Assembly (NCBI GenBank): GCA_965261595.1
Contig: CBDHDG010000005.1
Coordinates: 416,001 to 480,000 of the forward strand
Source of the DNA: a bacterium
GTDB lineage: Bacteria > UBA8248 > JACPRG01 > G963555815
DNA length: 64,000 nt
Reading direction: 5' to 3'
Shown: one piece after another, positions 1 to 64,000 of the stretch
How positions within the stretch are numbered: the first letter of the stretch is position 1
How the letters are laid out: every line of letters begins with the position of its first letter
The notes under the pieces: generated by a model
What the model saw: only the letters and a program-made list of their open reading frames with translations
What the model was told of the DNA's origin: nothing
The model's database searches: none
Position numbers and translations under genes: made by a program

Positions 1-730
1 GCGCGACAAAGATGAGGAACCCCACAAACCGCCGGAATCCCCGCCGGAACATGAAGAGGATGCCGATGAGGACGCCGAATCCGTAGATGGCCGAAAAGAG
101 GTACGGCCAAAAAGTCCGGGGAAACGCGGAGGCCCCCCTTTCGAGCAGCAGGTTCGGCGAGACGCCTCCGGCCACGGGAAGCGAAAGGAAATCCTCCGGC
201 CGGTTCAGCCCGAGGATGTGCATGTGCCGCCGCCAGTTGTGGGCGACCAGATTCTTCTTGAAGGGATCGCCGCTGAAGTGGTAGTGGGCGGCCGCCTCGA
301 CTCCGGGGATGATCAGGACCTTCGGGTGCGCCCGATTCGCTTTCGCGACGGCCGCCAGGTATCGGCCCACGCCCGCCTGGAAGACCGAGCGTCTTTCCTC
401 TCGAACGCGGAGAACGTTTTGAATCGGATAGACTCCCCACGTCATCGAGAGCCGGGCGTGGTCGGTCAGGACGAGAATGCTGAGGCCGTCTTCCTCGGCC
501 ATTTTCGCCAGCTCGTCGATGGAGAATTCCCCCGAGCTGAAATTGGAGTGCACGTGCACCGCCGCGCGGTAGGGTCTCGGGGCCTGGGCCGCGGCCCGGC
601 CGGAAAGGCCGAGGCCCGCGACGGCCAGGACGACCGCGAAGAGGGACGGGAGAAGCCTGAGGATTCGGCGCCCCCGTCGGATTCCGGGCGTCCGCCCGGG
701 CGGACGGTCAGAAAATGAGATCGATGACAA
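1..730 (-). CDS. PHP-domain metallohydrolase with signal peptide and TM segment; runs off the window edge (start uncertain, TTG at 730)
   Basis: Manual translation, not in the ORF track: ...LFAVVLAVAGLGLSGRAAAQ-APRPYRAAVHVHSNFSSG...LVLTDH...IIPGVE...HMHILG. HxHS, TDH and GxE are PHP motifs; a hydrophobic segment follows near base 1-100. Confidence 0.75.
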   Translation of the reverse strand, partial: MSSISFSDRPPGRTPGIRRGRRILRLLPSLFAVVLAVAGLGLSGRAAAQAPRPYRAAVHVHSNFSSGEFSIDELAKMAEEDGLSILVLTDHARLSMTWGVYPIQNVLRVREERRSVFQAGVGRYLAAVAKANRAHPKVLIIPGVEAAAHYHFSGDPFKKNLVAHNWRRHMHILGLNRPEDFLSLPVAGGVSPNLLLERGASAFPRTFWPYLFSAIYGFGVLIGILFMFRRGFRRFVGFLIFVA

Positions 731-836
731 AGCTTGGAACCCCGTAGAGCGTCAGGAAGAAAACCAGGATGAGATAGAGCAGGCAGAGCAGGAAAGTGAA
801 TTTGCCGTGTCCGCGGGAGGGGTTTCGTCGGGCCAT
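708..836 (-). CDS. possible small single-pass membrane protein (42 aa)
   Basis: MARRNPSRGHGKFTFLLCLLYLILVFFLTLYGVPSFVIDLIF: basic N-terminus plus one TM helix, overlapping the start of the PHP gene. Confidence 0.4.
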   Translation of the reverse strand: MARRNPSRGHGKFTFLLCLLYLILVFFLTLYGVPSFVIDLIF

Positions 837-1356
837 GGATTTAGCGCACGTTTGAAGGGTAGTCGGGTCGCGTGATTCGCACGCCCATTCGGGCGCGGAC
901 CGGAATGGATCGGCGGGTGGGCATGGATGATCCCGCAAAGGGATCACCATCCACCGGATGAACGGGCCTGGGCCGGATGACGGCCCCGAGAATCGGAGAG
1001 CGGGACCATGGCAGCCTCCACGGCGGGTTCCGAAGCTCCGGACGAATCCTTCGGGGCCTCAATCACCTAGCGTATCTTAGCATCACCGCGATGGCGCGTC
1101 ACCCGTTTTCTCCGAGGCAATCCACGGGTCGCCGCGGTGGGTATGGCGTTTCCGCGGGATAGCTGTTAGGCTGGCCTCGATAGGTTGGATTTCTTCACGC
1201 TCACGTACGCTTCCTTCCTGTATGTATCCGAATTTTCGATAGCGAATTTCACGCCGTGCATCGATTCCGAGAAAGGGATCGCATGGGTGAGACCTTTTCC
1301 ATCCGGACAGGGACGATGAGCGCGCGTCTCCTCCCGCTTGCAGAGGAAAGAACCCC

Positions 1357-2361
1357 ATGACCCGAAGTCGGACGGGGAGCGACCCCGGCGGGCGGACCGT
1401 CATCGATGTCCTGGAGCAGGGAGGAGAGGAGGGGGGGAAGGAGACCCTCTCCGAGATCCGCCTCGGCCTGCTCCGAACCCCCCGCGAGATTTCTTCGAAA
1501 TTCTTTTACGATGACCGGGGCTCGGCCCTCTTCGAGCGGATCTGCGATCTGCCCGAGTATTACCCGACGCGCGTCGAGCGCGCCCTGTTGACCCGATTCG
1601 CGGATCGGATCGTGGACCGGAGCCGGGCGGACGTGCTGGTCGAGCTGGGCTCCGGATCCTCCACGAAAACGCGCCTTCTGCTCGACGCCTTGGCGCGCGC
1701 GAATCGGCTCTCGGCGTATGTCCCCTTCGATGTGAATCAGTCCTTTGTGCGGGAGGTCGCCGCCGGCCTGACGGCCGGATACCCGGGCCTCCGGGTTCAC
1801 GGCGTTGTGGGCGACTTCATGAAGCATCTGATGTACATCCCGGACGGAGGCAGGCGCTTGGTGATATTCCTGGGCGGGACCATCGGAAATATACAGCCGA
1901 GCCGGGCCGCCGCCTTTCTCTCGGGGGTGTCGGACCGGATGAGCGCCGGTGAGTTCTTTCTGCTGGGGACGGACCTGATCAAGGACGTGGATCGCCTGGA
2001 GGCCGCCTACAATGACACCCAAGGGGTGACGGCGGAATTCAACCGGAACGTCCTCCGGGTGATGAACGATCTCCTGGACGGCGATTTCGACCCGGAGGGC
2101 TTCGAACACCGGGCGTTCTACAATCGGGAGCGGGACAGGATCGAAACGCGCCTGCGATCGAAGCGGGAGCAGGTCGTCCGGTTGCCGGGAATCGAGATGG
2201 AGATCGCCTTCGAGCGCGGGGAGGAGATCCTGACCGAAGTCAGCGCGAAATACGATCGGCCCCGGGTCGAGGCGTTGTTGAGAGAGAGCGGCTTTGAGAT
2301 GGTCGAGTGGCTGACCGATCCGGAGAACCTGTTCGCCCTCAGCCTGGCGAAGAGGGTGTAG
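1357..2361 (+). CDS. egtD: L-histidine N-alpha-trimethyltransferase (hercynine synthesis)
   Basis: Motifs SKFFYDDRGS, LPEYYPTR, VELGSGSSTKT, FLGGTIGN, AYND.QGVTAEFN, TEVSAKY. Confidence 0.92.
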   Translation: MTRSRTGSDPGGRTVIDVLEQGGEEGGKETLSEIRLGLLRTPREISSKFFYDDRGSALFERICDLPEYYPTRVERALLTRFADRIVDRSRADVLVELGSGSSTKTRLLLDALARANRLSAYVPFDVNQSFVREVAAGLTAGYPGLRVHGVVGDFMKHLMYIPDGGRRLVIFLGGTIGNIQPSRAAAFLSGVSDRMSAGEFFLLGTDLIKDVDRLEAAYNDTQGVTAEFNRNVLRVMNDLLDGDFDPEGFEHRAFYNRERDRIETRLRSKREQVVRLPGIEMEIAFERGEEILTEVSAKYDRPRVEALLRESGFEMVEWLTDPENLFALSLAKRV

Positions 2362-2381
2362 CGCCCTTCTCGCGCCGTACG

Positions 2382-2819
2382 TCAACCCATGAAATCGTAC
2401 ACGTCCTTTCCTTCCTGCGGCCGGGCGGCGACGGCCTCGATGGCGATCTTCCGCTCGTCGCGGAGCCCGCTGACCTCCACCATGGAGATCGCGGGCAGGC
2501 TCTCTGGAAAGGCGGCTTCCAGGGCCTTGTCGATGGCTTGGGCGTCACGCGGGTCCGTCAGGTAGATGGTGCACTGGAGGACGTGGGCCAGGCTCTGCCC
2601 GTTCGCCGTCAGGACAAGTTCCAGGTTCTCGAGCGCGCGCGCGGTTTGTTCGGAGCACAGGGGGCTGACCACCTTTCCCGACTTGTCCACGCCCGAGATG
2701 GCCCCGGTGAAGGTGAATCCGTTGCATTCGACCGCGGCGGGGAAGGGGCCGGCGCCCACCTCGGCCCGCACCGGCCGCCGGGGGCCATGTCCGTTCGCTT
2801 CAGGCTTGTTCTCGGCCAA
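2382..2819 (-). CDS. RidA/YjgF family protein
   Basis: GPFPAAV..NGFTFTG, EQTARALENLELVL, TIYLTD, PAISMVEVSGL, IAIEAVA. TTG start at 2819 with a GGGGAGGG RBS upstream. Confidence 0.8.
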   Translation of the reverse strand: MAENKPEANGHGPRRPVRAEVGAGPFPAAVECNGFTFTGAISGVDKSGKVVSPLCSEQTARALENLELVLTANGQSLAHVLQCTIYLTDPRDAQAIDKALEAAFPESLPAISMVEVSGLRDERKIAIEAVAARPQEGKDVYDFMG

Positions 2820-2923
2820 GGCCGGACCCTCCCCATGACTTCGATTCGCTGAGCGTTTTCCTCCCGGGTTTCCGCCCCGGGACGATTCATGCTGACCGAG
2901 CGGGGACCCTTCCCCTTTTTCGG

Positions 2924-4324
2924 TCAAACAGCCTTTGAAACCCCCTGAAGCCGCGGCGATCGCAGCCGCTCCGCCAGGTCCCGGGCCCACGCCATCTTCT
3001 CGGCGTCCATTTGGAGCCTTTCGGCGAAGGGGTCGTCGGTGGGTTTTGTGGCGTCGACGCCCAGTTTCGCCGTCACCCCCTGCTCGCTGGCGGAGGGATC
3101 CAGAATGGCGCCGAGGGCGCCGGGGATGATCACCAGGTCCCGGTCGGCCTGAACCCGGGTCGTCATGGCCCAGATAACGTCTGAATCGTTAAAGACATCC
3201 ACGTCGTCGTCTACGATAACGACGAACTTCAGGTAGTGGTCCACGCCCAGGGCGATGGCGATGGCGTGCTTGGCCTCTCCGGGGCGGGTCTGGCGCATCG
3301 AGATGAAAGCGGTGAAGGCGGCGCACCCGGAGTTGGGGAGGTGTACGTCCTTCACGCCGGGGATGGATTTCCGCAGGGCGTTGCGGACTTCCATCTCCCG
3401 CAGGCAGCCCACCGTGGTGAGGTGGTCGCCGGCCATTCCGGAGGCGATGCTCTGGAACCAGGCATCCTCGCGCATCGAGATGGCGTTGACCTGGAAGACG
3501 TTCTCCGTGCTTCTGGCGGAGAAATATCCCGTGAACTCGCCGAACGGCCCCTCGGGTTCCCGCGCGCCCGCGAGGAATTCCCCCTCGATGACAATCTCGC
3601 TCCAGGCGGGCACGTGAAGATCGAGGGTGGCGCATTTGGCGATCTCCATCGGCTCGCCGAACAGTCCGCCGACGGCCTGAAACTTGCTGACCTCCGGCGG
3701 CGGGTAGGACAGAGAGCCCATCGCGACGGCGGGGTGAAGGCCCAGGCAGATGGCCGCCGGCATGTTTTCGCCCCGTTCTTCGTACAGGCGCAGGTACTCG
3801 AACATCCGCCTGCGCGAGTGGAGGCTGCAACCCATCTTTCTCGCCCCCTTGATTTGAAAGCGGTGGTAACCCTCCGTCACGACGCCCGTGTCCGGATGTT
3901 GGGCCACCAGCATGCCGGCGGTGAGGTAGGGTCCGGCGTCTCCGGGGAAGTACGTGGGGATCGGGAGCCGGGCCAGGTCGGCGTCTTCGCCCTTGAGGAG
4001 GATTTGGCGGAACGGCGGGTCCTCGACCGACACCGGGTCGATGTATTCCTTGAGCCGGCCTGAATATTCTTCGACCAATCGGTCCTCGGGCGTCTCGATG
4101 GCCTTGGCCAGGGAGCGGCGTCCGGCCACGAGATTGCAGATTACGGGAACTTGATGGCCCTTGATGTTGTCAAAGAATAAGATTGGATATTGCCCCTGCC
4201 GTTCATATTCGAGGACCAGGGCCATGATGTCGTATTCCAGGTCGACCGGCTCAGAGACCCGAATCATCTCCTCGGGGAATTCTTTTTCAAACGCCTGGAT
4301 GAAGCTTCGAAGATCCTGGTTCAT
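2924..4324 (-). CDS. UbiD family (prFMN-dependent) decarboxylase
   Basis: DLRSFI, GDAGPYLTAG, GYHRFQ, EIVIEG, EGPFGEFTGY, VVIVDDDVD, LDPS, KLGVDAT. Confidence 0.92.
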   Translation of the reverse strand: MNQDLRSFIQAFEKEFPEEMIRVSEPVDLEYDIMALVLEYERQGQYPILFFDNIKGHQVPVICNLVAGRRSLAKAIETPEDRLVEEYSGRLKEYIDPVSVEDPPFRQILLKGEDADLARLPIPTYFPGDAGPYLTAGMLVAQHPDTGVVTEGYHRFQIKGARKMGCSLHSRRRMFEYLRLYEERGENMPAAICLGLHPAVAMGSLSYPPPEVSKFQAVGGLFGEPMEIAKCATLDLHVPAWSEIVIEGEFLAGAREPEGPFGEFTGYFSARSTENVFQVNAISMREDAWFQSIASGMAGDHLTTVGCLREMEVRNALRKSIPGVKDVHLPNSGCAAFTAFISMRQTRPGEAKHAIAIALGVDHYLKFVVIVDDDVDVFNDSDVIWAMTTRVQADRDLVIIPGALGAILDPSASEQGVTAKLGVDATKPTDDPFAERLQMDAEKMAWARDLAERLRSPRLQGVSKAV

Positions 4325-4709
4325 GATTTCTCCTTCCCGCCGGCGCGGCGGACGGCGTCGGGTCGGCCGGGTCGAGAGCCCGGAGCGCGTCGGGCGCAAG
4401 GCGTTCATCGGTCCTGACCGTAAATCCCAAGTGCACATTGGACCATTTGGACACATATCCTATCAAATCGGCAAATGAAGGGTGCGTTTTTGAGGAATGC
4501 GGTTCGGGGGCGGACGGGAGAGGATCCTGACCCCCGGATGGTTTCAACGGCGAAGCGGGAGTTCTGGTAAAATTCCCTGATCTGTGGGCGCTGTCGTTTC
4601 CGGCGGTTTGTCCCTCGGGTGGGTGGACCCTACGGGTTGGTTCTTTGGCCCCGGGGTCGGGAAAAATCTCGGAAGGAGCGGATGGATGTCTCGGAGAGTC
4701 GGGTTCCCG

Positions 4710-5844
4710 ATGAAGTTTCAAAAGATGGTGAGTTTGCTGTTCTTGATGGTTTTGGGGGTTGCCGGGCCGGTTTCTCCGGGGGCCGATGCGCAGGAGATCA
4801 AGTGCCGGGCGCCCGGGTCGGAGTCCGCTCGGGCCATCGCCGCCAAGATCAGCACGAAAACCCTTGCGTCCATCGTGAAGGCGAGCGGCTCCTTCGAGAC
4901 CAAGGTGTAGCGCATCCGGAACGTCTCGCCCAAAGGGGCGAACTTCGACATCATCGCCTTCCGGCTGTGCGAGGCCGCGCAAAACAGGCTCATCACGCGC
5001 GAGTTTTATCAAAAATACCTCCTTTACAAGCCTTCGCCCCGTCGGGACTGTCGCCGAGAAGTGGAACCTGAGCGGGGACGTTTACGTCAAAGGCAATCGG
5101 ACCGACCGCCTGGCGAACGCGGAAGTGGAGCTGGGCTTTGAGCCGCCCCGTGTGACCTCCACCGCTCCCGATGGCACCTTCAGCTTCGCCATGCGGGAAG
5201 AGGACGCGGGCAAGGCCGTGGTCGTCCGGATCAGAAAGCCCGGCTACCGGATATTCGTCAGCCGGGTGGTTCTGAAGACCAACATGGCATCCCTCAAGGT
5301 CCCCATGCGCCCCCTCAAGGACACGTTCGTGTTCATCGGAAAGGTGACCAACAGCGAGGGGACCCGTCCGCTGGCGGGCGCCCGGGTGACGCTCGGAACC
5401 GATCCCCCGTCCGATGTCCGGACGAAATCCGACGGACGTTTCCGCTTCGACGTGGACCGCGACAATCTTGAACAATTCGTGAGCCTGCGGGTGGCGCGAA
5501 ACGGCTACCGGTCCTATGTGAAAGACATCCGTCTGGCCGAGAAGATGAAGAAGCCCGTGACCGTGATGCTCGAGCGCACGACCTTCCGCGTGCGGGGGTC
5601 CATTCGGGACAAAGAGACGCAGGAGCCCCTGGAAGGCGTTCGAATCACCCTCAGGACGGAACCGGTCACGCGGGCGTCCACCGGCAGCGACGGGAAGTTC
5701 AACCTTCGGGTCCCGATGAAATACGACGGCGAGTTCGCCGCTCTTCGGGCCGAGAAGCCGGGTTTCAAGACGTACACGGCGGACGTCGAGCTCGCAAAAG
5801 ACGGTGGGGATCCGGTCGAGGTGGAGATGTCCCTGGCCCAGTAA
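4710..5844 (+). pseudogene. secreted protein with three carboxypeptidase-regulatory-like repeats, disrupted by an in-frame TAG (4908-4910) and a frameshift near 5030
   Basis: Signal peptide MKFQKMVSLLFLMVLGVAG. The frame stays coding-like past the TAG (RIRNVSPKGANFDII...), then continues in the next frame (VGTVAEKWNLSG...) into three L.GA.V.L...T..DG.F...K.GY repeats. Confidence 0.6.
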
Positions 5845-5890
5845 GAGAGGAACCCGATCAGGTCGGGATTCTTGAGAGGAGTCGGGCGAA

Positions 5891-6800
5891 GTGAAAAAGT
5901 GGGCGCCGTTAATCGCGATGCTGTTGCTGCTCTTGTACGTGGGGAGCGTTGCGGCCCAGGACGACACCCCTCCCGCCGAAGAGGACCCCCCTCCCGTCGC
6001 GGATGAGAAGCCCCCGCCCTCCTCATTGCTTGAAGAGGACGACGAGGAGTTGACGGACGAGAAGGGCATGGCGCCGCTGGCGCCGTTCAAGGCCCCGAAA
6101 TTCAAGGCGATGGAGAGGTTCAAGCGGGAGGAGGAGGAGGAAAGGCGTAGAGAGAGGACGCCGCGCCTCCCGTCCGCGCAGCGTGCCCGGCGCGCCCACC
6201 GGGGCGATCACCGCGCTCACCCTGGCCGACCTGATGGCCGGCGGCGAGTCGCACATCAATCAACTCGTTCTGCTCAAGGTTTACTACATGGGCAAGGGGA
6301 GCTTGAAAGGGAAACGGTTCAAGATCCCCCGGGGGAAGTACAACAACATCCGGGTCCGGGACCGGGACCTCGAAGTCCTGAACCTGATCTTCGTGCCCAA
6401 AAAAGACGCGAGCATCCTCAGCCGCCTGAAGCGGAACTTTCGCGTCACGATGGTGGCGAAGGTGATCGACGTTCACAACCTGACCGACATGCCCATCCTG
6501 GTTGTGACGGTTCTGAAAAAAGGGTGGGAATTCAGCAAGGAGGATTTTCTCCCCGAGGGAGAGGCGCCCCCCGTCGCCTCCGTTCCCCCCGACGCGGACG
6601 ACACGCCGGCGGACACGCTGGATGCCGATTCGGAAACGCCCGACTTGGACGCCCCCCCGGCGGTCACCACCCCCGACTCCGACACCGCGGCCGAGGACAC
6701 GCCGCCGTCTGATGGGGACGCGCCGCCCGATGACGACGCGCCGCTCGATGATGACGCGCCTCCCGATGACGAGCCGCCCCCGCCGCCGCCGGATGATTGA
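5891..6800 (+). CDS. secreted Pro/Asp/Glu-rich hypothetical protein; apparent frameshift about 6125-6185
   Basis: Signal peptide MKKWAPLIAMLLLLLYVGSVAAQ; coding continues in ORF 6183..6800 in a different frame after a (GAG)n tract. Confidence 0.6.
6717..6770 (+). repeat. intragenic 18-nt tandem repeat x3 (DAPPDD)
   Basis: gacgcgccgcccgatgac / gacgcgccgctcgatgat / gacgcgcctcccgatgac. Confidence 0.8.
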
Positions 6801-6847
6801 ACGAGGGCGCGGATCGCCTCCCCCCCCCTCCGGCGGCCGAAATGCCC

Positions 6848-7924
6848 TTACGGTTTGACGGCCACGCGCAGCGGATTTCCCTCGCGCTTTTCGAACATCT
6901 CCATGGCCCGTCCGATCTCTTCCAGCGGGAACTCGTGCGTCAGCATCCGCTGCGCGTTCACGGCCCCGTCGGCGATGAGCTGGATGGATGGGGGGTAGCA
7001 GTTGGGCGATCCCCGGGCGCCCAGAAGGCTGATCTCGTCCAGGACGAGGCGGTCGGTGTTGATGGGGATTTCCCGGCCTCCCGTGATGCCTTCCAGGACG
7101 ACGCGTCCGCCGCGCTTGACCATCCCGATGGCTTGGAGGGTGGCCTCCGGCGATCCGGAGCACTCGACGACGAGGTCGACGCCGGCCCCCCCGGTGTCGT
7201 CCATGACGATCCGGACCGGGTCTTCCCGGGTGATGTCGATGGCGAAGTCGGCCCCCAGCTCTTTGGCGACTTCCAGGCGGGGGCCGCGCCCGGTGATGTA
7301 GGTCTTCGACGCGCCGTAGTGCTTGGCCAGCTCCAGGACGCAGAGACCCAACAGGCCGGGGCCGGTGATGGCGACCTTGTCGGTGGGCGCCACCCGGCCG
7401 CCGCGGTCCAGGGCGTGCATGGCGATGACCACCTGGTTCACAATGACCCCCTCCTGCCAGCTCATGGAATCGGGGATCCGGTGGAGGTTGTTCGGCGGCG
7501 CCACGCCGTATTCGCTGAAGGCCCCGTTGAAGGTGTGGCCCAGTAAACGGTAACCGCCCTCGATGTCCTTTCCCGCCGCTTCGCAGATATGATAGTCGCC
7601 GCGGATGCACCGGGCGCACTGCCCGCATCCGATGGTGGGCTCCGCAATCACCCGATCGCCCACCTTCAGGTCACGCTTGACGTTCCGGCCGAGCGCCGCC
7701 ACGGTCCCGCACCATTCGTGTCCCTGAATGAAGGGGTAGTGGGACGGCCAGAGGGGACGCATGTGCCCGGACAGGATGTGCAGGTCCGTCCCGCAGATCC
7801 CGCACATCTCCACCCGGACCAGTACGTCGTCGGGCTCATAGTCGGGCAGGGGGACCTCCTCCACCCTTATGTCGTTCGCTTCGTGCGTGACGGCGGCTTT
7901 CATCGTTTTGGGAAGGGCGGTCAA
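6848..7924 (-). CDS. zinc-dependent (MDR) alcohol/polyol dehydrogenase
   Basis: CGICGTDLH, GHE, structural-Zn CGQCARCIRGDYHIC, GPGLLG. Confidence 0.92.
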   Translation of the reverse strand: MTALPKTMKAAVTHEANDIRVEEVPLPDYEPDDVLVRVEMCGICGTDLHILSGHMRPLWPSHYPFIQGHEWCGTVAALGRNVKRDLKVGDRVIAEPTIGCGQCARCIRGDYHICEAAGKDIEGGYRLLGHTFNGAFSEYGVAPPNNLHRIPDSMSWQEGVIVNQVVIAMHALDRGGRVAPTDKVAITGPGLLGLCVLELAKHYGASKTYITGRGPRLEVAKELGADFAIDITREDPVRIVMDDTGGAGVDLVVECSGSPEATLQAIGMVKRGGRVVLEGITGGREIPINTDRLVLDEISLLGARGSPNCYPPSIQLIADGAVNAQRMLTHEFPLEEIGRAMEMFEKREGNPLRVAVKP

Positions 7925-8085
7925 CGCGATTTCCTCCAGTTGGGCGGCCCGGCCATCGCCAGCCTGCGGCGCGATTGATCTTCATGTCCATTCGATTGTA
8001 ACCTGGGACCTGAATTCTGTCACATGCGGGGGGAGGGGGGCGCCGTTTCAGCCCGTCCCAGCCACATCGCATCGCTCTGGAGGGG

Positions 8086-8901
8086 ATGATGATTCGCAGG
8101 GAGTGGGAAGACGACTGGGTTCTTTTTCCTCAGCCGGAGCACGCCCGAATCTCCGGCGTCCTGGCCGAGGCCTGGGGCGCCGGCGATTTTTCCCGGCCCG
8201 AGCCGTGGGACGACGTTCTCCGGGCGACGTACGAGCATGATCTCGGTTGGACCGAATGGGAGAAGGCGCCCACCCTCAACGCGGACCGTCAGCTGGCGCA
8301 TTTCACCGAAACCCCCGTGGATGTTAATTTCGATATCTTTCGCAACGGCGTCCACGTCATTTACAGCGGGGGATATCCTTATTCGGCCGCCCTGGTCAGC
8401 CGCCACGCGTCCAACGTCTACAGCGGGATCCTGCGGGGCTGGGTCCGGCCCGTGACGCCCGAGGAAAAGAGCAAGCTGAGCGCCTACGTCGAGGAGCAGG
8501 AGGAGCGGCAGGCCGCGATCTGCCGGGAGATCAACGAGGGAGGGGGGGGGTCGGGCAAGGACGAGGCCGTCACCCTGGAGGACGTGAATCGACACGGAAA
8601 GTTCGTGACCGCGATGGACACCATCTCGCTGGTGCTTTGCAACGGCTGGAACCACCGGAACCGTTTGCAGCAGGTGCCGGTCGGGCCTTCGGAGGAGGAC
8701 GGCCTTGCCGATATCGCCCTGGATCTCGCGGACCCGCACACCCTCCGGGTCTCCCCCTGGCCGTTTTCGCGGGATTGCGTGGAGGCGACCGCGCGGGGCC
8801 GCCGCATCCCCCGAGAGCCGTTCGATTCCGATGAGGATCTCCACGCCGCGCTCCGGGACGCCCCGATGTTCGAGATGACCTACCGCCTCATGCCCGGCTA
8901 G
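8086..8901 (+). CDS. DUF3891-like protein
   Basis: MIRRE, QPEHARISG.LA..WG, EHDLGW, ALVSRH, VSPWPF. Confidence 0.75.
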   Translation: MMIRREWEDDWVLFPQPEHARISGVLAEAWGAGDFSRPEPWDDVLRATYEHDLGWTEWEKAPTLNADRQLAHFTETPVDVNFDIFRNGVHVIYSGGYPYSAALVSRHASNVYSGILRGWVRPVTPEEKSKLSAYVEEQEERQAAICREINEGGGGSGKDEAVTLEDVNRHGKFVTAMDTISLVLCNGWNHRNRLQQVPVGPSEEDGLADIALDLADPHTLRVSPWPFSRDCVEATARGRRIPREPFDSDEDLHAALRDAPMFEMTYRLMPG

Positions 8902-8980
8902 GCGGGATATCCAAAAACGTTTTGCGGCGCGAATGTCCCCGGGCCGAAGAAGCGGGGGCGTGCGCCCTGACTCCATCTTC

Positions 8981-9024
8981 CTCCCTCCCTCCCTCCCTCC
9001 CTCCCTCCCTCCCTCCCTCCCTCC
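8981..9024. repeat. (CTCC)11 tetranucleotide microsatellite (GGGA runs on the minus strand)
   Basis: Read directly; lies about 85 bp upstream of the SDR start. Confidence 0.95.
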
Positions 9025-9107
9025 CCCTTTCGTCCATTTCGGTTGTGTTAAGGTAAGGTGGTTTCCAACTCAATCGATCGAAGCGCCATGGGAATGGTGA
9101 GCGAAAA

Positions 9108-9848
9108 ATGCGTTTTCAGGACCAGGTTGTGATCGTCACGGGCGGCTCCCTGGGGATTGGACGGGCCTACGTGAGGGCCTTCCACGCCGAAGGGGCGAAG
9201 GTCGTCATCGCCGACGTGGCCGATCCCGGGGAATTTCTCGACGAGTTCGAGGGCGGCGCGTGCGTCTATGTCGAGACGGACATCCGGCGGGAGGAGTCGA
9301 CCCTCGCGCTGGCCGAATCGACCCTGGAGCGGTTCGGCCGGATCGACGTCCTGATCAATAACGCCGCCCGCCCCGGCCGGACCGCGCGCTGGCCCTTGAT
9401 GGACATCAAGCTGGAGGACTGGGACGAGGTGTACAGGGTCAACGTCCGGGGAACCCTGTTGTGCACGAGGGCCGTGGTCCCGGCATTCGACGAAGCGGGT
9501 CGCGGGAAGATCGTCAACATCGCCTCGGACAGCTTCTACAAGGGCCACCCGGGGATGCTGGCCTACGTTTCCTCGAAAGGGGCCGTGATCGCCATGACGC
9601 GGTCGCTTTCAAAGGAGCTGGGTCCGCTGGGCGTCAACGTCAACGCTGTGGCCCCGGACTGGATTCCCCTCGGGCCCGACAAGGACAATCCGCCCCCTTA
9701 TTCGAAGGCGGTCCTCGAGTCGCGCGTGTTCAAGCGGCATATGGACCCGGAGGACGCCGTCGGGGCCGTCCTGTTCCTGGCCTCTTCAGAAAGCGAATTT
9801 ATCACCGGCATAACGCTTCCCGTCAGCGGTGGATCGTATTTCGTGTAA
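9108..9848 (+). CDS. SDR family oxidoreductase
   Basis: TGGSLGIG, LINNAA, YVSSK. Confidence 0.92.
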   Translation: MRFQDQVVIVTGGSLGIGRAYVRAFHAEGAKVVIADVADPGEFLDEFEGGACVYVETDIRREESTLALAESTLERFGRIDVLINNAARPGRTARWPLMDIKLEDWDEVYRVNVRGTLLCTRAVVPAFDEAGRGKIVNIASDSFYKGHPGMLAYVSSKGAVIAMTRSLSKELGPLGVNVNAVAPDWIPLGPDKDNPPPYSKAVLESRVFKRHMDPEDAVGAVLFLASSESEFITGITLPVSGGSYFV

Positions 9849-9880
9849 CCAAGCCACTCGAAACCGCAAGGAGACAGGGC

Positions 9881-10519
9881 ATGAGCATGATTCATGACGA
9901 TTTGATTCCCGGGCGCAAAGGCGGCGCGTGGGTGGTCAAGAAGGGCCAGTACATCAAATTGGTCGACGTGGAAGGCGGCGCCATCGGCGATTTCGTCACC
10001 TTCAACGCGAACAACCTGAAGGAGCGCTTCGATCAGGGCCGGACGAAGGCGGACAACGGCAAGATCCTCGTCACCACGGGTGACCATCTCTACACCCGCG
10101 ACAACAACATCATGCTGACCATCGTCGAGGACACCTACGGGATTCACGACCTCCAGTACGGGATGTGCAGCGCGTGGGTGTTCGAACAGTTTCACCAGAC
10201 GAAGGCCGACGGGGCGTACCATGGATTCACCGATCGCTTCACGGTCGGAGGCCCCATGGGCGTGCCGCCCTTCGGTTGTTACGAGGTGCTCCAGGAGGCC
10301 CTGAAGGGCTACCCTATCGCGCCCGAAGACATCCCGGACCCGCTGAACCTCTTCCAGACCATGTGGTTTAATATTGAGGAGGGGACGCTGGGCATCGAGG
10401 ACGGCCGGAGCAAGCCCGGCGACCATATCGTCTTCGAAGCCAAGATGGATACGCTGTGCGGCCTGAGCGCCTGTCCGTCGACCGGCAGGCCGTTTCACGT
10501 GCAGGTTTACGAGGGGTGA
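9881..10519 (+). CDS. DUF1989 / urea-carboxylase-associated family protein
   Basis: KKGQYIKLVDVEG, HDLQYGMC, GCYE, PDPLNLF, SKPGD, LSACP. Confidence 0.8.
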   Translation: MSMIHDDLIPGRKGGAWVVKKGQYIKLVDVEGGAIGDFVTFNANNLKERFDQGRTKADNGKILVTTGDHLYTRDNNIMLTIVEDTYGIHDLQYGMCSAWVFEQFHQTKADGAYHGFTDRFTVGGPMGVPPFGCYEVLQEALKGYPIAPEDIPDPLNLFQTMWFNIEEGTLGIEDGRSKPGDHIVFEAKMDTLCGLSACPSTGRPFHVQVYEG

Positions 10520-10626
10520 ACGCTCATGTAGTCGTCGGCCGAAGGCGGAGATCACCCGCCCATGACGTGGTTCCCGCGGACGCGGCGGCAATTCCGGGAG
10601 GAGAGGGGCAAGATCGGGGGTTGGCG

Positions 10627-11076
10627 ATGACGGAAGCAAAGATGGCAACGGTCCGTGCGGCGTCGAAACTGGTCGGGCCGGGGCAGGGCGTTTGCGAGGT
10701 CAGGGGGCGCCGGTACAGGCTGGACGCGCCCCCCTTGATTGATGGACCCAACGAAGAGGTGAACCCGGTGGAGGCGATGATCGCCCCCCTGGCGGCGTGC
10801 GCTGTTCTTTTCCTCCAGCACTTGGCCCGGACGATGGACGTTCCCATCGAGGATGTCACGGCGGAGGCCGAGGCGGATTTCGACCCGAGGGGCGTCCGGG
10901 GCGAAGACGTAGATTCGGCGCTGGCCGCGGTGCGGCTGACATACCGCGTCCGGCCGGGGAGCGGCGCCGATCGGGCGGGCGTGGAGAAGCTGGTCGAGGC
11001 GTTCCGGGAGCGTTGTCCCGTCCACCGGACGTTCGCCAAGGCGGTGGACATCGCCGAGGAGATCGTTCTGGTTTAG
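10627..11076 (+). CDS. OsmC/Ohr-like protein (Cys/Cys)
   Basis: DAPPLIDG...NPVE..IAPLAAC ... ERCPVHRT. Confidence 0.85.
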   Translation: MTEAKMATVRAASKLVGPGQGVCEVRGRRYRLDAPPLIDGPNEEVNPVEAMIAPLAACAVLFLQHLARTMDVPIEDVTAEAEADFDPRGVRGEDVDSALAAVRLTYRVRPGSGADRAGVEKLVEAFRERCPVHRTFAKAVDIAEEIVLV

Positions 11077-11159
11077 ACCCCCTCCTCCTCCTCCTCTCCC
11101 CCCTCAATCGAACCTCCCCCGTTCGGGCGTTCGCTTTGGCGCAGAAATGAGGGGAAGTC

Positions 11160-11426
11160 TCAGGCGGGCGTCTTTCGGCGCAGGATCCTTAATTCCGCCC
11201 CTTCGGCGGCGGCCGCTTCCACGCGGCAGATGTTTGTGCACTCGGAGGAAATGTTAAAACCCATTTCCCCGGGCGTCACATGCATGTCCTCCCAGTTGAT
11301 GTCCTCTTCCGCGGTGAGGGCGAACAGTTCTTTGACCGCCAGGCGGACCTGCTTGGTTTGCGCCGTTGGGCCGAAGCGCTTGTCGAGAATCGCGCGTATC
11401 TCTTTGTAACGTAGCGCCGGATCCAT
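11160..11426 (-). CDS. hypothetical protein (88 aa)
   Basis: Strong RBS AAGGAGGTG upstream; plausible composition. Confidence 0.6.
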   Translation of the reverse strand: MDPALRYKEIRAILDKRFGPTAQTKQVRLAVKELFALTAEEDINWEDMHVTPGEMGFNISSECTNICRVEAAAAEGAELRILRRKTPA

Positions 11427-11579
11427 CGGGTCACCTCCTTGCGCAGCAAGGGATCCCCTTCTTGGGAATTTCGGTGGAGCCTCCGAATCCGGCCATGTTC
11501 CACGTCATGCGGGCCGAGGGGGGGAAGGCCGGCAATTTCCTGAAACCACCCTCCGCTCACTGTTCCGTCCCGGTTTTTC

Positions 11580-12380
11580 TCACTCCGCCCCCGGGCGTGA
11601 ATCCCGTTCCTCGACGCTCGAATCGCCCGAAATTCCATAGAAGCGGCTGAAATGGTTTTTCATGAGCCGCCGGATGTGCGGATGGCCGTCGAAGGGCGCC
11701 TCCCGCAGCATTTCAAACCGCTTCTCCAACTCGGCGGATACGTCGAGGCCGTCATCGTGGTAAATCGCTTTGTTGTCGAGTTTGGTGAGGAGCCGCTGGA
11801 TCTGCTTGCGCCCCGAATACCGTTCGAGGATCCCCAGCCATTTCCGAAACCTTTTGTACCGGCCGAGTTGTTCCTTTCTGGGAACGGCCCGGGTCTTGGC
11901 GTTCAGGACGTACAGTTGTCCTCCGCTCCGGAGGAGCCGGCGGAATTGGCCGATCAGCCTCGGCAGAGATTCGCCGTCGACGTGCTGGAGCACATAGACG
12001 GTCAAGACCAGATCGATGGACCCGGTTTCGATATCGGGAAGCCGGCCGGCGGGAAGAAGCTCCAGCCTGCCGTTCTCGAAGTGCTCGTCCGGGATGTAGT
12101 CGCGCGCGTGCCGAAGCATGCCCTCGGAATTGTCCACGCCGAGAACTTTGATGTGGGGATGGCGCTCCAAGATCGCCCGGGTCATTCTGCCCACCCCCAG
12201 CCCGTAATCCAGGACCTGCCGGGCCCCTGTCAGCTCGGCCTCCAGCGCGTGGATCAGAACGTCGGTTTCCACCCCGAATCGCTCACGGGCCGACATGCCG
12301 TGGTAGTACGTGCAATTGGTCGTCATGGCCGCGTCGAGCGAGTCTCTTGTGAAGATGAATTCGTTGGGATCTTTCATCAT
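11580..12380 (-). CDS. class I SAM-dependent methyltransferase
   Basis: VLDYGLGVGR, GVDNSEGML, DLVLTVYVLQH, LLRSGG. Confidence 0.8.
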   Translation of the reverse strand: MMKDPNEFIFTRDSLDAAMTTNCTYYHGMSARERFGVETDVLIHALEAELTGARQVLDYGLGVGRMTRAILERHPHIKVLGVDNSEGMLRHARDYIPDEHFENGRLELLPAGRLPDIETGSIDLVLTVYVLQHVDGESLPRLIGQFRRLLRSGGQLYVLNAKTRAVPRKEQLGRYKRFRKWLGILERYSGRKQIQRLLTKLDNKAIYHDDGLDVSAELEKRFEMLREAPFDGHPHIRRLMKNHFSRFYGISGDSSVEERDSRPGAE

Positions 12381-12529
12381 AACCATTGGAAAGTAAATGA
12401 GTTATAAGGATACGGGTTGCACAGAGGCTAGCACGGGGGGGCCGAGGTGTCAACGTCTCATTGGTTCTGCTATGTTACCCGGAGTGATTCCTTTGAGACC
12501 GTTTTCCGACGGATTCCGGGAGGAAGGAA

Positions 12530-12997
12530 ATGGGTGAGCAGACGAAGGTTGAATCGGTGACCCGCGTGGCGGCCGCCCAATGGAAGGGTTCCATGCGCTC
12601 GGAAGTGTCCGTCCGGGACTGCGAGCCGGTCATCATCGACGAGCCGCCGGGCCGCGGCGGCCTCTACGAATACCCGACCCCCTCCGAGTACACCATCGCC
12701 GCCATCGCCGGGTGCAGCGTGGCCCACATCGAGTTGTTCGCCAAAGAGGCGGGAATGCCGCTGGAGGACTGCCGGGTGGTGGGCGGCCTGGAGTTGGCGC
12801 ACTTCGAGCCCGACAACGAGCGCGGAAAGAACGGCGGCGTCCTGGGGATCGACCTGAAGTTTTATGTGACGTCCTCCGGGACGGAGGAGCAGCTTGGACA
12901 GGTGAAACAGCTCTTCCATGACCGCTGCGTCCTCTACCGCTTCGCCAAGTCCGCCGCGCCCCTCACGGAGGAATGGGTGCTGACCCCGCCGTGCTGA
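12530..12997 (+). CDS. OsmC/Ohr-like protein (Cys/Cys)
   Basis: IDEPPGRGG...PTPSEY..AAIAGC ... DRCVLY. Confidence 0.85.
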   Translation: MGEQTKVESVTRVAAAQWKGSMRSEVSVRDCEPVIIDEPPGRGGLYEYPTPSEYTIAAIAGCSVAHIELFAKEAGMPLEDCRVVGGLELAHFEPDNERGKNGGVLGIDLKFYVTSSGTEEQLGQVKQLFHDRCVLYRFAKSAAPLTEEWVLTPPC

Positions 12998-13000
12998 CTC

Positions 13001-13272
13001 CCAGGAGTTCGGAACCCCCCTCGAAAACTTTTTGCGGCCAAGCCTGCGGCTTGCCCTTCCGGGGGTGAAAGTCTGATTGGCTATAGCGGTTGGCTGTGGC
13101 CCGCGACGTCTTGGATCTTTGTCCGGATGCCCGTCTTCCTACGGCAGCCGCAGCGTCCGCACAATGGGCCGATTTTCTTGCGATAGCGTGCGGCCCTGCA
13201 AGGGCCGCACGCTATCGCCAAACGAAAGTTTTTCGGGGGTCCAGGGGGCGGTTTTTCAAAAAAGCCCCCTGG
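13001..13272. repeat. REP/MITE-like intergenic element with imperfect inverted ends and a subterminal hairpin
   Basis: Left acccccTcgaaaacttt is inverted to right aaagtttttcgggggt; right hairpin ccagggggc-ggtttttcaaaaaa-gccccctgg. Confidence 0.5.
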
Positions 13273-13313
13273 GACGTTGCCTTTTTCATCCTCTTTTCTG
13301 CTATCTTCCGGGT

Positions 13314-15101
13314 ATGGTTTTCTCCGGCAACAGTCATCCGCCCGAGGACAATCCGCCTTCCGGAGCGCGGAAAAGAATCTTCCTCCTGGGCACGCCTTGG
13401 GGCGAGGCCCTGGTCCTGGCTTTGTTCGCCGCCGTCATCACCCTCTACGGCCTCGGCGCGACCAGTCTCATCGACAACGACGAGACGCGATTTGGTCTCC
13501 TGGCCCGGAACATGATCGAGACCGGGGACTGGGTGGTGCCCCGCTGGTCTCACCGGCCCCAGGGGACCAAACCCCCGCTCTTCATGTGGGCCGTCGCCGG
13601 GTTTTCCTTCCTCACGGGCGAGATAAATTCCTGGTCCGCGCGGGGCCCCTCGGCCCTGGCCGGGGTCGGCGTGGTCGTCCTGACGTACTTTTTGGGAAGG
13701 CGATTTTTTCCTCATCCCGTCCCGTTTCTGGCGGGATTGGTGATGAGCACCAACGTCGCCTTCTACCAAATCGCCCGGACGGCCCGCACGGACATGCTCC
13801 TTGTGTTCTTCGTCCTGTTGGCGGCGACGCTCGTCCTGGAGGGGCAGGCCCGGGGGGAGGGGGGGAGGAGAGGGGGACCTCGGGGCTATCTGCTCGTGAT
13901 GGGGGGCTACGCGGCGGCGGGTCTCGCCGTGCTGACGAAAGGCCCGGTGGGTTTTCTCCTGCCGGGCTTCATTGTTGGGGGCGTTTGGATCGCCCGGCGG
14001 GAATGGAAGCGGGCGTCCATCGCCGCCCACCTCGCGGGTCTGGCCGTGATGGTCGGCGTTGCCGGATCCTGGTACTTCCTGTTCCAAGACGCCATTGGCG
14101 GGGAGAGCGCACGGGGCTTCGTTCTTCGGGAAAACCTTTCGCGCTTTCTCAGCGCCTTCGATCACAGCGCGCCGTTTTATTACTTCGTCTACACCTTCGC
14201 GGGCGATTTCATGCCGTGGACGCCGATCTTCGTTTTGGCCCTGGCCTGGGCCTGGGTGAGGCGCAAGGCGAAAACCGCCGATTACGGCTCGGTCTTGATC
14301 TGGTTCGCGGCGGTCTTCGTTTTCTTCAGCGTTTCGTCCTCCAAGCGGGGACCCTATATCTTCGCCCTCTATCCGGCGGCCGCCATGATGACGGGGGCTT
14401 TTCTGGCGACGGCGATGGCCCCCGTGGGGAAATCCCTGGACCGGTGGCGGACGGCCGGCGTCTGGACGTTTCGGGGGCTCGGCGTCGCCGCTGTCGGTTT
14501 GGCCGTGGGTGGTTCGATCTGGACGGCCATGAGATTTCCGTCCGTTCTCATTCCCGCGATCGCGGCGGGGGTGCTTCTGTGCGTTTTCGGCGCGTGGATG
14601 TTGCGGGAGACATTCCGCGGCACGCTGGGTCGGGTCACGTTGGTGATCCCCACGGGTTTTTTGATGATCCACCTTTTGGTCCAGCCCCTGGCCGCGCCTC
14701 ACCTGGAGCGAAGGAAGTCGCCGCGGCCCTATGCGAAGGAGGTGGCCGATCTGGTCGGACGGCATCACCTGGTCTCGTACAAGTTTTCCAAGCCGTCGCT
14801 GGATTTTTACGCCCCGCCGGAGATGGGGGAGGTGTATTTCATTTATGACTGGGGCATGCTCCGATACTTTTTCCGCTATCACCAGGAACCGGTCTACGTC
14901 GTGATGAGCCGGAAGAATTATCAGGCGATTCGGCCCGAGGCCCTGGCGGGGTCTCGTCTGCTTCGAGAGAATCTCAAGTACCGAAAAGATTCCCTGGTTG
15001 TCTTGACCAACCGGCCGGTTCGCCCGGATCCCTCCGCGCGGGTGAATGGGGCGGCGCCGCCCACCCGGTCGAATCGGAAAGGCCCGGCCGGCAGGCGATG
15101 A
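13314..15101 (+). CDS. ArnT/PMT-like (GT-C) membrane glycosyltransferase
   Basis: DNDETRF...ARNMIETGDWVVP, KPPLFMW, ARTDM, LTKGPVG, SKRGPY; many TM segments. Confidence 0.88.
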   Translation: MVFSGNSHPPEDNPPSGARKRIFLLGTPWGEALVLALFAAVITLYGLGATSLIDNDETRFGLLARNMIETGDWVVPRWSHRPQGTKPPLFMWAVAGFSFLTGEINSWSARGPSALAGVGVVVLTYFLGRRFFPHPVPFLAGLVMSTNVAFYQIARTARTDMLLVFFVLLAATLVLEGQARGEGGRRGGPRGYLLVMGGYAAAGLAVLTKGPVGFLLPGFIVGGVWIARREWKRASIAAHLAGLAVMVGVAGSWYFLFQDAIGGESARGFVLRENLSRFLSAFDHSAPFYYFVYTFAGDFMPWTPIFVLALAWAWVRRKAKTADYGSVLIWFAAVFVFFSVSSSKRGPYIFALYPAAAMMTGAFLATAMAPVGKSLDRWRTAGVWTFRGLGVAAVGLAVGGSIWTAMRFPSVLIPAIAAGVLLCVFGAWMLRETFRGTLGRVTLVIPTGFLMIHLLVQPLAAPHLERRKSPRPYAKEVADLVGRHHLVSYKFSKPSLDFYAPPEMGEVYFIYDWGMLRYFFRYHQEPVYVVMSRKNYQAIRPEALAGSRLLRENLKYRKDSLVVLTNRPVRPDPSARVNGAAPPTRSNRKGPAGRR

Positions 15102-16780
15102 GAATCCAAAACGCCCCCTTTCAGGTTGTCCTGCTGATCCTCGCGGCCGGGGTGCTGTTCTTTCTCCGTCTCGACGCCAAGCGCCTGATGGACAACGAGG
15201 AGAGCCGCTTCGCCCTTCAGGCCCGGGTGATGATCGAGACCGGGGACTGGGTGGTCCCCCGGTGGTCGCAGCGGCCGCAGGGCACGAAACCCCCGCTCTT
15301 CACCTGGGCCGTCGCGGCGCTCTCCAAGGCCTCGGGCGGCGTGAGCGAGTGGACCGCCCGGCTGCCTTCCGCCGCGGCCGCCCTGGCGACGGTGCTCGTG
15401 GTCTACTTCCTCGGGGTGCGCCTGTTTGGAAGGACCGCCGGGTTCCTGGGCGCCCTGGTTCTCGCCTCCTCCTTTCTTTTCTGGGACCAGGCCCGGTTCG
15501 CCAAGTCGGACATGTTCCTGACGTGCTTTTTGACGATTTCGGTTGTTTGCCTGATCCGCGGGGCGGAGGCGGGCGCACGGTCCTCGCTCTGGCTCCTGGG
15601 GGCGTTCGCGGCGGCGGGCCTGGCCGTCTTGAGCAAGGGTCCGGTGGGGGTGGTGCTGCCGGCGTGGGTCGGATTCCTCTACCTGACCCTCCGGCGGCGC
15701 TGGGGAAGGTTTCCCCTCTGGAGTTTCGGGGCGGGTGTCCTGGTCTTTGTCGCGATCGTTTCTCCGTGGTACATCCTGTACGCCCAAACCGCCGGCGGGG
15801 AGCACATCCGGGAGATGCTTTTCCGGCAGAACGTGACCCGCTACCTCAGCGCCTTCGATCACAGGAAATCGCTTTTCTTCTATCTGGCGTATTTCCCGTC
15901 GAATTTCCTTCCCTGGATGGGGCTGACGCTGGCGGCGCTGGTGTACGGGGCGTCCCGGAGCTGGAGAAACCGGGAAGCCGGCGTGATGGTTTTCTTGTGG
16001 TGGGCCGCCATCTTCCTGTTCTTCAGTTTGTCCACCTCGAAGCGGCCCGCCTATATCCTGCCCGCCTTCCCTCCGGCCGCCCTCTTGACGGGGTTCTTTA
16101 TTCGGGCCGAGGTGCTTGGAACTCGGGGGGCGGGGCTGACCCGGAGGGATTGGGGGTGGTGGGGCGGGCTGATCCTGGGGATCACCTTTGCGGGACTCGC
16201 CGCCGGCGGGATCGGCTTCGTCCTCTGGGCGGGGATCGCCGATCCGGAGTTTCTCCCGTCTGCCCTATTGTTGGGCGGGATCTGGATCGCCTCGGGGGCC
16301 GCGGCGCTTTGGACCCAGAGGCGTGGAAGGCCCCTTCGGGCGATCGCTGTTTTCGTGTGCGGGATTCTGGCGACCCAGGGGGCGTCTCAGTGGAGCCTGG
16401 CGCCGCGAATCGACAGCCGCCTCGGGACGGCCGCCGCCGCGCGGAAGGTGGTCCGCGCCGCCGCCGGCGCGCACATCGTTTCCTTCCGGTTCCCGAAAGC
16501 CTCGCTGGCCTTCTATGGCGCCGGGAGCGGCGGGAAGAATGGGGAGGGAGAGGGAAAAGCGGGAGAGTTTTACTACTTCAGGCAGCCCTGGCGGCTGCGA
16601 TATTTCCTGAATGACTTCCAGGCGCCGGCCTTCATCCTGTTACAGACGAAAGAGTATCGGAAGCTCCCCGAGGACATCCGTTCAAAGATGACGGTGGTGG
16701 AACGGGACCTCCGGTTCGGCCGGCATCGCACGGTGCTTTTGAAGAACCGGCCCTATCGGCCGGGGGTTTCGCGGGATTGA
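15098..16780 (+). CDS. ArnT/PMT-like (GT-C) membrane glycosyltransferase, tandem paralog
   Basis: DNEESRF...MIETGDWVVP, KPPLFTW, LSKGPVG, SKRPAYILP; ATGA overlap with the upstream gene. Confidence 0.88.
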   Translation: MRIQNAPFQVVLLILAAGVLFFLRLDAKRLMDNEESRFALQARVMIETGDWVVPRWSQRPQGTKPPLFTWAVAALSKASGGVSEWTARLPSAAAALATVLVVYFLGVRLFGRTAGFLGALVLASSFLFWDQARFAKSDMFLTCFLTISVVCLIRGAEAGARSSLWLLGAFAAAGLAVLSKGPVGVVLPAWVGFLYLTLRRRWGRFPLWSFGAGVLVFVAIVSPWYILYAQTAGGEHIREMLFRQNVTRYLSAFDHRKSLFFYLAYFPSNFLPWMGLTLAALVYGASRSWRNREAGVMVFLWWAAIFLFFSLSTSKRPAYILPAFPPAALLTGFFIRAEVLGTRGAGLTRRDWGWWGGLILGITFAGLAAGGIGFVLWAGIADPEFLPSALLLGGIWIASGAAALWTQRRGRPLRAIAVFVCGILATQGASQWSLAPRIDSRLGTAAAARKVVRAAAGAHIVSFRFPKASLAFYGAGSGGKNGEGEGKAGEFYYFRQPWRLRYFLNDFQAPAFILLQTKEYRKLPEDIRSKMTVVERDLRFGRHRTVLLKNRPYRPGVSRD

Positions 16781-16793
16781 CGGGGCGGGCGAA

Positions 16794-17264
16794 TCAGGAT
16801 CCCTTGCCGTTCACCAAGGTGAGCAGGGGCTCGCCCCCGCTTGATTCATGGCCGACTCTTTGCTTTGAATGCCGGCCGTTGCGGGCAAGGGTCCGGGCGG
16901 TCTCGGGTTCGATGGAATTCGGAGGGATTCCGGCGGATTTTTGTTTCTCTTCTATCCACCAGGCTTCGATGAAGAGATCTTCCCCTTCCACTTTGACCTC
17001 GTATGTTTGAACGTGGTGTCCGAAGGCGTCGGCCGATTCCCCTGTTCTCAGATCGAATCGCATCCCGTGAGCCGGACAAATCACGCACATGTCCTGAACG
17101 GCCCCGCAGGAAAGGGTTCCGCCCCTGTGGGGGCATACGTCGTTGACGGCGTAGAACTTCCCGTCCACTTTGAAGACGCCGACGAGCTTGTGTCCGACAT
17201 TGACGACCCGGCCCTTTCCTTCCGGAAAGTCACAGGTTTTGGCGACCCACACGAACTTGCGCAT
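16794..17264 (-). CDS. Rieske [2Fe-2S] ferredoxin
   Basis: CPHRG ... CPAHG.RFDL.TG. Confidence 0.9.
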   Translation of the reverse strand: MRKFVWVAKTCDFPEGKGRVVNVGHKLVGVFKVDGKFYAVNDVCPHRGGTLSCGAVQDMCVICPAHGMRFDLRTGESADAFGHHVQTYEVKVEGEDLFIEAWWIEEKQKSAGIPPNSIEPETARTLARNGRHSKQRVGHESSGGEPLLTLVNGKGS

Positions 17265-17343
17265 TTTCACTCCCACTTGTGGATTCCCGTGCATCGCTGA
17301 ACGTGGCGCCGGGAGGCGATGAAGCTGTATCCCCTAGATATAC

Positions 17344-17360
17344 AGCAGATTTCATGCCAA
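17344..17360 (-). promoter_or_regulatory. putative sigma-54 (-24/-12) promoter for the Rieske gene
   Basis: Minus strand TTGGCATGAAATCTGCT has GG-N10-GC spacing, about 80 bp upstream of the ATG. Confidence 0.6.
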
Positions 17361-17674
17361 ACAGACGTTGCCTGTCTCCGCGCGGCGAGTAGACGCGAAG
17401 AGGGAAGACCGCGGAGGACATTTGCCTGTTTTGCTTGGTTTTAGGCCGTCGTCGTTCTTGAGGCGCGGTTTCATCGATTCGAATGTCGGAGGATTTGCCG
17501 AACCCGGGTGGATGGATATCCCGCGAGGCGACGTGATTTTGACGCCAATCGTTCGGGGCGGGCGCGAGTCGGAGGACTCTCCGAGTCGGTCGACTCCCGC
17601 ACCGGTCCGTGTCGTTGGCCAACGGATGACCCGTGAGCAAATGGCGTCCCGGACATCTTTCTGAGAAATGCGGC

Positions 17675-18001
17675 TTAACGCTTTTTCTTGGCCCACCAGG
17701 CGTCAATCCAGACCGCTCCGTCCTCCACCTTGATCGAATACGTCTGCAGCGTATGGCCGAACTCGTCCGCCGACCGGCCCGAATCCAGATGAAATCGGAG
17801 CGCGTGGTAAGGACATGCGACGGTCGTCCCGGCCAGCGCCCCGGCCCCGATGGGTCCGCCCATGTGTGGGCAGATGTTGTTGACGGCGTAGAATTTCCCG
17901 CCCGCCTTGAAGACGGCGACGGGTTTGCGGGCGGCGCTGATGATTCGGCCTTGCCCCTCGGGAAAGTCCTCGACCGCGCCGATCCGAACGAAGTTGGGCA
18001 T
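17675..18001 (-). CDS. Rieske [2Fe-2S] ferredoxin (paralog)
   Basis: CPHMG ... CPYHA.RF. Confidence 0.9.
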   Translation of the reverse strand: MPNFVRIGAVEDFPEGQGRIISAARKPVAVFKAGGKFYAVNNICPHMGGPIGAGALAGTTVACPYHALRFHLDSGRSADEFGHTLQTYSIKVEDGAVWIDAWWAKKKR

Positions 18002-18021
18002 CGCAGGGCCTCCTTCCGTCT

Positions 18022-19260
18022 CTAAGGGGGCATTCCCCCCGTGCGTTCCGCGACAAAAGATTCCGGTTCGGCGGGCTCGGCGCCGCGGGGTTTCAGGGTT
18101 TCCTTCATTTTGATGGCCATGAGCCCGACGATGAGCACCCCCGCCGCGTGCGTGGCGAACGTCCATTGATAGCCCACGTGGCTGATCGTCAGCCCGCTGA
18201 TGATGGGCCCGATGATAAATCCGACGTCGCCGGCCATGCGAAAGATCCCGATTCCGGCGCTTCGCACCCGGGCGGGCATCACGTCCGAGGCGATCACCGA
18301 AGGCGGAATCCCGCAAATTCCCGTCGTAACGCCGAAGAGCGCGCTGACCAGGATCAAACCGGAAAAGGTGTCCGTCCAGCCGAACGCCACAACGGCGAGG
18401 GCGGCCGCAAGATTCCCGCCGATCGCGACCGCCTTCCGGCTCCGGTCGACGGCCCAGCCCGCCGGCCAGAGGGTGAGCAGGTTCATGACCGTAATGAAGC
18501 TCAACAGCAGGCCGGTGGAGAGGGGATCCAGGCCGGCCGCGTCCCGTGCGTAAAGGGGCAGCGTGGTGTGTCGCGCGCCGGAGCGCAGAAAGAATATCGC
18601 CGCCGTCAGGAACAGGGCCATGACGTATTCAAAGTTTCCGAACAGACGCCGGATCTCGCGGCCTTGGCTCAGGAGTCCCACCCGTTTCGGGCCGCCGGGT
18701 TCGGCGGGGGAGATCCGCAGGACCGTCCAGGTCAAGATCGCGCTCAGGGCCGCCAGCCCGCCGTACGTGTAGAAAGGGAGCCTGAATCCGCCCACGCCCG
18801 CCAGCAGGCCGCCCACGACGGGGCCGATGGAAACGCCGGTGGAGAACGACGCGTGATAAAGGCTCATCGTTTTCCCCATTCGTTCGGGGGGCGTGATCCG
18901 AATGATGTAACTCATCGAGTTGGTGACGAAGAGGGAAGACCCCAGACCTTGCAAGGATTGGCCGACAATGAGCCATGAGAAGTCGGGCGCGGAGCCGGAG
19001 ATCAACGCCCCGCAGGCCACGAAGCCCGCGCCGGCGGCGCAGACCTTGCGCTCCCCCAGGCGCGAGCCGAGGAGGCCGCTGGGGAGGTTGGTGAGCAGGC
19101 GCACGGCCGGAAACAAGGCGATCAGGAATCCCACCGTCGTGTAGCTGACTTCGAAGCTCTCGGCGTACAGAGGCAGCACCGGGCCGACGAGCCCGAACCC
19201 CATCATGATGAACAGGTTGATTCCGGCCAACGCCCAGATGGGATAAGGGGTCTTCGTCAT
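18022..19260 (-). CDS. MFS transporter
   Basis: About 12 TM segments; motif A-like GLLGSRLGER; PERMGK. Confidence 0.9.
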   Translation of the reverse strand: MTKTPYPIWALAGINLFIMMGFGLVGPVLPLYAESFEVSYTTVGFLIALFPAVRLLTNLPSGLLGSRLGERKVCAAGAGFVACGALISGSAPDFSWLIVGQSLQGLGSSLFVTNSMSYIIRITPPERMGKTMSLYHASFSTGVSIGPVVGGLLAGVGGFRLPFYTYGGLAALSAILTWTVLRISPAEPGGPKRVGLLSQGREIRRLFGNFEYVMALFLTAAIFFLRSGARHTTLPLYARDAAGLDPLSTGLLLSFITVMNLLTLWPAGWAVDRSRKAVAIGGNLAAALAVVAFGWTDTFSGLILVSALFGVTTGICGIPPSVIASDVMPARVRSAGIGIFRMAGDVGFIIGPIISGLTISHVGYQWTFATHAAGVLIVGLMAIKMKETLKPRGAEPAEPESFVAERTGGMPP

Positions 19261-19386
19261 TCTTTGATCGATGTCCGTGAGGCAGATCCCCCCGTCCAAA
19301 CGGAAGAGGGGGATCGGGGGCGGCCGGATAACGCCTCTCCCCGTCCCCCTCCAAGGACAGGCAACCATTCTTGTCTGGGTTCGCGC

Positions 19387-21675
19387 TTACATCTTGTTCA
19401 AGGCCCGAAGCAGCTTGTCGGGGGTGATGGGCAGGTCCATGATCCGCGCGCCCACGGCATCGTAGACGGCGTTGGCGATGGCCGAAGCCGTTGGGGCCAG
19501 CACGGCCTCGCCGATGCCCTTCGCGCCGTAGGGCCCGGCCGGGTCCGGTTTTTCGATGAACCGGTGCTCGATGGTGGGGATGTCCAGGCTGTTGGGGATC
19601 AGGTAGTCCACGAGATCCGCGTTTTTGAGAACGCCCCCGTCGTACACCATCTCTTCGAGCAGGGCGTAGCCGATCCCCTGGGTCACTCCGCCATCGACCT
19701 GTCCTCCCAGGCCCCCGGGATGCATGATCTGTCCGATGTCGTGTGAGCAGATCATCCGGAGGATCTCGATCTCTCCGGTGTCTTCGTCCACCTCCACCTC
19801 GGCGATGTGGGTCACAAAGGCGTGTGTGGGGAAGCCGTGCAGCGCGGAGCCTTCGATGTTCTCCATCGCCGGGGGCGGGGGGTTGGGGGTGTAGGCGCCC
19901 TTGCCGATGATGGGGCCTTTCATGTGAATGTTGGCCGCTTTGGCCACATCGGCGTAGCTCAGTCCGCGATCCGGCGCCGAGGCGATGAATGCCCGCTCGT
20001 CGCCGGTGTTCAAGTCCTCCACGTTGGCCTCGAGCATCTCGGCCGCGCGCACAAGCAGCTCGTTGCGCGCGTCCTCCGAGGCCAGGCGCACGGCGTGGCC
20101 CACGTTGAACGTGATTCGGCTGGCCGCCGTGATGTTTTCATACGGCGTCCCGTCGGTGTCGGCGGTGACCATTCGGATTTTCTCGTACGGGACGCCGAGG
20201 GTCTCCGCGGCGACCTGGGCCGCGATGGTGTACTCGCCGGGGCCGATCTCGATCACCCCGCTCAGGACCTGGGCCGAGCCGTCGGGCATGATCTTCACAA
20301 TCGCCGAGGACCCCATGCCGCCCGATGGATGGGAGCCGCACGCGAGCCCGATTCCCCGCTTTTTCCCGTTGGACGGCTTGGCGGCCGCCTTTCCCCAATC
20401 GACGGCCTCGGCGGCGCTTTCCAGGGTTTCCCGGAGGTTGACTTCCGGGTACCCTTGGCCGTTGACCATGGGGTCGCCGTCGCCCATGCCGTTTTTGTAT
20501 CTCAGCTCGAGGGGGTCGATGCCCAAGGTCCGGGAAAGGATGTCCATCTGGGACTCGACGGCCCAGTTCGCCTGGGGGTTGCCATATCCGCGGAACGCCC
20601 CGCTGATCGTCTTGTTGGTGTAGACCAGGCGGCCCTCGATGTTGACGTGCGGCGTTTTGTAGGGCCCCCGGGAGTGGAAGCAGGACATCGCCAGGATGGA
20701 GGGCCCGTGGTCGGCGTAGGCCCCCGTGTCCATGATCATCCGGAAGTCCCAGGCCGTCAGGGTCCCGTCCTTCTTCACGCCGGATTTGATGTCGACGATG
20801 GAGGGATGACGCTGGAAGGTCGTCTCCATGTCCTCTTCCCGGCTGAGGGTGATGCGGACCGGCTTGCGCGCCTTGTACGCCATCGCGGCGGCGTAATGCT
20901 CGACCCTCGGCTTCTTTCCGCCGAAGCCGCCCCCGACCGTCGAGCCGATGACCCGGATCCGGCTCAGCGGCATGTCGAGCAGCTTTCCGATGACCTCCTG
21001 GACCTTGAAGACAGACTGGGTGGTCAGCCAGACGGACATGCTTCCCGAGGCGTCGTATTCCGCCAGGGCCGAGTGGGTTTCGAGGTAGGCCGGGTGATGC
21101 GGGTGCGTCGTGAAGTGGTTTTCGATGATTTCATCCGCTTCTTTGAATCCAACGTCCAGGTCCCCGTGGTGGAACCGCGTTTTGCAGGCCTGGTTGCCCT
21201 GCCGATGCCTGACGTCGAAAATCGCCTTGGTCGAGCCGAAATCCTCGTGGATGATCGGCGCGTCCGGGCGAAGGGCTTCTTCGGGATCGAAGACGGCCGG
21301 CAGCTCTTCGTATTCCACCCGGATCAATTCCAGGGCCTCTTGGGCGACATCGTTGTCGATGGCCGCCACGGCGGCCACCTCGTCGCCGGTGTACCGGACT
21401 TTGTCCCGGACGAAGAGGGTCTCATCGAAGATCCACTGGCCGAAATGGATGTTGGGAAAGTCTTTCCCCGTCACGACCAGCTTCACCCCTTTGACCTTCT
21501 CGGCCTGGGAGGTGTCGATATTCAGGATTCGCGCGTGGGCGTGGGGACTTCTGAGAATCCGGCCTGTGAGGCAGCCGGGAACGGCCCGGTCGTCGGCGTA
21601 CTTGGAATCGCCGGTGACCTTCGGCTTGCTGTCGATTCGAGGCACGTTTTTGCCCAATACCGCGTATTCACTCAT
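19387..21675 (-). CDS. xanthine dehydrogenase family molybdopterin-binding subunit
   Basis: RSPHAHARI, GGGFGGK, AFRGYGNPQ, GQVDGG, GAKGIGE. Confidence 0.93.
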   Translation of the reverse strand: MSEYAVLGKNVPRIDSKPKVTGDSKYADDRAVPGCLTGRILRSPHAHARILNIDTSQAEKVKGVKLVVTGKDFPNIHFGQWIFDETLFVRDKVRYTGDEVAAVAAIDNDVAQEALELIRVEYEELPAVFDPEEALRPDAPIIHEDFGSTKAIFDVRHRQGNQACKTRFHHGDLDVGFKEADEIIENHFTTHPHHPAYLETHSALAEYDASGSMSVWLTTQSVFKVQEVIGKLLDMPLSRIRVIGSTVGGGFGGKKPRVEHYAAAMAYKARKPVRITLSREEDMETTFQRHPSIVDIKSGVKKDGTLTAWDFRMIMDTGAYADHGPSILAMSCFHSRGPYKTPHVNIEGRLVYTNKTISGAFRGYGNPQANWAVESQMDILSRTLGIDPLELRYKNGMGDGDPMVNGQGYPEVNLRETLESAAEAVDWGKAAAKPSNGKKRGIGLACGSHPSGGMGSSAIVKIMPDGSAQVLSGVIEIGPGEYTIAAQVAAETLGVPYEKIRMVTADTDGTPYENITAASRITFNVGHAVRLASEDARNELLVRAAEMLEANVEDLNTGDERAFIASAPDRGLSYADVAKAANIHMKGPIIGKGAYTPNPPPPAMENIEGSALHGFPTHAFVTHIAEVEVDEDTGEIEILRMICSHDIGQIMHPGGLGGQVDGGVTQGIGYALLEEMVYDGGVLKNADLVDYLIPNSLDIPTIEHRFIEKPDPAGPYGAKGIGEAVLAPTASAIANAVYDAVGARIMDLPITPDKLLRALNKM

Positions 21676-21939
21676 TTTGTTTGCTCCAAAGGAATATGGG
21701 AAAACATAATCTGTATTATAGCCGCCAATGGGGCGGAGGGCCACCTCCGGATTATCCCCGTTCGGGGGGAGGAGGTCCGGCGGGACGATGGATGCGGCTT
21801 TCTGCTAAAATATCATGCGACGTTCGACGAAATCCCGGCCCGGGGCCGGACCCCGCGTCGGGTTCTCCGGGTCTCGGAATCTCTCCCCGGTAGAAGCAGG
21901 ATGGAGGCGCCCGTGAATACCGGGGAAGAAAAGCGCGCG

Positions 21940-22937
21940 ATGAAAACAGCCTTGAAGATCGTCGTCGGGACCGTTGTCCTGGCCGTCGCCATGTCACTGC
22001 TCCCGGGCCTTGGGGACGCGCGAAAATTGAAAAAGGTCGGTCTGATCGTTCCGGGGCCGATCGGCAACAATGGTTGGAGCGCGGCCGGGTACCGGGCGCT
22101 CCGGAAAGCGGCCAAGAAATATGGATTTCAGGCCAGCCATCAGGAGAATGTGAATCCGCCCAAAGCCGAAGGGGCCCTGCGAAAATTCGCCGAGGCCGGG
22201 TATGACCTGGTCTACGCCCATATGTTCGTATACTCGGAGGCCGCGGCCCGGGTGGCGAAGGCCTTTCCCAAGACAAAATTCGTGGTCATCCATGGGACCG
22301 TCCGGAACAAGACCAATCTCGTCTCCTATCAAACAATGACCCAGGGCGGCGGATTCATGGCCGGCGCGCTGGCGGCGCTGGTTTCCAAGACCGGCAAGAT
22401 CGGCGCCCTCGGGGGACGGCCGATCCCGCCCATCGCGGACGCCATCGCCGGGTACGTGGCCGGGGCCAAGCATGTGCGGCCCGGCGTCAAGCTCGTGGTC
22501 GAATACACCGGCGATTTCCATGACAAGTCCCTCGCCCGCAAGAAGGCCCTGGCGATGATCCGGGGGGGGTGGACGTGCTTGTTCAGGAAGTCCCGCCCGC
22601 GGGCGTGGCCGCCCTCAAGGCCGCCCAGGAGAAAGGGGTGCTCGCCATCGGCTTCATTCGGGACCAGCACGCCATCGCCCCCAAGGCGGTCCTTTCGAGC
22701 GTCCAGATCGACTTCAACCAGGTCTACGACAGGATCGCGGCCATGGCGAACGGTGGAAAGTGGAAAGGCGGTTTTCTCCGGATGGATCTCTCCCAAAGCG
22801 CCGTCGGACTGGCGCCTTATCACGGCCTGGCCGATCGGGTGACGCCGAAGATGCAGGCCAGACTGGATCAGATCCGGGCCGACCTGATCTCCGGCAAGAT
22901 CAAGGCCCCCGTCGCCAAGCTGCGGAAAAAAAAGTAG
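21940..22937 (+). CDS. BMP family ABC substrate-binding protein; frameshift at the G8 tract 22562-22569
   Basis: KVGLIVPGPI.N.GWS, AGYDLVYAH, SKTGKIG. The C-terminus (GVDV...AAQEKGVLAIG...DQ) is in another frame; one extra G restores the ORF. Confidence 0.8.
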
Positions 22938-22977
22938 GTTTTCCTCTCCGCCGCGAAACCATTCCGGGAAACGCGGT

Positions 22978-23496
22978 CTAATCCCCCAATTCCACCCCGA
23001 CATCCTCCCCGTTCACCTTGTATGTGCTCTTCACCGGGACGGCCGTCTGGACCATGTTTTCGGCGAAGCAGCCCCGTTTCGCGTTCCGGATGAGCTTGAG
23101 CAGACTCTCCCGCGCTTCGTCCGACTCCAGCTCGAAGTGCGTGCGCACCTCGCTGAATCCGCTATAAACCGTCCCCTTGAGGACGGAGCCTCCCAGGAAG
23201 ATGTCCGACTCGACGCGCACCTTCACCGACCTGACTTCGAGCTTCATCATAGAAGCGTACCGCTTCACCTGGGTGAGCAGTCACTGGCCGATTCCGGCGG
23301 TGAGGTAGGTCAGGGGCTGGGGATGGTTGTTGTCCCCGCCCAGGCGGGGCGGCTCGTCGGAGTGCCAGGTGAAATTGTCCCGGGTGGCCCGGTGGAGTTG
23401 CTTGCTCTCGTTCTCGCACTCGACGACAATCGTGCTTCGCATGGCCTCTTTCGGCAGCTCCTCGCCGAAGGTGCTTTGTGGGATGTCCGGTGGCAT
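22978..23496 (-). CDS. OsmC-like selenoprotein (172 aa; in-frame TGA 23283-23281 read as Sec)
   Basis: ORFs 23281..23496 and 22978..23268 share one frame: SDEPPRLGG...PQPLTYLTAGIGQ-U-LLTQ ... RGCFAE. The TGA is at the first OsmC Cys and is followed by a hairpin. Confidence 0.85.
23252..23266 (-). promoter_or_regulatory. putative bacterial SECIS hairpin
   Basis: GAAGC-GGUAC-GCUUC with GGU at +20..+22 after the UGA. Confidence 0.7.
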
Positions 23497-23756
23497 GGCG
23501 GATTTTCCTCTCTGAAAGAATGATGGGTATTGACCGGCGTCACCCGGTGGATGGCGTGTTCCGCTTAGGATTGCATTTTCCCTCTTTCATGCGCAACGCT
23601 TTTGGGCGGCGATTCTCCCGCGGGCCGCGCGGTCCGGCGTAATTGACAGCCCGCCGATCACTGGATACCATCCCTCCGGTGGCGTTGCCTCGGGCCTCGG
23701 CGGCCGATGGGGCGGGAGCGCGGGCTTCAGTCGAGCCGAAACGTGGAGGTGGAACG

Positions 23757-24446
23757 ATGAGCGAGTGGGTGGATCTTTCGTTGACGCTGGGCGGACCGCG
23801 GATGTCCGTTGTTCCCGGCCATCCCGAGGTGACGTTCGAGCCCATCAACACCCACAAAGAGCACTTCCGCTCGAATACGTACATGAAGATGAGCATCCAC
23901 TGCGGCACCCACGTGGATTGCCCCCGGCACTTCGTGGACGGGGGGACGACCATCGATGAGATGCCGATCGAGCGCTACATGGGCCCGGGCGTCCTGGCGG
24001 ATTTGCGGGGCAAGGTGGGCGAGAATGAGCCCGTGACGCTGGAGATCCTGAAACCCTTCCATTGGACGCCGGAGCGCATCCGGGACAAGATCGTCGTCCT
24101 CTACTCCGGCTGGGTGGAGCAGGAGTTCGGGACGGAGCGGTCTTACGTGGACAACCCCTACATGTCGGTCGAGGTGGCCGAATACCTCGTGGGGGCCGAG
24201 GTCCGGGCCATCGCTGTGGACTTCACCGTCGACAAGCTCCCCCCGGGCCAGCCGCCCCGGGACGGTGACTGCCCCATCCACCGCATCGTCCTCCCGAAGA
24301 TGATCCCCCTCATCGAGAACCTCATCAATCTGGACAAGCTGGTCGGGAAGGAATTCGAGCTCTACGCCCTGCCGCTCAAGATCCACCAGGGAGACGGCGC
24401 CGCCACGCGCGCGGTCGCCAGGATCCTGGGAGACGCGAAAGCGTAA
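23757..24446 (+). CDS. cyclase family (kynurenine formamidase-like) metallohydrolase
   Basis: HCGTHVDCPRHF, H..L....IPLIENL, ALPLKI..GDG. Confidence 0.9.
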   Translation: MSEWVDLSLTLGGPRMSVVPGHPEVTFEPINTHKEHFRSNTYMKMSIHCGTHVDCPRHFVDGGTTIDEMPIERYMGPGVLADLRGKVGENEPVTLEILKPFHWTPERIRDKIVVLYSGWVEQEFGTERSYVDNPYMSVEVAEYLVGAEVRAIAVDFTVDKLPPGQPPRDGDCPIHRIVLPKMIPLIENLINLDKLVGKEFELYALPLKIHQGDGAATRAVARILGDAKA

Positions 24447-24557
24447 CGGGCGATTCGGACCCCCGCGTCCCACCGCTTGGGTCCCCCCCCCGGGCGCCTG
24501 ACGGTCGGAGCGCTCCGAGGGCGCAGGCTCGCGCACCCGCACGCCGCGTCCGCGCGC

Positions 24558-25757
24558 TCAGTGCAGCCGCCCCGTGAACCGATGCCAGGCGTGGAGAAGG
24601 AGGTCCCGGTTGTTTTTTCTCCAGCACCGCAGGGTGTGAAAGCCTTCGTGCTGAATGCAGATGTTGCACGACGTGCACGCCACCGCACCCCTCCTTCCCT
24701 GCTGGATCTGCCGGACGAGGTCGGGCTCCCGGATGAGCGGCCGGGCGAGGGAGATGAAGTCCGCGACGCCTTCGGCGACGATGGACTCCATCCTCTCCAC
24801 CGTTCGCAGCCCCCCCACGAGGATGATCGGGCAATGGACGGCCTCCCGGAGGCGGCGGGCCTCTTCCAGGAAAAGGACCTCCGGCTTCGGGGCCGCGAAG
24901 AGGCGGTGGAGCAGCTTGTCTTCCAGGGCGCGCCTTCGGCTGAGGCCCACGTATTGGGTGGCGCTCTCCATCCTGCGGGAAGTCAGGCCCGCCGTGACCT
25001 CGATGGCGTCCACGCCCAGCGCTTCGAGCCGGACGGCGGTTTCCAGGCCCTCTTCCAGCGTCAGGCCCCCGGGAACGAAGTCCCGCATCCCCAGTTTCAC
25101 CGTCAAAGGGAAGTCCTCGCCCACGGCCTTGCGCATCGCCCGGACCACCTCCAGCAAGAGCCGCCGGCGGTTTTCGGGCGAGCCGCCCCATCTGTCTTCT
25201 CTGCGGTTGGAGTAGGGGGACGAAAACTGGGTGAGCATGTACCCGTGACCGGCGTGAAGGTGGACGCCGTCGAAGCCCGCCGCCCGGACCCGCCCGGCCG
25301 CTTGGCCGAAGGCGTCGATGATCTCCGCGATTTCCTCTTCGGCCGCTTCCTTGGGGGTCCGTCCATGCTGCGCGTTGGGAACGATGGAAGGTGCGATCGG
25401 GTCGACCGCGGGGTCCCGGCTCTGGCTCCCCGCGTGGTTCAATTGGGCGAAGAACCGGGAGCCCTCGGCTTGGACCTCCGCCGTGAGGGATTTGAACGGC
25501 TCGATGTGCTCGTCCCTGGAAAGGCCGGTCATGTCCGGTGTGTAGCGGCCCCGCGGGTGAACATAGATGTGACCCGTGAATTGCAGACCCACCCCGGCCC
25601 GGGCCAATGTGAGATGAAGGTCCCGGTAGGCCGGCGTGATGAAGCCGTCGGTGTCGGCCATGCACTCGGAGGTGGCGGAGCGGATGAAGCGGTTGCGGGT
25701 CTCTACGCGGGCGATGCTGCCCTGCCGGAACAGGGCCGGTTGATGGGCGTCGGCCAT
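24558..25757 (-). CDS. NADH:flavin oxidoreductase (OYE family)
   Basis: NRFIRSAT, QLNHAG, AGFDGVHLHAGHGY, NRREDRWGGS, ARPLIREP, CTSCNIC. Confidence 0.92.
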   Translation of the reverse strand: MADAHQPALFRQGSIARVETRNRFIRSATSECMADTDGFITPAYRDLHLTLARAGVGLQFTGHIYVHPRGRYTPDMTGLSRDEHIEPFKSLTAEVQAEGSRFFAQLNHAGSQSRDPAVDPIAPSIVPNAQHGRTPKEAAEEEIAEIIDAFGQAAGRVRAAGFDGVHLHAGHGYMLTQFSSPYSNRREDRWGGSPENRRRLLLEVVRAMRKAVGEDFPLTVKLGMRDFVPGGLTLEEGLETAVRLEALGVDAIEVTAGLTSRRMESATQYVGLSRRRALEDKLLHRLFAAPKPEVLFLEEARRLREAVHCPIILVGGLRTVERMESIVAEGVADFISLARPLIREPDLVRQIQQGRRGAVACTSCNICIQHEGFHTLRCWRKNNRDLLLHAWHRFTGRLH

Positions 25758-26075
25758 GGCGGGGGTTTCCTTTTCCCAGGGTTTCCCGCTTGTAGGCATT
25801 GATTCGCCTCGGCGGTCGGAAAGGAGGGTACCCGCTGGATGAAATCAAGTCAACCGTCGGCGTCCCGGCCGGGCCTGGTTCTCTTGTGGTTCTCTTGACA
25901 CCCCATCGGGTTTCACGTTTAATGGACTCAGTTTCCAGACGGATTCCTTGTCGAATGAATGGGTGTTGGCCGCCTGGCTGAAGAAAACCGCTCATCGAGA
26001 ACCGCTCGCCGATGAAGTGTAGAGGCGGACTGGGGGGGGTCCGGATCACCACGTTTTCAGGAATGGAGGGCAGAG

Positions 26076-27095
26076 ATGAAGTTCGTCAAGTTTTTGTGGA
26101 TCGGGTTGCTCGCACTCTCCTTCGCCGTTGGCCTGCCGGTTTCGGCGAACGCCCAGATGAAAGACGTCGTTTTCTGCTTGGGCTGGGTTCCCTATGGCAA
26201 GCACGTCGGATTCTACGCGGCGGTGGGGAAGGGGTTCTATAAGAAGGAAGGCCTCAACGTCAAAATCATCCGCGGCGTGAGCGGCATGGACAACGCCAAG
26301 CGGGTCTCGACGGGGAGCTGCATGGTGGCGTCGGGCGGGCTGGATACGCTCGTCATCGCCCGCTCCGAGGGCTTCAAAGTGCGCGCCATCGGCGTCTGGC
26401 ACACCAAGAGCATGCACGTCATCTACGCCCGCAAGGACCGGGGGATCAATTCCGTCAAGGACCTGGAGGGCAAGAGCATCGCCACCGTCGCCAAGGAAGA
26501 CGGCCAGGTCCTCTTTCCGGCCTTCGCGAAGGCGGCCGGGGTGGACGCCTCCAAGGTGAAATTCGTGGCGATGGATTGGGCCTCGAAGATCCCGAGCGTC
26601 ATATCGGGGAGCGTCGACGCCCTGCTCACGTTCGTCACGGTCCGGCCCAATGTCCTCAAGGTCGCCAAGAAGAACAACGTGGGGATCACCGAGATCATCT
26701 ATGCCGAGCACGGCCTGGATCTGTATTCCAACGGATTCCTCGCGACTGAAAAGAGGATCAACACCGAGGGAGGATTCCTCCGGCGGTTCATGCGCGCTTC
26801 GCTGAAGGGACTGGCCTACGGGGTGGAGAACCCCAAGGAGAGCACGGCCATTTTCAGCAAGCTCAAGCCCGAGATCAACCCGGCGCTGGCCAAGGAGCAC
26901 TGGCGGATCGCGGTGAATCACATGATCACGCCGGACACCGAGATGAACGGCCTGGGCCACATCGCGTACGGGAAAATGAAGTTCACCCGGGACGTCGTCG
27001 CGGAGGCCCGGAACATCAAGAACATCGAACCGGTCCGGAGCTACTACACCAACGAGTTCCTGACGCCCATCTTCCCGAAACGGCCGGGGATGTAA
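26076..27095 (+). CDS. ABC transporter substrate-binding protein, NMT1/THI5-like
   Basis: Signal peptide; LGW...GKH.GFY.A..KGFYKKEGLNV; DLEGKSI; DLYSNG. Confidence 0.85.
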   Translation: MKFVKFLWIGLLALSFAVGLPVSANAQMKDVVFCLGWVPYGKHVGFYAAVGKGFYKKEGLNVKIIRGVSGMDNAKRVSTGSCMVASGGLDTLVIARSEGFKVRAIGVWHTKSMHVIYARKDRGINSVKDLEGKSIATVAKEDGQVLFPAFAKAAGVDASKVKFVAMDWASKIPSVISGSVDALLTFVTVRPNVLKVAKKNNVGITEIIYAEHGLDLYSNGFLATEKRINTEGGFLRRFMRASLKGLAYGVENPKESTAIFSKLKPEINPALAKEHWRIAVNHMITPDTEMNGLGHIAYGKMKFTRDVVAEARNIKNIEPVRSYYTNEFLTPIFPKRPGM

Positions 27096-27096
27096 G

Positions 27097-27250
27097 GCCC
27101 GGACTCACCTGGAAGATACGGATTCCCGCGAAGAGACGCGCGCCGCAAGCGCGCGTGAATACTGGAAGGGAGAGGGTCCCGCGAGGCCCCGGAAACGGGG
27201 GCCCGTGAGACTCCTCTCCCTTTCAGGCGTTCACCGATAGGGGAAAGGTT
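27097..27250 (+). ncRNA. structured leader; candidate Moco-type RNA motif
   Basis: In order: CACCUGG..GAUACGG, a GCAA-capped stem, a long GAAA-capped stem, CCUCUCCC, then GGAAAGG just before a Mo-enzyme ATG. Confidence 0.4.
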
Positions 27251-27252
27251 CA

Positions 27253-29574
27253 ATGGCAGACGCTTCAAGGGAGGAGGACCTCTCGATCGTCGGGCATAGC
27301 CCGCCCAAAGTGGACGGGAAAATTCTCCTCACCGGAGAGGCCCGGTATTCTTTCGACGTCCAGCTTCCCCGGATGCTTCACGGGAAGGTTCTGAGAAGTC
27401 CCCATCCCCACGCCCGCATCCTGAAGATCGACACCTCGAAGGCCGAGCGGCTGCCAGGGGTCAAGGCCGTGATCACGGCCGAGGACACCCCGAAAATCCC
27501 TTATCACTTCCTGGGCCCCCCTCACGAAGATAAATATCCCCTCGTCATCGACAGGGTCCGCTTTGTCGGGGACGAGGTGGCCGCGGTCGCGGCGGTGGAT
27601 GAAGACACGGCGGAAGAGGCGCTCTCCCTCATCGAGGTCGAGTATGAGCCTTTGCCCGCCGTCTTCGACCCCGCGGAGGCCGTCCAGCCGGGCGCCCCGC
27701 TGATTCACGCCGGGAAAGAAAAGAACATCGCCGCCCACGTTGTCCGGGAATCCGGCGACTGGGAGGAGGCGCTGCGGACGGCGCCCGTCGTCGTGGAGGG
27801 CCGGTTCACCACCCAGCCGGTGGCCCAGACCCCTCTGGAGACGCACGGGTGCGTGGCCCAGTATGACGCCTCGGGCCGCTATACGTTCTGGGCCTCTACG
27901 CAGGCCAGCGACCTCCTGCGGCGTGAGCTGGCGCACGCCCTCGGCGTCCCGCTCGGCCGGGTCCGGGTTGTCGAGGTCTTCATCGGCGGCGGATTCGGCG
28001 GCAAGTCGAAAGTGGGCGCCAGCGAGGCCCTGGCGGGCTTGCTCGCCAAGAAGAGCGGCCGGCCGGTTCGGCTCTTCCTCACCCGGCAGGAGGAGTTCAC
28101 GACCTCCGGCCACCGGAGCGCGCTGAGCATCCACATGTGGACCGCGGCGAAAAAGGACGGGACCCTTCTGGCGCGCCGGGCGGAGTCCTACGTCGACAAC
28201 GGGGCCTATAACAATGTGACCCCCGCCACAACGGGCGTCGGGGGAAGCATCTGCGTCTCTCTCTACCGGGTCCCGGCCGTCCGGTACGACGGCTATGTCG
28301 TCTACACGAACAAAAGCTGGGCAAATGCCTTCCGGGGGTTCGGCGGGCCCCAGCTTGTCTTCGCCGTCGAGTCCCAGATGGACCAGCTCGCCGAGGAGCT
28401 CGGGATGGACCCCCTCGCCCTTCGCGTGAAGAACTCCAACCAGCCGGGCGATGTGACGCCGGTCGGTTGGAAGATCGGCACGTGCGGGTTGCAGGAGTGC
28501 ATCGAGAAGGCGGCGGCCGAGATCGATCTGGGATGGAAGAAAACGAAGCGCCCCGAGACCGGCGCCGTCAAGCGCGGGAGGGGCCTGGCGGCGATGATCT
28601 ATACGGTGGGGGCCCGCGCCTATTGGGACGCCGACTGCGCCGGGGCATTTCTGAAGATTCACGACGACGGCTCCGCGAGCGTCATCACCGGAACGGTGGA
28701 TTGCGGCCAAGGGGCGAGGACCGTTCTGACGCAGATCGCGGCCGAGACCCTCGGGATGAAACTCGACGACGTTCGGATCTACACCATGGACACCGAGGGC
28801 GCCCCCATGGACAGCCGCGGGGCCAGCGCGTCGAGCGTGACGTTCATCTCGGGCAACGCCGTCTACTACGCCGCCCGCCAGGCTCGGGAGAGGCTCCTCA
28901 AAGTCGCGGCGGAGAAGCTCGAGGCTGACCCGGAAGACCTGGATACCCGGGAAAGCCGGGTCTTCGTGCGTTCGACACCCGAGCGGTCCATGACGCTGGG
29001 GGAGGTCGCGGAGATGTCCACGTACCGGCAGGGCGGCGAGGCCATCCTGGAGTCGGCCCACTATGACACGCCCACCGAGTTCATCGATCACATGACGGGC
29101 ACCGGAAACATCTCGCCCTGCTACTCGTTCGCGGCGCACGCCGCCGAGGTGGAGGTGGATACGGAAACCGGCCGAGTGAGGGTCGTGCGCGTCGCGGCCG
29201 CCCACGACGTGGGCCGGGCCATCAACCCCATGCTTCTGGAGGCCCAGATTCACGGCGGTCTCTCCCAGGGCCTCGGTTACGCCATCGCCGAGAACCTGTC
29301 GATTGAAGACGGACAGTTCGTGAACGGCAACCTGGCGGATTACAAGATTCTCACCTCCAAGGACATGCCGGAGATCATCCCCATCATCGTAGAGACGAGC
29401 GAGCCGGAGGGTCCCTACAACGCGAAGGGAATCGGGGAGCCCGTCCTCGTCCCGACCGCGCCGGCCGTCGCCAATGCGGTCTACGATGCCGTCGGGGTGC
29501 GGATCCACGACCTGCCGATCACCCCCGCCCGGGTCTTCGAAGCCCTCAAGCGGGCGAAAGAGAACACGTCATGA
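27253..29574 (+). CDS. xanthine dehydrogenase family Mo-binding subunit (CoxL/HcrA-like)
   Basis: RSPHPHARI, GGGFGGK, AFRGFGGPQ, AQIHGG, AKGIGEP. Confidence 0.93.
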   Translation: MADASREEDLSIVGHSPPKVDGKILLTGEARYSFDVQLPRMLHGKVLRSPHPHARILKIDTSKAERLPGVKAVITAEDTPKIPYHFLGPPHEDKYPLVIDRVRFVGDEVAAVAAVDEDTAEEALSLIEVEYEPLPAVFDPAEAVQPGAPLIHAGKEKNIAAHVVRESGDWEEALRTAPVVVEGRFTTQPVAQTPLETHGCVAQYDASGRYTFWASTQASDLLRRELAHALGVPLGRVRVVEVFIGGGFGGKSKVGASEALAGLLAKKSGRPVRLFLTRQEEFTTSGHRSALSIHMWTAAKKDGTLLARRAESYVDNGAYNNVTPATTGVGGSICVSLYRVPAVRYDGYVVYTNKSWANAFRGFGGPQLVFAVESQMDQLAEELGMDPLALRVKNSNQPGDVTPVGWKIGTCGLQECIEKAAAEIDLGWKKTKRPETGAVKRGRGLAAMIYTVGARAYWDADCAGAFLKIHDDGSASVITGTVDCGQGARTVLTQIAAETLGMKLDDVRIYTMDTEGAPMDSRGASASSVTFISGNAVYYAARQARERLLKVAAEKLEADPEDLDTRESRVFVRSTPERSMTLGEVAEMSTYRQGGEAILESAHYDTPTEFIDHMTGTGNISPCYSFAAHAAEVEVDTETGRVRVVRVAAAHDVGRAINPMLLEAQIHGGLSQGLGYAIAENLSIEDGQFVNGNLADYKILTSKDMPEIIPIIVETSEPEGPYNAKGIGEPVLVPTAPAVANAVYDAVGVRIHDLPITPARVFEALKRAKENTS

Positions 29575-30446
29575 AGCCCTTCGAGGTCATCGCGCCCGAT
29601 ACGGTCGAGGAGGCCGTCGAGGCGCTGGGGCACTACGGCGAATCCGCCCGGGTCATCGCCGGCGGGACGGCCCTGGCCTTGCTGATGCGCCAGGGCCTCT
29701 ACCGGCCCAAGGCCCTCGTCAACCTGAACGGGGTTCAGGGGTTTCGCGGGATTCGGGGAGATGCGGACGGCGGGGTCTTCATCGGTCCGCTGACCCCGCA
29801 CCGGGAGATCGAGCGGGACCCACTCCTGGCCGAACGGTTCCCCGCGCTGGCCGGGATGGCCCGCCATGTGGCCAATCCCCAGGTGAGGAACGTGGGGACG
29901 ATCGGCGGCAACCTCTGCCATGCCGACCCCGCTTCGGACCCGCCCACGGCCCTCATCGCGGCGGGCGCGGAGATCGCCGTCCTGGGTCCGGCGGGAGCGC
30001 GCTGCCTTGCGGCCGAGGACTTGTTCCGGGGATATTACGAGACATGCCTCGGCCCGGACGAGGTGTTGACGGGGATTCGGCTCCCCGCGCCCGAGCCGCG
30101 CTCGGGGATGGCGTACTTGCGGTACACGACGACGACCGAGGAAGACCGGCCCTTTGTCTGTGTGTGCGTCCGGCTGAAGGTGGGCGAGGGCGGGAGGCGG
30201 TGCGAAGACGCGCGGGTCGCCGTCGGCGCGGCGGGGCCGGCGCCCGTCCGGGCGATCGGCGCTGAGGAGGCGCTCCGGGGCGAGGACCTCTCCGAGGAGC
30301 TTTTGGCCGCCGCCGCCGAGCGCGCGATCGAGGGGATCGACCCCATCGGTGACGTCCGGGGCCCGGCGTCCTACCGGCTCGAGATGGTCAAGGTGTTCTT
30401 CCGCCGGGCCGCAAGCGCGGCCTGGACATCGGCGAAGGAGGCGTAG
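29571..30446 (+). CDS. FAD-binding subunit (CoxM/XdhB-like)
   Basis: [22 protein letters not shown]. Confidence 0.93.
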
Positions 30447-30931
30447 TGGAGGGGAAAGTCGATCACACGATCCGGTTGACGGTCAACGGCGAAGCCGTCG
30501 AGGAGACGGTCAAGTCCTCCGAGCTGCTGGTCGAGGTCATCCGGCGCCGTCTCGAGCTGACCGGAACCAAGCGGGGCTGCGAGAGCGGCGTCTGCGGGGT
30601 CTGCACGGTTGTTTGCGACGGCGCCGCCGTCAAGTCCTGTCTCCGGTTCGCGTTTCTGGTGGACGGCGCGGAGATCTTGACCGTGGAGGGGCTGGCCGAG
30701 GGAGAGGACCTTCACCCGATCCAGCAGGCGTTTTTGGAGAAGACGGGCATGCAGTGCGGCTTCTGTACGCCCGGCATGCTGATGACCGCCGTGGCCTTCC
30801 TGGCCGAGAACCCCGACCCCACGGAGGAGGAGATCCGCGACGCCCTCGTGGGGAACCTCTGCCGCTGCACCGGTTACGTCAACATCATCGCCTCGGTCCA
30901 TGCGGCCGCCGAGGCGCTTCGGTCGGGATAA
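30446..30931 (+). CDS. 2x[2Fe-2S] subunit (CoxS/XdhC-like)
   Basis: [33 protein letters not shown]. Confidence 0.95.
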
Positions 30932-31110
30932 GGGCCTGGGGGGGGCCACACGTCTTCCAACCCGAAATTCTCACACGTATCGCGGGCGGTTATTACATTT
31001 CAACAAACTCGGAAAATGCCGGGTCTCCCCCGATAGGGCTCATGTTTCAGGGGGTGCGCCACGGAGAGCGCGTCCGCCCGGGCCTCCGCTGAATTCAGGA
31101 AATCATCTAA

Positions 31111-31150
31111 GGCGGCGCTGGCGGGCAAGCCGCCGGCGCCGCCCCTTGTT
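31111..31150 (+). terminator. GC-rich hairpin, likely terminator
   Basis: GGCGGCGCTGGCGG-GCAAG-CCGCCGGCGCCGCC followed by ccttgttt. Confidence 0.5.
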
Positions 31151-31511
31151 TGAGATTTTACGGGCCGGGGCCTGTCCCGATCTGGGTCGAAGGGATCGGC
31201 ATAAAAGGGGGGGAGAGATCTTCGGGAATATTTCTCGTCCAGTTGTCGTTATCTTATAAATGGTCAGTTAATCATGCTCTGACCGCCGCATTTCAATGGT
31301 TGGTTCATCTGGACGGGACGATCGTCTGGTGACCGACGCAAACCGGTCTTGTATTCGACAGGAGGGTTTCATGACTCACGAACCGGTAAGAACCCCTTGG
31401 GGGGTCCGGCGCGGGATTGCCGCGGTAATCCTCGTGATTATGCCCTTGACGCAGTGATACACTATATGTAGATCCCTCCCTTACATCGGCTGACCACAAG
31501 ATATAGGGGCG

Positions 31512-31541
31512 TTGACAATCCAGCCTTTTCCGACATAAACT
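31512..31541 (+). promoter_or_regulatory. sigma-70-like promoter for the methyltransferase
   Basis: TTGACA-N18-TAAACT immediately inside the left repeat. Confidence 0.5.
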
Positions 31542-32161
31542 TAACTTTCCTTGCCTAACAACAAATCGGACCACATGAGACCACATTCTACAGAATCGAG
31601 TCAGCGTACACGAACCCTTTATTATGGCGACAATTTGCCTGTCTTGAAAGACATGCCGGATGACTCCGTTGACCTGATCTATCTGGACCCGCCATTCAAT
31701 TCAAAAAAATCGTACAACATAATCTACCCTGACGATCTCGGACAGGTTCAGGCTTTCGAAGATACTTGGATATGGACGCCAGAATGCGACTCCTTGCTGG
31801 ATGAATTGGGAAGGGACGCTGATCTGTTCGGTCATCGTCGCGCTGTTCATCTTTTGGATAGCTTGGTTGAAGGTTTGGGCAAGACTAAGCAAATGTCCGC
31901 CTATCTCGTAAATATGTCGGCTAGGCTCATTGAAATGTATCGGCTGCTCAAACCCACTGGTTCGATCTATCTTCATTGCGACCCTACCGCTTCTCATTAT
32001 CTCAAGATCATGATGGACGCGATTTTCGGGGGTGAGAATTTCAGGAATGAGATCGTTTGGAAACGCTACGGTGCACACAATGATGTAGGTCAGGGTCCCC
32101 CGCTCTAGGGTTTTGTTGGACACTCGATTGATCCATGATTCATGGAGAAAGGGGTGTCGCG

Positions 32162-32548
32162 ATGAACGAACAAAAGCAAGAGGGGGCTTTGGCGGAGGGC
32201 GCCCGCAGGGCGAACGGAGCCAAGGCCCCAGGGCATCGCAGTGAGCGGGGTCGGTTCTCCTGCCAGCGCAAGCGGGAGGCGGTCCTGCGTCTTTTGCGGG
32301 GCGAGAGCCTGGAGACGCTCTGCCGCGAGTTGGGCACGACAGCGGCTCGGCTTTCCGCCTGGCGCGAGGCGTTCCTTCGCGGGGGCGAGGCGGCGCTCAA
32401 AGCCCGCCCGGCGGATGAGCGGGCCGAGGAGAACGCCCGGCTCAAGGCCAAGGTGGGCGAACTCACGATGGAGGGCGAGGTCCTGCGGGAGAAGATCGAC
32501 CGCCTGGAGGCCGGCCGCCCTTTAGCCGGCAGGAGGTGGAGGCGATGA
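32162..32548 (+). CDS. IS3 OrfA (HTH plus leucine zipper)
   Basis: RKREAVLRLLRGE...WREAF...LKAKVGELTME. Confidence 0.88.
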   Translation: MNEQKQEGALAEGARRANGAKAPGHRSERGRFSCQRKREAVLRLLRGESLETLCRELGTTAARLSAWREAFLRGGEAALKARPADERAEENARLKAKVGELTMEGEVLREKIDRLEAGRPLAGRRWRR

Positions 32549-33453
32549 GTCAGGCCCGCTTCACCTCCACGGGCAGAGCCTACGGCCTGAAGCGGGTGTG
32601 CGCCCTTTGGGGCTTGGCGCGCTCCACGGTCTACGCGCAACGGCGGCGAGAGGCGGTCCCCGTTCATGAACGCCCCACGCCCAATAAGCGCGGCCCTGTG
32701 GGCCCGTGCACCGATGCGGAACTCCTCGGCCACATCCGGCAGGTCCTGGAGGACTCTCCCTTCCATGGCGAGGGCTACCGCAAGGTGTGGGCGAGGCTGC
32801 GCTTCGCGGGCATCCGCACCAGCAAGGAGCGGGTGCGTCGCCTGATGCGGGAGGCGGGGCTTCAGGCCCCCCACCGGGTGGGCAAACCCCGAGGTCCCAA
32901 GGCCCACAACGGGACCATCCGCACCGAGCGGCCCGACCGAATGTGGGGCACGGACATGACGACGACGGTGACCACCGAGGAGGGGATGGCCTCGGTGTTC
33001 GTGGCGGTGGATCACTGCTCGGTGGACTGCGTGGGGATCCATGCGGCCAAGAGCGGCAACCGCTTCGAGGCCCTGGAGCCGATCCGGCAGGGGGTCGCCG
33101 AGCGCTTCGCCGGCTTGGAGGCGGATGTCGCCGAGGGGCTTAAAGTTCGTCACGACCACGGCCCCGCCTATCTGTCCGATGACTTTCAGCGGGAGATCGC
33201 CTACCTGGGCATGACCAGTTCGCCCAGCTTCGTGCGGGCGCCCGAGGGAAATGGCTACTGTGAGTGGTTTATCCGCATCTTGAAGGAGAATCTCCTGTGG
33301 GTGCGCTCTTTCGCCACCGTAGAGGAACTGCGGTGGGCGCTGCTTGAGTTCAAGAACCTGTACAACCATCATTGGATTCTCGAGGGCTACGGCTACCGAA
33401 CGCCGGCCCAGGCAAGGCAGGAAAAACTCGCTCAAGTTGCGGAGGCCGCATGA
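32545..33453 (+). CDS. IS3 OrfB DDE integrase-like transposase
   Basis: GYRKVWARL, WGTDMT, RHDHG, PEGNGYCE...LKE; ATGA overlap with orfA. Confidence 0.9.
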   Translation: MSQARFTSTGRAYGLKRVCALWGLARSTVYAQRRREAVPVHERPTPNKRGPVGPCTDAELLGHIRQVLEDSPFHGEGYRKVWARLRFAGIRTSKERVRRLMREAGLQAPHRVGKPRGPKAHNGTIRTERPDRMWGTDMTTTVTTEEGMASVFVAVDHCSVDCVGIHAAKSGNRFEALEPIRQGVAERFAGLEADVAEGLKVRHDHGPAYLSDDFQREIAYLGMTSSPSFVRAPEGNGYCEWFIRILKENLLWVRSFATVEELRWALLEFKNLYNHHWILEGYGYRTPAQARQEKLAQVAEAA

Positions 33454-35014
33454 GGTCGAATACCCTCACCCGAGTGTCCAATAACCCAGGGGCGGTCCAA
33501 GGGATCGCGACACTTTGGGCGAATTCATGATACGTTGTTGCTATATAGCAACGGAGAAAAACCAATATGGAACCAGATTTTCACGCCGCTTGATCCGCAA
33601 TATGTAGAAAAAACATACAGATACATAGAGGAAGATACAGGGAGACGCTTCACCACAACGCCACTAACCGGGCCCGGTGGTGAAGCGAAGGGTAACCCTA
33701 TCTATGAATGGAACGGACACACAAGAGCATGGAGGTACGGACGGGAGACGATGGAAAAGCTCGATAACGAGAAGCGTCTGTATTATTCCAAAACCGGCTA
33801 TCCAAGAAGGAAATTTTACCTTGAGGAGTCCCGTGGCATACCGGTTCAAGATATATGGAGCGACATAAGCTCTCTTTCCGGTGCCCATAAGGAACGTTTA
33901 GGATACCCTACCCAAAAACCCCTGGCACTCCTACAGCGCATCATCAAGGCATCGTCCAATCCGGGAGACCTAGTGCTTGATCCCTTCTGCGGATGCGGCA
34001 CTTCCATTGCGGCCGCTGAAATTATGAATAGAAAGTGGATTGGGATCGATATCACCTATTCCGCCATCGCTGCGATTCAGGAACGATTCAAGCGTCAGAA
34101 ACTCAATATATGGAATGACATTGAAGTCCTAAACATCCCAAAAACGACTGACGAGGTTGTCAAAAGATTACTGAGTGCAAAAGTCTCATCTACTTATGCT
34201 CGAAAAGAGTTTGAGAAATTTTGCGTCACCACGATCAACGGACTCCCGAATGGCAGAATGGGAGCCGATGGAGGGATCGATGGGCGTATTCCCCTTGTAG
34301 CCAAAAACCAGGCCATCGTTTCGGTTAAAAGTGGTCATGTGGGGGTGGAGCATGTTCGAGCGTTGAAGGGTTTGTTGGATGAGAAACAGATAGCGGGAGT
34401 TTTCATATCTCGACATAGCCCAACGAAACCGATGAAAGACTTCGCAGACACATCCGGCCTTTGCCGCATTCAAAGGAATGGTCTGTTTGACGTGTCCCCG
34501 TTTCCAAAAATGCAAATATTGACGCTCGAAGAAATACTACGGGGGAAGCTCCCTGAAGTGCCCTACGCGAACGCCGCCTAGGCGTCGCCCTATATATTGT
34601 GGTTAGCCCATGTGAGGGCGTGATCTATATGTTGTGGTCGTCTGCGTCAAGGGCATAATCACTCCGTTCCGTTCTTCGGCTGTGCGGCGCTTTCATCCAA
34701 GCCGATTCAGGACTTCAAGGCCGTCGCGGGGAAATGGGAGGGAAATCTAACACGTCAGGCTGCCCAGTACGGCACGACGACAGGCGCGGCCACTTGGTTG
34801 ATCAATGAGGACGGTACATTTGAGATGATTACGGGAAAGTGGCGGGCCAAGGGGACAATGAGAATCCAGGACGGAAAGATTGTCTATTCCGATGGCCCGC
34901 TGGCAAGCGGCATCGCATCCTTGCATGTAGGATCGGGCGGAAGGATATCGTACAGCACGGGCGACGCACCCGGCACCTTTGGGGCCTGGTCGCCCGCAAA
35001 GTAGACAGAGAATC

Positions 35015-35140
35015 AATGGGGTCAGACACGACTTTCACGCAACCCGTGTGCGGGTCGGGAGGGTAAGGCAGCCGCGCGCCTATCCGGGGCCCGGTTGTCG
35101 TTATGATGCGGGCCGCGATTGAATCGAGTCTGACCCCATT
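35015..35140. repeat. inverted repeat pair (REP/MITE-like)
   Basis: AATGGGGTCAGACACGACT (35015) against the reverse complement of 35122-35140, AATGGGGTCAGACTCGATT: 17/19 identical. Confidence 0.75.
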
Positions 35141-35145
35141 TTCTC

Positions 35146-35404
35146 AATCCACAGATTTCAGAGGATCTTCGGTTTTTTAAAATCTGTGTAATCTGCGAAT
35201 TCATAAGCCTTTAAAAAGACCCTGGAAATATCCAAAAATTTCGCAGATTACGCAGATAATTCCTGTGTTACAAAACCTTCAAATCTACCCAACCTGTGGA
35301 TTGATTAGTATTTGAAACGACATTGGAACCTTCCACTGAGTTCGCAGATCGCACAAATACTTCTTATTCTTTCAAATCTGTGCCATCTGTGTAATCTGTG
35401 GATT
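35146..35404. repeat. three palindromic units built from (C/G)CAGAT / ATCTG(T/C)G 9-mer repeats
   Basis: Units at about 35146-35201, 35238-35302 and 35341-35404, e.g. cgcagattacgcagat and atctgtgtaatctgtgg. Confidence 0.75.
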
Positions 35405-35418
35405 CATCGGCCTCTAAA

Positions 35419-37296
35419 TCAGTTGCCGGGCTTCTTGGCCTTGACCTTGAGCTTCCGTCCGAATGGATGGACTTCCCCGGGGCCGTGTCCGACGGGGAAC
35501 TTCTTCTTGGCCAGCCTCTTCCGGAGCGCCCGGGTCGCCTTGATGTCCACTTCGTATTCCAGCGCCTCGGGATCCCCCACCTTGATCGCCACGCCGTAGA
35601 TCTTTCGCGCGACCTCCAGGGAGATGAGCTCGTTCATCACGTCGTCCAGGACGAGCTGGGGGTCCCGTTTTCTCGGGTCGCCGAAACCTCCGCCGCCGTT
35701 GCTCCGAAAGTTGATCACGTCGCCGGGGCCGATCGGGACGCTCGCGGCGTGCATCCCCAGGCGGCGCTCCCGTTTGGTTCCCTCGTTGAGGGTCAGGGCG
35801 TTGGGCCCGCCGTTCAGTCCGCCGGACAGGCCGTAAGGGGTGACCTCCTCCCGGTCACCGTGGATGGTGATGACCCCCTCTCCCCACATCCGGTAGTGCC
35901 GCTGGAAGCCGAGACCGCCCCGGAACTTGCCGTGGCCGCAGGAGTCGGGGAGGACTTCGGCCTTGAGATAGGTGTACGGATACCAGCGCTCCAGGACTTC
36001 GACCGGCTGGTTGCAGGCCCCGCCGGCGAACATCATCATCATATAGCTGGGTCCGTCCCGGTCGACGCGCGCGCCCTGGCCCCCCTCCATCCAGTTGTAG
36101 GAGACGAACTGGTTCCCCGACCTCGGGTGCTTGCCGCCGCAGACGCAGTTCTCGAGATTTACCGTTCCGGCGTGAATCTGCGTCGGGTCCACCTGGGCCA
36201 AGGGCTGCGCCCAGCAGGCCATGACCGCGGCGTCCACCTTTTCATACGTCCCCGCGCAATACCCGGCCATGGGCGATGGGGGCAGGATGTGGACGGTGCT
36301 CCCCGGTATGCTCAGCAGCTCGATGGACCGGGTGATGCCGTTGTTGAGCGGGGTGAGGTGGGGGAAGCAATGAAGCGTGCCGTCGAACGCCGCCGAGATC
36401 AGCCCCGGATGCGTCAGGCCCGTGGGTCCCCTGGGCGCCGGATCGCTCTTCCGGAAGTCGAGGGAGGCCTGGTCCCCCCGGATGGTGAGGACACAGTGGA
36501 TCTTGACCCTGGGGTGGTCGGGATGCCCCTCGTCCATGTCGGAGTAGTCCGTGAATTCATACCTCCCGTCGGGCAGGCGGGAGACCTCGTGGCGGAGGAG
36601 CCGCTCGCCGTGGTTCATGGATTCCTCGAATGCCCGCGTGACGGTCTTGGCGCCGTACTTCTCCGCGTACTCCTGGATTCGCATCTCCATGACCTTCACG
36701 GCCTGGTACTGGGCCGCGAGGTCGCCCATGCGGTCGTGCGGGACGCGCACGTTCCAGCGGATCAGGTCGAAGCTCGACTTGACGGGCCGGTCCTGGTCGT
36801 AGAGCTTCATGGTGGGGACCAGGAGCCCCTCGGCGTGCACCTCGCGGGCGTTGGGGTTGAACGTCCCGGGAACAGGTCCGCCTATGTCGGTCCAGTGGCA
36901 GTTGGCGATGGTGAAGGCGATGTGCTCGCCCCGGTGGAAGACCGGCCGCACGAGGCGGACGTCCTGGGTGTGGGTCCCGCCCCGGTAGGGGTTGTTGAAC
37001 ATGTAGACGTCCCCCGGCCGGAAATCCTCTTCCACGTCCTCGATGATGCTCTGAACCGTCCCTTCGAAGGTCCCGAAGTGAGGGGTGTGGTCCCGGGTTC
37101 CGTGGGCGACGAGCCGGCCGTCGGCCGTCAACATGGAGACCGAGAAATCACGGCCCTCGGTGATGGCCGGGGCGTAGGCGATGCGCTCGATCATCGCGCT
37201 GCCCTGGGTGCAGAGGTCGCGAAACGCGCTGCGAAGCACCTCGAAGGTGATGCGGTCCATCTCGGGGAGGGGGGTTTTCTTTTTCGACTTGGCCAT
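35419..37296 (-). CDS. hydantoinase B / oxoprolinase family protein
   Basis: DRITFEV, EGRDFS, NNPYRGGTHTQD, HWTDIGG, NQPVEVLE, GGGGFGDP. Confidence 0.92.
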   Translation of the reverse strand: MAKSKKKTPLPEMDRITFEVLRSAFRDLCTQGSAMIERIAYAPAITEGRDFSVSMLTADGRLVAHGTRDHTPHFGTFEGTVQSIIEDVEEDFRPGDVYMFNNPYRGGTHTQDVRLVRPVFHRGEHIAFTIANCHWTDIGGPVPGTFNPNAREVHAEGLLVPTMKLYDQDRPVKSSFDLIRWNVRVPHDRMGDLAAQYQAVKVMEMRIQEYAEKYGAKTVTRAFEESMNHGERLLRHEVSRLPDGRYEFTDYSDMDEGHPDHPRVKIHCVLTIRGDQASLDFRKSDPAPRGPTGLTHPGLISAAFDGTLHCFPHLTPLNNGITRSIELLSIPGSTVHILPPSPMAGYCAGTYEKVDAAVMACWAQPLAQVDPTQIHAGTVNLENCVCGGKHPRSGNQFVSYNWMEGGQGARVDRDGPSYMMMMFAGGACNQPVEVLERWYPYTYLKAEVLPDSCGHGKFRGGLGFQRHYRMWGEGVITIHGDREEVTPYGLSGGLNGGPNALTLNEGTKRERRLGMHAASVPIGPGDVINFRSNGGGGFGDPRKRDPQLVLDDVMNELISLEVARKIYGVAIKVGDPEALEYEVDIKATRALRKRLAKKKFPVGHGPGEVHPFGRKLKVKAKKPGN

Positions 37297-37342
37297 GCGG
37301 CGGGGCTCCTCCAGCGTCATGTCACTTGCGTGACGGATCGGT

Positions 37343-39400
37343 TCAGCGTCCGTTGGGCGTGATGATCAGGTTCAGGTAGGTGTCCACCGTAGCGGCGGCG
37401 CCGGGCGGCAGAACCGTCGTCGAGTCGGGCTGCTCGATGATCGCCGGCCCGCGGAGGCGGTTCCCGACGCCCAACCCTTCCCGGTCATAGATCTTCGTCC
37501 GCGTAAATCCGCCGGCTTCCCGGAAATAGACCCGCCGGGACCCCTTCAAGGCGCTTTTCAGGCTGCCTTTCTTCCGGGACTTCCGCAGGCTCCCTTTCGG
37601 GACGACGCCGACGGCCGAGAGACGCGCGTTGCTGATCTCGACCTCGGCGTACTCGTCGGGGATCCGGTAGCCGAACTCTCTCTCATACGCCGTGACGAAT
37701 CCGTTCACGATGTCGTCCAGCGTCCCTTTCGTGACCCGGCCCGACGGCACGGGGATCGTCATGTATTTGGACTGGGGGAAATACTTCACGTCGGCGAGCC
37801 GGTGGAGCTCGACCCGTTCGAGCGGAATGTTTTCGCCCTTGAGGGTCCGCCGCGCCTCCGCCTCCAGGTCGCGGTACACCCGGGCCAGCTCGGTGTGGGA
37901 GAGCTGGTCCGACTTCTTCAGGATGGGCCGGATGAAGTCGTGGCGGACGTCCACGCGAAGCGCGCCGAAGGCCGAGGTGACCCCCGGATAGCGCGGGACG
38001 ATGACCTTGGGGATCTTGAGCTCGGCGGCCAAGGATACGGCGTGCATCGGTCCCGCCCCGCCGAATGCGACGAAGGCGAAGTCCCGGGGGTCGTACCCCC
38101 GGACCACGCTGATCAGCTTGACGGCGTTGATCATGTTGGCGTCGGCGAGCCGCAGGATTCCGTCGGCGGCCTCCTCGGCCGACATGCCCAGCGGACGGGC
38201 GATTTTGTTCTCGACCGCCTGTCGGGCCCGGACCGGATCCAGGGACATGGCGCCGCCCAGGAACTGATTCGGATCGATGACGCCGTGGACGACCTGGGCG
38301 TCCGTGTTGGTGGGTTCATCGCCTCCCCGGCCGTAGCAGGCCGGACCCGGGAAGGCGCCGGCGCTCTTCGGGCCGTTCTTGAGGGATCCGCCTTCGTCGA
38401 TCCAGGCGATGGAGCCGCCGCCCGTTCCGATGGTGGTGATGTCCACGCACGGGAAGCGGATGGGGATCGTGAATTCGACCTTGAAACCCGGTTGGAACAG
38501 CGGCTGTCCCTTCCAGACCAGGGACAGGTCCGCGCTCGTCCCGCCCATGTCGAACGTGATGAGGTTCTCTTGTCCGGCGAGCGAGCCGATGTACGCCCCG
38601 CCGACCACGCCGCCGGCGGGGCCGGACAGGCAGGTCCGGGCGGGGATGGTCCGCGCGAGATGGGTGCTCATGACCCCGCCCCCCGAATGAATGATCAGGA
38701 CGTCGCCGCCGAACCCCCACGCCCGGGTCCTGGATTCCAGCTCGGTCAGATACCCTTCGAGGATGGGCAGGAGGTACGCGTTGACGGTGGTGGTGCTGGT
38801 CCGCTCGAACTCGCGGATCTCTGGGAACACCTCCGAGGAGGTGCAAAGGAAGACCCCGGGAAGGAGCTTGGAGAGAACGGCCTTCGTCCGTTTCTCGTGA
38901 TCCGGATTCATGAAGGCGTTGATGAAGCAGACCGCCACGCTCTCGATCCCGCGCTTTTTGAAGATCCGGGCGATGCGCTTGAGCTCGCTTTCCTTCAGGG
39001 GCGTGAGGACTTCCCCTTCGAAACTGATCCGCTCCGGCACGGTCTGCCGGCTGTACCGGGGGACCAGAGGCGGGGCGGGGTCCCAGGTCAGGTCGAACAC
39101 ATCGGGGCGCTCCCCCCGGGCGCCTTCCAGGACGTCCCGGAAGCCTTCGGTGGTCACCAAGCCCGTCTTGGCGCCTTTGCGCTCGAGAATGGCGTTTGTG
39201 GCGATGGTCGAGCCGTGGCGGAAGGTGGTCATGTCCTTCGGGTCCAGGCCGGTTTTCTTCAGGACCTCCATCACGCCCTCGATGAACGTGGGGGGCGTGG
39301 AGGGCATCTTGTGGTTGGTGACCTGGCCGGTTTCCTCGTTGAGACACACCAAGTCCGTAAACGTTCCGCCGATGTCGATTCCCACGCTGTAACGGGCCAT
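37343..39400 (-). CDS. hydantoinase A / oxoprolinase family ATP-binding subunit
   Basis: GIDIGGTFTD, HGSTIATN, SGPAGG, DMGGTS, GTGGGS, FGGAGPMH. Confidence 0.93.
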   Translation of the reverse strand: MARYSVGIDIGGTFTDLVCLNEETGQVTNHKMPSTPPTFIEGVMEVLKKTGLDPKDMTTFRHGSTIATNAILERKGAKTGLVTTEGFRDVLEGARGERPDVFDLTWDPAPPLVPRYSRQTVPERISFEGEVLTPLKESELKRIARIFKKRGIESVAVCFINAFMNPDHEKRTKAVLSKLLPGVFLCTSSEVFPEIREFERTSTTTVNAYLLPILEGYLTELESRTRAWGFGGDVLIIHSGGGVMSTHLARTIPARTCLSGPAGGVVGGAYIGSLAGQENLITFDMGGTSADLSLVWKGQPLFQPGFKVEFTIPIRFPCVDITTIGTGGGSIAWIDEGGSLKNGPKSAGAFPGPACYGRGGDEPTNTDAQVVHGVIDPNQFLGGAMSLDPVRARQAVENKIARPLGMSAEEAADGILRLADANMINAVKLISVVRGYDPRDFAFVAFGGAGPMHAVSLAAELKIPKVIVPRYPGVTSAFGALRVDVRHDFIRPILKKSDQLSHTELARVYRDLEAEARRTLKGENIPLERVELHRLADVKYFPQSKYMTIPVPSGRVTKGTLDDIVNGFVTAYEREFGYRIPDEYAEVEISNARLSAVGVVPKGSLRKSRKKGSLKSALKGSRRVYFREAGGFTRTKIYDREGLGVGNRLRGPAIIEQPDSTTVLPPGAAATVDTYLNLIITPNGR

Positions 39401-39669
39401 TGTTTCTCCTTGAGGGCGTCGGGCCGCCCGGCGGCCCCGCCGGGGCCGCGAGGGCAAGCCATCATCCGGCCTGCCCGGGACGGGCCGGGCCATTCGGGGC
39501 TTATTCTCAATGGACTGGAGTCGAACGAAGCGAAAGGTCCGCCTCTATCGAGGGCGGTATTGTTACATTCCGACGTTCGCGAAGTCAACAAATTCGGATG
39601 ATCCGATGAAGACCGGCTTGCTCTTTCCCGCAGGTGGAAAGTCCTGAGGAGCGGTGGCTCCGTTGACCG

Positions 39670-40422
39670 TCAGTGAACCAGAAATCCCCCGTCCGCGACG
39701 AGGTTGTGACCGGTGACGTAGCTGGAGGCGTCGCTCGCGAGAAAGAGGATGGCTTCGGCGATCTCTTCCGGCCTGCCGAGGCGGCCCATCGGGACGTCGG
39801 CCAGGCGGGTTTCCAGCATGGCGGGGTTCGCGTGGTAGGTGTCCGCCAAGCCCTCCGTGTCGGTGGGGCCCGGGGCGACGGAGTTGACCCGGATGTTCTT
39901 CTCGGCCAGCTCGAACGCCAGCGCCCGGGTCATGTTCACAACCGCCCCTTTGGCGAGGCAATAGGCCGAGAGCTTGGCGGCGCCCACGAAACCGAGCTGG
40001 GAGGAGATGTAGATCACCGCGCCGCCGCCGCGCGCCTCCATGTGGGGGACGACCTTCTGTGTGAGGAAGTAGTAGGACGTGACGTTGACCTCGAGGGCGC
40101 GGCGGAACTCCTCGATCTCCACCTCCAGGAACGGCTTGGTCAGCCGCTGGATGTGGGGGACAACGAGCACGTCAATCCCCCCGAACCGCTCGACCGTCCG
40201 GGACACGAAGGCGTCCATGGCGGCGGGGTCGGACGCGTCGTGGACGGCGACGATCACGTCCGCGCCCAGGCCGCGGCATTCCTCTTCCACGCCCGCCATG
40301 GCTTTCGCGTCGAGGTCGATGAGTGTCAGGTCCGCTCCCGCCCGGGCGAAGCGGACGGCCGCTCCCTTCCCGATGCCCATCGCGGCGCCCGTGATGACGG
40401 CGGTTTTCCCTTTCAGGCTCAT
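39670..40422 (-). CDS. SDR family oxidoreductase
   Basis: TGAAMGIG, YCLAK, IRVNSVAPG. Confidence 0.9.
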   Translation of the reverse strand: MSLKGKTAVITGAAMGIGKGAAVRFARAGADLTLIDLDAKAMAGVEEECRGLGADVIVAVHDASDPAAMDAFVSRTVERFGGIDVLVVPHIQRLTKPFLEVEIEEFRRALEVNVTSYYFLTQKVVPHMEARGGGAVIYISSQLGFVGAAKLSAYCLAKGAVVNMTRALAFELAEKNIRVNSVAPGPTDTEGLADTYHANPAMLETRLADVPMGRLGRPEEIAEAILFLASDASSYVTGHNLVADGGFLVH

Positions 40423-40607
40423 CGATCTCTCCTTTTCTCAGTCGGTCGCAGATGATTCCGATGTCCCATTGGGTGTCATCGTCAGCGGGTTGGCAATCTG
40501 AACATCGTGTGCCACTGGCAGCTTGTCTGCCGGCGCCGCCCTTTCTTAAGAAGTCAGGCGCGCGGAGAACAGCCAGTCATCCCTCACGCGCTCGATTGTC
40601 GCCTGTC

Positions 40608-41774
40608 TCATTGGACTTCCTGCCAGATCCTTTCCACGTCCTCCCGGTCCACCGGGCGGGGGTTCGTCCGACGCTGGAAGCTGTCCAGGATGGTCTCCAG
40701 GATATTTTCCGGCAGGACCGCCGAGCGTTCGATCTCCGAGAGCCTGCGCGGCGCCCCGGCTTGATCCGCCAAGCGCGCGATGGCGTCCGCCAGGGCGTCG
40801 GCCGTCATTTTTTGAGGCCGGTCCCCTTCCCGTAAAAGGGCGGGGGCCAGCACCTCCGCCAGAAGCGCGTAATCCTTCTCGGCCGCCGACGCGTTGAACC
40901 GGATCACGTGGGGCATGAACATGGCGCACGACGCGCCATGGGGGATTTGGGTCATGGCCCCGAACGGGTGGGCCAGGGCATGGACGAGACCGAGGCCGGC
41001 GTTCGACATGGACATCCCGGCCATGCAGCTGGCGAAGATCATGGTTTCCGCCGCGCCGGGATCGCTTCGATCCTTCAGGTATCGGTGGAGTCCGTCGGCC
41101 CATCGGCGCGCCGCGCCCAAGGCGAGCGTCTCGGTCATCGGGGTCCGTCCATTGGAAACATAGGACTCGACGATATGGCTCAGGGCGTCCAGGGTGGAGT
41201 GAGCCGCCACCGTCGGGGGCAGGCCGGCCAGAAGCTCCGGGTCGAGGATGGCCAGCCGGGGGCGGATGGCCGGAGAGATCACGACGAACTTGTTTCGACG
41301 CTCCAGGTCGGTGATGACCGCGGCCGCGCCCACCTCGCTCCCCGTTCCGGCGGTGGTCGGAATGGCGACGAGGGAAGGCGGGGGGGCCGGGTAGGCTTCC
41401 CGCGGTCCTTCATAATCCACGGCGGTTCCGCCGTTCGCCGCGACGACGGCGGCGGCCTTCGCCGTGTCGATCGAGCTTCCTCCGCCCAGCCCGATGAAGC
41501 CGTCCGAGCCGGATTCCCGGTAGGCCTCCGCCGCCGCCTGGACGACGCCGACGGGCGGATCGGCCGCCGCGTCCCGGAAGGTGGAGACCTTCAGGCCGGC
41601 TTCTTCCAGGCCGGAGGCGACGCGGCCGAGGATTCCCGACTCGGCGACGCCGGGGTCGGTGACGATCAGGGGCCTTTCGATGCCGATTTTCTTGATCGGG
41701 TCGCCCGCGCGCGTGGATGACCCGGCGCCCGAGAGGATTGCGCCCGGTGTTTGAAACCGCGTCGTGTTCGTCAT
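40608..41774 (-). CDS. iron-containing alcohol dehydrogenase
   Basis: GLGGGSSID.AK, IPTTAGTGSE, DALSH..ESY, GLVHALAH, PHG. Confidence 0.92.
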   Translation of the reverse strand: MTNTTRFQTPGAILSGAGSSTRAGDPIKKIGIERPLIVTDPGVAESGILGRVASGLEEAGLKVSTFRDAAADPPVGVVQAAAEAYRESGSDGFIGLGGGSSIDTAKAAAVVAANGGTAVDYEGPREAYPAPPPSLVAIPTTAGTGSEVGAAAVITDLERRNKFVVISPAIRPRLAILDPELLAGLPPTVAAHSTLDALSHIVESYVSNGRTPMTETLALGAARRWADGLHRYLKDRSDPGAAETMIFASCMAGMSMSNAGLGLVHALAHPFGAMTQIPHGASCAMFMPHVIRFNASAAEKDYALLAEVLAPALLREGDRPQKMTADALADAIARLADQAGAPRRLSEIERSAVLPENILETILDSFQRRTNPRPVDREDVERIWQEVQ

Positions 41775-41824
41775 CGTCCTTTCTCCTGGCAGATCCTTCG
41801 GGTCCGGCGGGTCAGGTCCGTTGG

Positions 41825-43429
41825 TCATCCCTCCGGGGTCGATCCCTCCCTCTCCTCGGGCGGTCCGTATCCCCCTCCGCCGGAGGTCTCCATCAGGATG
41901 ACATCCCCCTCGGTGAGCGGGAGGCTTTCCTTTCCGCGGATCGGCCGCTCGCCGGGGCCGGGGTTCAGGGTGACGCGGAACGTCTGGCCGGGCTCGCCGC
42001 CGAACGCGCCCCAGGGGGGGACCTGCCGCCTTTCGAGCATGGTCGTGACGCGCGCCTCGGAGGCCAGCATCCGGTAGCGCCGCCGGATGCCGAGGCCCCC
42101 CCGTCTTCGCCCGGCCCCCGCGCTTCCGTCCCGCAGCGCATACTCTTCGACCCGCATGGGATACTCGGCCTCGAGGACCTCGATGGGGGTGTTCATCACA
42201 TTGCTCATGTGTACCCGCGTGGCGTTGCTCCCGTCCCGGTGGGCGGCCGCGCCCGCGCCGCCGCCGTGGACTTCGTAGAGGATGAACGTCGTGCCGTCCG
42301 CCTTCTTTCCGCTGAACAGCGTGAGACCCGAGGTCGCCGGCCCGCCCGCGGTGATCCGATCGGGCAGGACCGGGGCCAGCGCCCGGAAGACGGCGTCCAC
42401 GATCACCTGGGACGTCTCGTGGTTTCCCCCGACCAGCGGGGCCTCCCGGCCCGGGTTGACCAAGGTGTTCTCGGGCGCGTGGACGGCGAGGGGCCGGCAA
42501 CACCCGTCGTTCATGGGGATGCCCCGGCCCACGAGGACGCGCATGCTGTAAAAGACGGACGCCGCCGCGATGAAGGGGGTCGTGTTGATGGGAAAGGGGA
42601 CCGGGGGGGACGTGCCGGTGAAGTCGAACGCCGCCCGGTCCCCCTCGATGCGGATGGCCAGGCGGATGGGCAGAGGCGCGCCCCCTTCCTCCATGCTGTC
42701 CATGAACTCCTCCGCCTCGTACAACCCGTCCGGGATGGCGGCGATCTCCCGCCGCATCCGGGTCTCCGATTCCTCCTGCATCCGCTCGAACGCCGCCAGG
42801 GTCGTCGCGCGCCCCCACTGGCCGAAGATGTCGAACAGGCGCGATTCCGCCACGGTCTGGCCAGCGTATTGCCCGAGGATGTCGCCCTCCCGCTCTTCCG
42901 GGTTCCGGACGTTCTCCAGAATGAAATCCAGCGTTTCCCGAACGGGACGGTCCGCCGAAAATATCTTGATCGGGGGGATTCGCAACCCCTCCTGATAGGT
43001 CTCCGTGGCGTCCGGAACGTAGCTGCCGGGCAGCGCCCCGCCGGTGTCCGGCCAGTGGGCGAGACAGACGGCGAAGGCGGACAGCGCTCCGTCGTAAAAC
43101 ACCGGCCGGATCGCTTTGACGTCGGGCAGGTGGTTGCCGCCGATCTCCGGCAGGTTCGTCAGGTACACGTCGCCGGGACGCAGGTCTTCCGGCGGGACGA
43201 CCTTGAGAAACTCCTTCACCGTGAAGGCCATGACCCCCAGGTGGACGGGCGTGTCCTGGCCCTGGGCGATGACCCGCCCCCGGGCGTCGGTCAGGACGCA
43301 CGAGAGGTCCCCCGCCTCCTTCAGCAGGGGCGCCCGCGCCGAGCGCATGACGATGAAGCGCATCTCCTCCGAGGTCGCGAGGACGGCGTTGCGGATCAGC
43401 TCCAGGGTGACGGGATCGATGCGGCTCAT
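41825..43429 (-). CDS. hydantoinase B / oxoprolinase family protein
   Basis: IDPVTLE, EAGDLS, GGNHLPD, HWPDTGG, NTPIEVLE, GGGGYGPP. Confidence 0.92.
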   Translation of the reverse strand: MSRIDPVTLELIRNAVLATSEEMRFIVMRSARAPLLKEAGDLSCVLTDARGRVIAQGQDTPVHLGVMAFTVKEFLKVVPPEDLRPGDVYLTNLPEIGGNHLPDVKAIRPVFYDGALSAFAVCLAHWPDTGGALPGSYVPDATETYQEGLRIPPIKIFSADRPVRETLDFILENVRNPEEREGDILGQYAGQTVAESRLFDIFGQWGRATTLAAFERMQEESETRMRREIAAIPDGLYEAEEFMDSMEEGGAPLPIRLAIRIEGDRAAFDFTGTSPPVPFPINTTPFIAAASVFYSMRVLVGRGIPMNDGCCRPLAVHAPENTLVNPGREAPLVGGNHETSQVIVDAVFRALAPVLPDRITAGGPATSGLTLFSGKKADGTTFILYEVHGGGAGAAAHRDGSNATRVHMSNVMNTPIEVLEAEYPMRVEEYALRDGSAGAGRRRGGLGIRRRYRMLASEARVTTMLERRQVPPWGAFGGEPGQTFRVTLNPGPGERPIRGKESLPLTEGDVILMETSGGGGYGPPEEREGSTPEG

Positions 43430-45453
43430 GGCTTCATCCGGAGGATCAGGCGCCCCCGGCCGTCCACCGTGAGCGAGCGGCCGGGCGGCAGGACCGTGAC
43501 GGACCATTCATCCTCGACGACGGCCGGCCCTTCGACCCGGTCGTCCGGGCCCAGGGCGGCGCGGTTCAGGATGGGCGTTTCAATCCGCTCGCCGTCGAAA
43601 TCCACCTCGCGGCGGCCCGCTTCGCGCTCCGCCGCCGCGTCCGGGCGGCGCTCCCCCGCGGTCCGCGTTTCCGTTGTCACGACGGCGGCGACCCGGACGT
43701 TCACGCACTCCACGGCCTCTTCCGTCACGTAGTGGTAGAGCGCCTCGTGCTCCCGATCGAACGCGCCCCGGACCTCGGCGGCCGACCAGCCGTTCACCCC
43801 GGTCAGGGGGATCTCGATCTCGTAGTTTTGCCGTTTGTAGCGGAGGTCCAGGGAGGGCTGGACCTGGATCGAATCCGGCGCGCACCCCTCTTCGATGAGG
43901 AGGTCCCGGGTGGCCCCCAGGAGATCATCCCAGAGGGGTTTCAGCGCCTCCGGCGAGAGGTCCTCCAGGAATACAGGGTGGGTCCTGACGGCCTCGTAGC
44001 GCAGGTCGGACGTGAGGCACCCCAGGGCCGAGAAGACCGAGGAGTCGGCCGGCACGATCACGGTCTCCATGTCGAGCGCCGCCGCCAGGGATGCCGCATG
44101 GACCGGCCCCACGCCTCCGTAGGCCACGAGCGCCCCTTCGCGAACGTCGCGGCCCCGCTTGATCGAGACGAGCCGGAGCGCGCCCAGGACGTTCGCCTCG
44201 GCGATGGCGACGATGCCCCGCGCGCTCTCCTCCAGGGTCATCCCCAGCGCCCCGGCGAGGCGGCCCACCGCTTCTTCCGCCGCCTCGCGGCGCAGGCGAA
44301 TCTTCCCGCCCAGGACGGCGTCGGGATTGAGACGGCCGAGGAGCAGGTTGGCGTCGGTCAGCGTGGGCTCCGTTCCCCCGAGGCCGTAACAGGCCGGTCC
44401 CGGGTTCGCGCCCGCGCTTCGGGGGCCGACGTGGAGGGCCCCCACGTCGTCCGTCCAGGCCAGCGAGCCCCCCCCGGCGCCGATGCTCTCGACCGCGACC
44501 GACCGCAGCCGGAAGGGCTGGCCGGCGACCTGTCTTTGGGCCATGAGCTCGGCGCGGCCGTTTTCGATGAGGCAAACGTCCGTTGTCGTGCCCCCCATGT
44601 CCAGGGCCAAGGCGCGGTCGCACCCCAACTCCCGCGTCAGGGCGCAGACCGCCGTCACGCCTGCCGCCGGGCCGGACATGACGAGGTTCAAGGGCTTTCG
44701 CCGCACGGCGGATTCGGACATCATTCCGCCGTTGGACTGGACGAGGTGGAGATGGGCGTCCCGGCCCGCCAGGTCGGTGTCCAGGTGAGAGAGGAAATCC
44801 GAGACGGTGGGCATCAGGTAGGCGTTCAGAACGGTCGTGAGCGCGCGCTCGTATTCCCGGAACTCGGCGTTGACTTCGGACGAGAGGCTGACGTGGTCGA
44901 ACGCCTCCCGCAGGGCGTCGCCCAAGGTCCTTTCGTGCGCCGGATTCGCGTAGGCGTGGAGCAGGCAGACGGCCACCGACTCGACCTCGGCGTCCTTGAG
45001 CCGCCGGATCAGGTCCGGGATCTCGTCGGTTCGGATGGGCGTCAGGACCCGGCCGGAGACGTCCAGCCGCTCGGCGATCTCGAAGCAGAGGTCCCGGGGG
45101 ACGAAGGGCGGCTGGCGGGAAGGCTTTTGGATCTCGTAGATATCGTCCCGCGACTGCCGGGCGATTTCGAGGAGGTCGCGAAATCCCCGTGTGGCGATCA
45201 GGGCCGTTCGCGCCCCCCGCCGTTCCTCCAGCGCGTTGGTGGCCACGGTGGTGCCGTGGACGATCTCCAGTCCCCGCAGGCCCCCGCCCGCGTCTTGAGC
45301 CACCCGTTCGAGGACGTGGAGGAGCGCCGCCGCCGGGCGGGCCGGATCGCTCGGGACCTTGAAAACCGTGGAGGTCCCGTTCGGGGAAAGGGCGACGACG
45401 TCGGTGAACGTTCCCCCGACGTCCACGCCGATCTTCCAGGAGGGTTGAGTCAT
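43426..45453 (-). CDS. hydantoinase A / oxoprolinase family ATP-binding subunit
   Basis: GVDVGGTFTD, HGTTVATN, SGPAAG, DMGGTT, GAGGGS. Confidence 0.93.
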   Translation of the reverse strand: MTQPSWKIGVDVGGTFTDVVALSPNGTSTVFKVPSDPARPAAALLHVLERVAQDAGGGLRGLEIVHGTTVATNALEERRGARTALIATRGFRDLLEIARQSRDDIYEIQKPSRQPPFVPRDLCFEIAERLDVSGRVLTPIRTDEIPDLIRRLKDAEVESVAVCLLHAYANPAHERTLGDALREAFDHVSLSSEVNAEFREYERALTTVLNAYLMPTVSDFLSHLDTDLAGRDAHLHLVQSNGGMMSESAVRRKPLNLVMSGPAAGVTAVCALTRELGCDRALALDMGGTTTDVCLIENGRAELMAQRQVAGQPFRLRSVAVESIGAGGGSLAWTDDVGALHVGPRSAGANPGPACYGLGGTEPTLTDANLLLGRLNPDAVLGGKIRLRREAAEEAVGRLAGALGMTLEESARGIVAIAEANVLGALRLVSIKRGRDVREGALVAYGGVGPVHAASLAAALDMETVIVPADSSVFSALGCLTSDLRYEAVRTHPVFLEDLSPEALKPLWDDLLGATRDLLIEEGCAPDSIQVQPSLDLRYKRQNYEIEIPLTGVNGWSAAEVRGAFDREHEALYHYVTEEAVECVNVRVAAVVTTETRTAGERRPDAAAEREAGRREVDFDGERIETPILNRAALGPDDRVEGPAVVEDEWSVTVLPPGRSLTVDGRGRLILRMKP

Positions 45454-45492
45454 CGGTGACGCTTTCCTGATGAAACGGTTGAGGCGATTGAT

Positions 45493-47841
45493 TCAGGCAC
45501 CCGAGCCGGCCGCCGATCGGGCGGCCAGGGCGGACAGGACCCGCTCGGGCGTGACGGGAAGCTCCCGGACCGGCTCGCCCAGGGCGTCGGCCACGGCCAG
45601 GGCGATCGCCGAGGCGGCGGGGGTGAGGGCGGGCTCGCCGATCCCCTTGGCCCCGAACGGCCCCAGTCCGCTGCCGGATTCCAGGATCTCGGTCTTCACG
45701 TCCGGCGTGTCCAGGGCCGTGGGCAGCAGGTAAGTTTCCAGGTTTTCGGTTTCGGTGACGCCGGCTCGAAGGACAACCTCCTCCATCAGCCCCTGGCCGA
45801 GACCCATGTAGGCCCCGCCTTCCATCTGGCCTTCGACGCTGGTCCGGTTCACGGCTTTGCCCACGTCGAAGCAGGACGAGAGCCGGCGCACGATCACCTC
45901 GCCGGTTTCGGCGTCCACGGCCACTTCCGCGCCGACGGCGCCGAACGTGTAATCGTTGAACGCCCGGCCCCGGCCCGTCGCCGGGTCGATGGGATCGCCG
46001 CCGGGGGCGTCCCATTTGGACAGGTTGCCCAGCGGCTTTCCAGTCGCGGCCATCCGGCGGACGACCTCGGAGAGTCCGAGCCCCCGCTCGGGAAATCCCC
46101 GCACGGCGGCGCGTCCGGCCCCCAGCTCGATCTCCTCGGGCGAGACCTCGAGCATGTCCGCCGCCACCTCCAGCAGGTCCCGGCGGATCTGAAAGCATGA
46201 TTCCAGGATGGCGTTGCCGCTCATCATGAGCTGTCGGGTGGCGGTGGTCGTCCCGGCCAGGGGGGTGAGTTGGCTGTCCGCCCGCTGGACGGTGATTCCG
46301 CCCGGGTCGACGCCGAGGACTTCCGAGGCCAGGGTGGCCATGGAGGAGGCCTGTCCGCCTCCGTGGTCCGGGGTCCCGGTGCGGATCACCAGGCTCCCGT
46401 CCATCTCGAACCCGACCCAGGCCTGGGCGCTGTCGTGCGTCCAGTGCATGCGCCCGTAGGGGGTGATGCCGGCGGCCACCCCCCGGCCGATCAGGGGCCG
46501 GCCCGGCGCCGCTCCGCTCCCGGACGGGCCGTCCTGCGAAAGCGCCTCCCGGCAGCGCCGGGCCGCCTCGGCCAGCTCCACCTCCGAGCGGATGTCTTCC
46601 CCGGTGCCGAGGGCGTCTCCTTTGCGGAGGTAGTTGATCTCCCGGAACCGGCCTGGGTCCATGCCGAGGGCGCGGGCCGCCGCGTCCATCTGCATCTCGT
46701 AGGCGAAATTGGACTGGAGCGAGCCAAAGCACCGCATGGCGCTGGCGAAGGTGTTGTTGGTGTAAACGCCCTTTGCGTCCACATGGACGTTGGGGATCCG
46801 GTACGGGCCGGTCGCGGTGACGGCCGAGTAGTGGACGACCCAGACGGTCAGGTAGGCGTAGGCGCCGCCGTCGGCCAGGAGGTCGGCCTCCAGGGCCGTG
46901 ATCCGTCCGTCCCGCGTCACGCCTGTTTTGTACCGCATGACGTAGGGGTGCCGCTTTCCGTGGGCGAGGATGGATTCCTCCCGTTTGTATTCCAGGCGCA
47001 CGGGCCGCCTCGTCTTCCAGGCCAGCAGTCCCAAGAAGACCTCGACGGTGACGTCCTCTTTGCCCCCGAAGCCGCCGCCCAGATAGGCGCACCGGATGCG
47101 GACCTTGCTGTCCGGAATCCCGAGGGCCTGGGCGACGTCCCGGTAGTGTTCGAGCACCTGGGTGCCCACATTGATGTTGATGACCTGGTCGTCGTCCACC
47201 CAGGCGACGCCGGTCTCCGTCTCCAGGTACGCGTGGTCGATCCACTGGGTTGTGTAGCGGTTTTCGACGATGATGTCGGCCTCGGCGAAACCGGCCTCGA
47301 TGTCGCCCCGGCGAACGGACCAATGGCAGACGAGGTTTCCGCCCTTGTGGACGCGGGGGGCGTCGGGACGGAGGGCTTCGAGGGGGTCGAACACGCCGGG
47401 CAGCGGCTCGTAATCGACCGCGACGCGGGCGAGCGCCTCCTCGGCGGCGTCCTCAGTCTCCGCGGCCACCAGGGCCACGGGCTCGCCCAGGTAACGAACG
47501 CGGTCTCCGGCGAGGATCTGGTGGAAGGCCGTGTGCGCCCCTTCGCCCGCATCGGACATGCGCCCCGGCAGACCGGCGAGGAGCTCGTTGCGCGGCACGT
47601 CTTCAGCCGTCAGGACGCAGGCCACGCCGGGCACGGCCAGCGCCGCCGTTTTGTCGATCCCGCCGATCCGGGCCGAGGGATGTTTCGCGTGGAGCACCCG
47701 GCCGACCAGGGCGTTGCGGGGGATGTCGTCGGATGCGTAGCGGAGGACGCCCCCGGCCTTGTCCACCGCGTCGTGGCGGATCATCCGCCCGCCGACCCCA
47801 TGGGGGCTTCCCCGCGTTTTCATCCGATCCTTGACCGCCAT
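45493..47841 (-). CDS. xanthine dehydrogenase family Mo-binding subunit (active-site loop AMRCFG)
   Basis: GGGFGGKE, SAMRCFGSLQ, EGQMEGG, GAKGIGEP. Confidence 0.92.
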   Translation of the reverse strand: MAVKDRMKTRGSPHGVGGRMIRHDAVDKAGGVLRYASDDIPRNALVGRVLHAKHPSARIGGIDKTAALAVPGVACVLTAEDVPRNELLAGLPGRMSDAGEGAHTAFHQILAGDRVRYLGEPVALVAAETEDAAEEALARVAVDYEPLPGVFDPLEALRPDAPRVHKGGNLVCHWSVRRGDIEAGFAEADIIVENRYTTQWIDHAYLETETGVAWVDDDQVININVGTQVLEHYRDVAQALGIPDSKVRIRCAYLGGGFGGKEDVTVEVFLGLLAWKTRRPVRLEYKREESILAHGKRHPYVMRYKTGVTRDGRITALEADLLADGGAYAYLTVWVVHYSAVTATGPYRIPNVHVDAKGVYTNNTFASAMRCFGSLQSNFAYEMQMDAAARALGMDPGRFREINYLRKGDALGTGEDIRSEVELAEAARRCREALSQDGPSGSGAAPGRPLIGRGVAAGITPYGRMHWTHDSAQAWVGFEMDGSLVIRTGTPDHGGGQASSMATLASEVLGVDPGGITVQRADSQLTPLAGTTTATRQLMMSGNAILESCFQIRRDLLEVAADMLEVSPEEIELGAGRAAVRGFPERGLGLSEVVRRMAATGKPLGNLSKWDAPGGDPIDPATGRGRAFNDYTFGAVGAEVAVDAETGEVIVRRLSSCFDVGKAVNRTSVEGQMEGGAYMGLGQGLMEEVVLRAGVTETENLETYLLPTALDTPDVKTEILESGSGLGPFGAKGIGEPALTPAASAIALAVADALGEPVRELPVTPERVLSALAARSAAGSGA

Positions 47842-47871
47842 CGAGTCCGAACCCCCGGGCAAAAGCCCCTG

Positions 47872-48702
47872 CTAAACGTCCCAGCCGCTGTCGATGATCA
47901 GGGCTTGGCCCGTCATGTTGCGGGATTTTTCCGAGCAGAGGTACAGGACCGCGGCGGCGATCTCTTCTTCGTCCGGAAAACGGCCCAGGGCCATCTCGCT
48001 GGTGTACTTCTTGTAGACCTCGTCCCTCGTCTGATTCCAGGCCTGGGCCTTTTCCTGGATGATTTTTTCCATCCGGTCTCCGTAGATGGGACCGGGGCAG
48101 ATGCAATTGACGTTGATGTTATGAGGGCCCAGCTCGAGCGCCAAGGTCCGCGTGAAGCCGCGCACGGCCCACTTGGAGGAGGAATAGGACGCGCGGTTGA
48201 TGTAACCCCGGAGCCCGGAGGTCCCGGAGATGTTCACGATCTTCCCCCACTTCTTCTCCAGGAGGGTCGGGATGACGTGCTTGCAGCAAAGGAACGTCCC
48301 CTTCAGGTTGACGCCGAGAACGTAGTCCCAATCCTCGACGGAAATCTTGTGGACCGGGGTCTCCACCGGGCCGATGACGCCCGAGGTGTTGACGAGGATG
48401 TCGATGCCGCCGAACGCTTTCAGGGTCTCATCGAGCATGGCCTTCACCTGGTCCTCTTCCCGGACATCCAGGGAGAGGGTGACCGCCTCGACGCCGGGGA
48501 CTTCCTTGCGGATCTCCTCGACCTGGGCGTCCAGCGCGGCCACGTCCCGCGCGCACAGGGCAAGACGCGCGCCTTCCCGGGCCAGGTCCAGGGAGATCCG
48601 TCCGCCCATCCCTTTGGCGCCGCCGGTGATGATGGCGACCCTGTCCGCAAATTCACCTTTGCCGTTTTTCGGTTTCGCGTTCAATGTTCTTTCCGCCTCC
48701 AT
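47872..48702 (-). CDS. SDR family oxidoreductase
   Basis: TGGAKGMG, YSSSK, NVNCICPG. Confidence 0.9.
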   Translation of the reverse strand: MEAERTLNAKPKNGKGEFADRVAIITGGAKGMGGRISLDLAREGARLALCARDVAALDAQVEEIRKEVPGVEAVTLSLDVREEDQVKAMLDETLKAFGGIDILVNTSGVIGPVETPVHKISVEDWDYVLGVNLKGTFLCCKHVIPTLLEKKWGKIVNISGTSGLRGYINRASYSSSKWAVRGFTRTLALELGPHNINVNCICPGPIYGDRMEKIIQEKAQAWNQTRDEVYKKYTSEMALGRFPDEEEIAAAVLYLCSEKSRNMTGQALIIDSGWDV

Positions 48703-49122
48703 GGGGACCCCGCGCGGGCCGGCCCCTTGTTAAGGGTTTTGCCCAGGGCTGTCAACTTCCGGCGGGCCGTGCGGCCGCCCGGGAATGCGGACCGATCCAC
48801 CGAAAATTCAGCGTTGCCGGTTGTTCTTTCGTCTGTTCCGCTTCTGAATATTAACCAAGGGTTGTCCGGAAGGGAAGTTTCCGGACGGCCCGCCTGAATG
48901 GAAAACCGTCCGCCCACCCGGCCGGGTTCCCGCACATGATGAATTCCGGTATTATGACATGAAGAAAGTTAAAAGGTCTTGAACGGACGGAATAGGGACG
49001 CCCGATCCCGGGGAGGAACTTCCCCGGGGCGGGAGGAAAGCCGTCCGAAGCGCGGGTGAATCGCCTTTTCAATTCACGGCGAATTTCGCCGACGGTAACA
49101 CTTCATCGGTTGGGGGGAGAAC

Positions 49123-50541
49123 ATGGTGCAGGTAGATACGGTGATTCAAGGAGGTCAGGTGGTTCGGCGGGATGGGACCCGGGTTGAGGACATCGCCGTC
49201 CAGGACGGCAAGATTGTCGCCGTGGGCGACCCGGGGACGATGCCCGAGGCGAAGGAGGTCATCGACGCGGCCGGTCTCCACGTCATCCCCGGCGTGATCG
49301 ATCCTCACGTCCACCTTCAGCTCTTCAAGAACCCGTTCGAGATCAACGTCCTGACCGAGTCTCGCTCCTTCGCGGCCGGCGGCGTCACGACGGCCATCCC
49401 GATGCTTCTCAACCGGGAGGACGCGACCAAATCCTACCGGGAGTACACCCCCTGGGCCATCGACGTGGTCGAGAAGAACTCGATGATCGACATGGCCTTC
49501 AGCGCCGTTCTGGGGACGGAAGAGCAGATCGAGGACATCCCCTTCCTGGTTCGGGAGTACGGGATGTGCTCCTTCAAGTTCTACATGGCCTACACCGAGG
49601 ACGAGGCCAAGGTGTTCGGCATCATCGCCGTGGACGACGGGCTGCTTTACGAAGGGTTCAAGAAGGTGCGGGACATGATCGCCGAGGGCTATCCCTGCCT
49701 CGCCATGGTCCACGCGGAGAACATGGAGATCATCCACCGGGAAAAGAAGCGGCTCATCGACGAGGGACGGAACGACCTCAAGGCCTGGACGGACGCGCGC
49801 CCGGAGTTTTGCGAGGAGGAATGCCTGCGGCGGGCCTTTTTCTTTATCGAGGAGCTCGGCTCCCGGCTGTACGTCGTTCATCTGACCGTCGCGAAGGGGG
49901 TGGACCTGGTGCGCGAGATGCACCGCCGGGGCGTGGACATCATCGCCGAGACGTGTCCCCATTACCTCACGTACACCAAGCACGACCACGACAAGATCGG
50001 CTTCCTCGGCAAGGTCAACCCGCCGCTCCGCGACACGGTGGACCAGGAAAAGCTTTGGGAGGCCCTTCAGGACGGGACGCTCAACAACATCGGCGCGGAC
50101 CACTCCACCGTCGTCCCCCGGAAAGACAAGGTGGGCGACGGGATCTGGAACGCCATTCCCGGATTCCCGATGACCGGCTGCTCGCTCCCGGTGATGCTCC
50201 ATGTGGCGGTGCACACGGGCCGTCTGACGTTCGAGCGCCTCGTTGAGCTGACCTCGTACAACGTCGCCAAGGCCTACGGGCTGCTCCCGCAAAAAGGGGA
50301 CATCGCCCCCGGATTCGACGCGGACATTGTCCTTGTGGACCTGGAGAAGGTGCGGCACGTGACGCCGGAGATCTGGCACTCCGACGCCGATTGGAGCCTC
50401 TACGATGGTTGGGATCTCAAGGGATGGCCGGTCCGGACGATCGTCCGGGGCGTCACCGTGGCCCTGAACGGCGAGATCACCGGCACGCAGGAACACGGCC
50501 GATACATCCCCCGGAATATTCCGAAGAAGCCGGTGGCCTGA
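49123..50541 (+). CDS. cyclic amidohydrolase (dihydropyrimidinase/allantoinase/dihydroorotase family)
   Basis: PGVIDPHVH, SFKFYMAY, VHAEN, AETCPHYL, KVNPPLR, GADH. Confidence 0.9.
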   Translation: MVQVDTVIQGGQVVRRDGTRVEDIAVQDGKIVAVGDPGTMPEAKEVIDAAGLHVIPGVIDPHVHLQLFKNPFEINVLTESRSFAAGGVTTAIPMLLNREDATKSYREYTPWAIDVVEKNSMIDMAFSAVLGTEEQIEDIPFLVREYGMCSFKFYMAYTEDEAKVFGIIAVDDGLLYEGFKKVRDMIAEGYPCLAMVHAENMEIIHREKKRLIDEGRNDLKAWTDARPEFCEEECLRRAFFFIEELGSRLYVVHLTVAKGVDLVREMHRRGVDIIAETCPHYLTYTKHDHDKIGFLGKVNPPLRDTVDQEKLWEALQDGTLNNIGADHSTVVPRKDKVGDGIWNAIPGFPMTGCSLPVMLHVAVHTGRLTFERLVELTSYNVAKAYGLLPQKGDIAPGFDADIVLVDLEKVRHVTPEIWHSDADWSLYDGWDLKGWPVRTIVRGVTVALNGEITGTQEHGRYIPRNIPKKPVA

Positions 50542-50588
50542 GGAGGGATTTTGTCCGGGCGGGGGTGCGCCCGAGTCACGAGACCGGG

Positions 50589-51230
50589 TCACCCCCTTCC
50601 GACGATCTTCTCGAACGAGCCGCGCCAGCCGGGCGACAGGGCGGGGATGCGGAGGGCCTTCGCGGCCCCTTCGATGTTCTTCCCGTCGAAGTAGAGCAGG
50701 TGATGGACCGCCTGGACCGTCATGCGCTCGGGGCCGGTTTCGGTCCGCACGATTTCATCGCCCGCGCCGACCTCGCCTTCCTCCAAGACGCGAAGATAGA
50801 ATCCGACCCGCTCGCTTACCAGAAACTGTTTGTGGAATTCCGGCAACCCCATCCGCATACCGAGCTTGAAGCAGGGGACGCGGGGCTGAGTCACTTCGAC
50901 CCGTGCGCCGCCCACTTGGAAGACGTCTCCGATATGGACCGCGTCTTCCGGCATTCCCTCGACGGTGAAGTTTTCACCGAATTGGCCGAATGAAAAATCG
51001 TCGCGGCCGAGCTCGTCCTCCCAGTGGTCGTAATGTTCAATCGTGTAAACGTAGACCGCTTTGTGGATTCCGCCGTGCCCGCTCCGGTCGGCCTGGTCGT
51101 CGCCGTCCAGGTTCAGCGCCCGGAGCATCACGCGGCCCCGGACAGGCTCCTTGAAGATCCACGTGGTTATGATCTTGTCGTTATGCGGGACTTCCAACGC
51201 TGGTGACACATTCACCGAAAGGAGCCTCAT
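50589..51230 (-). CDS. MOSC domain protein (YiiM-like, with 3-alpha domain)
   Basis: GDDQAD...HGG..KAVY, FGENFT, VTQPRVPCFKL, GFYLRVL. Confidence 0.9.
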   Translation of the reverse strand: MRLLSVNVSPALEVPHNDKIITTWIFKEPVRGRVMLRALNLDGDDQADRSGHGGIHKAVYVYTIEHYDHWEDELGRDDFSFGQFGENFTVEGMPEDAVHIGDVFQVGGARVEVTQPRVPCFKLGMRMGLPEFHKQFLVSERVGFYLRVLEEGEVGAGDEIVRTETGPERMTVQAVHHLLYFDGKNIEGAAKALRIPALSPGWRGSFEKIVGRG

Positions 51231-51400
51231 TGTTTACCGCCCTCCTTCCCCCCCTCCGCGTTTTCTAATGCTCCCACAGTCATAGACCGAAGAAGAAGAC
51301 AGAGAAAAGGAAGTTTATCGATCTTCAAAACCCGCCGGTTTCTTTATAAGCGAAGAGCCGGCTGGAAAGCCAATCAGTTTTCTTCATGGAGGACATTCCG

Positions 51401-52061
51401 GTGAACGGTCGAAAAAGATGTGTTGTCCTGGCGGCGGCCCTCCTGTGTTGGGTTCTGGCCGCGGGATTCTTCACGCCGGGGGGGGCGCCGCCCTCGCCGC
51501 GGCGAATCCCAAGCAAGAGCTGAAGGCGTCCATCGATCGGGTGTTGGACGTATTGAGGGATCCGTCCCTGAAGGGCGATGAGCACCGCAAGGCCCGCAGG
51601 CGCAAGTTGTCCGAGATCATTCAGGCGCGTTTCGATTTCGCGGAAATGGGCAAGCGGTCCCTCGCGCGTCAATGGCGGAAAATGAGTCCCGCGGAAAAAA
51701 AGGAATTCATCGGGATTTTCGGCAACCTCCTGCAAGACTCTTATCTGACCAAGATCGAGGCGTTCGCGGACGAGAAGATTGTTTATCCGGCGGAGCGCAT
51801 GGAAGAGCGATACGCCGAGGTCAAGACCAGGATTGTTCAGAAGAGCGGGCGGGCATCGGCATTGATTACAAACTTCACCGGACTCCGGAAGGTTGGCGCG
51901 TCTACGACTTCGTCATCGAAGGCGTGAGCCTGGTGTCGAATTACCGCAAGCAATTCAAGCGACTGATTCGGAAGACCTCTTACAAGGAGCTGATTGCGCG
52001 TATGAAGGTCAAGTATGAAGAGGTCCGGGGCGGTTCCTACGAGAAGGAAAAAACGCTCTAG
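51401..52061 (+). CDS. mlaC: MlaC/Ttg2D-like phospholipid-binding protein with two apparent frameshifts (about 51480 G8 and about 51850)
   Basis: Signal peptide from GTG 51401; RFDFAEMGKRSL...W; C-terminal WRVYDFVIEGVSLVSNYRKQF; the pieces lie in three successive frames. Confidence 0.75.
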
Positions 52062-52579
52062 GCTGGATTTCTCACCAACGCATCGGGGCGGGTGCGGGAG
52101 TCAACCGACTCTCGCCCCGCCCCTGCATTTCGGGGCTTCTACCATCAAATTCGGTGTAGGGGCCGGGGCTCCGCACCCGCCCCCCTCAAGGACAGGGTGT
52201 TCCACTCCCCTCGGTTTTCATCTCTTGGCCAATCGGTTGATCTTCAAAGAATTTCTCGAAGGAAAACCGCTGAACCGTCCTTACTTGTGAGATATCCAGG
52301 CTAGGGTCGTGTCCCAGAAACATATTCAAAAAAGTTGTCCGCGCCCCCGTCTCATTGCAGGGTTGCGCCTTCAGAAGGACCTTCGGCGCGGAACCGGCTG
52401 AAGGACCCGGACCCCCTTGTCCCTCCGTCATCTCCCTTCCCTCTTCACGGTCTTCGATGGAACGCTGTGGGAAATTTCCGGCGTTCATTTCGCGCGCCGG
52501 CATGCATGGGGATGATTCCTTCAAACGAATTGCTGTATCGTCGAGAGATGAACCCGCCGAAGGATAAACACCAGAAACC

Positions 52580-53716
52580 ATGATCACCGTCCACATGGAT
52601 GTCGTCGGAAGCCTCCTCAGACCCCCGGAGCTGCTGGGGGCGCGGGAAGACGCGGCCGGGGGGAGGCTCTCGCGGGCCGGGCTCAAGGCAGCCGAGGACC
52701 GGGCGGTGGATGCGGCCGTTGTCCTTCAGGAGAAAGCCGGGCTGGCCGTCGTCACCGACGGGGAAATGCGGCGGCTCTCCTTCCAGTCTCAGATGACCGA
52801 GGCGGTGGAGGGGTTCGGGGAGTGCGGCATCGACGCCTTTCTCTGGGGGGACTGGCGCGGCGATGAAAGGGTCGGGGACAAGGAGATCCGGCGGCCGGCG
52901 TCGCTGGGCGTCGTGGGCAGGCTTCAGCGCAAGCGCCACCTCTCGGCCGAGGAGTTCACGGTCCTTCGCGCGATCACGAGGGGAAAGCCCCTCATTCCCA
53001 AAGTCACCCTTCCCAGCCCGAGTCTCTGGATGAACTTTTGGCCGACGGATCGCCGGGTGGACGCCTATCCGACCCTCGACTCCTTCCTGGCCGACGTCGT
53101 GGATATCCTGCGCGGCGAGGTCGCCGAGCTCGTCCGGTTGGGCGCGACGTACATCCAGATCGACGCGCCCCAATACACGGCCGCGCTGGACCCGAAAGGC
53201 CGGGCCTTTTACGAGTCCCGGGGTTGGAGTGGGGGGGAGAGGGGGGAGGAATGGCTGTCGCGGGGGATCGAGATGGACAACGCCGTCATGGACGGCTTCC
53301 CGGACGTCACCTTCGGCTTTCACCTCTGACGGGGGAACCAGGCCAGCCGGTGGCTGGCCGAGGGCGGCTACGGCCGCATCGCCCGGACCGTTTTCCGGGG
53401 CGTCCGCGCCCAGCGCCTCCTACTCGAATACGACGACGAGCGCTCCGGCGGTTTCGAGCCGCTCAAAGACGCGCCCGAGGACAAGACCGTCGTCCTGGGT
53501 CTTGTCACGACCAAATCGTCCCGCCCGGAGACGGTGGAAGGGCTCTCCGCCCGCGTCCGGGAGGCCGCCCGCTACGTTCCGCTCGAACGGCTGGCCCTGA
53601 GCCCCCAGTGCGGGTTCTCCACGTCCGTTGTCGGAAACCGGATCTCCGCGGAAGAGCAGAAGCGGAAGCTGGAGGTGGTCGCCGAAACGGCCGGGGTGGT
53701 TTGGGGGGCCGGATGA
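52580..53716 (+). CDS. cobalamin-independent methionine synthase II family protein, probable selenoprotein (378 aa; TGA 53327-53329)
   Basis: VGSLLRP, TDGEMRR, IQIDAP, HL-U-RGN (family HxCRGN), LLEYD, LGLVTTK, LSPQCGF; the frame stays open after the TGA. Confidence 0.85.
53341..53359 (+). promoter_or_regulatory. putative bacterial SECIS hairpin
   Basis: Perfect 8-bp stem GGCCAGCC-GGU-GGCUGGCC starting after an 11-nt spacer from the UGA. Confidence 0.75.
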
Positions 53717-53785
53717 ACACCCTCAAATGTTTCAAGGCCGGCCGCGTCCCGCACCCGGGAGACGGCCTGTTCGGTCCGGCCGGGT

Positions 53786-53980
53786 CTACGACTCTCCCCG
53801 GGAAGAGAGAAGGGCGGAGACGCCGAGGGTGATCGCCCCGAGAAACACGGTGTTTGCGAAGTCCAGGTAGGTCGCGGAAGCGACGGACATGAGGAACCCC
53901 GCGCCAAGCCTGGCGATAATTCACAGGATCACGGAAACGGCCCCAATCACGAAACCCGCACAGACCAGATTTTTCATCAT
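53786..53980 (-). pseudogene. small two-TM membrane protein with an internal TGA (53923-53921)
   Basis: RBS AGGAGAGGG; MMKNLVCAGFVIGAVSVIL*IIARLGAGFLMSVASATYLDFANTVFLGAITLGVSALLSSRGES. Confidence 0.5.
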
Positions 53981-54055
53981 CCCTCTCCTGTTTTGTCCAG
54001 CCCCTGGCCAAGGTCACATCTTTGAAGCGGCTTCTTCGAGCCCGCTCATTCTCGT

Positions 54056-54586
54056 CTATTGCCACCCCGGGTGCCACCCGAATTCCGTACGAATGCCCCT
54101 GATGTACGCGATCTGTCCCGTGTGCTGGGCGATCTCCGACGTCAGCAGGGTGAGCTGTCCGCCCATTGTTTTGAAACCGGCGACCTCGCGCTTCATCTCT
54201 CGGGCGAAATCCGCGTCCGAGCAGGTTTTGAAGAATCGCACCGTTTCCTCCCGAACGGCCGCTTTGTACCCCATGACGGTTTCCAGGTCCGGGATCGTGA
54301 ACGTCCCGGCTTCCTCGGGAGTAAAGCCGTATCCGGTGTATTCGGGGTCGGCCGGCTTGCCGAACCTTTCGTGCCAGCCGCCGGAAATCCAGGCCTGCTC
54401 CCGTTCGTCGAACTTGGAGATGACATAGTCCTCCTCGCGCGACATGTGCCAGAGCATGAACCTGATGGGGTTCACCTTGGGATCGGGCCGGTAGGCCAGG
54501 TCCTCCTCGGTGAGGCCGTTTACGGCGGTTTCCAGGGTGTGTTGGAGCCGGTCGAGGATCTCGATCAAAAATTCAGGGGCTTGCAT
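54056..54586 (-). CDS. DinB family protein
   Basis: GLTEEDL..RP...NPI.FMLWH..REED ... QHTGQIAYIRG. Confidence 0.85.
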   Translation of the reverse strand: MQAPEFLIEILDRLQHTLETAVNGLTEEDLAYRPDPKVNPIRFMLWHMSREEDYVISKFDEREQAWISGGWHERFGKPADPEYTGYGFTPEEAGTFTIPDLETVMGYKAAVREETVRFFKTCSDADFAREMKREVAGFKTMGGQLTLLTSEIAQHTGQIAYIRGIRTEFGWHPGWQ

Positions 54587-54749
54587 GTGTGTTGGACCTC
54601 CGAGGAAGGTTTCATCCGGGGCTGTCCTGGGCCGGTGACGCCGCGCCCGATTCGTGGGTCTCGGTTTCCCGGGTCGAGGGACGCCTCCTCCTCCCCCCCC
54701 CTTCTTCGCCCGCTTGGGGAGCTTTGAAATGGAAGCGTTCCGGCGTTGG

Positions 54750-56549
54750 CTAAGACGCGGCCGAGCGCCTCAAATCCTTGAGGACGAGCTGAAGGCTTTC
54801 CTGTCCGTTCCACCGGTTGACCTCCGGCTCGAACGCGGCGTCTACGAGCTCGCCGGGCCGGTTCAGGAAATCCAGTCTGTCGTCGCTCCCCATGCCGAAA
54901 CCGATGGCCTCCGCCGATTGGCCGGAGGCGGGGTCGTGAAGCTCGATCTTCAGGTGCCGCCCCTCCCGGCCCACCGCCCGGATTCCGCCGACGACCCGCA
55001 ACCCTTCCGCGGCGTAAACCGGACGGGCGTTCCCCGGACCGAAGGGCGCCATTCGCTCGAGGGCCCGCATGGTTTCGAGCGTCAGGTCCGATAGCTCGAC
55101 CCGGCCGTCCAGCTCCAGGGCCGGGACCCCGTCCTCCGGGGCCGTTCGCTCCCGAACGATCTGAGAGAACCGCTCGGCGAACGCCCCCAGGCGCTCGGTC
55201 CGAAGGGTCAGGCCGGCCGCGTGTTGGTGGCCGCCGAAGGTTTCCAGCAGATCGGCGCAATCGGCCAGGGCCTGTTGGAGGTGCAGCGCTCCGGCGGTGC
55301 GGCCCGAGCCCTTTCCGAACGCGCCGTCCAAGGCGATGAGGATGACGGGACAATGAAACTCCTCCGCCACCTTGGAGGCCACGATGCCCAGGACCCCCGG
55401 GTGCCAGCCCGTCCCCCACAGGACGATGGGCCCGTCCCCGTGCGAGCGGCCGGCCGGAACCCGGCGCCGGGCATTCTGATAGACCTCCTCCTGGATGTTC
55501 TGCCGTTCCGCGTTGATCCGGTCCAGCTTCGAGGCCGATTCGGTCGCCCGCGCGAGGTCGGTTTCCAGGAGAAGCTCCAGGGCGAGGTCCGCCTTTCCGA
55601 GCCGCCCGGCGGCGTTGATGCGCGGGGCGATCTGGAAAGCCACCTGGGCGTACCGGAGCGTTGCGTCCGGGCCGTCCGGTTCGGGCGCGGTCCCCGCCAT
55701 GCGGATTAGAGACCGCAGCCCCGGCCGCGTCGATCCGGCAAGCTCGCGGAGACCGTGGCGCAGGAGCACGCGGTTCTCGCCGCGCGTGTCCGCGACGTCG
55801 GCCACCGTCGCCAGGGCGACCAGGTCGAGGGTCCGGCGGAGGTTGGGCAGGGGCTCGGGGCGCCCCGCGTCCCGAAGCGCGCGGCGGAGCGCCGAGACGA
55901 ACTTGAACGCGATCCCCGTTCCGCAGAGCGACTTGTCTGGATACGCGCAGCCGGGCCGGTGCGGATTGACGACGGCGCAGGCGCGGGGCAGAGGGTCCGG
56001 CGGCTGGTGATGGTCGGTGATGATCACATCGAGGCCGACGCCCCGCGCGGCCTCCACCTCGTCGGGATTCGAGATCCCCGAGTCCACGGTGATGAGGAGG
56101 CCTTTTCCCTTCGCGCCGAGGCCGAGGATCGCCTCCGTATTCAGGCCGTATCCCTCCTTCAGCCGGTCCGGGATGTAGGACTCGACCTCCCGCCCCAGCT
56201 TCCGGAAGAAGTGGACCAGCAGGGCCGTTCCGCACAGACCGTCCACATCGTAATCCCCGTAGACGATGATGCGCTCGTTATCCGCCAAGGCCCGGCTTGC
56301 GCGGTCCACCGCCCGGTCCATGTCCATCAGAAGGAAGGGGTCATGGAGGGCCTCGATCGGCGCGTCCAGGAAACTTTGGGCGGTTTCGACCCGGGAGTAG
56401 CCGCGGCGCCACAGGATCTCCGCGACCAGGGGCGGGAGGTCCAGCGCCCGGGCGAGACGCGTTGCATCCTCCGGCGTCGGGGGGAGGGGCGGCGGCCGCC
56501 ATTCACGCTCTGCGCCTCCGGGTTCTTCGGCCCGAGCACCGGCGGTCAT
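54750..56549 (-). CDS. recJ: single-stranded DNA exonuclease RecJ
   Basis: YGDYDVDG, ITVDSG, TDHH, APRINAAGR, GSGR, GGHQHAAG, PFGPGN. Confidence 0.95.
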   Translation of the reverse strand: MTAGARAEEPGGAEREWRPPPLPPTPEDATRLARALDLPPLVAEILWRRGYSRVETAQSFLDAPIEALHDPFLLMDMDRAVDRASRALADNERIIVYGDYDVDGLCGTALLVHFFRKLGREVESYIPDRLKEGYGLNTEAILGLGAKGKGLLITVDSGISNPDEVEAARGVGLDVIITDHHQPPDPLPRACAVVNPHRPGCAYPDKSLCGTGIAFKFVSALRRALRDAGRPEPLPNLRRTLDLVALATVADVADTRGENRVLLRHGLRELAGSTRPGLRSLIRMAGTAPEPDGPDATLRYAQVAFQIAPRINAAGRLGKADLALELLLETDLARATESASKLDRINAERQNIQEEVYQNARRRVPAGRSHGDGPIVLWGTGWHPGVLGIVASKVAEEFHCPVILIALDGAFGKGSGRTAGALHLQQALADCADLLETFGGHQHAAGLTLRTERLGAFAERFSQIVRERTAPEDGVPALELDGRVELSDLTLETMRALERMAPFGPGNARPVYAAEGLRVVGGIRAVGREGRHLKIELHDPASGQSAEAIGFGMGSDDRLDFLNRPGELVDAAFEPEVNRWNGQESLQLVLKDLRRSAAS

Positions 56550-58126
56550 GGGGTTCTTCTGCGGGAGGGTCTCTTCCGGGGGACGGCGCGCCGGTCCGGG
56601 CGGACGAGGTCGAGGGTGATCCGGTCCTGAAGCCGTCTCATCCGCCAGTGCGAGCAGCGGCTTCTGTTCATCAGGATGGAGAAGGCGATGATGTCTCCGG
56701 CCAGACTGAAGGCGTACCCGGAGAGGGTGTCCACGCCGTTGAGTGTGCCCGTCTTGGCGCGGATCCTTCGCTCGGCCGGGGTGTCGTCCAGCCGATTCTT
56801 CACCGACCCGTCAACGCCCATGACCGCCAGGGAGGCCACGAACTCGGGACGGAAGCGGATGTCGTCGTACATGTCCGTCAACACGCGGACGAGCTGGGCC
56901 GGGCTGATCCGGTTTTCCCGCGACAGCCCCGCGCCGTCGTCCACGACGAACGACCCGGCGCCGTAGCCCAGCCGTTTCATGTACCGGTTGACGACGGCGA
57001 TCCCTTTCCGGCGCGTCCCCGGCACGCCCATGATTTCAGCGCCCAGGGTTTTGAGAACCTGTTCGGCGATGAAGTTGTTGCTCCACTTGTTGAGATCCCA
57101 AAGGATCATGGCCAGGGGCTTGGACATGTGGCTCGCCAGCTGGTGGGCCGCCGGAGGCGTTTTCCCCCGACGGACTTCTCCGCTGACCTTGATCCCCTCC
57201 CACTCCATGAATTCCCGGAAGGTGTGCCCCAGGTACAGGGTGGGTGTGGTGATGTTAATCCAGAAGCGGTGCGGGCGGCTTCCGACGGGGATGCGGCCTT
57301 CGAGGATGAGCAAGTCGCCGTCCGCGTGGGCGGCGCGCCGCAGCCGGATACTTGCCTTGCGGCGGCGGTGGACGGTGTTGGCGTTGTTGATGAGCTGGAC
57401 ATAGGACGAGGCGGGCTCGACCACCGCGCGCGGCGGTTTGCCGACGACCGCGTTGGGCTCCACGTAAACGCCGAGGGTGTTGAAATTCAACGACGCGGCG
57501 CCATGCGGGGCCTGGAAAGGACGGAGTCCCCGGCCGCCGTTCGTCCCCGGGACAAATCGCTCGTTGTCGAAGTACTTGTCGTCCACCACAATGTCTCCGC
57601 GGACCTCCCGCAGCCCTCGCCGCTTTAAGGTCCGCACCAACATCCAGAGCTCCTCGTTGACCAGGCTCGGGTCTCCGAATCCCTTGAGGTAGAGGCTCCC
57701 CGACAGTCTTCCGGCGGAAAACCGGCCGGTGGTGTACACGTTTGTCTTGAACTTGTAATCCGGCTTGAGGTAGTGAAATGCCGTCGCGGTTGTCAAAACC
57801 TTGACGTTGGAGGCCGGGATGAATTGTTCGTCTCCCCGGAGGTCGAAGAGCACCTCCCGGGACTTCAAGGAAAAAGCCCGGATTCCGACCCGGCTCTTTT
57901 GGATGCAGGCATCCCGAAGGTGCCGCGCCATCTTCCGTTTCACGTACGGGATTCCCCGGGGCGCGGGCGGGGTCCGGCGTACGGATTTCGACGCAGTCCG
58001 GATTTGGGCGAAGGCAGGGCCGGCCGCCTGCTTTGAAAGCACGGGAAGGAGAATGGCCGCCGCGACGCCGAGGGCGATGATCGCGCGCCCGCGCCTGTTC
58101 GCGTGTCCGGGGTCAGCAGGCTCCAT
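56546..58126 (-). CDS. dacB: D-Ala-D-Ala carboxypeptidase/endopeptidase (PBP4)
   Basis: PASNVK (SxxK), GDPSL, SNN, DGAGLSR.N, AKTGTL. Confidence 0.92.
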   Translation of the reverse strand: MEPADPGHANRRGRAIIALGVAAAILLPVLSKQAAGPAFAQIRTASKSVRRTPPAPRGIPYVKRKMARHLRDACIQKSRVGIRAFSLKSREVLFDLRGDEQFIPASNVKVLTTATAFHYLKPDYKFKTNVYTTGRFSAGRLSGSLYLKGFGDPSLVNEELWMLVRTLKRRGLREVRGDIVVDDKYFDNERFVPGTNGGRGLRPFQAPHGAASLNFNTLGVYVEPNAVVGKPPRAVVEPASSYVQLINNANTVHRRRKASIRLRRAAHADGDLLILEGRIPVGSRPHRFWINITTPTLYLGHTFREFMEWEGIKVSGEVRRGKTPPAAHQLASHMSKPLAMILWDLNKWSNNFIAEQVLKTLGAEIMGVPGTRRKGIAVVNRYMKRLGYGAGSFVVDDGAGLSRENRISPAQLVRVLTDMYDDIRFRPEFVASLAVMGVDGSVKNRLDDTPAERRIRAKTGTLNGVDTLSGYAFSLAGDIIAFSILMNRSRCSHWRMRRLQDRITLDLVRPDRRAVPRKRPSRRRTP

Positions 58127-58721
58127 CAGCAAAGCGCTCCCGGCGCCGGTTGTCTTGAAGCAGGGTGGTGATCACGAGTCCCATCACCCCCGCCACGAGA
58201 TTGAACCCCACGTCTCTGATATCGCCGAAACGGTTCGGCAGAAGATATTGAATGGCCTCGTCGAGGAGTCCCACGGCGGCGGCCAGACCGACCGTTGCCG
58301 TCCGCAAAGGCCAGAACCCCAAGCCTTGCCACGTTGTTCCGATGCAATGATACGCCAGGAAGCTGAGGAAGCCATATTGGAAAAAATGGACCTTTTCGAC
58401 CGGATTTTCGAGAAGCCAGAGGAAAAACACGAAAATCAAGGCGCTGACGCCGAGCACCAGCCCTCGGAGGGGAGACCAACCTTTTCGCAGGGTCAGGACC
58501 CTCATGACTTTGAGCAAAACCCATGCCCCGCCCAACCCCAGAACCGTTGAGAGGGCCGTCGTGGCCGGCGGGCCGATTCCATCTCGGATGGGGACCCAGA
58601 TCATGGGAATCAGCGGGAGTGTGACCAGGATCACGACCACGTAAAGGATGAGCGTGGACCATCGGGACCGAAGCGGCTTTTTCAGAGCGCGGGATATCAG
58701 GCAGGTTTCTCCATCCTCCAA
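58113..58721 (-). CDS. VanZ-like membrane protein (start uncertain)
   Basis: EKVHFFQYG.L ... GLLDEAIQYLLPNRFGDIRDV.FN. Confidence 0.75.
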   Translation of the reverse strand: MEDGETCLISRALKKPLRSRWSTLILYVVVILVTLPLIPMIWVPIRDGIGPPATTALSTVLGLGGAWVLLKVMRVLTLRKGWSPLRGLVLGVSALIFVFFLWLLENPVEKVHFFQYGFLSFLAYHCIGTTWQGLGFWPLRTATVGLAAAVGLLDEAIQYLLPNRFGDIRDVGFNLVAGVMGLVITTLLQDNRRRERFADGAC

Positions 58722-59240
58722 ATATCGGCCTCCCGGGGGAGACGGCGGACCGGATCCGACTCCCACCAAAGTTATGATAGGAGCGGAGCGGGAAAAGTTC
58801 AAGGAAAGGTTTGCGTGTGTCCTTCCCCCGCCGGGCCGCTGTAAAAGGCCTTCGGCGCCCGATTTCGACGCCGCTTCCGTGAATCCGGGGATGTTGAGCC
58901 CGCATTTCACATAAACAGGAGATGCCGGCCTGGTTTCATTCTGATTACCCGTTTTTGATCAGCCGGTTGCCGGAAGCGAACAGAACGGCAAGGCCGGAAC
59001 ACCGTGTCATCCACGCAAGCGCCACATTCAATCGCGCTACTTTGCCAAGGCTTAAAAAATTCTTGAAATACCCTGATTGAGGCACGGATCCTGAAGGGGG
59101 TAGTAGGCCGTGGGGGGAATTCGCCCGAAATCGGGGGCGCTGGACTGTCCGGCGGGTATATCCAAGGCCCTCCCGGGCATCGAGAGAAGGGCCGGACTCA
59201 AGGAGAGGGGAGGGATCCGCCGGGTCCCTCCAGGTTTGAT

Positions 59241-60317
59241 ATGGATGAATCCGCCGCTTACATCGTTGAAGACCTCCGGAAATATTTCGACCAGGAAAAA
59301 GTCTGGTCGGATTTTGTGGGGTTGGAATACGAAAGCGCCGTCGAGGACATCCTGCGTCAGCTGCTGGAAGAAGAGCGGCTCGATTTTCGCAATCCGGCGC
59401 ACCAAAACCGAAAATTGCTCTACCGCTACGCCCTGCCGTACATCTGTTTCAGCATGCAACAGGCGAGGGAATACTTCGCCTCGGCCCGCGGCGCCACCCT
59501 GCTGACCAAACCGCTCCTCCTCTATTACGGAATGATGTCTTTCGTCCGGGCGCTGATCACCCTGGTCTCGCCGGACTTTTTCACCGACCAGGAGGATCTC
59601 TATCACGGCGTCAAGATGCTGGACCGCGGCCCCTCGAGCTATCGACTCGCCGACCGGCGGCTGCGCGTGGCGCGCAACGGTCTTTTCCCCCAGATGCACA
59701 CCATCATCAGCGGCGAAAAAACCATGGAGACGCCCCTGACCTTGCTCGATATCTTCACTCGGCTCCCCGACCTGTATTACAACTGTTTGTACATCTACGA
59801 CCTCTCGGATGAGGACATGAATTGCATCCGGCTGGTTCAGGCGGGCGTTCGGAAAGAGGACAAGGAAGGGACGATGTGGGTCCAAATCGAAGCGGAGGCC
59901 GGCAGGACGCTGAAACCGGAGCGGTTGCCCGGGCTTTTGTCGGAAGCGTTCCAGGAAGTGAACGGCGATCGCCCCGTCCACGTCTGGGTCAGTCGGACCC
60001 GGAGCGGTGCGCTCGTCGAGGTGGGAAAAATCCTTACCCAGCTCCGGGAATTGAGCCTGGATGAAGAGAAATTCCTGATCTGCCCGCTGCCCTCATCCAA
60101 AGGGAAGCAGGTTCAATTCTCCGAAGTCGAGCTCCACTATCTGCTGATGTTCTATCTGAGCAACATCGCCCGCTATCAGCCCCATCTCTGGGGAGAGATC
60201 TTGATCGGCCGAAAAACGGCGGAGACCCTGCTGGTGCGGAATTTTATCGAGAGCTCGGAAAAGAAGTTCCCCTGTCTCATCCACACACAAATCTTCCGGA
60301 ACATTCTCCTCGGCTGA
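59241..60317 (+). CDS. YaaC-like protein
   Basis: QAREYF, KPLLLYYGM, HG, LMFYLSNIARYQP..W. Confidence 0.7.
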   Translation: MDESAAYIVEDLRKYFDQEKVWSDFVGLEYESAVEDILRQLLEEERLDFRNPAHQNRKLLYRYALPYICFSMQQAREYFASARGATLLTKPLLLYYGMMSFVRALITLVSPDFFTDQEDLYHGVKMLDRGPSSYRLADRRLRVARNGLFPQMHTIISGEKTMETPLTLLDIFTRLPDLYYNCLYIYDLSDEDMNCIRLVQAGVRKEDKEGTMWVQIEAEAGRTLKPERLPGLLSEAFQEVNGDRPVHVWVSRTRSGALVEVGKILTQLRELSLDEEKFLICPLPSSKGKQVQFSEVELHYLLMFYLSNIARYQPHLWGEILIGRKTAETLLVRNFIESSEKKFPCLIHTQIFRNILLG

Positions 60318-60507
60318 ATCGGTTTGGACCCGACCGGACCGGGTCGATCCTCCCGGCGCGGACGCGGGTTGAGCGGCGGCCGGGTTGTGCAGCGCCCGGG
60401 ATCCGTGGCAGATTGAGGGGGACGAACCTGCTTCCCGGTGGAGTCCGGCCGGCGCCCGCGCGCGGATGCGGCTTCTTTGAATCCATGATTCACCCGAAGG
60501 AGGGACC

Positions 60508-61209
60508 ATGTCGACCGAGCTCCAGGAGCTGAAAGAAAAGATGGTTCTCGCCCACAAGATCATGGCCGCGGCGGGGGTCCTGCATATGAACCTGGGTCAC
60601 GCAAGCGTCAGGCTGCCCGAAGGGGACCGGATATTGATCCTGGGCCATCTGCATCACGTCGGAAAGGTGTTCGAGACGGTGACCGTGGATGACCTGAGCG
60701 TCATCGATCTGGATGGCAATCATGTGGACGGGGATCTCGAACCGCCGGGCGAGCGTTTCATTCATTCCGGCGTCTACAAGACCCGGCCCGATGTCGGCTC
60801 GGTCGTTCACGCCCATCCCTTCTGCGGCGTCGCCTGCACGATTGCCGGGCAGGACATCCTCCCCGTGGGCCATTGGGGGACGGTGTTCGCGCCCAAGGTT
60901 CCCGTGTATCCGAGCTCCGAGCAGATCGAATCCCAGCAGATGGGCGAGGACATCGCCGAGGTCATGGGGGACGCGCCTGCGGTGATGCTCTCCCAACACG
61001 GGGCCGTGACGGCGGGCAAATTCCTCGAGCAGGCGGTGGCCCTGATGATCAGCCTGGAACACACCGCGAGGCTGATCGCCGAGGCGAGCCGGATGGGGAC
61101 GCCCAAGCCCCTTCCCCAGGCGCAGATCGACAGTGACAAGGCGGTTCGGCTGAATCGGCCTTCCTTTTGGGAGAACCCCTGGGCCTACTGGTCTTCCAAG
61201 GTGTCGTGA
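60508..61209 (+). CDS. class II aldolase/adducin family protein
   Basis: GHASVR, ERFIHSGVY..RPDV.SVVHAHP, QHGAVTAG. Confidence 0.9.
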   Translation: MSTELQELKEKMVLAHKIMAAAGVLHMNLGHASVRLPEGDRILILGHLHHVGKVFETVTVDDLSVIDLDGNHVDGDLEPPGERFIHSGVYKTRPDVGSVVHAHPFCGVACTIAGQDILPVGHWGTVFAPKVPVYPSSEQIESQQMGEDIAEVMGDAPAVMLSQHGAVTAGKFLEQAVALMISLEHTARLIAEASRMGTPKPLPQAQIDSDKAVRLNRPSFWENPWAYWSSKVS

Positions 61210-61341
61210 CCGGCCGCGTTCTCCGGCCGGGGATTCACCGGCGCGGGGTCAAGGGGGGATTTCGGGGAATGCCGGTTTCCGCCCTTGTTCGTCCGGCGGG
61301 GTCCGGAGGCTTCGGGGAGGGGGGACGCCGGGAGGGGGCCT

Positions 61342-61713
61342 TCAACCCAGGATGTCGGTCATCTTGACCATGACGCTGCTTTCCAGGTAGTCCAAGTCGA
61401 TGGGATTGGTGATGTAGTCGTGGGCGCCGTCGGCGATGGCCTGCCTGGCGATGTCTTCATCCTGGACAGCCGTAATCATGATGATGCCCATGCGGGGATT
61501 CAACGTCTTCGCGTGTTCGAGGACCTCGATGCCGTCCATCTCGGGCATTCGGATGTCCAGAAGCATCAGGTGGGGTTCTTCGCTCTTGATCTTCTCCAGC
61601 GCCTCTTCCCCGTTGAGGGCGGTGATGATCTGATATCCCAGCGGTTCCAGGAAAGCCCCCAGGAATTTGCAGGTTTCGATTTCATCGTCGACGATCAAGA
61701 TTTTCGGTGTCAT
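61342..61713 (-). CDS. single-domain response regulator
   Basis: ILIVDDE, LLDIRMPEMDG, ITA, YITNP. Confidence 0.92.
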   Translation of the reverse strand: MTPKILIVDDEIETCKFLGAFLEPLGYQIITALNGEEALEKIKSEEPHLMLLDIRMPEMDGIEVLEHAKTLNPRMGIIMITAVQDEDIARQAIADGAHDYITNPIDLDYLESSVMVKMTDILG

Positions 61714-61844
61714 TGAGTTGTTTCCATTCCGATCAACCGCTTAAGCCGTGGCCGAATCCAGCCCCTCCGAGGGCCGCCCAACGCTCGATTCCGACGGTCC
61801 GTCAGTCCACCGCCTGACTGAATTCTCTCCGGGTTGGTTCTGCG

Positions 61845-64000
61845 CTACGCCCCGGGAAGCGCGGCGATTCGGGGAACCTCCAGATGGAACGTTGCGCCCA
61901 CGCCCACCTCGCTTTGGACGTCAATCCGGCCCCCGTGATTTTCGATGATGCCGTGGACAATGGAAAGCCCCAGCCCCGTCCCCTCCGCCACATCCTTGGT
62001 CGTGAAAAAGGGGTCGAAAATATGGGGGAGCGCCTCAGGCGGAATCCCCACACCCTCGTCTTTGACGCTGCACCGCACCCATGGCTCTCCCCCCCGGTTC
62101 ACGGATTCGGCCGAAAGGGTGACGGCGCCCTTCTGGTCCATGGCGTCCAGGGCGTTGTTGATCAGGTTGATAAAAACCTGGGAAATCTGATCACGATCCG
62201 CCTCCACCGTGATCGGAGTCTCCGGGAGCTTGAGCTGGTACGTTGGGCCGGCCATCCGGAATTGGGGTTCCAGCATGGCCAGGGTGTCCCGGATGAGCTC
62301 CAGGATGTCGAACCGCGTGACGGAGGAGTCTTCCTCTCTCGAGAAGCGGCGCAGGCCGCCGCAGATCTTGGCGATCCGCTTGACGCTCTGATAGATGGTT
62401 TCGCAGGATTTGCGGACTGCCGAGGGGTCTTGCGGGGTCCGTATCAGTCCCTGCGCGTGCATGCCGATAATGTTGGCCGGATTCAGGATCTCGTGCGCCG
62501 CGCCCGCGGTCAGGCGTCCCAAGGAGGCGAGCTTCTCGTTGCGCAGCAACATTTCCTGCGCCCGGATTCGCTCGGTGATGTCGCGGGCCAGCGCCAGGAT
62601 CCGCCGGTGTCCGCCCGACTGGATGAGCCCGAGTCGGATCTCGACCGGGAAGGTCTCCCCGTTCTTGCGCCGGTGCATCCCTTCGATCGTCAGGGTTTTT
62701 CCGTCCTCGACAGTTTTCCACATCCGCTCCAGCATTTCGTCGTTGAAATTCACATCGATCTCGCCAACGGACAGCTTCAACAGCTCTTCCCGCGAGTAGC
62801 CCAAGGTGTCGCACGCCTGCTGATTGACATCGACAAACCGGCCGTCGAGGCCATGGACGAACACAGCGTCCGCCGCTTGCTCGACCAGGCTTCGAAAGCG
62901 CTCCTCGCTTTCCCGAAGGGCCTGCTCAGTGCGCTTTTGGGCCCCGATGTCCCGGTGGATTGCGATGAATCCTTCAAATTCCCCGTCCTGGTCCCGGAGC
63001 GTCGATAGGCTGATCGAGACCTCCAGCGGGGCGCCGTCTTTGCGGTGCATTACGGTTTCGATGGGAGAGACCTCCTCCTCCGCAATCAGCCGGTTGCGGT
63101 ACGTCATCATTCGGTCTCTGGGCCCCGGATCCCTGGCCAACAGGTTCAGAAAATTTTTTCCGACGGCTTCGCGCGCGGTGTGCCCATACAGGGCCTCCGC
63201 GCCCGGATTCCAAGAGGTGACGACCCCTTCGGCATTGACCGTGAGAATCCCATCCGTCGCGCTGCGGACCAGGTTGTCCAGCCGTTCGCCCGTTTCCCGG
63301 ACCTGGGCGTACAGTTCCGCGTTCTTCATGGCGATCGCCAGGTGGTCGGCCACGGAAACCAGCAGGTCGATGTGTTCCGGCGTGAAGGCGTCCACCTGTT
63401 CGGAGACGACGCTCAACGCCCCGATGCAGGACCCTTCGCTTAAAACGGGGACCGTCACGACGGACAGCAGTCCCTGCGAAGCGAGTGAGAGAAGCCGGGC
63501 GTAAGGACCGTCTCGGGTGTCCGGCGTATAGAGAGGCGCGTGGGTCTCGAAAAGTCTTTCATACTGGCTGCCGGTCAGATCCCTTCGTGATTCGACCCAC
63601 CCTTCCCGCGGCTCGTTGATGTCCACCGTCCAATAATCCGTGATGGATTTCCGCTTTTCGTCGATGGCGTACAGGGCGCTGCCCACGCAGGGCGCCAGCC
63701 GTCTGACTTGCTCCACAGCGATTTTAAACAGCGCTTCCAGCTCCAGGGTGGAGTTGACCCCCTTGGCGATCTCCTCCAGGATCTCCAGATTCGTGGCCCG
63801 CCGCTGGACTTCCGCGAAGAGCCGGGAGTTATCGATGGCGATGGCGGCTTGGTCCGCGAAGGCCTGACTGGTGGCGACCAGGTCCGGCCTCAATTCCTGT
63901 AGGGTGTCGAAGCAGAAGGTCATGGCCCCGATGATCTTTCCCCGAACCCGGAGGGGAAGGATGAGGGCCGAGCGGAGACCCTCCCGCTCCACCCACTCGC
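61845..64000 (-). CDS. GAF/PAS sensor histidine kinase (5' part outside the window)
   Basis: Two GAF and two PAS domains; AHEILNP, QVFINL..NA.DA, D.GVGI, FDPFFTTK, GTGLGL. Confidence 0.93.
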   Translation of the reverse strand, partial: EWVEREGLRSALILPLRVRGKIIGAMTFCFDTLQELRPDLVATSQAFADQAAIAIDNSRLFAEVQRRATNLEILEEIAKGVNSTLELEALFKIAVEQVRRLAPCVGSALYAIDEKRKSITDYWTVDINEPREGWVESRRDLTGSQYERLFETHAPLYTPDTRDGPYARLLSLASQGLLSVVTVPVLSEGSCIGALSVVSEQVDAFTPEHIDLLVSVADHLAIAMKNAELYAQVRETGERLDNLVRSATDGILTVNAEGVVTSWNPGAEALYGHTAREAVGKNFLNLLARDPGPRDRMMTYRNRLIAEEEVSPIETVMHRKDGAPLEVSISLSTLRDQDGEFEGFIAIHRDIGAQKRTEQALRESEERFRSLVEQAADAVFVHGLDGRFVDVNQQACDTLGYSREELLKLSVGEIDVNFNDEMLERMWKTVEDGKTLTIEGMHRRKNGETFPVEIRLGLIQSGGHRRILALARDITERIRAQEMLLRNEKLASLGRLTAGAAHEILNPANIIGMHAQGLIRTPQDPSAVRKSCETIYQSVKRIAKICGGLRRFSREEDSSVTRFDILELIRDTLAMLEPQFRMAGPTYQLKLPETPITVEADRDQISQVFINLINNALDAMDQKGAVTLSAESVNRGGEPWVRCSVKDEGVGIPPEALPHIFDPFFTTKDVAEGTGLGLSIVHGIIENHGGRIDVQSEVGVGATFHLEVPRIAALPGA

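Follow-up and report, generated by a model that had tools for sequence, protein, structure and literature searches.

A low-GC DNA methylase gene between inverted repeats, without a transposase, inserted in a Nitrospinota lipoprotein gene

A lipoprotein gene of a Nitrospinota bacterium is interrupted by a stretch of DNA in which a DNA methylase gene lies between long inverted repeats. The question raised by this locus is how such a unit came to be there, and whether it belongs to a kind of element that is already known. The window analysed here is a stretch of 64,000 nucleotides (64 kb), and all coordinates refer to it. The interrupted gene and the borders of the unit are made up of the following features.

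31371..31433, + strand: interrupted lipoprotein gene, 5' part (21 codons, start of the signal peptide), matching the N-terminus of the intact 136-aa proteins P0121-P0124
31414..31431, no strand: 18-nt near-palindrome (16/18) of target sequence, whose end lies 2 nt short of the insertion point
31434..31508, no strand: left inverted-repeat arm, outer 21 nt (31434-31454) identical to the right arm
31512..31541, + strand: promoter-like site just past the left arm's inner edge and upstream of the methylase start, with 10/12 consensus matches
34588..34662, no strand: right inverted-repeat arm, with the 7-mer ACCACAA present twice, 35 nt apart, each copy in a repeat of about 14 nt
34663..35004, + strand: interrupted lipoprotein gene, 3' part (113 codons plus stop), 99% identical to P0121

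The cassette between the two parts of the lipoprotein gene covers 31434-34662, a total of 3229 bp. Subtraction of a nested insertion sequence (1404 bp) and one copy of its AGGG duplication leaves 1821 bp, the size given in the initial annotation. That annotation had also described imperfect inverted repeats with a perfect outer 21 bp, and this holds: the arms are 75 nt each and 81% complementary, their outermost 21 nt are identical, and the similarity is gone about 78 nt from each tip. When up to 3 mismatches were allowed, the 21-mer tip was found at only two sites in the 64-kb window, which are the arms themselves, and two or more matches occurred in 0 of 100 shuffles. The ACCACAA repeats of the right arm provide a sub-terminal repeated motif. 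The same annotation reported that the repeats tightly bracket one AT-richer gene, and the spacing agrees with this, the left arm running to 31508 with the start codon at 31575, and the stop codon lying at 34581 ahead of a right arm that begins at 34588. The GC content of the cassette without the insertion sequence is 0.478, against 0.658 and 0.636 in the 5-kb flanks. The limits of this low-GC foreign DNA coincide exactly with the repeats, and the host reading frame continues immediately outside them. Open reading frames and profile searches gave the DNA methylase as the sole gene of the cassette and no transposase of the cassette's own. Terminal inverted repeats therefore surround a passenger gene with no transposase inside, the one inner transposase being that of the nested IS3 element, which has its own ends.

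Other features of the ends were less informative. The region contains 2 promoter-like sites, which is the same as the shuffle mean of 2.0, so the site upstream of the methylase is weak evidence for a promoter. The description of the ends as structured was not borne out, because single-stranded DNA folding of each end alone gave no extra stability compared with shuffles (z = 0.92, -0.13, 0.13 and -0.43). As these foldings gave no sub-terminal hairpins, a hairpin-end element of the IS200/IS605-like kind, which makes no duplication, was rejected. A search for known RNA families over 30900-35600 gave none of relevance, only one sub-threshold viral motif inside the insertion sequence.

The state of the target before insertion can be read from relatives. 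An uninterrupted lipoprotein was found in all four close relatives (identity of the intact alleles 99% for P0121, 91% for P0122, 80% for P0123 and 88% over the aligned part of P0124), so the empty alleles that the initial annotation proposed to look for do exist, as seen at the protein level. In translation, 31433 joined to 34663 is in frame, as had been reported. The claim that the rejoining is clean and exact did not survive comparison with the relatives: the intact 136-aa protein reads AAVILLAAVPFFGC in all four, the rejoined version of the window reads AAVIL|SVPFFGC, and LLAAV in the relatives corresponds to LSV in the window. Two codons are thus missing from the window and a third is altered (Ser instead of Ala at the joint), which means that the insertion was not clean. 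The corresponding loss of about 6-8 target bases is deduced from the proteins of the relatives. One base at the right joint agrees with neither the relatives' protein nor the repeat, and both joints coincide with the last base of the identical 21-nt tips. The sequence has no target-site duplication at the cassette borders beyond the dinucleotide TC directly outside both tips, a 2-bp match expected by chance in 1 of 16 cases; this is in line with the earlier statement that a convincing duplication is lacking. The 3' part of the lipoprotein gave a weak DUF4923 lipocalin-like match (E = 0.0028, below cut-off). Loss of the unit from the relatives instead of gain here was ruled out, as the signal peptide is split, the GC content is foreign and the unit is absent from alleles down to 80% identity. 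A foreign insertion into the lipoprotein gene is thus identified by three things, namely the relatives' uninterrupted alleles, the difference in GC content and the close packing of repeat, gene and repeat, and they support the description of the locus as a low-GC foreign unit with inverted-repeat bounds and no transposase, inserted in a Nitrospinota lipoprotein gene.

The insertion sequence nested in the cassette separates two parts of the methylase and is flanked by a short duplication.

32092..32095, no strand: left copy of the insertion sequence's target duplication AGGG (4 bp)
32096..33499, + strand: IS3-family insertion sequence of 1404 bp, with orfA at 32162-32548, orfB at 32536-33453 and imperfect terminal repeats
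33500..33503, no strand: right copy of the target duplication AGGG (4 bp)

Like IS3-family insertion sequences, this element has two overlapping frames, an rve integrase core, a 4-bp duplication and imperfect terminal repeats, and it is assigned to that family on these sequence features. Its profile matches are HTH_Tnp_1, HTH_21 and rve. With the transpos_IS3 model, which spans a fused orfAB, orfB scored 157.7 bits, just under the cut-off of 160, and orfA scored 41.1. The DNA is 65-68% identical to annotated IS3-family transposases, and its GC content of 0.667 is host-like. The ends of the insertion sequence are unrelated to the outer repeats of the cassette, and the element has no role in moving the cassette. 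Because its 4-bp duplication is intact and its excision restores the methylase frame, it arrived after the cassette.

Without the insertion sequence, the cargo gene has the following parts.

31575..32095, + strand: methyltransferase gene, N-terminal part (PF01555, E = 2e-15), carrying the DPPF motif
33504..34581, + strand: methyltransferase gene, C-terminal part including the stop codon (PF01555, E = 7.5e-28), with the frame open across the repaired join
34147..34578, + strand: Mrr-like restriction-endonuclease-fold domain at the methylase C-terminus, with a Pfam Mrr_cat match at 34255-34461

Removal of the insertion sequence gives a 532-aa open frame with no stop, and the join agrees with homologues, which confirms the reconstruction made earlier. 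The two PF01555 matches scored 57.8 and 98.4 bits against a cut-off of 26.7. The motifs stand in beta order, and the catalytic DPPF and the SAM-binding FxGxG are invariant or nearly so in homologues. The cargo is thus a predicted beta-class N6/N4 DNA methyltransferase (PF01555), with M.BceJIV, CcrM and RsrI as relatives in the PDB. The C-terminal domain matched Mrr_cat with E = 7.2e-6 (26.5 bits, cut-off 21) and scored nearly equally with the NA-iREase1 ('inactive') profile (25.9, cut-off 27). The structure model of this domain has a pLDDT of 87-96, and its match to MspJI (4f0p_A) has a probability of 1.00 and an rmsd of 3.9 over 158 columns; the structure matches to MspJI, EcoO109I and NucS/EndoMS, together with the Mrr_cat score above cut-off, support a PD-(D/E)XK fold. 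Residues D255, D259 and K275 are present in every one of 111 homologues, while the residue preceding V-K is Q in 91 of these, S in 18 and E in 2; it is S in the window. In one relative a separate restriction-enzyme gene adjoins the methylase. The nuclease-like domain may not perform restriction.

The methylase belongs to a very large family, as 7998 of 8000 scored candidates were significant, typically with about 545 aa and the same domains. Full-length relatives with at least 80% coverage came from 7 plasmid and 28 phage records. Among them are solitary N6_N4 methyltransferases with a C-terminal Mrr-like domain encoded by gene 48 of Streptomyces phage Dwayne, gene 42 of Mycobacterium phage Mask and a plasmid of Microbacterium amylolyticum. 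These proteins share the domain order and the length of about 545 aa and are 34-42% identical over 95-99% of the C-terminal 365 aa. However, unlike the cassette they do not have long flanking inverted repeats. Eight relatives (34-42% identical, taken from the 35 records with at least 80% coverage) were examined for this, and comparable repeats were found in none; the longest gene-bracketing pair was 25 nt at 72% and the best-matching pair was 17 nt at 88%. The repeats are therefore not a trait of the methylase family. The cargo is most likely a solitary methylase as borne by phages and plasmids. This affects the proposal that the unit moves a single-gene restriction-modification or defence module: the methylase and the nuclease fold are upheld, and the module reading is weakened by the huge solitary family and by the relative with a separate restriction-enzyme gene.

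Traces of mobilisation in trans, as initially proposed, were sought at several levels. Short-word blastn of the whole arm against the 64-kb window gave no further copy. Neither the window, nor a collection with one genome per species (185,579 species), nor the plasmid, phage and E. coli collections yielded a second copy or a partner transposase; the proposal thus gained nothing from these searches. An exact scan of species-representative genomes with the 21-nt tip (596 Gb, both strands) returned 1 match, with about 0.3 chance matches estimated. This match, in a Chitinophagaceae MAG, was rejected as chance, since it lies inside an unrelated ORF, has no similarity past the 21 nt and is not accompanied by another arm within 8 kb even when up to 3 mismatches are allowed. 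Against plasmids the ends gave nothing usable (one 32-nt match at E = 0.4), against phages they gave matches only at E of about 9, and blastn against 5,426 E. coli genomes returned none. An IS1 or IS1595-like origin of the ends was also rejected, as the similarity to IS1A of E. coli K-12, the sole insertion sequence aligned, was unconvincing and there is no 8-9-bp duplication. A spurious 51-aa frame over the left arm had a sole match among 1.84 billion representative proteins, P0246, a 2722-aa protein that is 37% identical over about 29 residues in 3 stretches and is not a copy. In 5.8 billion clustered proteins there was no methylase closer than about 56% identity, the window's own fragment aside; the nearest ones, P0002-P0012, share 54-57% identity with it.

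The suggestion that the unit could be an undescribed element type has to be withdrawn. Passages of the 2010 report of Furuta, Abe and Kobayashi (PMC2853133) describe transposase-less restriction-modification (RM) or orphan methylase units with long imperfect inverted repeats, and according to these passages such units, unique in their genome, are known for all RM types and for orphan methylases. Those units resemble the cassette in being compact, in having no transposase or integrase, in having long imperfect repeats found nowhere else in the genome (60/65 in the X. oryzae case) and in having an empty site in a relative. However, both empty-site cases described there had 8-bp duplications, whereas this cassette has at most 2 bp duplicated and its target is short of about 6-8 bases, and the methylase that it carries is fused to a nuclease-fold domain. 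Mobile insertion cassettes, described before 2010 and defined in passages of PMC3913671 (MIC231 of Bacillus cereus; the qnrD and qnrS2 cassettes), are likewise made up of two inverted repeats around one or more passenger genes with their own promoter and no transposase, and trans mobilisation has been proposed for them. The ends of MIC231 are those of IS231, whose transposase moves it, whereas no such partner is known for the cassette. According to the same source a duplication is 'usually observed' in these cassettes (2 bp for the qnrD cassette), whereas here there is at most the 2-bp TC along with target loss. The kind of element is therefore already known, and the odd point is the junction without a duplication and with lost target bases.

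These data establish the insertion and where it begins and ends, which of the two events came first, and to which families the genes belong; the explanations differ in how the unit was moved. The explanation we favour, held as somewhat probable, is horizontal acquisition of a non-autonomous cassette, which a transposase encoded elsewhere moved in trans. A single gene and its promoter-like site, tightly enclosed by 75-nt imperfect repeats with identical 21-nt tips, would have entered the signal-peptide region of a dispensable lipoprotein gene and destroyed it. By analogy with mobile insertion cassettes, the transposase would recognise the 21-nt tips, and the lack of a duplication, together with the disappearance of about 6-8 target bases, would stem from atypical joining or from a small alteration that one junction underwent later. 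A host-type IS3-family element would later have entered the methylase gene, making its 4-bp duplication and inactivating the methylase. The lack of a partner or second copy and of a methylase closer than about 56% identity counts against trans-transposition, and the absent duplication and target loss are not predicted by classical DDE transposition. Those joints would accord with an end-joining event in which a linear fragment with inverted-repeat ends, such as an excised transposon or a piece of foreign DNA entering the cell, was joined into a chromosomal break within the lipoprotein gene with no transposition, as would the right-joint base that fits neither source and the singleton status of the cassette. 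However, joints exactly at the ends of the 21-nt tips would be rare for random breakage unless the fragment was a precisely excised transposon, and this origin is considered unlikely, though not far-fetched. The failure to find a second copy, duplication or partner would also be compatible with repeats that are not transposition ends at all, being instead remnants of some bigger, rearranged element, or serving regulation or structure, in a unit that arrived within something else; this is improbable, as the foreign low-GC DNA is bounded exactly by the repeats and the host frame resumes right outside.

Site-specific recombination by a serine- or tyrosine-type recombinase encoded elsewhere, with TC as the crossover core, would explain the TC immediately outside both tips and the missing duplication, which elements so driven do not make, and the 18-nt near-palindrome adjoins the site. 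However, had the empty site contained TC only once, its reading frame would be broken and it would be 8 bases shorter than the relatives' allele implies, and this reading therefore needs a second, earlier deletion. The unit has no recombinase gene in or beside it and the TC match has the chance expectation given above, which makes such a crossover decidedly improbable. A further possibility is that the unit mobilises itself, with the PD-(D/E)XK domain of the methylase cutting target and ends as a transposase or homing enzyme. The only protein between the repeats does have a well-modelled nuclease fold with the invariant D, D and K, and a break made by it could account for the target loss. However, the absence of comparable flanking repeats from all eight plasmid and phage relatives speaks against this, and it is highly improbable. 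It is equally hard to credit that the cassette represents a class of inverted-repeat elements that integrate without duplication and with a few target bases lost, with cutting by the restriction-enzyme-fold domain of the cargo.

If cutting by the nuclease-fold domain of the methylase were true, it would answer a question left open in the described passages of PMC2853133, namely whether the products of RM genes can themselves serve such units as transposase. The cassette differs from the published cases solely at its junction, where a few target bases are gone and none is duplicated; were this seen again in further copies, it would suggest unusual joining chemistry, a weight that a single copy cannot bear. 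Acquisition as a cassette moved in trans would make this locus an example of a solitary DNA methylase gene moving between distant bacteria as a minimal repeat-bounded unit, and of such a gene then being silenced by the host genome through its own insertion sequence.

The DNA on both sides of the cassette is a small lipoprotein gene, and the boundaries of the cassette are set by two inverted-repeat arms. Its parts are as follows:

31434-31508, left arm, 75 nt, 81% complementary to the right arm
32096-33499, IS3-family element, 1404 bp, with imperfect ends, interrupting the methylase gene
34588-34662, right arm, 75 nt, 81% complementary to the left arm

The outer 21 nt (the tip) are identical between both arms, and the likeness extends about 78 nt inward of each tip and then ends. 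At up to three mismatches the tip was found at two sites in the window, both of them the arms, and a pair of matches arose in none of 100 shuffles; short-word blastn with the whole arm found no further copy within the 64 kb. A motif of about 14 nt is repeated inside each arm, with a degenerate outer copy in the left arm, and the 7-mer ACCACAA occurs twice in the right arm at a spacing of 35 nt. These inner repeats look like protein-binding sites. The initial annotation had described structured ends, but when each end was folded alone as single-stranded DNA its stability was not above that of shuffles, so each arm repeats the other, and neither is a hairpin end.

A repeat scan of the whole window ranked the arm pair third by length among inverted pairs. 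The two longer pairs, 19419-19545 / 29401-29527 (127 nt, 80%) and 21444-21557 / 27389-27502 (114 nt, 73%), have their arms about 6-10 kb apart and lie within putative paralogous oxidoreductase genes. Arms 29401-29527 and 27389-27502 fall within an ORF at 27253-29574; an opposite-strand paralogue presumably contains their partners. At 13452-13965 / 15170-15662, direct repeats (169 nt and 66 nt, 76-77%) separated by about 1.7 kb point to paralogous genes in tandem. The low-GC spacer (about 0.45) 3' of the lipoprotein gene (35015-35140, 35182-35418) contains an inverted pair of 32-nt arms (75%) with 62 nt between them, and three copies of a 34-nt motif (spacings 101-102 nt, 65-85% identity), with no Rfam match for these repeats.

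A search with the lipoprotein gave five significant matches among six candidates. Four come from close relatives and have an unbroken N-terminus, namely P0121 at 99% (136 aa), P0122 at 91%, P0123 at 80% and P0124 at 88% identity (aligned part), so the empty allele expected in relatives does exist at the protein level; the fifth, from a Nitrospinota MAG, has 50% identity. The host can be placed in this phylum by the adjoining hydantoinase B, which shares 96% identity with a named Nitrospinota MAG protein. The four close relatives share the sequence ...LLAAVPF(F/L)GC..., whereas the window joined at 31433/34663 reads ...L/SVPFFGC (slash at the joint): the frame is preserved, but two codons are absent and Ala has become Ser. 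Directly beyond the tips only the dinucleotide TC is common to both sides, which bears out the earlier statement that there is no convincing target-site duplication. Reading TC as a 2-bp duplication would put the empty site out of frame and make it eight bases shorter than the relatives' allele implies; with no duplication, six bases were lost and one was changed (both protein-based). Judged from these alignments, target bases would have been lost under either reading. Thus, while most of what was first observed holds (the arms, the gene between them and the nested IS), the insertion cannot be called clean, and the exact rejoining claimed for it extends to the reading frame but not to the relatives' LLAAVPF.

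An 18-nt near-palindrome (16/18) in the coding sequence at 31414-31431 ends 2 nt ahead of the insertion point, perhaps as a feature of the target, perhaps by coincidence. In P0124 the lipoprotein gene is interrupted at another point, after about residue 87. The tail weakly resembles fragments of orfB from the IS3-family element in the window (E = 6e-5), and one short peptide recurs at its two ends; it has the appearance of an IS derivative with a deletion. The lipoprotein gene seems dispensable and repeatedly struck.

Between the arms, with the nested IS left out, GC is 0.478, compared with 0.658 and 0.636 in the flanks. There is one gene, and a promoter-like site directly inside the left arm scores 10/12, although the count of such sites for the region is not above shuffles. 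The IS has two overlapping frames matching HTH_Tnp_1, HTH_21 and rve, and a 4-bp target duplication (AGGG). In DNA it is 65-68% identical to genes on alphaproteobacterial plasmids that are annotated as IS3-family transposases. Its duplication, its host-like GC (0.667) and its position within the methylase gene show that the cassette arrived first and the IS second. Once the IS and one AGGG are taken out, a frame of 1599 nt opens, with 532 codons free of stops; at the repaired join it agrees with the methylase homologues P0005 and P0008. Split in this way, the methylase is now inactive.

Both halves of the gene match PF01555 (N6_N4 methylase) well over the cut-off. In the last third, Mrr_cat scores 26.5 bits (cut-off 21) and NA-iREase1 almost as much (25.9 bits, cut-off 27). 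No hit from PADLOC or NCBIfam was more specific than generic type II/III or orphan methylase models. The family is enormous: 7998 of 8000 scored candidates were significant, and most of the best 120 share this Pfam set and a length of about 545 aa. Among the matches listed, the sole 100% match is the window's own fragment and the best other reaches only about 55-57% identity. Matches were found in 2423 plasmid records (seven with at least 80% coverage) and 519 phage records (28 with at least 80%), and the full-length relatives are annotated plainly as 'DNA methylase'. In an AlphaFold model from 45 aligned sequences (mean pLDDT 75.8; 87-96 over most of the last 100 residues), the methylase part resembled EcoP15I Mod, M.BceJIV and RsrI in the PDB, and the C-terminal domain resembled MspJI (probability 1.00, rmsd 3.9, 158 columns), EcoO109I and NucS/EndoMS, supporting a predicted PD-(D/E)XK fold. 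Across the 111 homologues of at least 480 aa among the 120 listed (self left out), both Asp and the Lys of the motif GxDxGxDG ... xVKxG are invariant; the residue preceding V-K is Q in 91, S in 18 (as in the window) and E in 2. One inspected relative, on Cellulosimicrobium cellulans plasmid pTL2A, has a separate 'restriction endonuclease' gene directly upstream (L008, the fetched locus, 821-1768), which indicates that the family can pair with a separate nuclease. In the other inspected relatives the methylase is solitary, adjoining integrase, relaxase or toxin-antitoxin genes. Given these arrangements, the cargo is best taken for a solitary methylase bearing a predicted nuclease-fold accessory domain. 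The proposed single-gene restriction-modification or defence module keeps its predicted nuclease fold, but is not a proven one-gene restriction system.

Direct evidence of mobility is confined to the empty site. In a collection of 185,579 species with one genome apiece, evidently without the window's own genome, the exact tip matched once, in a Chitinophagaceae MAG, against a chance expectation of about 0.3 by our own arithmetic. This match (L001, the fetched locus, 8001-8021) lies within an unrelated 182-aa ORF, with no second arm within 8 kb at up to three mismatches and no likeness past the 21 nt, and was set aside as chance. Searches with the arms among plasmids, among phages and in 5,426 E. 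coli genomes gave nothing usable, a protein search with the frame crossing the left arm found no cassette copy, and the ends of IS1A aligned unconvincingly with those of the cassette. Of the 35 records from plasmids and phages that reach 80% coverage, eight methylase relatives were inspected and none had comparable flanking repeats; the longest gene-bracketing pair was 25 nt at 72% and the best-matching 17 nt at 88%, sizes that often arise by chance. This suggests that the repeats are a trait of the cassette and not of the methylase family.

We lean towards a non-autonomous cassette that would be moved in trans by a transposase encoded elsewhere, because the joints fall exactly at the identical tips and the inner motifs repeat as binding sites might. 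A classical DDE event is made less likely by the absence of a duplication and by the loss of target bases. Capture by end-joining of a linear, precisely excised fragment is unlikely but deserves consideration, and it is improbable that the repeats are not transposition ends at all. A recombinase using TC as its core is very doubtful. Around the cassette lie genes of ordinary metabolism, and no integrase is among them. Least probable of all is that the methylase's nuclease domain mobilises the cassette itself.

The initial interpretation was partly right, but its suggestion of an undescribed element type does not stand, as transposase-less, repeat-flanked units are already known. The relevant passages of Furuta, Abe and Kobayashi 2010 (PMC2853133), a screen of repeats flanking restriction-modification (RM) genes, describe two units with empty sites, in X. 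oryzae (repeats 60/65 identical, unique in the genome) and N. gonorrhoeae (26/26), each with an 8-bp duplication. There the authors regard such units as a novel compact mobile form and leave undecided whether RM proteins or a transposase in trans moves them. Mobile insertion cassettes, as outlined in part of PMC3913671, have two inverted repeats, no transposase nearby and usually a duplication, which is 2 bp for the qnrD cassette. No paper placing this methylase family within such cassettes was found in the open-access literature. The one odd feature of the junction, seen in a single copy, cannot make the element a new class. While it differs from the units in those passages by its junction and the absence of a known partner, the cassette fits their kind.

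Follow-up and report, generated by a model that had tools for sequence, protein, structure and literature searches.

The gene at 52580-53716 of the window, the 64-kb stretch of DNA analysed here, very likely encodes a 378-residue selenoprotein that corresponds to the catalytic domain of MetE. In this protein, an in-frame UGA at codon 250 would be decoded as selenocysteine (Sec) within the zinc site of an enzyme for thiol or selenol methyl or alkyl transfer (Table 1). A sequence-only reading of this DNA had proposed a selenoprotein whose TGA falls on the Cys of a His-x-Cys motif, and this proposal is supported by the recurrence of the TGA in other genomes, by selection on the region 3' of it, and by constraint on the hairpin that follows it.

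The open reading frame (ORF) at 52580-53329 encodes 249 amino acids and starts at an ATG that is the first start codon after an in-frame stop at 52565-52567. It is closed by a TGA in the context CAC CTC TGA CGG GGG AAC (H-L-TGA-R-G-N), after which the frame stays open for another 128 codons, up to 53714-53716, with the motifs LLEYD, LGLVTTK, and SPQCGF inside this part. The end of the ORF, the open frame with its three motifs, and the context of the single TGA had all been described in the earlier reading, and all are present in the sequence. When the TGA is read through, the frame consists of 378 codons, with no other stops and no frameshifts. TGA is also the commonest ordinary stop in the window. 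As it terminates 18 of the 30 family-matched ORFs found there, a genome-wide reassignment of this codon is ruled out.

Table 1. Features of the MetE-like gene and its surroundings, in window coordinates.
Feature	Position	Strand	Remarks
Predicted MetE-like (Meth_synt_2) selenoprotein CDS	52580..53716	+	378 codons, one of them an internal UGA, plus terminal TGA
In-frame TGA, codon 250, presumably read as Sec	53327..53329	+	replaces Cys of the His-x-Cys zinc motif
True stop TGA	53714..53716	+	homologs terminate a few residues from here (...VWG)
SECIS-like hairpin, 8-bp stem, GGU loop	53341..53359	+	11 nt 3' of the UGA; 19 nt from UGA to apical loop
His248 codon, presumed Zn ligand (His of HxC)	53321..53323	+	invariant in 84/84 Sec forms and in the 18-homolog alignment
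Glu283 codon (LLLEYDD), presumed Zn ligand	53426..53428	+	invariant in 84/84
Cys344 codon (SPQCGF), putative Zn ligand, counterpart of Cys726 in E. coli MetE	53609..53611	+	family HMM alignment; 84/84

A degenerate pattern for H-L-TGA-R-G-N-Q-x-S-R-W-L, which allowed all synonymous codons, was searched against contigs from one genome per species. The same TGA was found in 83 other species-level genomes, which together span about a dozen phyla. At each of the 83 loci, a single tblastn alignment that spans the TGA recovered a homolog sharing 59-71% identity with the window protein. Full-length genes are present at 78 of them (query positions 1-9 to 375-379), and the remaining 5 run into the end of the DNA (L034, L049, and L081-L083). 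The 78 full-length loci are open for 232-455 codons 5' and 126-139 codons 3' of the TGA, with two exceptions; L023 and L028 carry one extra in-frame stop each. Among the best 120 protein matches to the 249-aa N-terminal part, 70 end exactly at ...FGFH[LIV], just before the Cys column, and the closest of these are 97, 85, 77, 77, 74, and 76% identical. In homologs that do not stop there, the column is occupied by Cys: this holds for 18/18 aligned full-length homologs and for 120/120 Cys-form matches (H[LI]CRGN). Since the TGA falls on this column and recurs in 83 genomes, it reflects more than chance.

The part of the gene beyond the TGA is under selection as well. Over 191 pairs of Sec forms, the median dN/dS was 0.102 upstream and 0.097 downstream of the TGA, and residues H248, R251, G252, N253, E283, D285, Q343, C344, and G345 are invariant in all 84 Sec forms. 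It is therefore extremely unlikely that the TGA is a sequencing error or marks a pseudogene, in which a TGC or TGT codon for Cys was misread or mutated. Such a change from TGC would take only one base, and L023 and L028, with their additional stops, may be decaying or mis-assembled. However, the same TGA is found in 83 independent genomes and in the relatives at 97%, 85%, and 77% identity, the dN/dS 3' of it is low, the frame is otherwise intact over its full 378 codons, and no hairpin in the set is stronger than that of the window (see below).

On a phylogenetic tree, Sec and Cys forms are interleaved, requiring at least 15 changes between the two states, of which at least 4 are forced by well-supported branches. 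Interleaving of this kind is typical of selenoprotein families. The sister of the window protein is itself a Cys form, and Cys forms are far more numerous in the subfamily as a whole, while no paralogous Cys copies were found within the 83 loci. Homologs that share the TGA, its alternation with Cys at the column of residue 250, and a 3' half without relaxed selection, all of which had been raised as signs of a selenoprotein before any database was searched, were observed.

Downstream of the UGA, after a spacer at 53330-53340, the sequence GGCCAGCC-GGU-GGCUGGCC forms the perfect stem that had been noted earlier. Folding of the 65-nt stretch gives -38.2 kcal/mol (z = -2.85), a stability matched by 1 of 200 dinucleotide shuffles. 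With 19 nt between UGA and apical loop, the hairpin falls inside the range of 16-37 nt given for bacterial SECIS elements in the excerpted text of PMC10778597. The apical loop is GGU or GUU among the Sec forms and contains a G, in line with the small, G-containing loops described for bacterial SECIS elements in the excerpt of PMC1088965. Most Sec forms have a short hairpin made up of 5 bp, a mismatch (in 60 of 79 distinct rows), and 2 bp. Its energy is -16.9 kcal/mol in the window, the strongest in the set, against a median of -9.8 kcal/mol among the Sec forms and -5.9 kcal/mol in a Cys form from a Rubrobacter plasmid.

The hairpin is conserved beyond what its coding role asks of it. Across 84 sequences, 86.9% of the helix is paired, a value reached by none of 500 shuffles, while controls with a slid helix gave 14.6-69.9%. 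The fifth pair from the loop varies in a compensatory manner among the same 84 sequences (CG in 71, GC in 3, UG in 2, and AU in 1), so that the conservation with compensatory change that was expected of a genuine element could be recovered from the genomes sharing the TGA. The 5-bp core coincides with the coding sequence of the invariant peptide S-R-W-L, and constraint is visible at its synonymous sites. Ser256 is encoded by AGC in 84/84 sequences, against 136 AGC and 99 AGT codons at three other AGY serine columns (Fisher p = 7e-17). Arg257 is encoded by CGG in 65, CGT in 18, and AGG in 1 of the 84 Sec forms, with G or T as third base throughout; none of its 83 CGN codons ends in C or A, against 413 of 747 at other Arg columns (Fisher p = 2e-27). 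This constraint may or may not be specific to Sec forms: the single Cys-form control gene (n = 1), the one from the Rubrobacter plasmid (H1, 59% identical), also reads AGC CGG TGG CTT and has a weaker hairpin. It was the only close Cys form in the plasmid collection, in which the remaining matches are at most 41% identical. The hairpin encoded by S-R-W-L may have been a pre-adaptation of the family to repeated switches from Cys to Sec.

In the proposed mechanism, the hairpin at 53341-53359 would, like its counterparts in other selenoprotein mRNAs of bacteria, recruit SelB loaded with Sec-tRNA(Sec), and UGA250 would be decoded as Sec. It is also conceivable that no selenium is involved in reading through the UGA, and that hairpin-aided suppression by a near-cognate tRNA for Trp or Cys yields a full-length protein lacking Sec. 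Stable downstream structures can promote read-through, and Sec machinery is absent from the window: selA, selB, selC, and selD were not detected in its 64 kb, in which 50 ORFs were scanned and no tRNAs and no Rfam families at gathering thresholds were found. Nor was a tRNA-Sec detected in the flanks of 60 of the 83 loci (L001-L060), which yielded 7 ordinary tRNAs. We nevertheless consider such selenium-free suppression very unlikely, given that position 250 is an invariant Cys column, that the spacing and the small G-containing loop of the hairpin are those of bacterial SECIS elements as far as the excerpts cited above describe them, and that selD lies just downstream of the MetE-like gene in 18 of the 83 related loci. 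Moreover, another gene in the window belongs to a curated selenoprotein family. This gene, at 22981-23442 on the minus strand, encodes an OsmC-like protein (160.9 bits to NF041052, with a cut-off of 95) and has an in-frame TGA in its UxxT motif, the site known for the OsmC-like selenoprotein family (PMC13188914, Table 1). Judging from its genes, the source organism uses Sec.

Over 97-100% of its length, the read-through protein is 67-76% identical to homologs of about 369 aa, and its Cys-form orthologs are 67-77% identical to it. It matches Pfam PF01717 with 49.7 bits, above the gathering cut-off of 21, and aligns end to end with NF005085 (PRK06520; residues 5-375 on profile positions 9-368 of 368), with a score of 218.9 against a cut-off of 313. 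The score to NF004875 (PRK06233) is 196.8, against a cut-off of 576. As the protein scores below both NCBIfam cut-offs, it belongs to a distinct subfamily. Scores to the models of full-length MetE were 24.2 bits for TIGR01371 (cut-off 929.95) and 27.7 bits for PRK05222 (cut-off 541). An AlphaFold2 model (pTM 0.87, mean pLDDT 80) has the (beta-alpha)8 barrel of the MetE C-terminal domain, and Foldseek matched it to 1YPX (E = 1e-20, TM 0.87 on target) and to the MetE of T. maritima (TMq 0.71-0.72). The read-through product is thus predicted to be a full-length "core" MetE-type enzyme, without the N-terminal folate-binding domain.

Gene callers report the N-terminal piece of 242-249 aa as a protein in many data sets, which would also be seen if a 249-residue N-terminal protein and a C-terminal protein with a start of its own were made separately from the gene and then assembled. 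The chance of this is close to negligible. The first in-frame start 3' of the TGA is the GTG at 53534, 69 codons on, and starting there would cost the protein Glu283 and half of the barrel; in addition, the break lies inside the HxC motif, exactly at a ligand column.

The zinc ligands of E. coli MetE are His641, Cys643, Glu665, and Cys726, and its homocysteine is bound by Ser433, Glu484, and Asp599, according to the excerpted text of Price et al. 2021 (PMC7857596). In the alignment of the family HMM, S11, E62, and D195 fall on these three homocysteine-binding residues and C344 falls on Cys726, while C250 is placed on Cys645, two residues off the ligand Cys643, and E283 does not coincide with Glu665. 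A profile alignment to 3RPD is shifted likewise. Cys344 also aligns to the Cys of the PDCG motif in Met6 of C. albicans. The zinc site proposed in the sequence-only reading, formed by the HxC motif, a Glu, and a distal Cys, therefore held up for the distal Cys, whereas the HMM alignment did not reproduce it at HxC and at the Glu. Because of this shift, the assignment of the ligands rests on motif, spacing, and model. Glu283 and Cys344 are 61 residues apart, just as Glu665 and Cys726 are in E. coli MetE (ligands as in the excerpt of PMC7857596). In the AlphaFold2 model, His248 is at the end of a predicted strand (244-249) and Glu283 is the last residue of another (279-283), and H248/C250, E283, and C344 are located at or just beyond the ends of three successive strands, which fits the expected geometry.

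C250 and C344 are the sole invariant Cys residues in the alignment of 18 homologs. As His248, Glu283, and Cys344 are invariant and the only Cys position conserved throughout besides 344 is 250, a MetE-type His/Cys/Glu/Cys site requires residue 250, and Sec250 is most likely a zinc ligand. In the mechanism we propose, the selenolate of Sec would stand in for the first zinc-binding Cys, giving a site of His248, Sec250, Glu283, and Cys344 in the (beta-alpha)8 barrel, and the zinc would activate a thiol or selenol of the substrate for methyl or alkyl transfer. The three residues with which MetE binds homocysteine are also kept. E62 is present in 79/79 and D195 in 83/83 of the Sec forms that cover these columns; S11 is Ser in all 79 rows with a Ser codon there and is invariant in the 18-homolog alignment. 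Given the conservation of these residues, the substrate is probably homocysteine.

The genes surrounding the family point to a connection with selenoneine, a selenium antioxidant whose pathway has been reconstituted with four enzymes. At 36 of the 83 loci, at least one of SenA, SenB, SelD, and EgtD is encoded nearby (SenB at 22, SelD at 18, SenA at 17, and EgtD at 14 loci), while 47 of the 83 have no sen or egt genes in the flanking DNA examined. These assignments are supported by scores above the curated cut-offs of the respective families (SenA 515 against 420, SenB 401 against 300, EgtD 368 against 291, and SelD 350 against 125). In several phyla, the MetE-like gene is directly flanked by egtD and senA. 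In 9 loci, senA begins 25-61 nt past the stop of the MetE-like gene; in 11 loci, no more than about 65 nt separate the end of egtD from the start of the MetE-like gene. One locus (L039) has egtD, senA, senB, selD, and the MetE-like gene on a single strand within 9 kb. In the window, no sen gene adjoins the MetE-like gene, and an egtD is found 50 kb away, at 1357-2361. As the clusters occur at 36 of 83 loci, with no such neighbor in the window, membership of a selenoneine cluster is a property of part of the family rather than of the window copy.

Plasmids gave no further examples of the pairing: 4 plasmid records contain senB, and in the 3 that were inspected (Methylorubrum, Hydrogenophaga, and Burkholderia), no MetE-like gene lies within 8 kb. 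No sen genes are found near the Cys form on the Rubrobacter plasmid. One recurrent neighbor (c11), an ORF of 227-258 aa that mostly overlaps or abuts senA on the opposite strand, is probably spurious, as it has no family match. In seven Dehalococcoidia loci, a gene for a SulP permease was found beside the MetE-like gene. The link between the MetE-like gene and selenoneine clusters is new and had been missed in the sequence-only reading. In the partial text of Kayrouz et al. (bioRxiv 10.1101/2022.04.13.486033), the terms 'methyltransferase', 'MetE', and 'synthase II' do not occur.

The placement of the gene in several phyla, with egtD on one side, senA on the other, and the tight spacing described above, would also suit a protein in which Sec250 is inserted but acts mainly as a nucleophile or relay rather than as a holder of zinc, for example with a transient Se-methyl intermediate, or through attack on a selenoxide or selenenic acid formed in selenoneine synthesis. 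Sec is the reactive residue in most known selenoproteins (PMC13188914). We regard this role as unlikely, however, as His248, Glu283, and Cys344 are kept in all 84 Sec forms and a MetE-type site, with the ligands given in the excerpt of PMC7857596, requires residue 250. In addition, chemistry specific to selenium does not seem to be required for function, since Cys forms are far commoner and the sister of the window protein is one of them.

With Sec250 as a zinc ligand, two physiological roles can be envisaged. EgtD carries out three SAM-dependent methylations, and our preferred role for the MetE-like protein is the remethylation of homocysteine, which would sustain these reactions; we favor it because the gene belongs to a selenoneine cluster in many relatives. 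As a second choice, the protein could methylate a selenol of the selenoneine pathway. Taken as a whole, these genes could represent a widespread, unlisted selenoprotein family that carries Sec on a catalytic zinc, performs a non-redox methyl transfer, and serves as a dedicated accessory to selenoneine synthesis, by supplying methionine for EgtD or by methylating a selenol, although we put forward this wider combination of claims only tentatively.

In nearly all known selenoproteins, Sec has a redox or nucleophilic role. If true, a thiol-alkylating enzyme with Sec on its catalytic zinc would provide a natural test of what a selenolate ligand does, for instance to the Lewis acidity of the zinc, to ligand exchange, and to oxidation resistance. 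A single operon would then put selenium to two uses, as Sec in an enzyme and as selenium in a metabolite, both fed by the neighboring selD. The association with egtD, senA, senB, and selD offers a new lead on the selenoneine pathway and suggests an extra step or a support reaction in bacteria of marine and groundwater habitats, Poribacteria and Methylomirabilota among them. There is a practical side too: annotation pipelines would truncate the gene at the TGA, and the resulting pieces are abundant in protein databases as hypothetical proteins or short methyltransferases, so that a correction would mend many annotations.

Among known systems, the nearest are the Cys-form methionine synthase II proteins (1YPX from Listeria, E = 2e-47 by sequence; NF005085 and NF004875), which share the length, the fold, and the motifs HxCRGN, LEYDxERSG, and SPQCGF, whereas the window gene has a TGA, presumably for Sec, in place of the Cys of HxC. 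E. coli MetE has the fold of the catalytic domain in common with the window protein, which is half its size, lacks the N-terminal barrel, has HxC and the Glu set further apart by an insert of approximately 11 residues, and would carry Sec at the position equivalent to Cys643. Like the window protein, MesA, MesB, MesC, and MesD are made up of one MetE catalytic domain, lack the folate-binding N-terminus, and have a His/Cys/Glu(Asp)/Cys zinc site and the conserved homocysteine-binding Ser/Glu/Asp, as described in the excerpted text of Price et al. 2021 (PMC7857596), in which Sec is not reported for these families. MesD is a distant relative (3RPD, E = 7e-12 with the family profile), and this match is the only one through which the MesA-MesD clades were compared. 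As to the partners of MesA-MesD, neither a corrinoid protein nor DUF1852 (Pfam), which we take to be MesX, was present among the 16 recurrent neighbor clusters annotated. The selenoneine cluster described in the partial text of Kayrouz et al. (bioRxiv 10.1101/2022.04.13.486033) comprises senA-senB-senC and egtD, and it is such genes, with selD taken as senC, that adjoin the MetE-like gene of the relatives at 36 of 83 loci.

The MetE-like family is absent from a 2026 inventory of 119 selenoprotein families and from BSepDB, which agrees with the earlier impression that it is not an established selenoprotein. Sec in contact with a metal or metalloid is known from FdhA (Mo/W), [NiFeSe] hydrogenases (Ni), and arsenite methyltransferase, in which Sec likewise stands in for a metal-contacting Cys and is specified by a bacterial SECIS element within the ORF (PMC13188914). 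Arsenite methyltransferase is, like the predicted protein, an enzyme of methyl transfer. A Sec that binds zinc would not be entirely without precedent, as binding of atoms or groups, Zn among them, is predicted for about 20% of selenoprotein families (PMC13188914). What would set the MetE-like protein apart from FdhA, the [NiFeSe] hydrogenases, and arsenite methyltransferase is that its Sec is held by a redox-inert zinc, both structural and catalytic, in a different enzyme family.

The sequence-only reading had described a gene for a methionine synthase II-like enzyme in which selenocysteine (Sec), encoded by an in-frame TGA, acts as a zinc ligand. A re-reading of the sequence agreed with its description throughout: the ORF ends at a TGA in the context H-L-*-R-G-N, the frame stays open beyond it with LLEYD, LGLVTTK, and SPQCGF in its translation, and an 8-bp hairpin with a GGU loop follows. 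The read-through product has 378 residues, and C was written for U at position 250 in the protein used for searches. Taken as a whole, the analysis makes it likely that this is a real and widespread selenoprotein family, in which Sec replaces the zinc-ligand Cys of a MetE-type enzyme.

Features of the window and of homologous loci in other genomes, with model scores of recurrent neighbor clusters
Feature	Position	Strand	Description
egtD of window	1357-2361	+	TIGR03438, 351 bits (cut-off 291); 50 kb from MetE-like gene
OsmC-related, weak match	10456-11076	+	49.6 bits (cut-off 95)
OsmC-related, weak match	12530-12997	+	47.4 bits (cut-off 95)
Putative catabolic gene set	19387-21744 (-), 27253-30931 (+), 35419-39493 (-), 43426-45453 (-), 45493-47862 (-), 49123-50541 (+)		Six intervals
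OsmC-like selenoprotein candidate	22981-23442	-	154 codons; TGA 23281-23283 in G-Q-U-L-L-T (UxxT)
OsmC-like candidate, gene-caller version	22978-23268		C-terminal 96 aa
Adenine DNA methyltransferase fragment	31551-32108		
IS3-family transposase	32135-32548, 32536-33453	+	orfA/orfB
ORF upstream of TGA	52580..53329	+	249 aa
In-frame TGA (codon 250)	53327-53329	+	CAC CTC TGA CGG GGG AAC
Hairpin	53341-53359	+	GGCCAGCC-GGU-GGCUGGCC; starts 11 nt after TGA
Terminal TGA	53714-53716	+	128 codons beyond internal TGA, same frame
L005, deaminase	4186-5490	+	
L005, PLP aminotransferase	6296-7474	+	
L023, MetE-like copy	~9649-10755	-	Extra TAG
L028, MetE-like copy	~9649-10755	-	Extra TGA
L039, selenoneine cluster	5564-14561	-	9 kb
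L051, selD	7999-9129	-	TGA in TCG-U-AAK
EgtD cluster			TIGR03438, 368 bits (cut-off 291)
SenA, selenoneine synthase			NF041186, 515 bits (cut-off 420)
SenB, selenosugar synthase			TIGR04348, 401 bits (cut-off 300)
SelD cluster			TIGR00476, 350 bits (cut-off 125)
Betaine-type ABC transporter			Binding protein fused to permease; recurrent neighbor cluster

One genome per species (185,579 species) was scanned with a degenerate pattern for H-L-TGA-R-G-N-Q-x-S-R-W-L covering all synonymous codons, which matched 83 stretches; the window's own genome was not among them. By depositor title, these loci came from MAGs of Poribacteria (19), Dehalococcoidia and other Chloroflexota, Methylomirabilota/NC10, Acidobacteriota, Latescibacterota, Gemmatimonadales, Tectomicrobia, Desulfobacterales, “Deltaproteobacteria”, Nitrospinota, Binatia, Planctomycetota, Cytophagia, and one Gammaproteobacterium. 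Every locus contained a homolog with 59-71% identity to the window protein, in a single tblastn alignment spanning the TGA. The homolog was full length in 78 loci and partial at the end of the DNA in five (L034, L049, and L081-L083). All full-length loci were open for 232-455 codons 5' and 126-139 codons 3' of the TGA, except L023, with an extra TAG at a Trp-like position, and L028, with an extra TGA on a conserved Arg column; these two copies may be in decay or wrongly assembled. When the N-terminal 249 aa served as query, 70 of the 120 best database proteins ended exactly at ...FGFH[LIV], the nearest of them being 97% (14 clustered sequences), 85%, 77%, 77%, 74%, and 76% identical. Public gene calls truncate the gene at the TGA, and one NCBI record names the piece a hypothetical protein. 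The TGA is therefore common to homologs, and its recurrence at 83 loci, together with the relatives that end at it, rules out a private error of this assembly as its source.

The region beyond the TGA showed no relaxed selection: among 191 pairs of Sec forms (TGA at codon 250) with 80-97% protein identity, median dN/dS was 0.097 3' of the TGA vs. 0.102 5' of it. The median identity of the window protein to other Sec forms was 67.2% after the TGA and 67.6% before it, and H248, L249, R251, G252, N253, E283, D285, Q343, C344, and G345 were kept in all 84 sequences (the 83 loci and the window). TGA also alternates with Cys at column 250. In a FastTree tree of 79 Sec forms, without the five partial rows, and 120 Cys forms, which were the top 120 matches to the window protein and not a balanced sample, the two states interleave with at least 15 changes, 4 of them forced by branches with support of at least 95. 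The window protein has as its sister the Cys form of a Nitrospinota MAG (77% identity).

Compensatory conservation of the hairpin was found as well. A 65-nt stretch of the window folds at -38.2 kcal/mol (z = -2.85), with 1 of 200 shuffles folding equally well. From the TGA on, the alignment of the 84 sequences has no gaps, and the 8-pair helix is 86.9% paired across them, a level that none of 500 shuffles attained; slid controls gave 14.6-69.9%. Covariation is seen at the fifth pair from the loop (CG 71, GC 3, UG 2, AU 1, and unpaired 2 among 79 distinct rows). At the sixth, 60 of these rows have a mismatch, so that the usual form is 5 bp, a 1x1 internal loop, and 2 bp; in the window, all 8 pairs form. 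Synonymous sites in the hairpin are frozen. Ser256 is AGC in 84/84 sequences, compared with 136 AGC to 99 AGT in three other AGY serine columns (p = 7e-17), and the third base of Arg257 (CGG 65, CGT 18, AGG 1) is C or A in 0/83 CGN codons vs. 413/747 in ten conserved Arg columns elsewhere (p = 2e-27), where both p values ignore shared ancestry and the control columns are drawn from the same sequences. Leu259 is CTG in 61, TTG in 17, CTC in 5, and CTT in 1. The helix core coincides with the codons of the invariant peptide S-R-W-L, and the only close Cys-form gene compared, on a Rubrobacter radiotolerans plasmid (59% identical), also reads AGC CGG TGG CTT; the hairpin energy of that one Cys form is -5.9 kcal/mol, against a Sec-form median of -9.8 and -16.9 for the window. 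The predicted geometry, with 19 nt from the UGA to the apical loop, agrees with what has been published on bacterial SECIS elements, for which this distance is given as 16-37 nt (PMC10778597) and the apical loop as small and containing G (PMC1088965).

Within the 64-kb window there was no tRNA and no Rfam match at gathering scores, and selA, selB, and selD were absent from the 50 scanned ORFs. The window does encode another selenoprotein candidate: with its TGA read through, an OsmC-like frame matches positions 5-144 of 144 of the NF041052 model (“OsmC-related (seleno)protein”) at 160.9 bits, against a cut-off of 95. Table 1 of PMC13188914 includes UxxT-containing OsmC-like proteins among the selenoprotein families. 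Two other ORFs match this model weakly, contain no in-frame TGA over their called lengths, and probably represent paralogs of the Cys type. Ordinary ORFs of the window end in TGA more often than in any other stop (18/30 family-matched ORFs), and recoding is therefore site-specific. Elsewhere in the window, an IS3-family transposase with the overlap usual for programmed frameshifting lies just downstream of the methyltransferase fragment. Three large subunits of molybdenum hydroxylases (xanthine dehydrogenase / 4-hydroxybenzoyl-CoA reductase type), one of them accompanied by FAD and Fe-S subunits, are encoded in a dense gene set together with A and B subunits resembling those of hydantoinase/caprolactamase and with a dihydropyrimidinase; the set has the look of an island for breaking down N-heterocycles.

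Much of the family carries the gene within selenoneine clusters, an association not noted in the sequence-only reading. In all loci, ORFs up to 7 kb from the gene were clustered, and recurrent clusters were named by Pfam and NCBIfam. By tblastn against all locus DNA, SenB was found in 22 of the 83 loci, SelD in 18, SenA in 17, and EgtD in 14; at least one of the four was present in 36, and none in the available flanks, several of them short, of the other 47. The end of egtD lies within ~65 nt of the MetE-like start in 11 loci from several phyla, and senA starts 25-61 nt past the MetE-like stop in 9. Eighteen Poribacteria loci share the order amidohydrolase (PF04909), MetE-like (Sec), selD, senB. 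The most complete version, on a Poribacteria chromosome (L039), carries egtD, a betaine-type ABC ATPase, a fused binding protein/permease, MetE-like (Sec), senA, selD, and senB, all in one orientation, and in L031 senA, senB, MetE-like, and egtD are contiguous. In L051, the one locus looked at, the selD that follows the MetE-like gene also contains an in-frame TGA, so that two neighboring genes of one operon would both need Sec decoding. A SulP-family permease with a STAS domain adjoins the gene in 7 Dehalococcoidia loci (L012, L024, L041, L043, L060, L073, and L077); the sen preprint (Kayrouz et al.) notes that some sen clusters include a putative selenate transporter. Upstream of egtD, the Methylomirabilis MAG locus L005 encodes a TRZ/ATZ-family deaminase, distantly MTA/SAH deaminase-like (117 bits vs. 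a cut-off of 779), together with a PLP aminotransferase. Five NC10-type loci share the aminotransferase and a HAD hydrolase. As the window contains egtD, its organism can make hercynine; egtB, senA, senB, and selD were not found in the 64 kb. Besides the 47 loci above and the window, whose egtD is 50 kb off, two further observations argue against a general link: no MetE-like gene lay within 8 kb of the sen cluster in the three plasmid clusters inspected (4 records found), and no sen genes lay near the Rubrobacter plasmid Cys form.

Our confidence in a physiological role is lower than in the selenoprotein reading. Hercynine synthesis takes three SAM per molecule, according to the preprint of Kayrouz et al., and the location of the gene, flanked by egtD and senA, suggests that the enzyme supports this step, at which the L005 deaminase faintly hints too. 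Alternatively, the enzyme may methylate selenoneine or a selenosugar, Se-methylselenoneine being a known metabolite. The methyl donor is not obvious because the folate-binding domain is absent; the substrate is probably homocysteine or its selenium analogue, since the homocysteine-binding triad is conserved.

The family is unlisted in the selenoprotein sources checked, in line with the sequence-only reading, which did not place it among established selenoproteins. A May 2026 review (PMC13188914), “the most comprehensive inventory”, covers 119 families and subfamilies; its Table 1 has no entry for Meth_synt_2, MetE-like, or methionine synthase, and homocysteine, MetE, and PF01717 are absent from its text. 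BSepDB holds 57,630 selenoproteins in 111 families, and the main text and one supplementary file of its paper lack methionine synthase, PF01717, homocysteine, and cobalamin. The deep-Sep paper does not mention a MetE-like family, and full-text searches of openly accessible literature on selenoproteins, selenoneine, and ergothioneine returned no paper on a Sec-containing methionine synthase family. Deng et al. 2026 (Cell Rep), as cited in PMC13188914, reported “potentially novel candidate selenoproteins” from groundwater MAGs, and several of the 83 loci are groundwater MAGs.

The read-through protein matches Pfam PF01717 (Meth_synt_2; 49.7 bits, cut-off 21) and, end to end, NCBIfam NF005085/PRK06520 (residues 5-375 on profile positions 9-368 of 368). 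As NF005085 (218.9 < 313) and NF004875 (196.8 < 576) both score below their curated cut-offs, and full-length MetE models reach only ~25 bits, it is a single-domain “core” MetE relative that falls in no curated equivalog. No selenoprotein-specific model in NCBIfam release 20.0 matched it. Full-length relatives in the protein database number in the thousands (all 8000 scored candidates E ≤ 0.001), and the best 120 are 369-396 aa long, 67-76% identical, and without exception carry H[LI]CRGN. In an alignment with 18 relatives, the TGA column is the invariant Cys of HLCRGNQxSRWL. An AlphaFold2 model built on this alignment is a MetE-type barrel (pTM 0.87, mean pLDDT 80), for which Foldseek returned 1YPX (E = 1e-20, TM 0.87 on target) and T. 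maritima MetE (TMq 0.72); 1YPX is also the closest solved structure by sequence (E = 2e-47).

By the standard bacterial mechanism, translation would pause at UGA-250, and the hairpin 11 nt on would bind SelB with Sec-tRNA(Sec), leading to Sec insertion. The selenolate, with His248, Glu283, and Cys344, would then hold a zinc that, as in MetE, binds the thiol of the substrate and deprotonates it. That Sec is a softer, more easily re-reduced ligand than Cys is a reasonable guess for its use here.

E. coli MetE is described as binding zinc via His641, Cys643, Glu665, and Cys726 and homocysteine via Ser433, Glu484, and Asp599 (PMC7857596). In the family HMM alignment, Ser433, Glu484, Asp599, and Cys726 correspond to S11, E62, D195, and C344, whereas C250 falls on Cys645 and Glu665 is missed; a profile alignment to 3RPD is likewise shifted around HxC. 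The ligand assignment therefore rests on other features. C250 and C344 are the sole invariant cysteines in the 18-relative alignment, the family motif is H-x-C, and strands 244-249, 279-283, and 338-342 of the AlphaFold2 model end at or beside the putative ligand residues. Given that the protein is made, these features make residue 250 very probably a zinc ligand, as does the 61-residue spacing between E283 and C344, which equals that between Glu665 and Cys726 in E. coli MetE.
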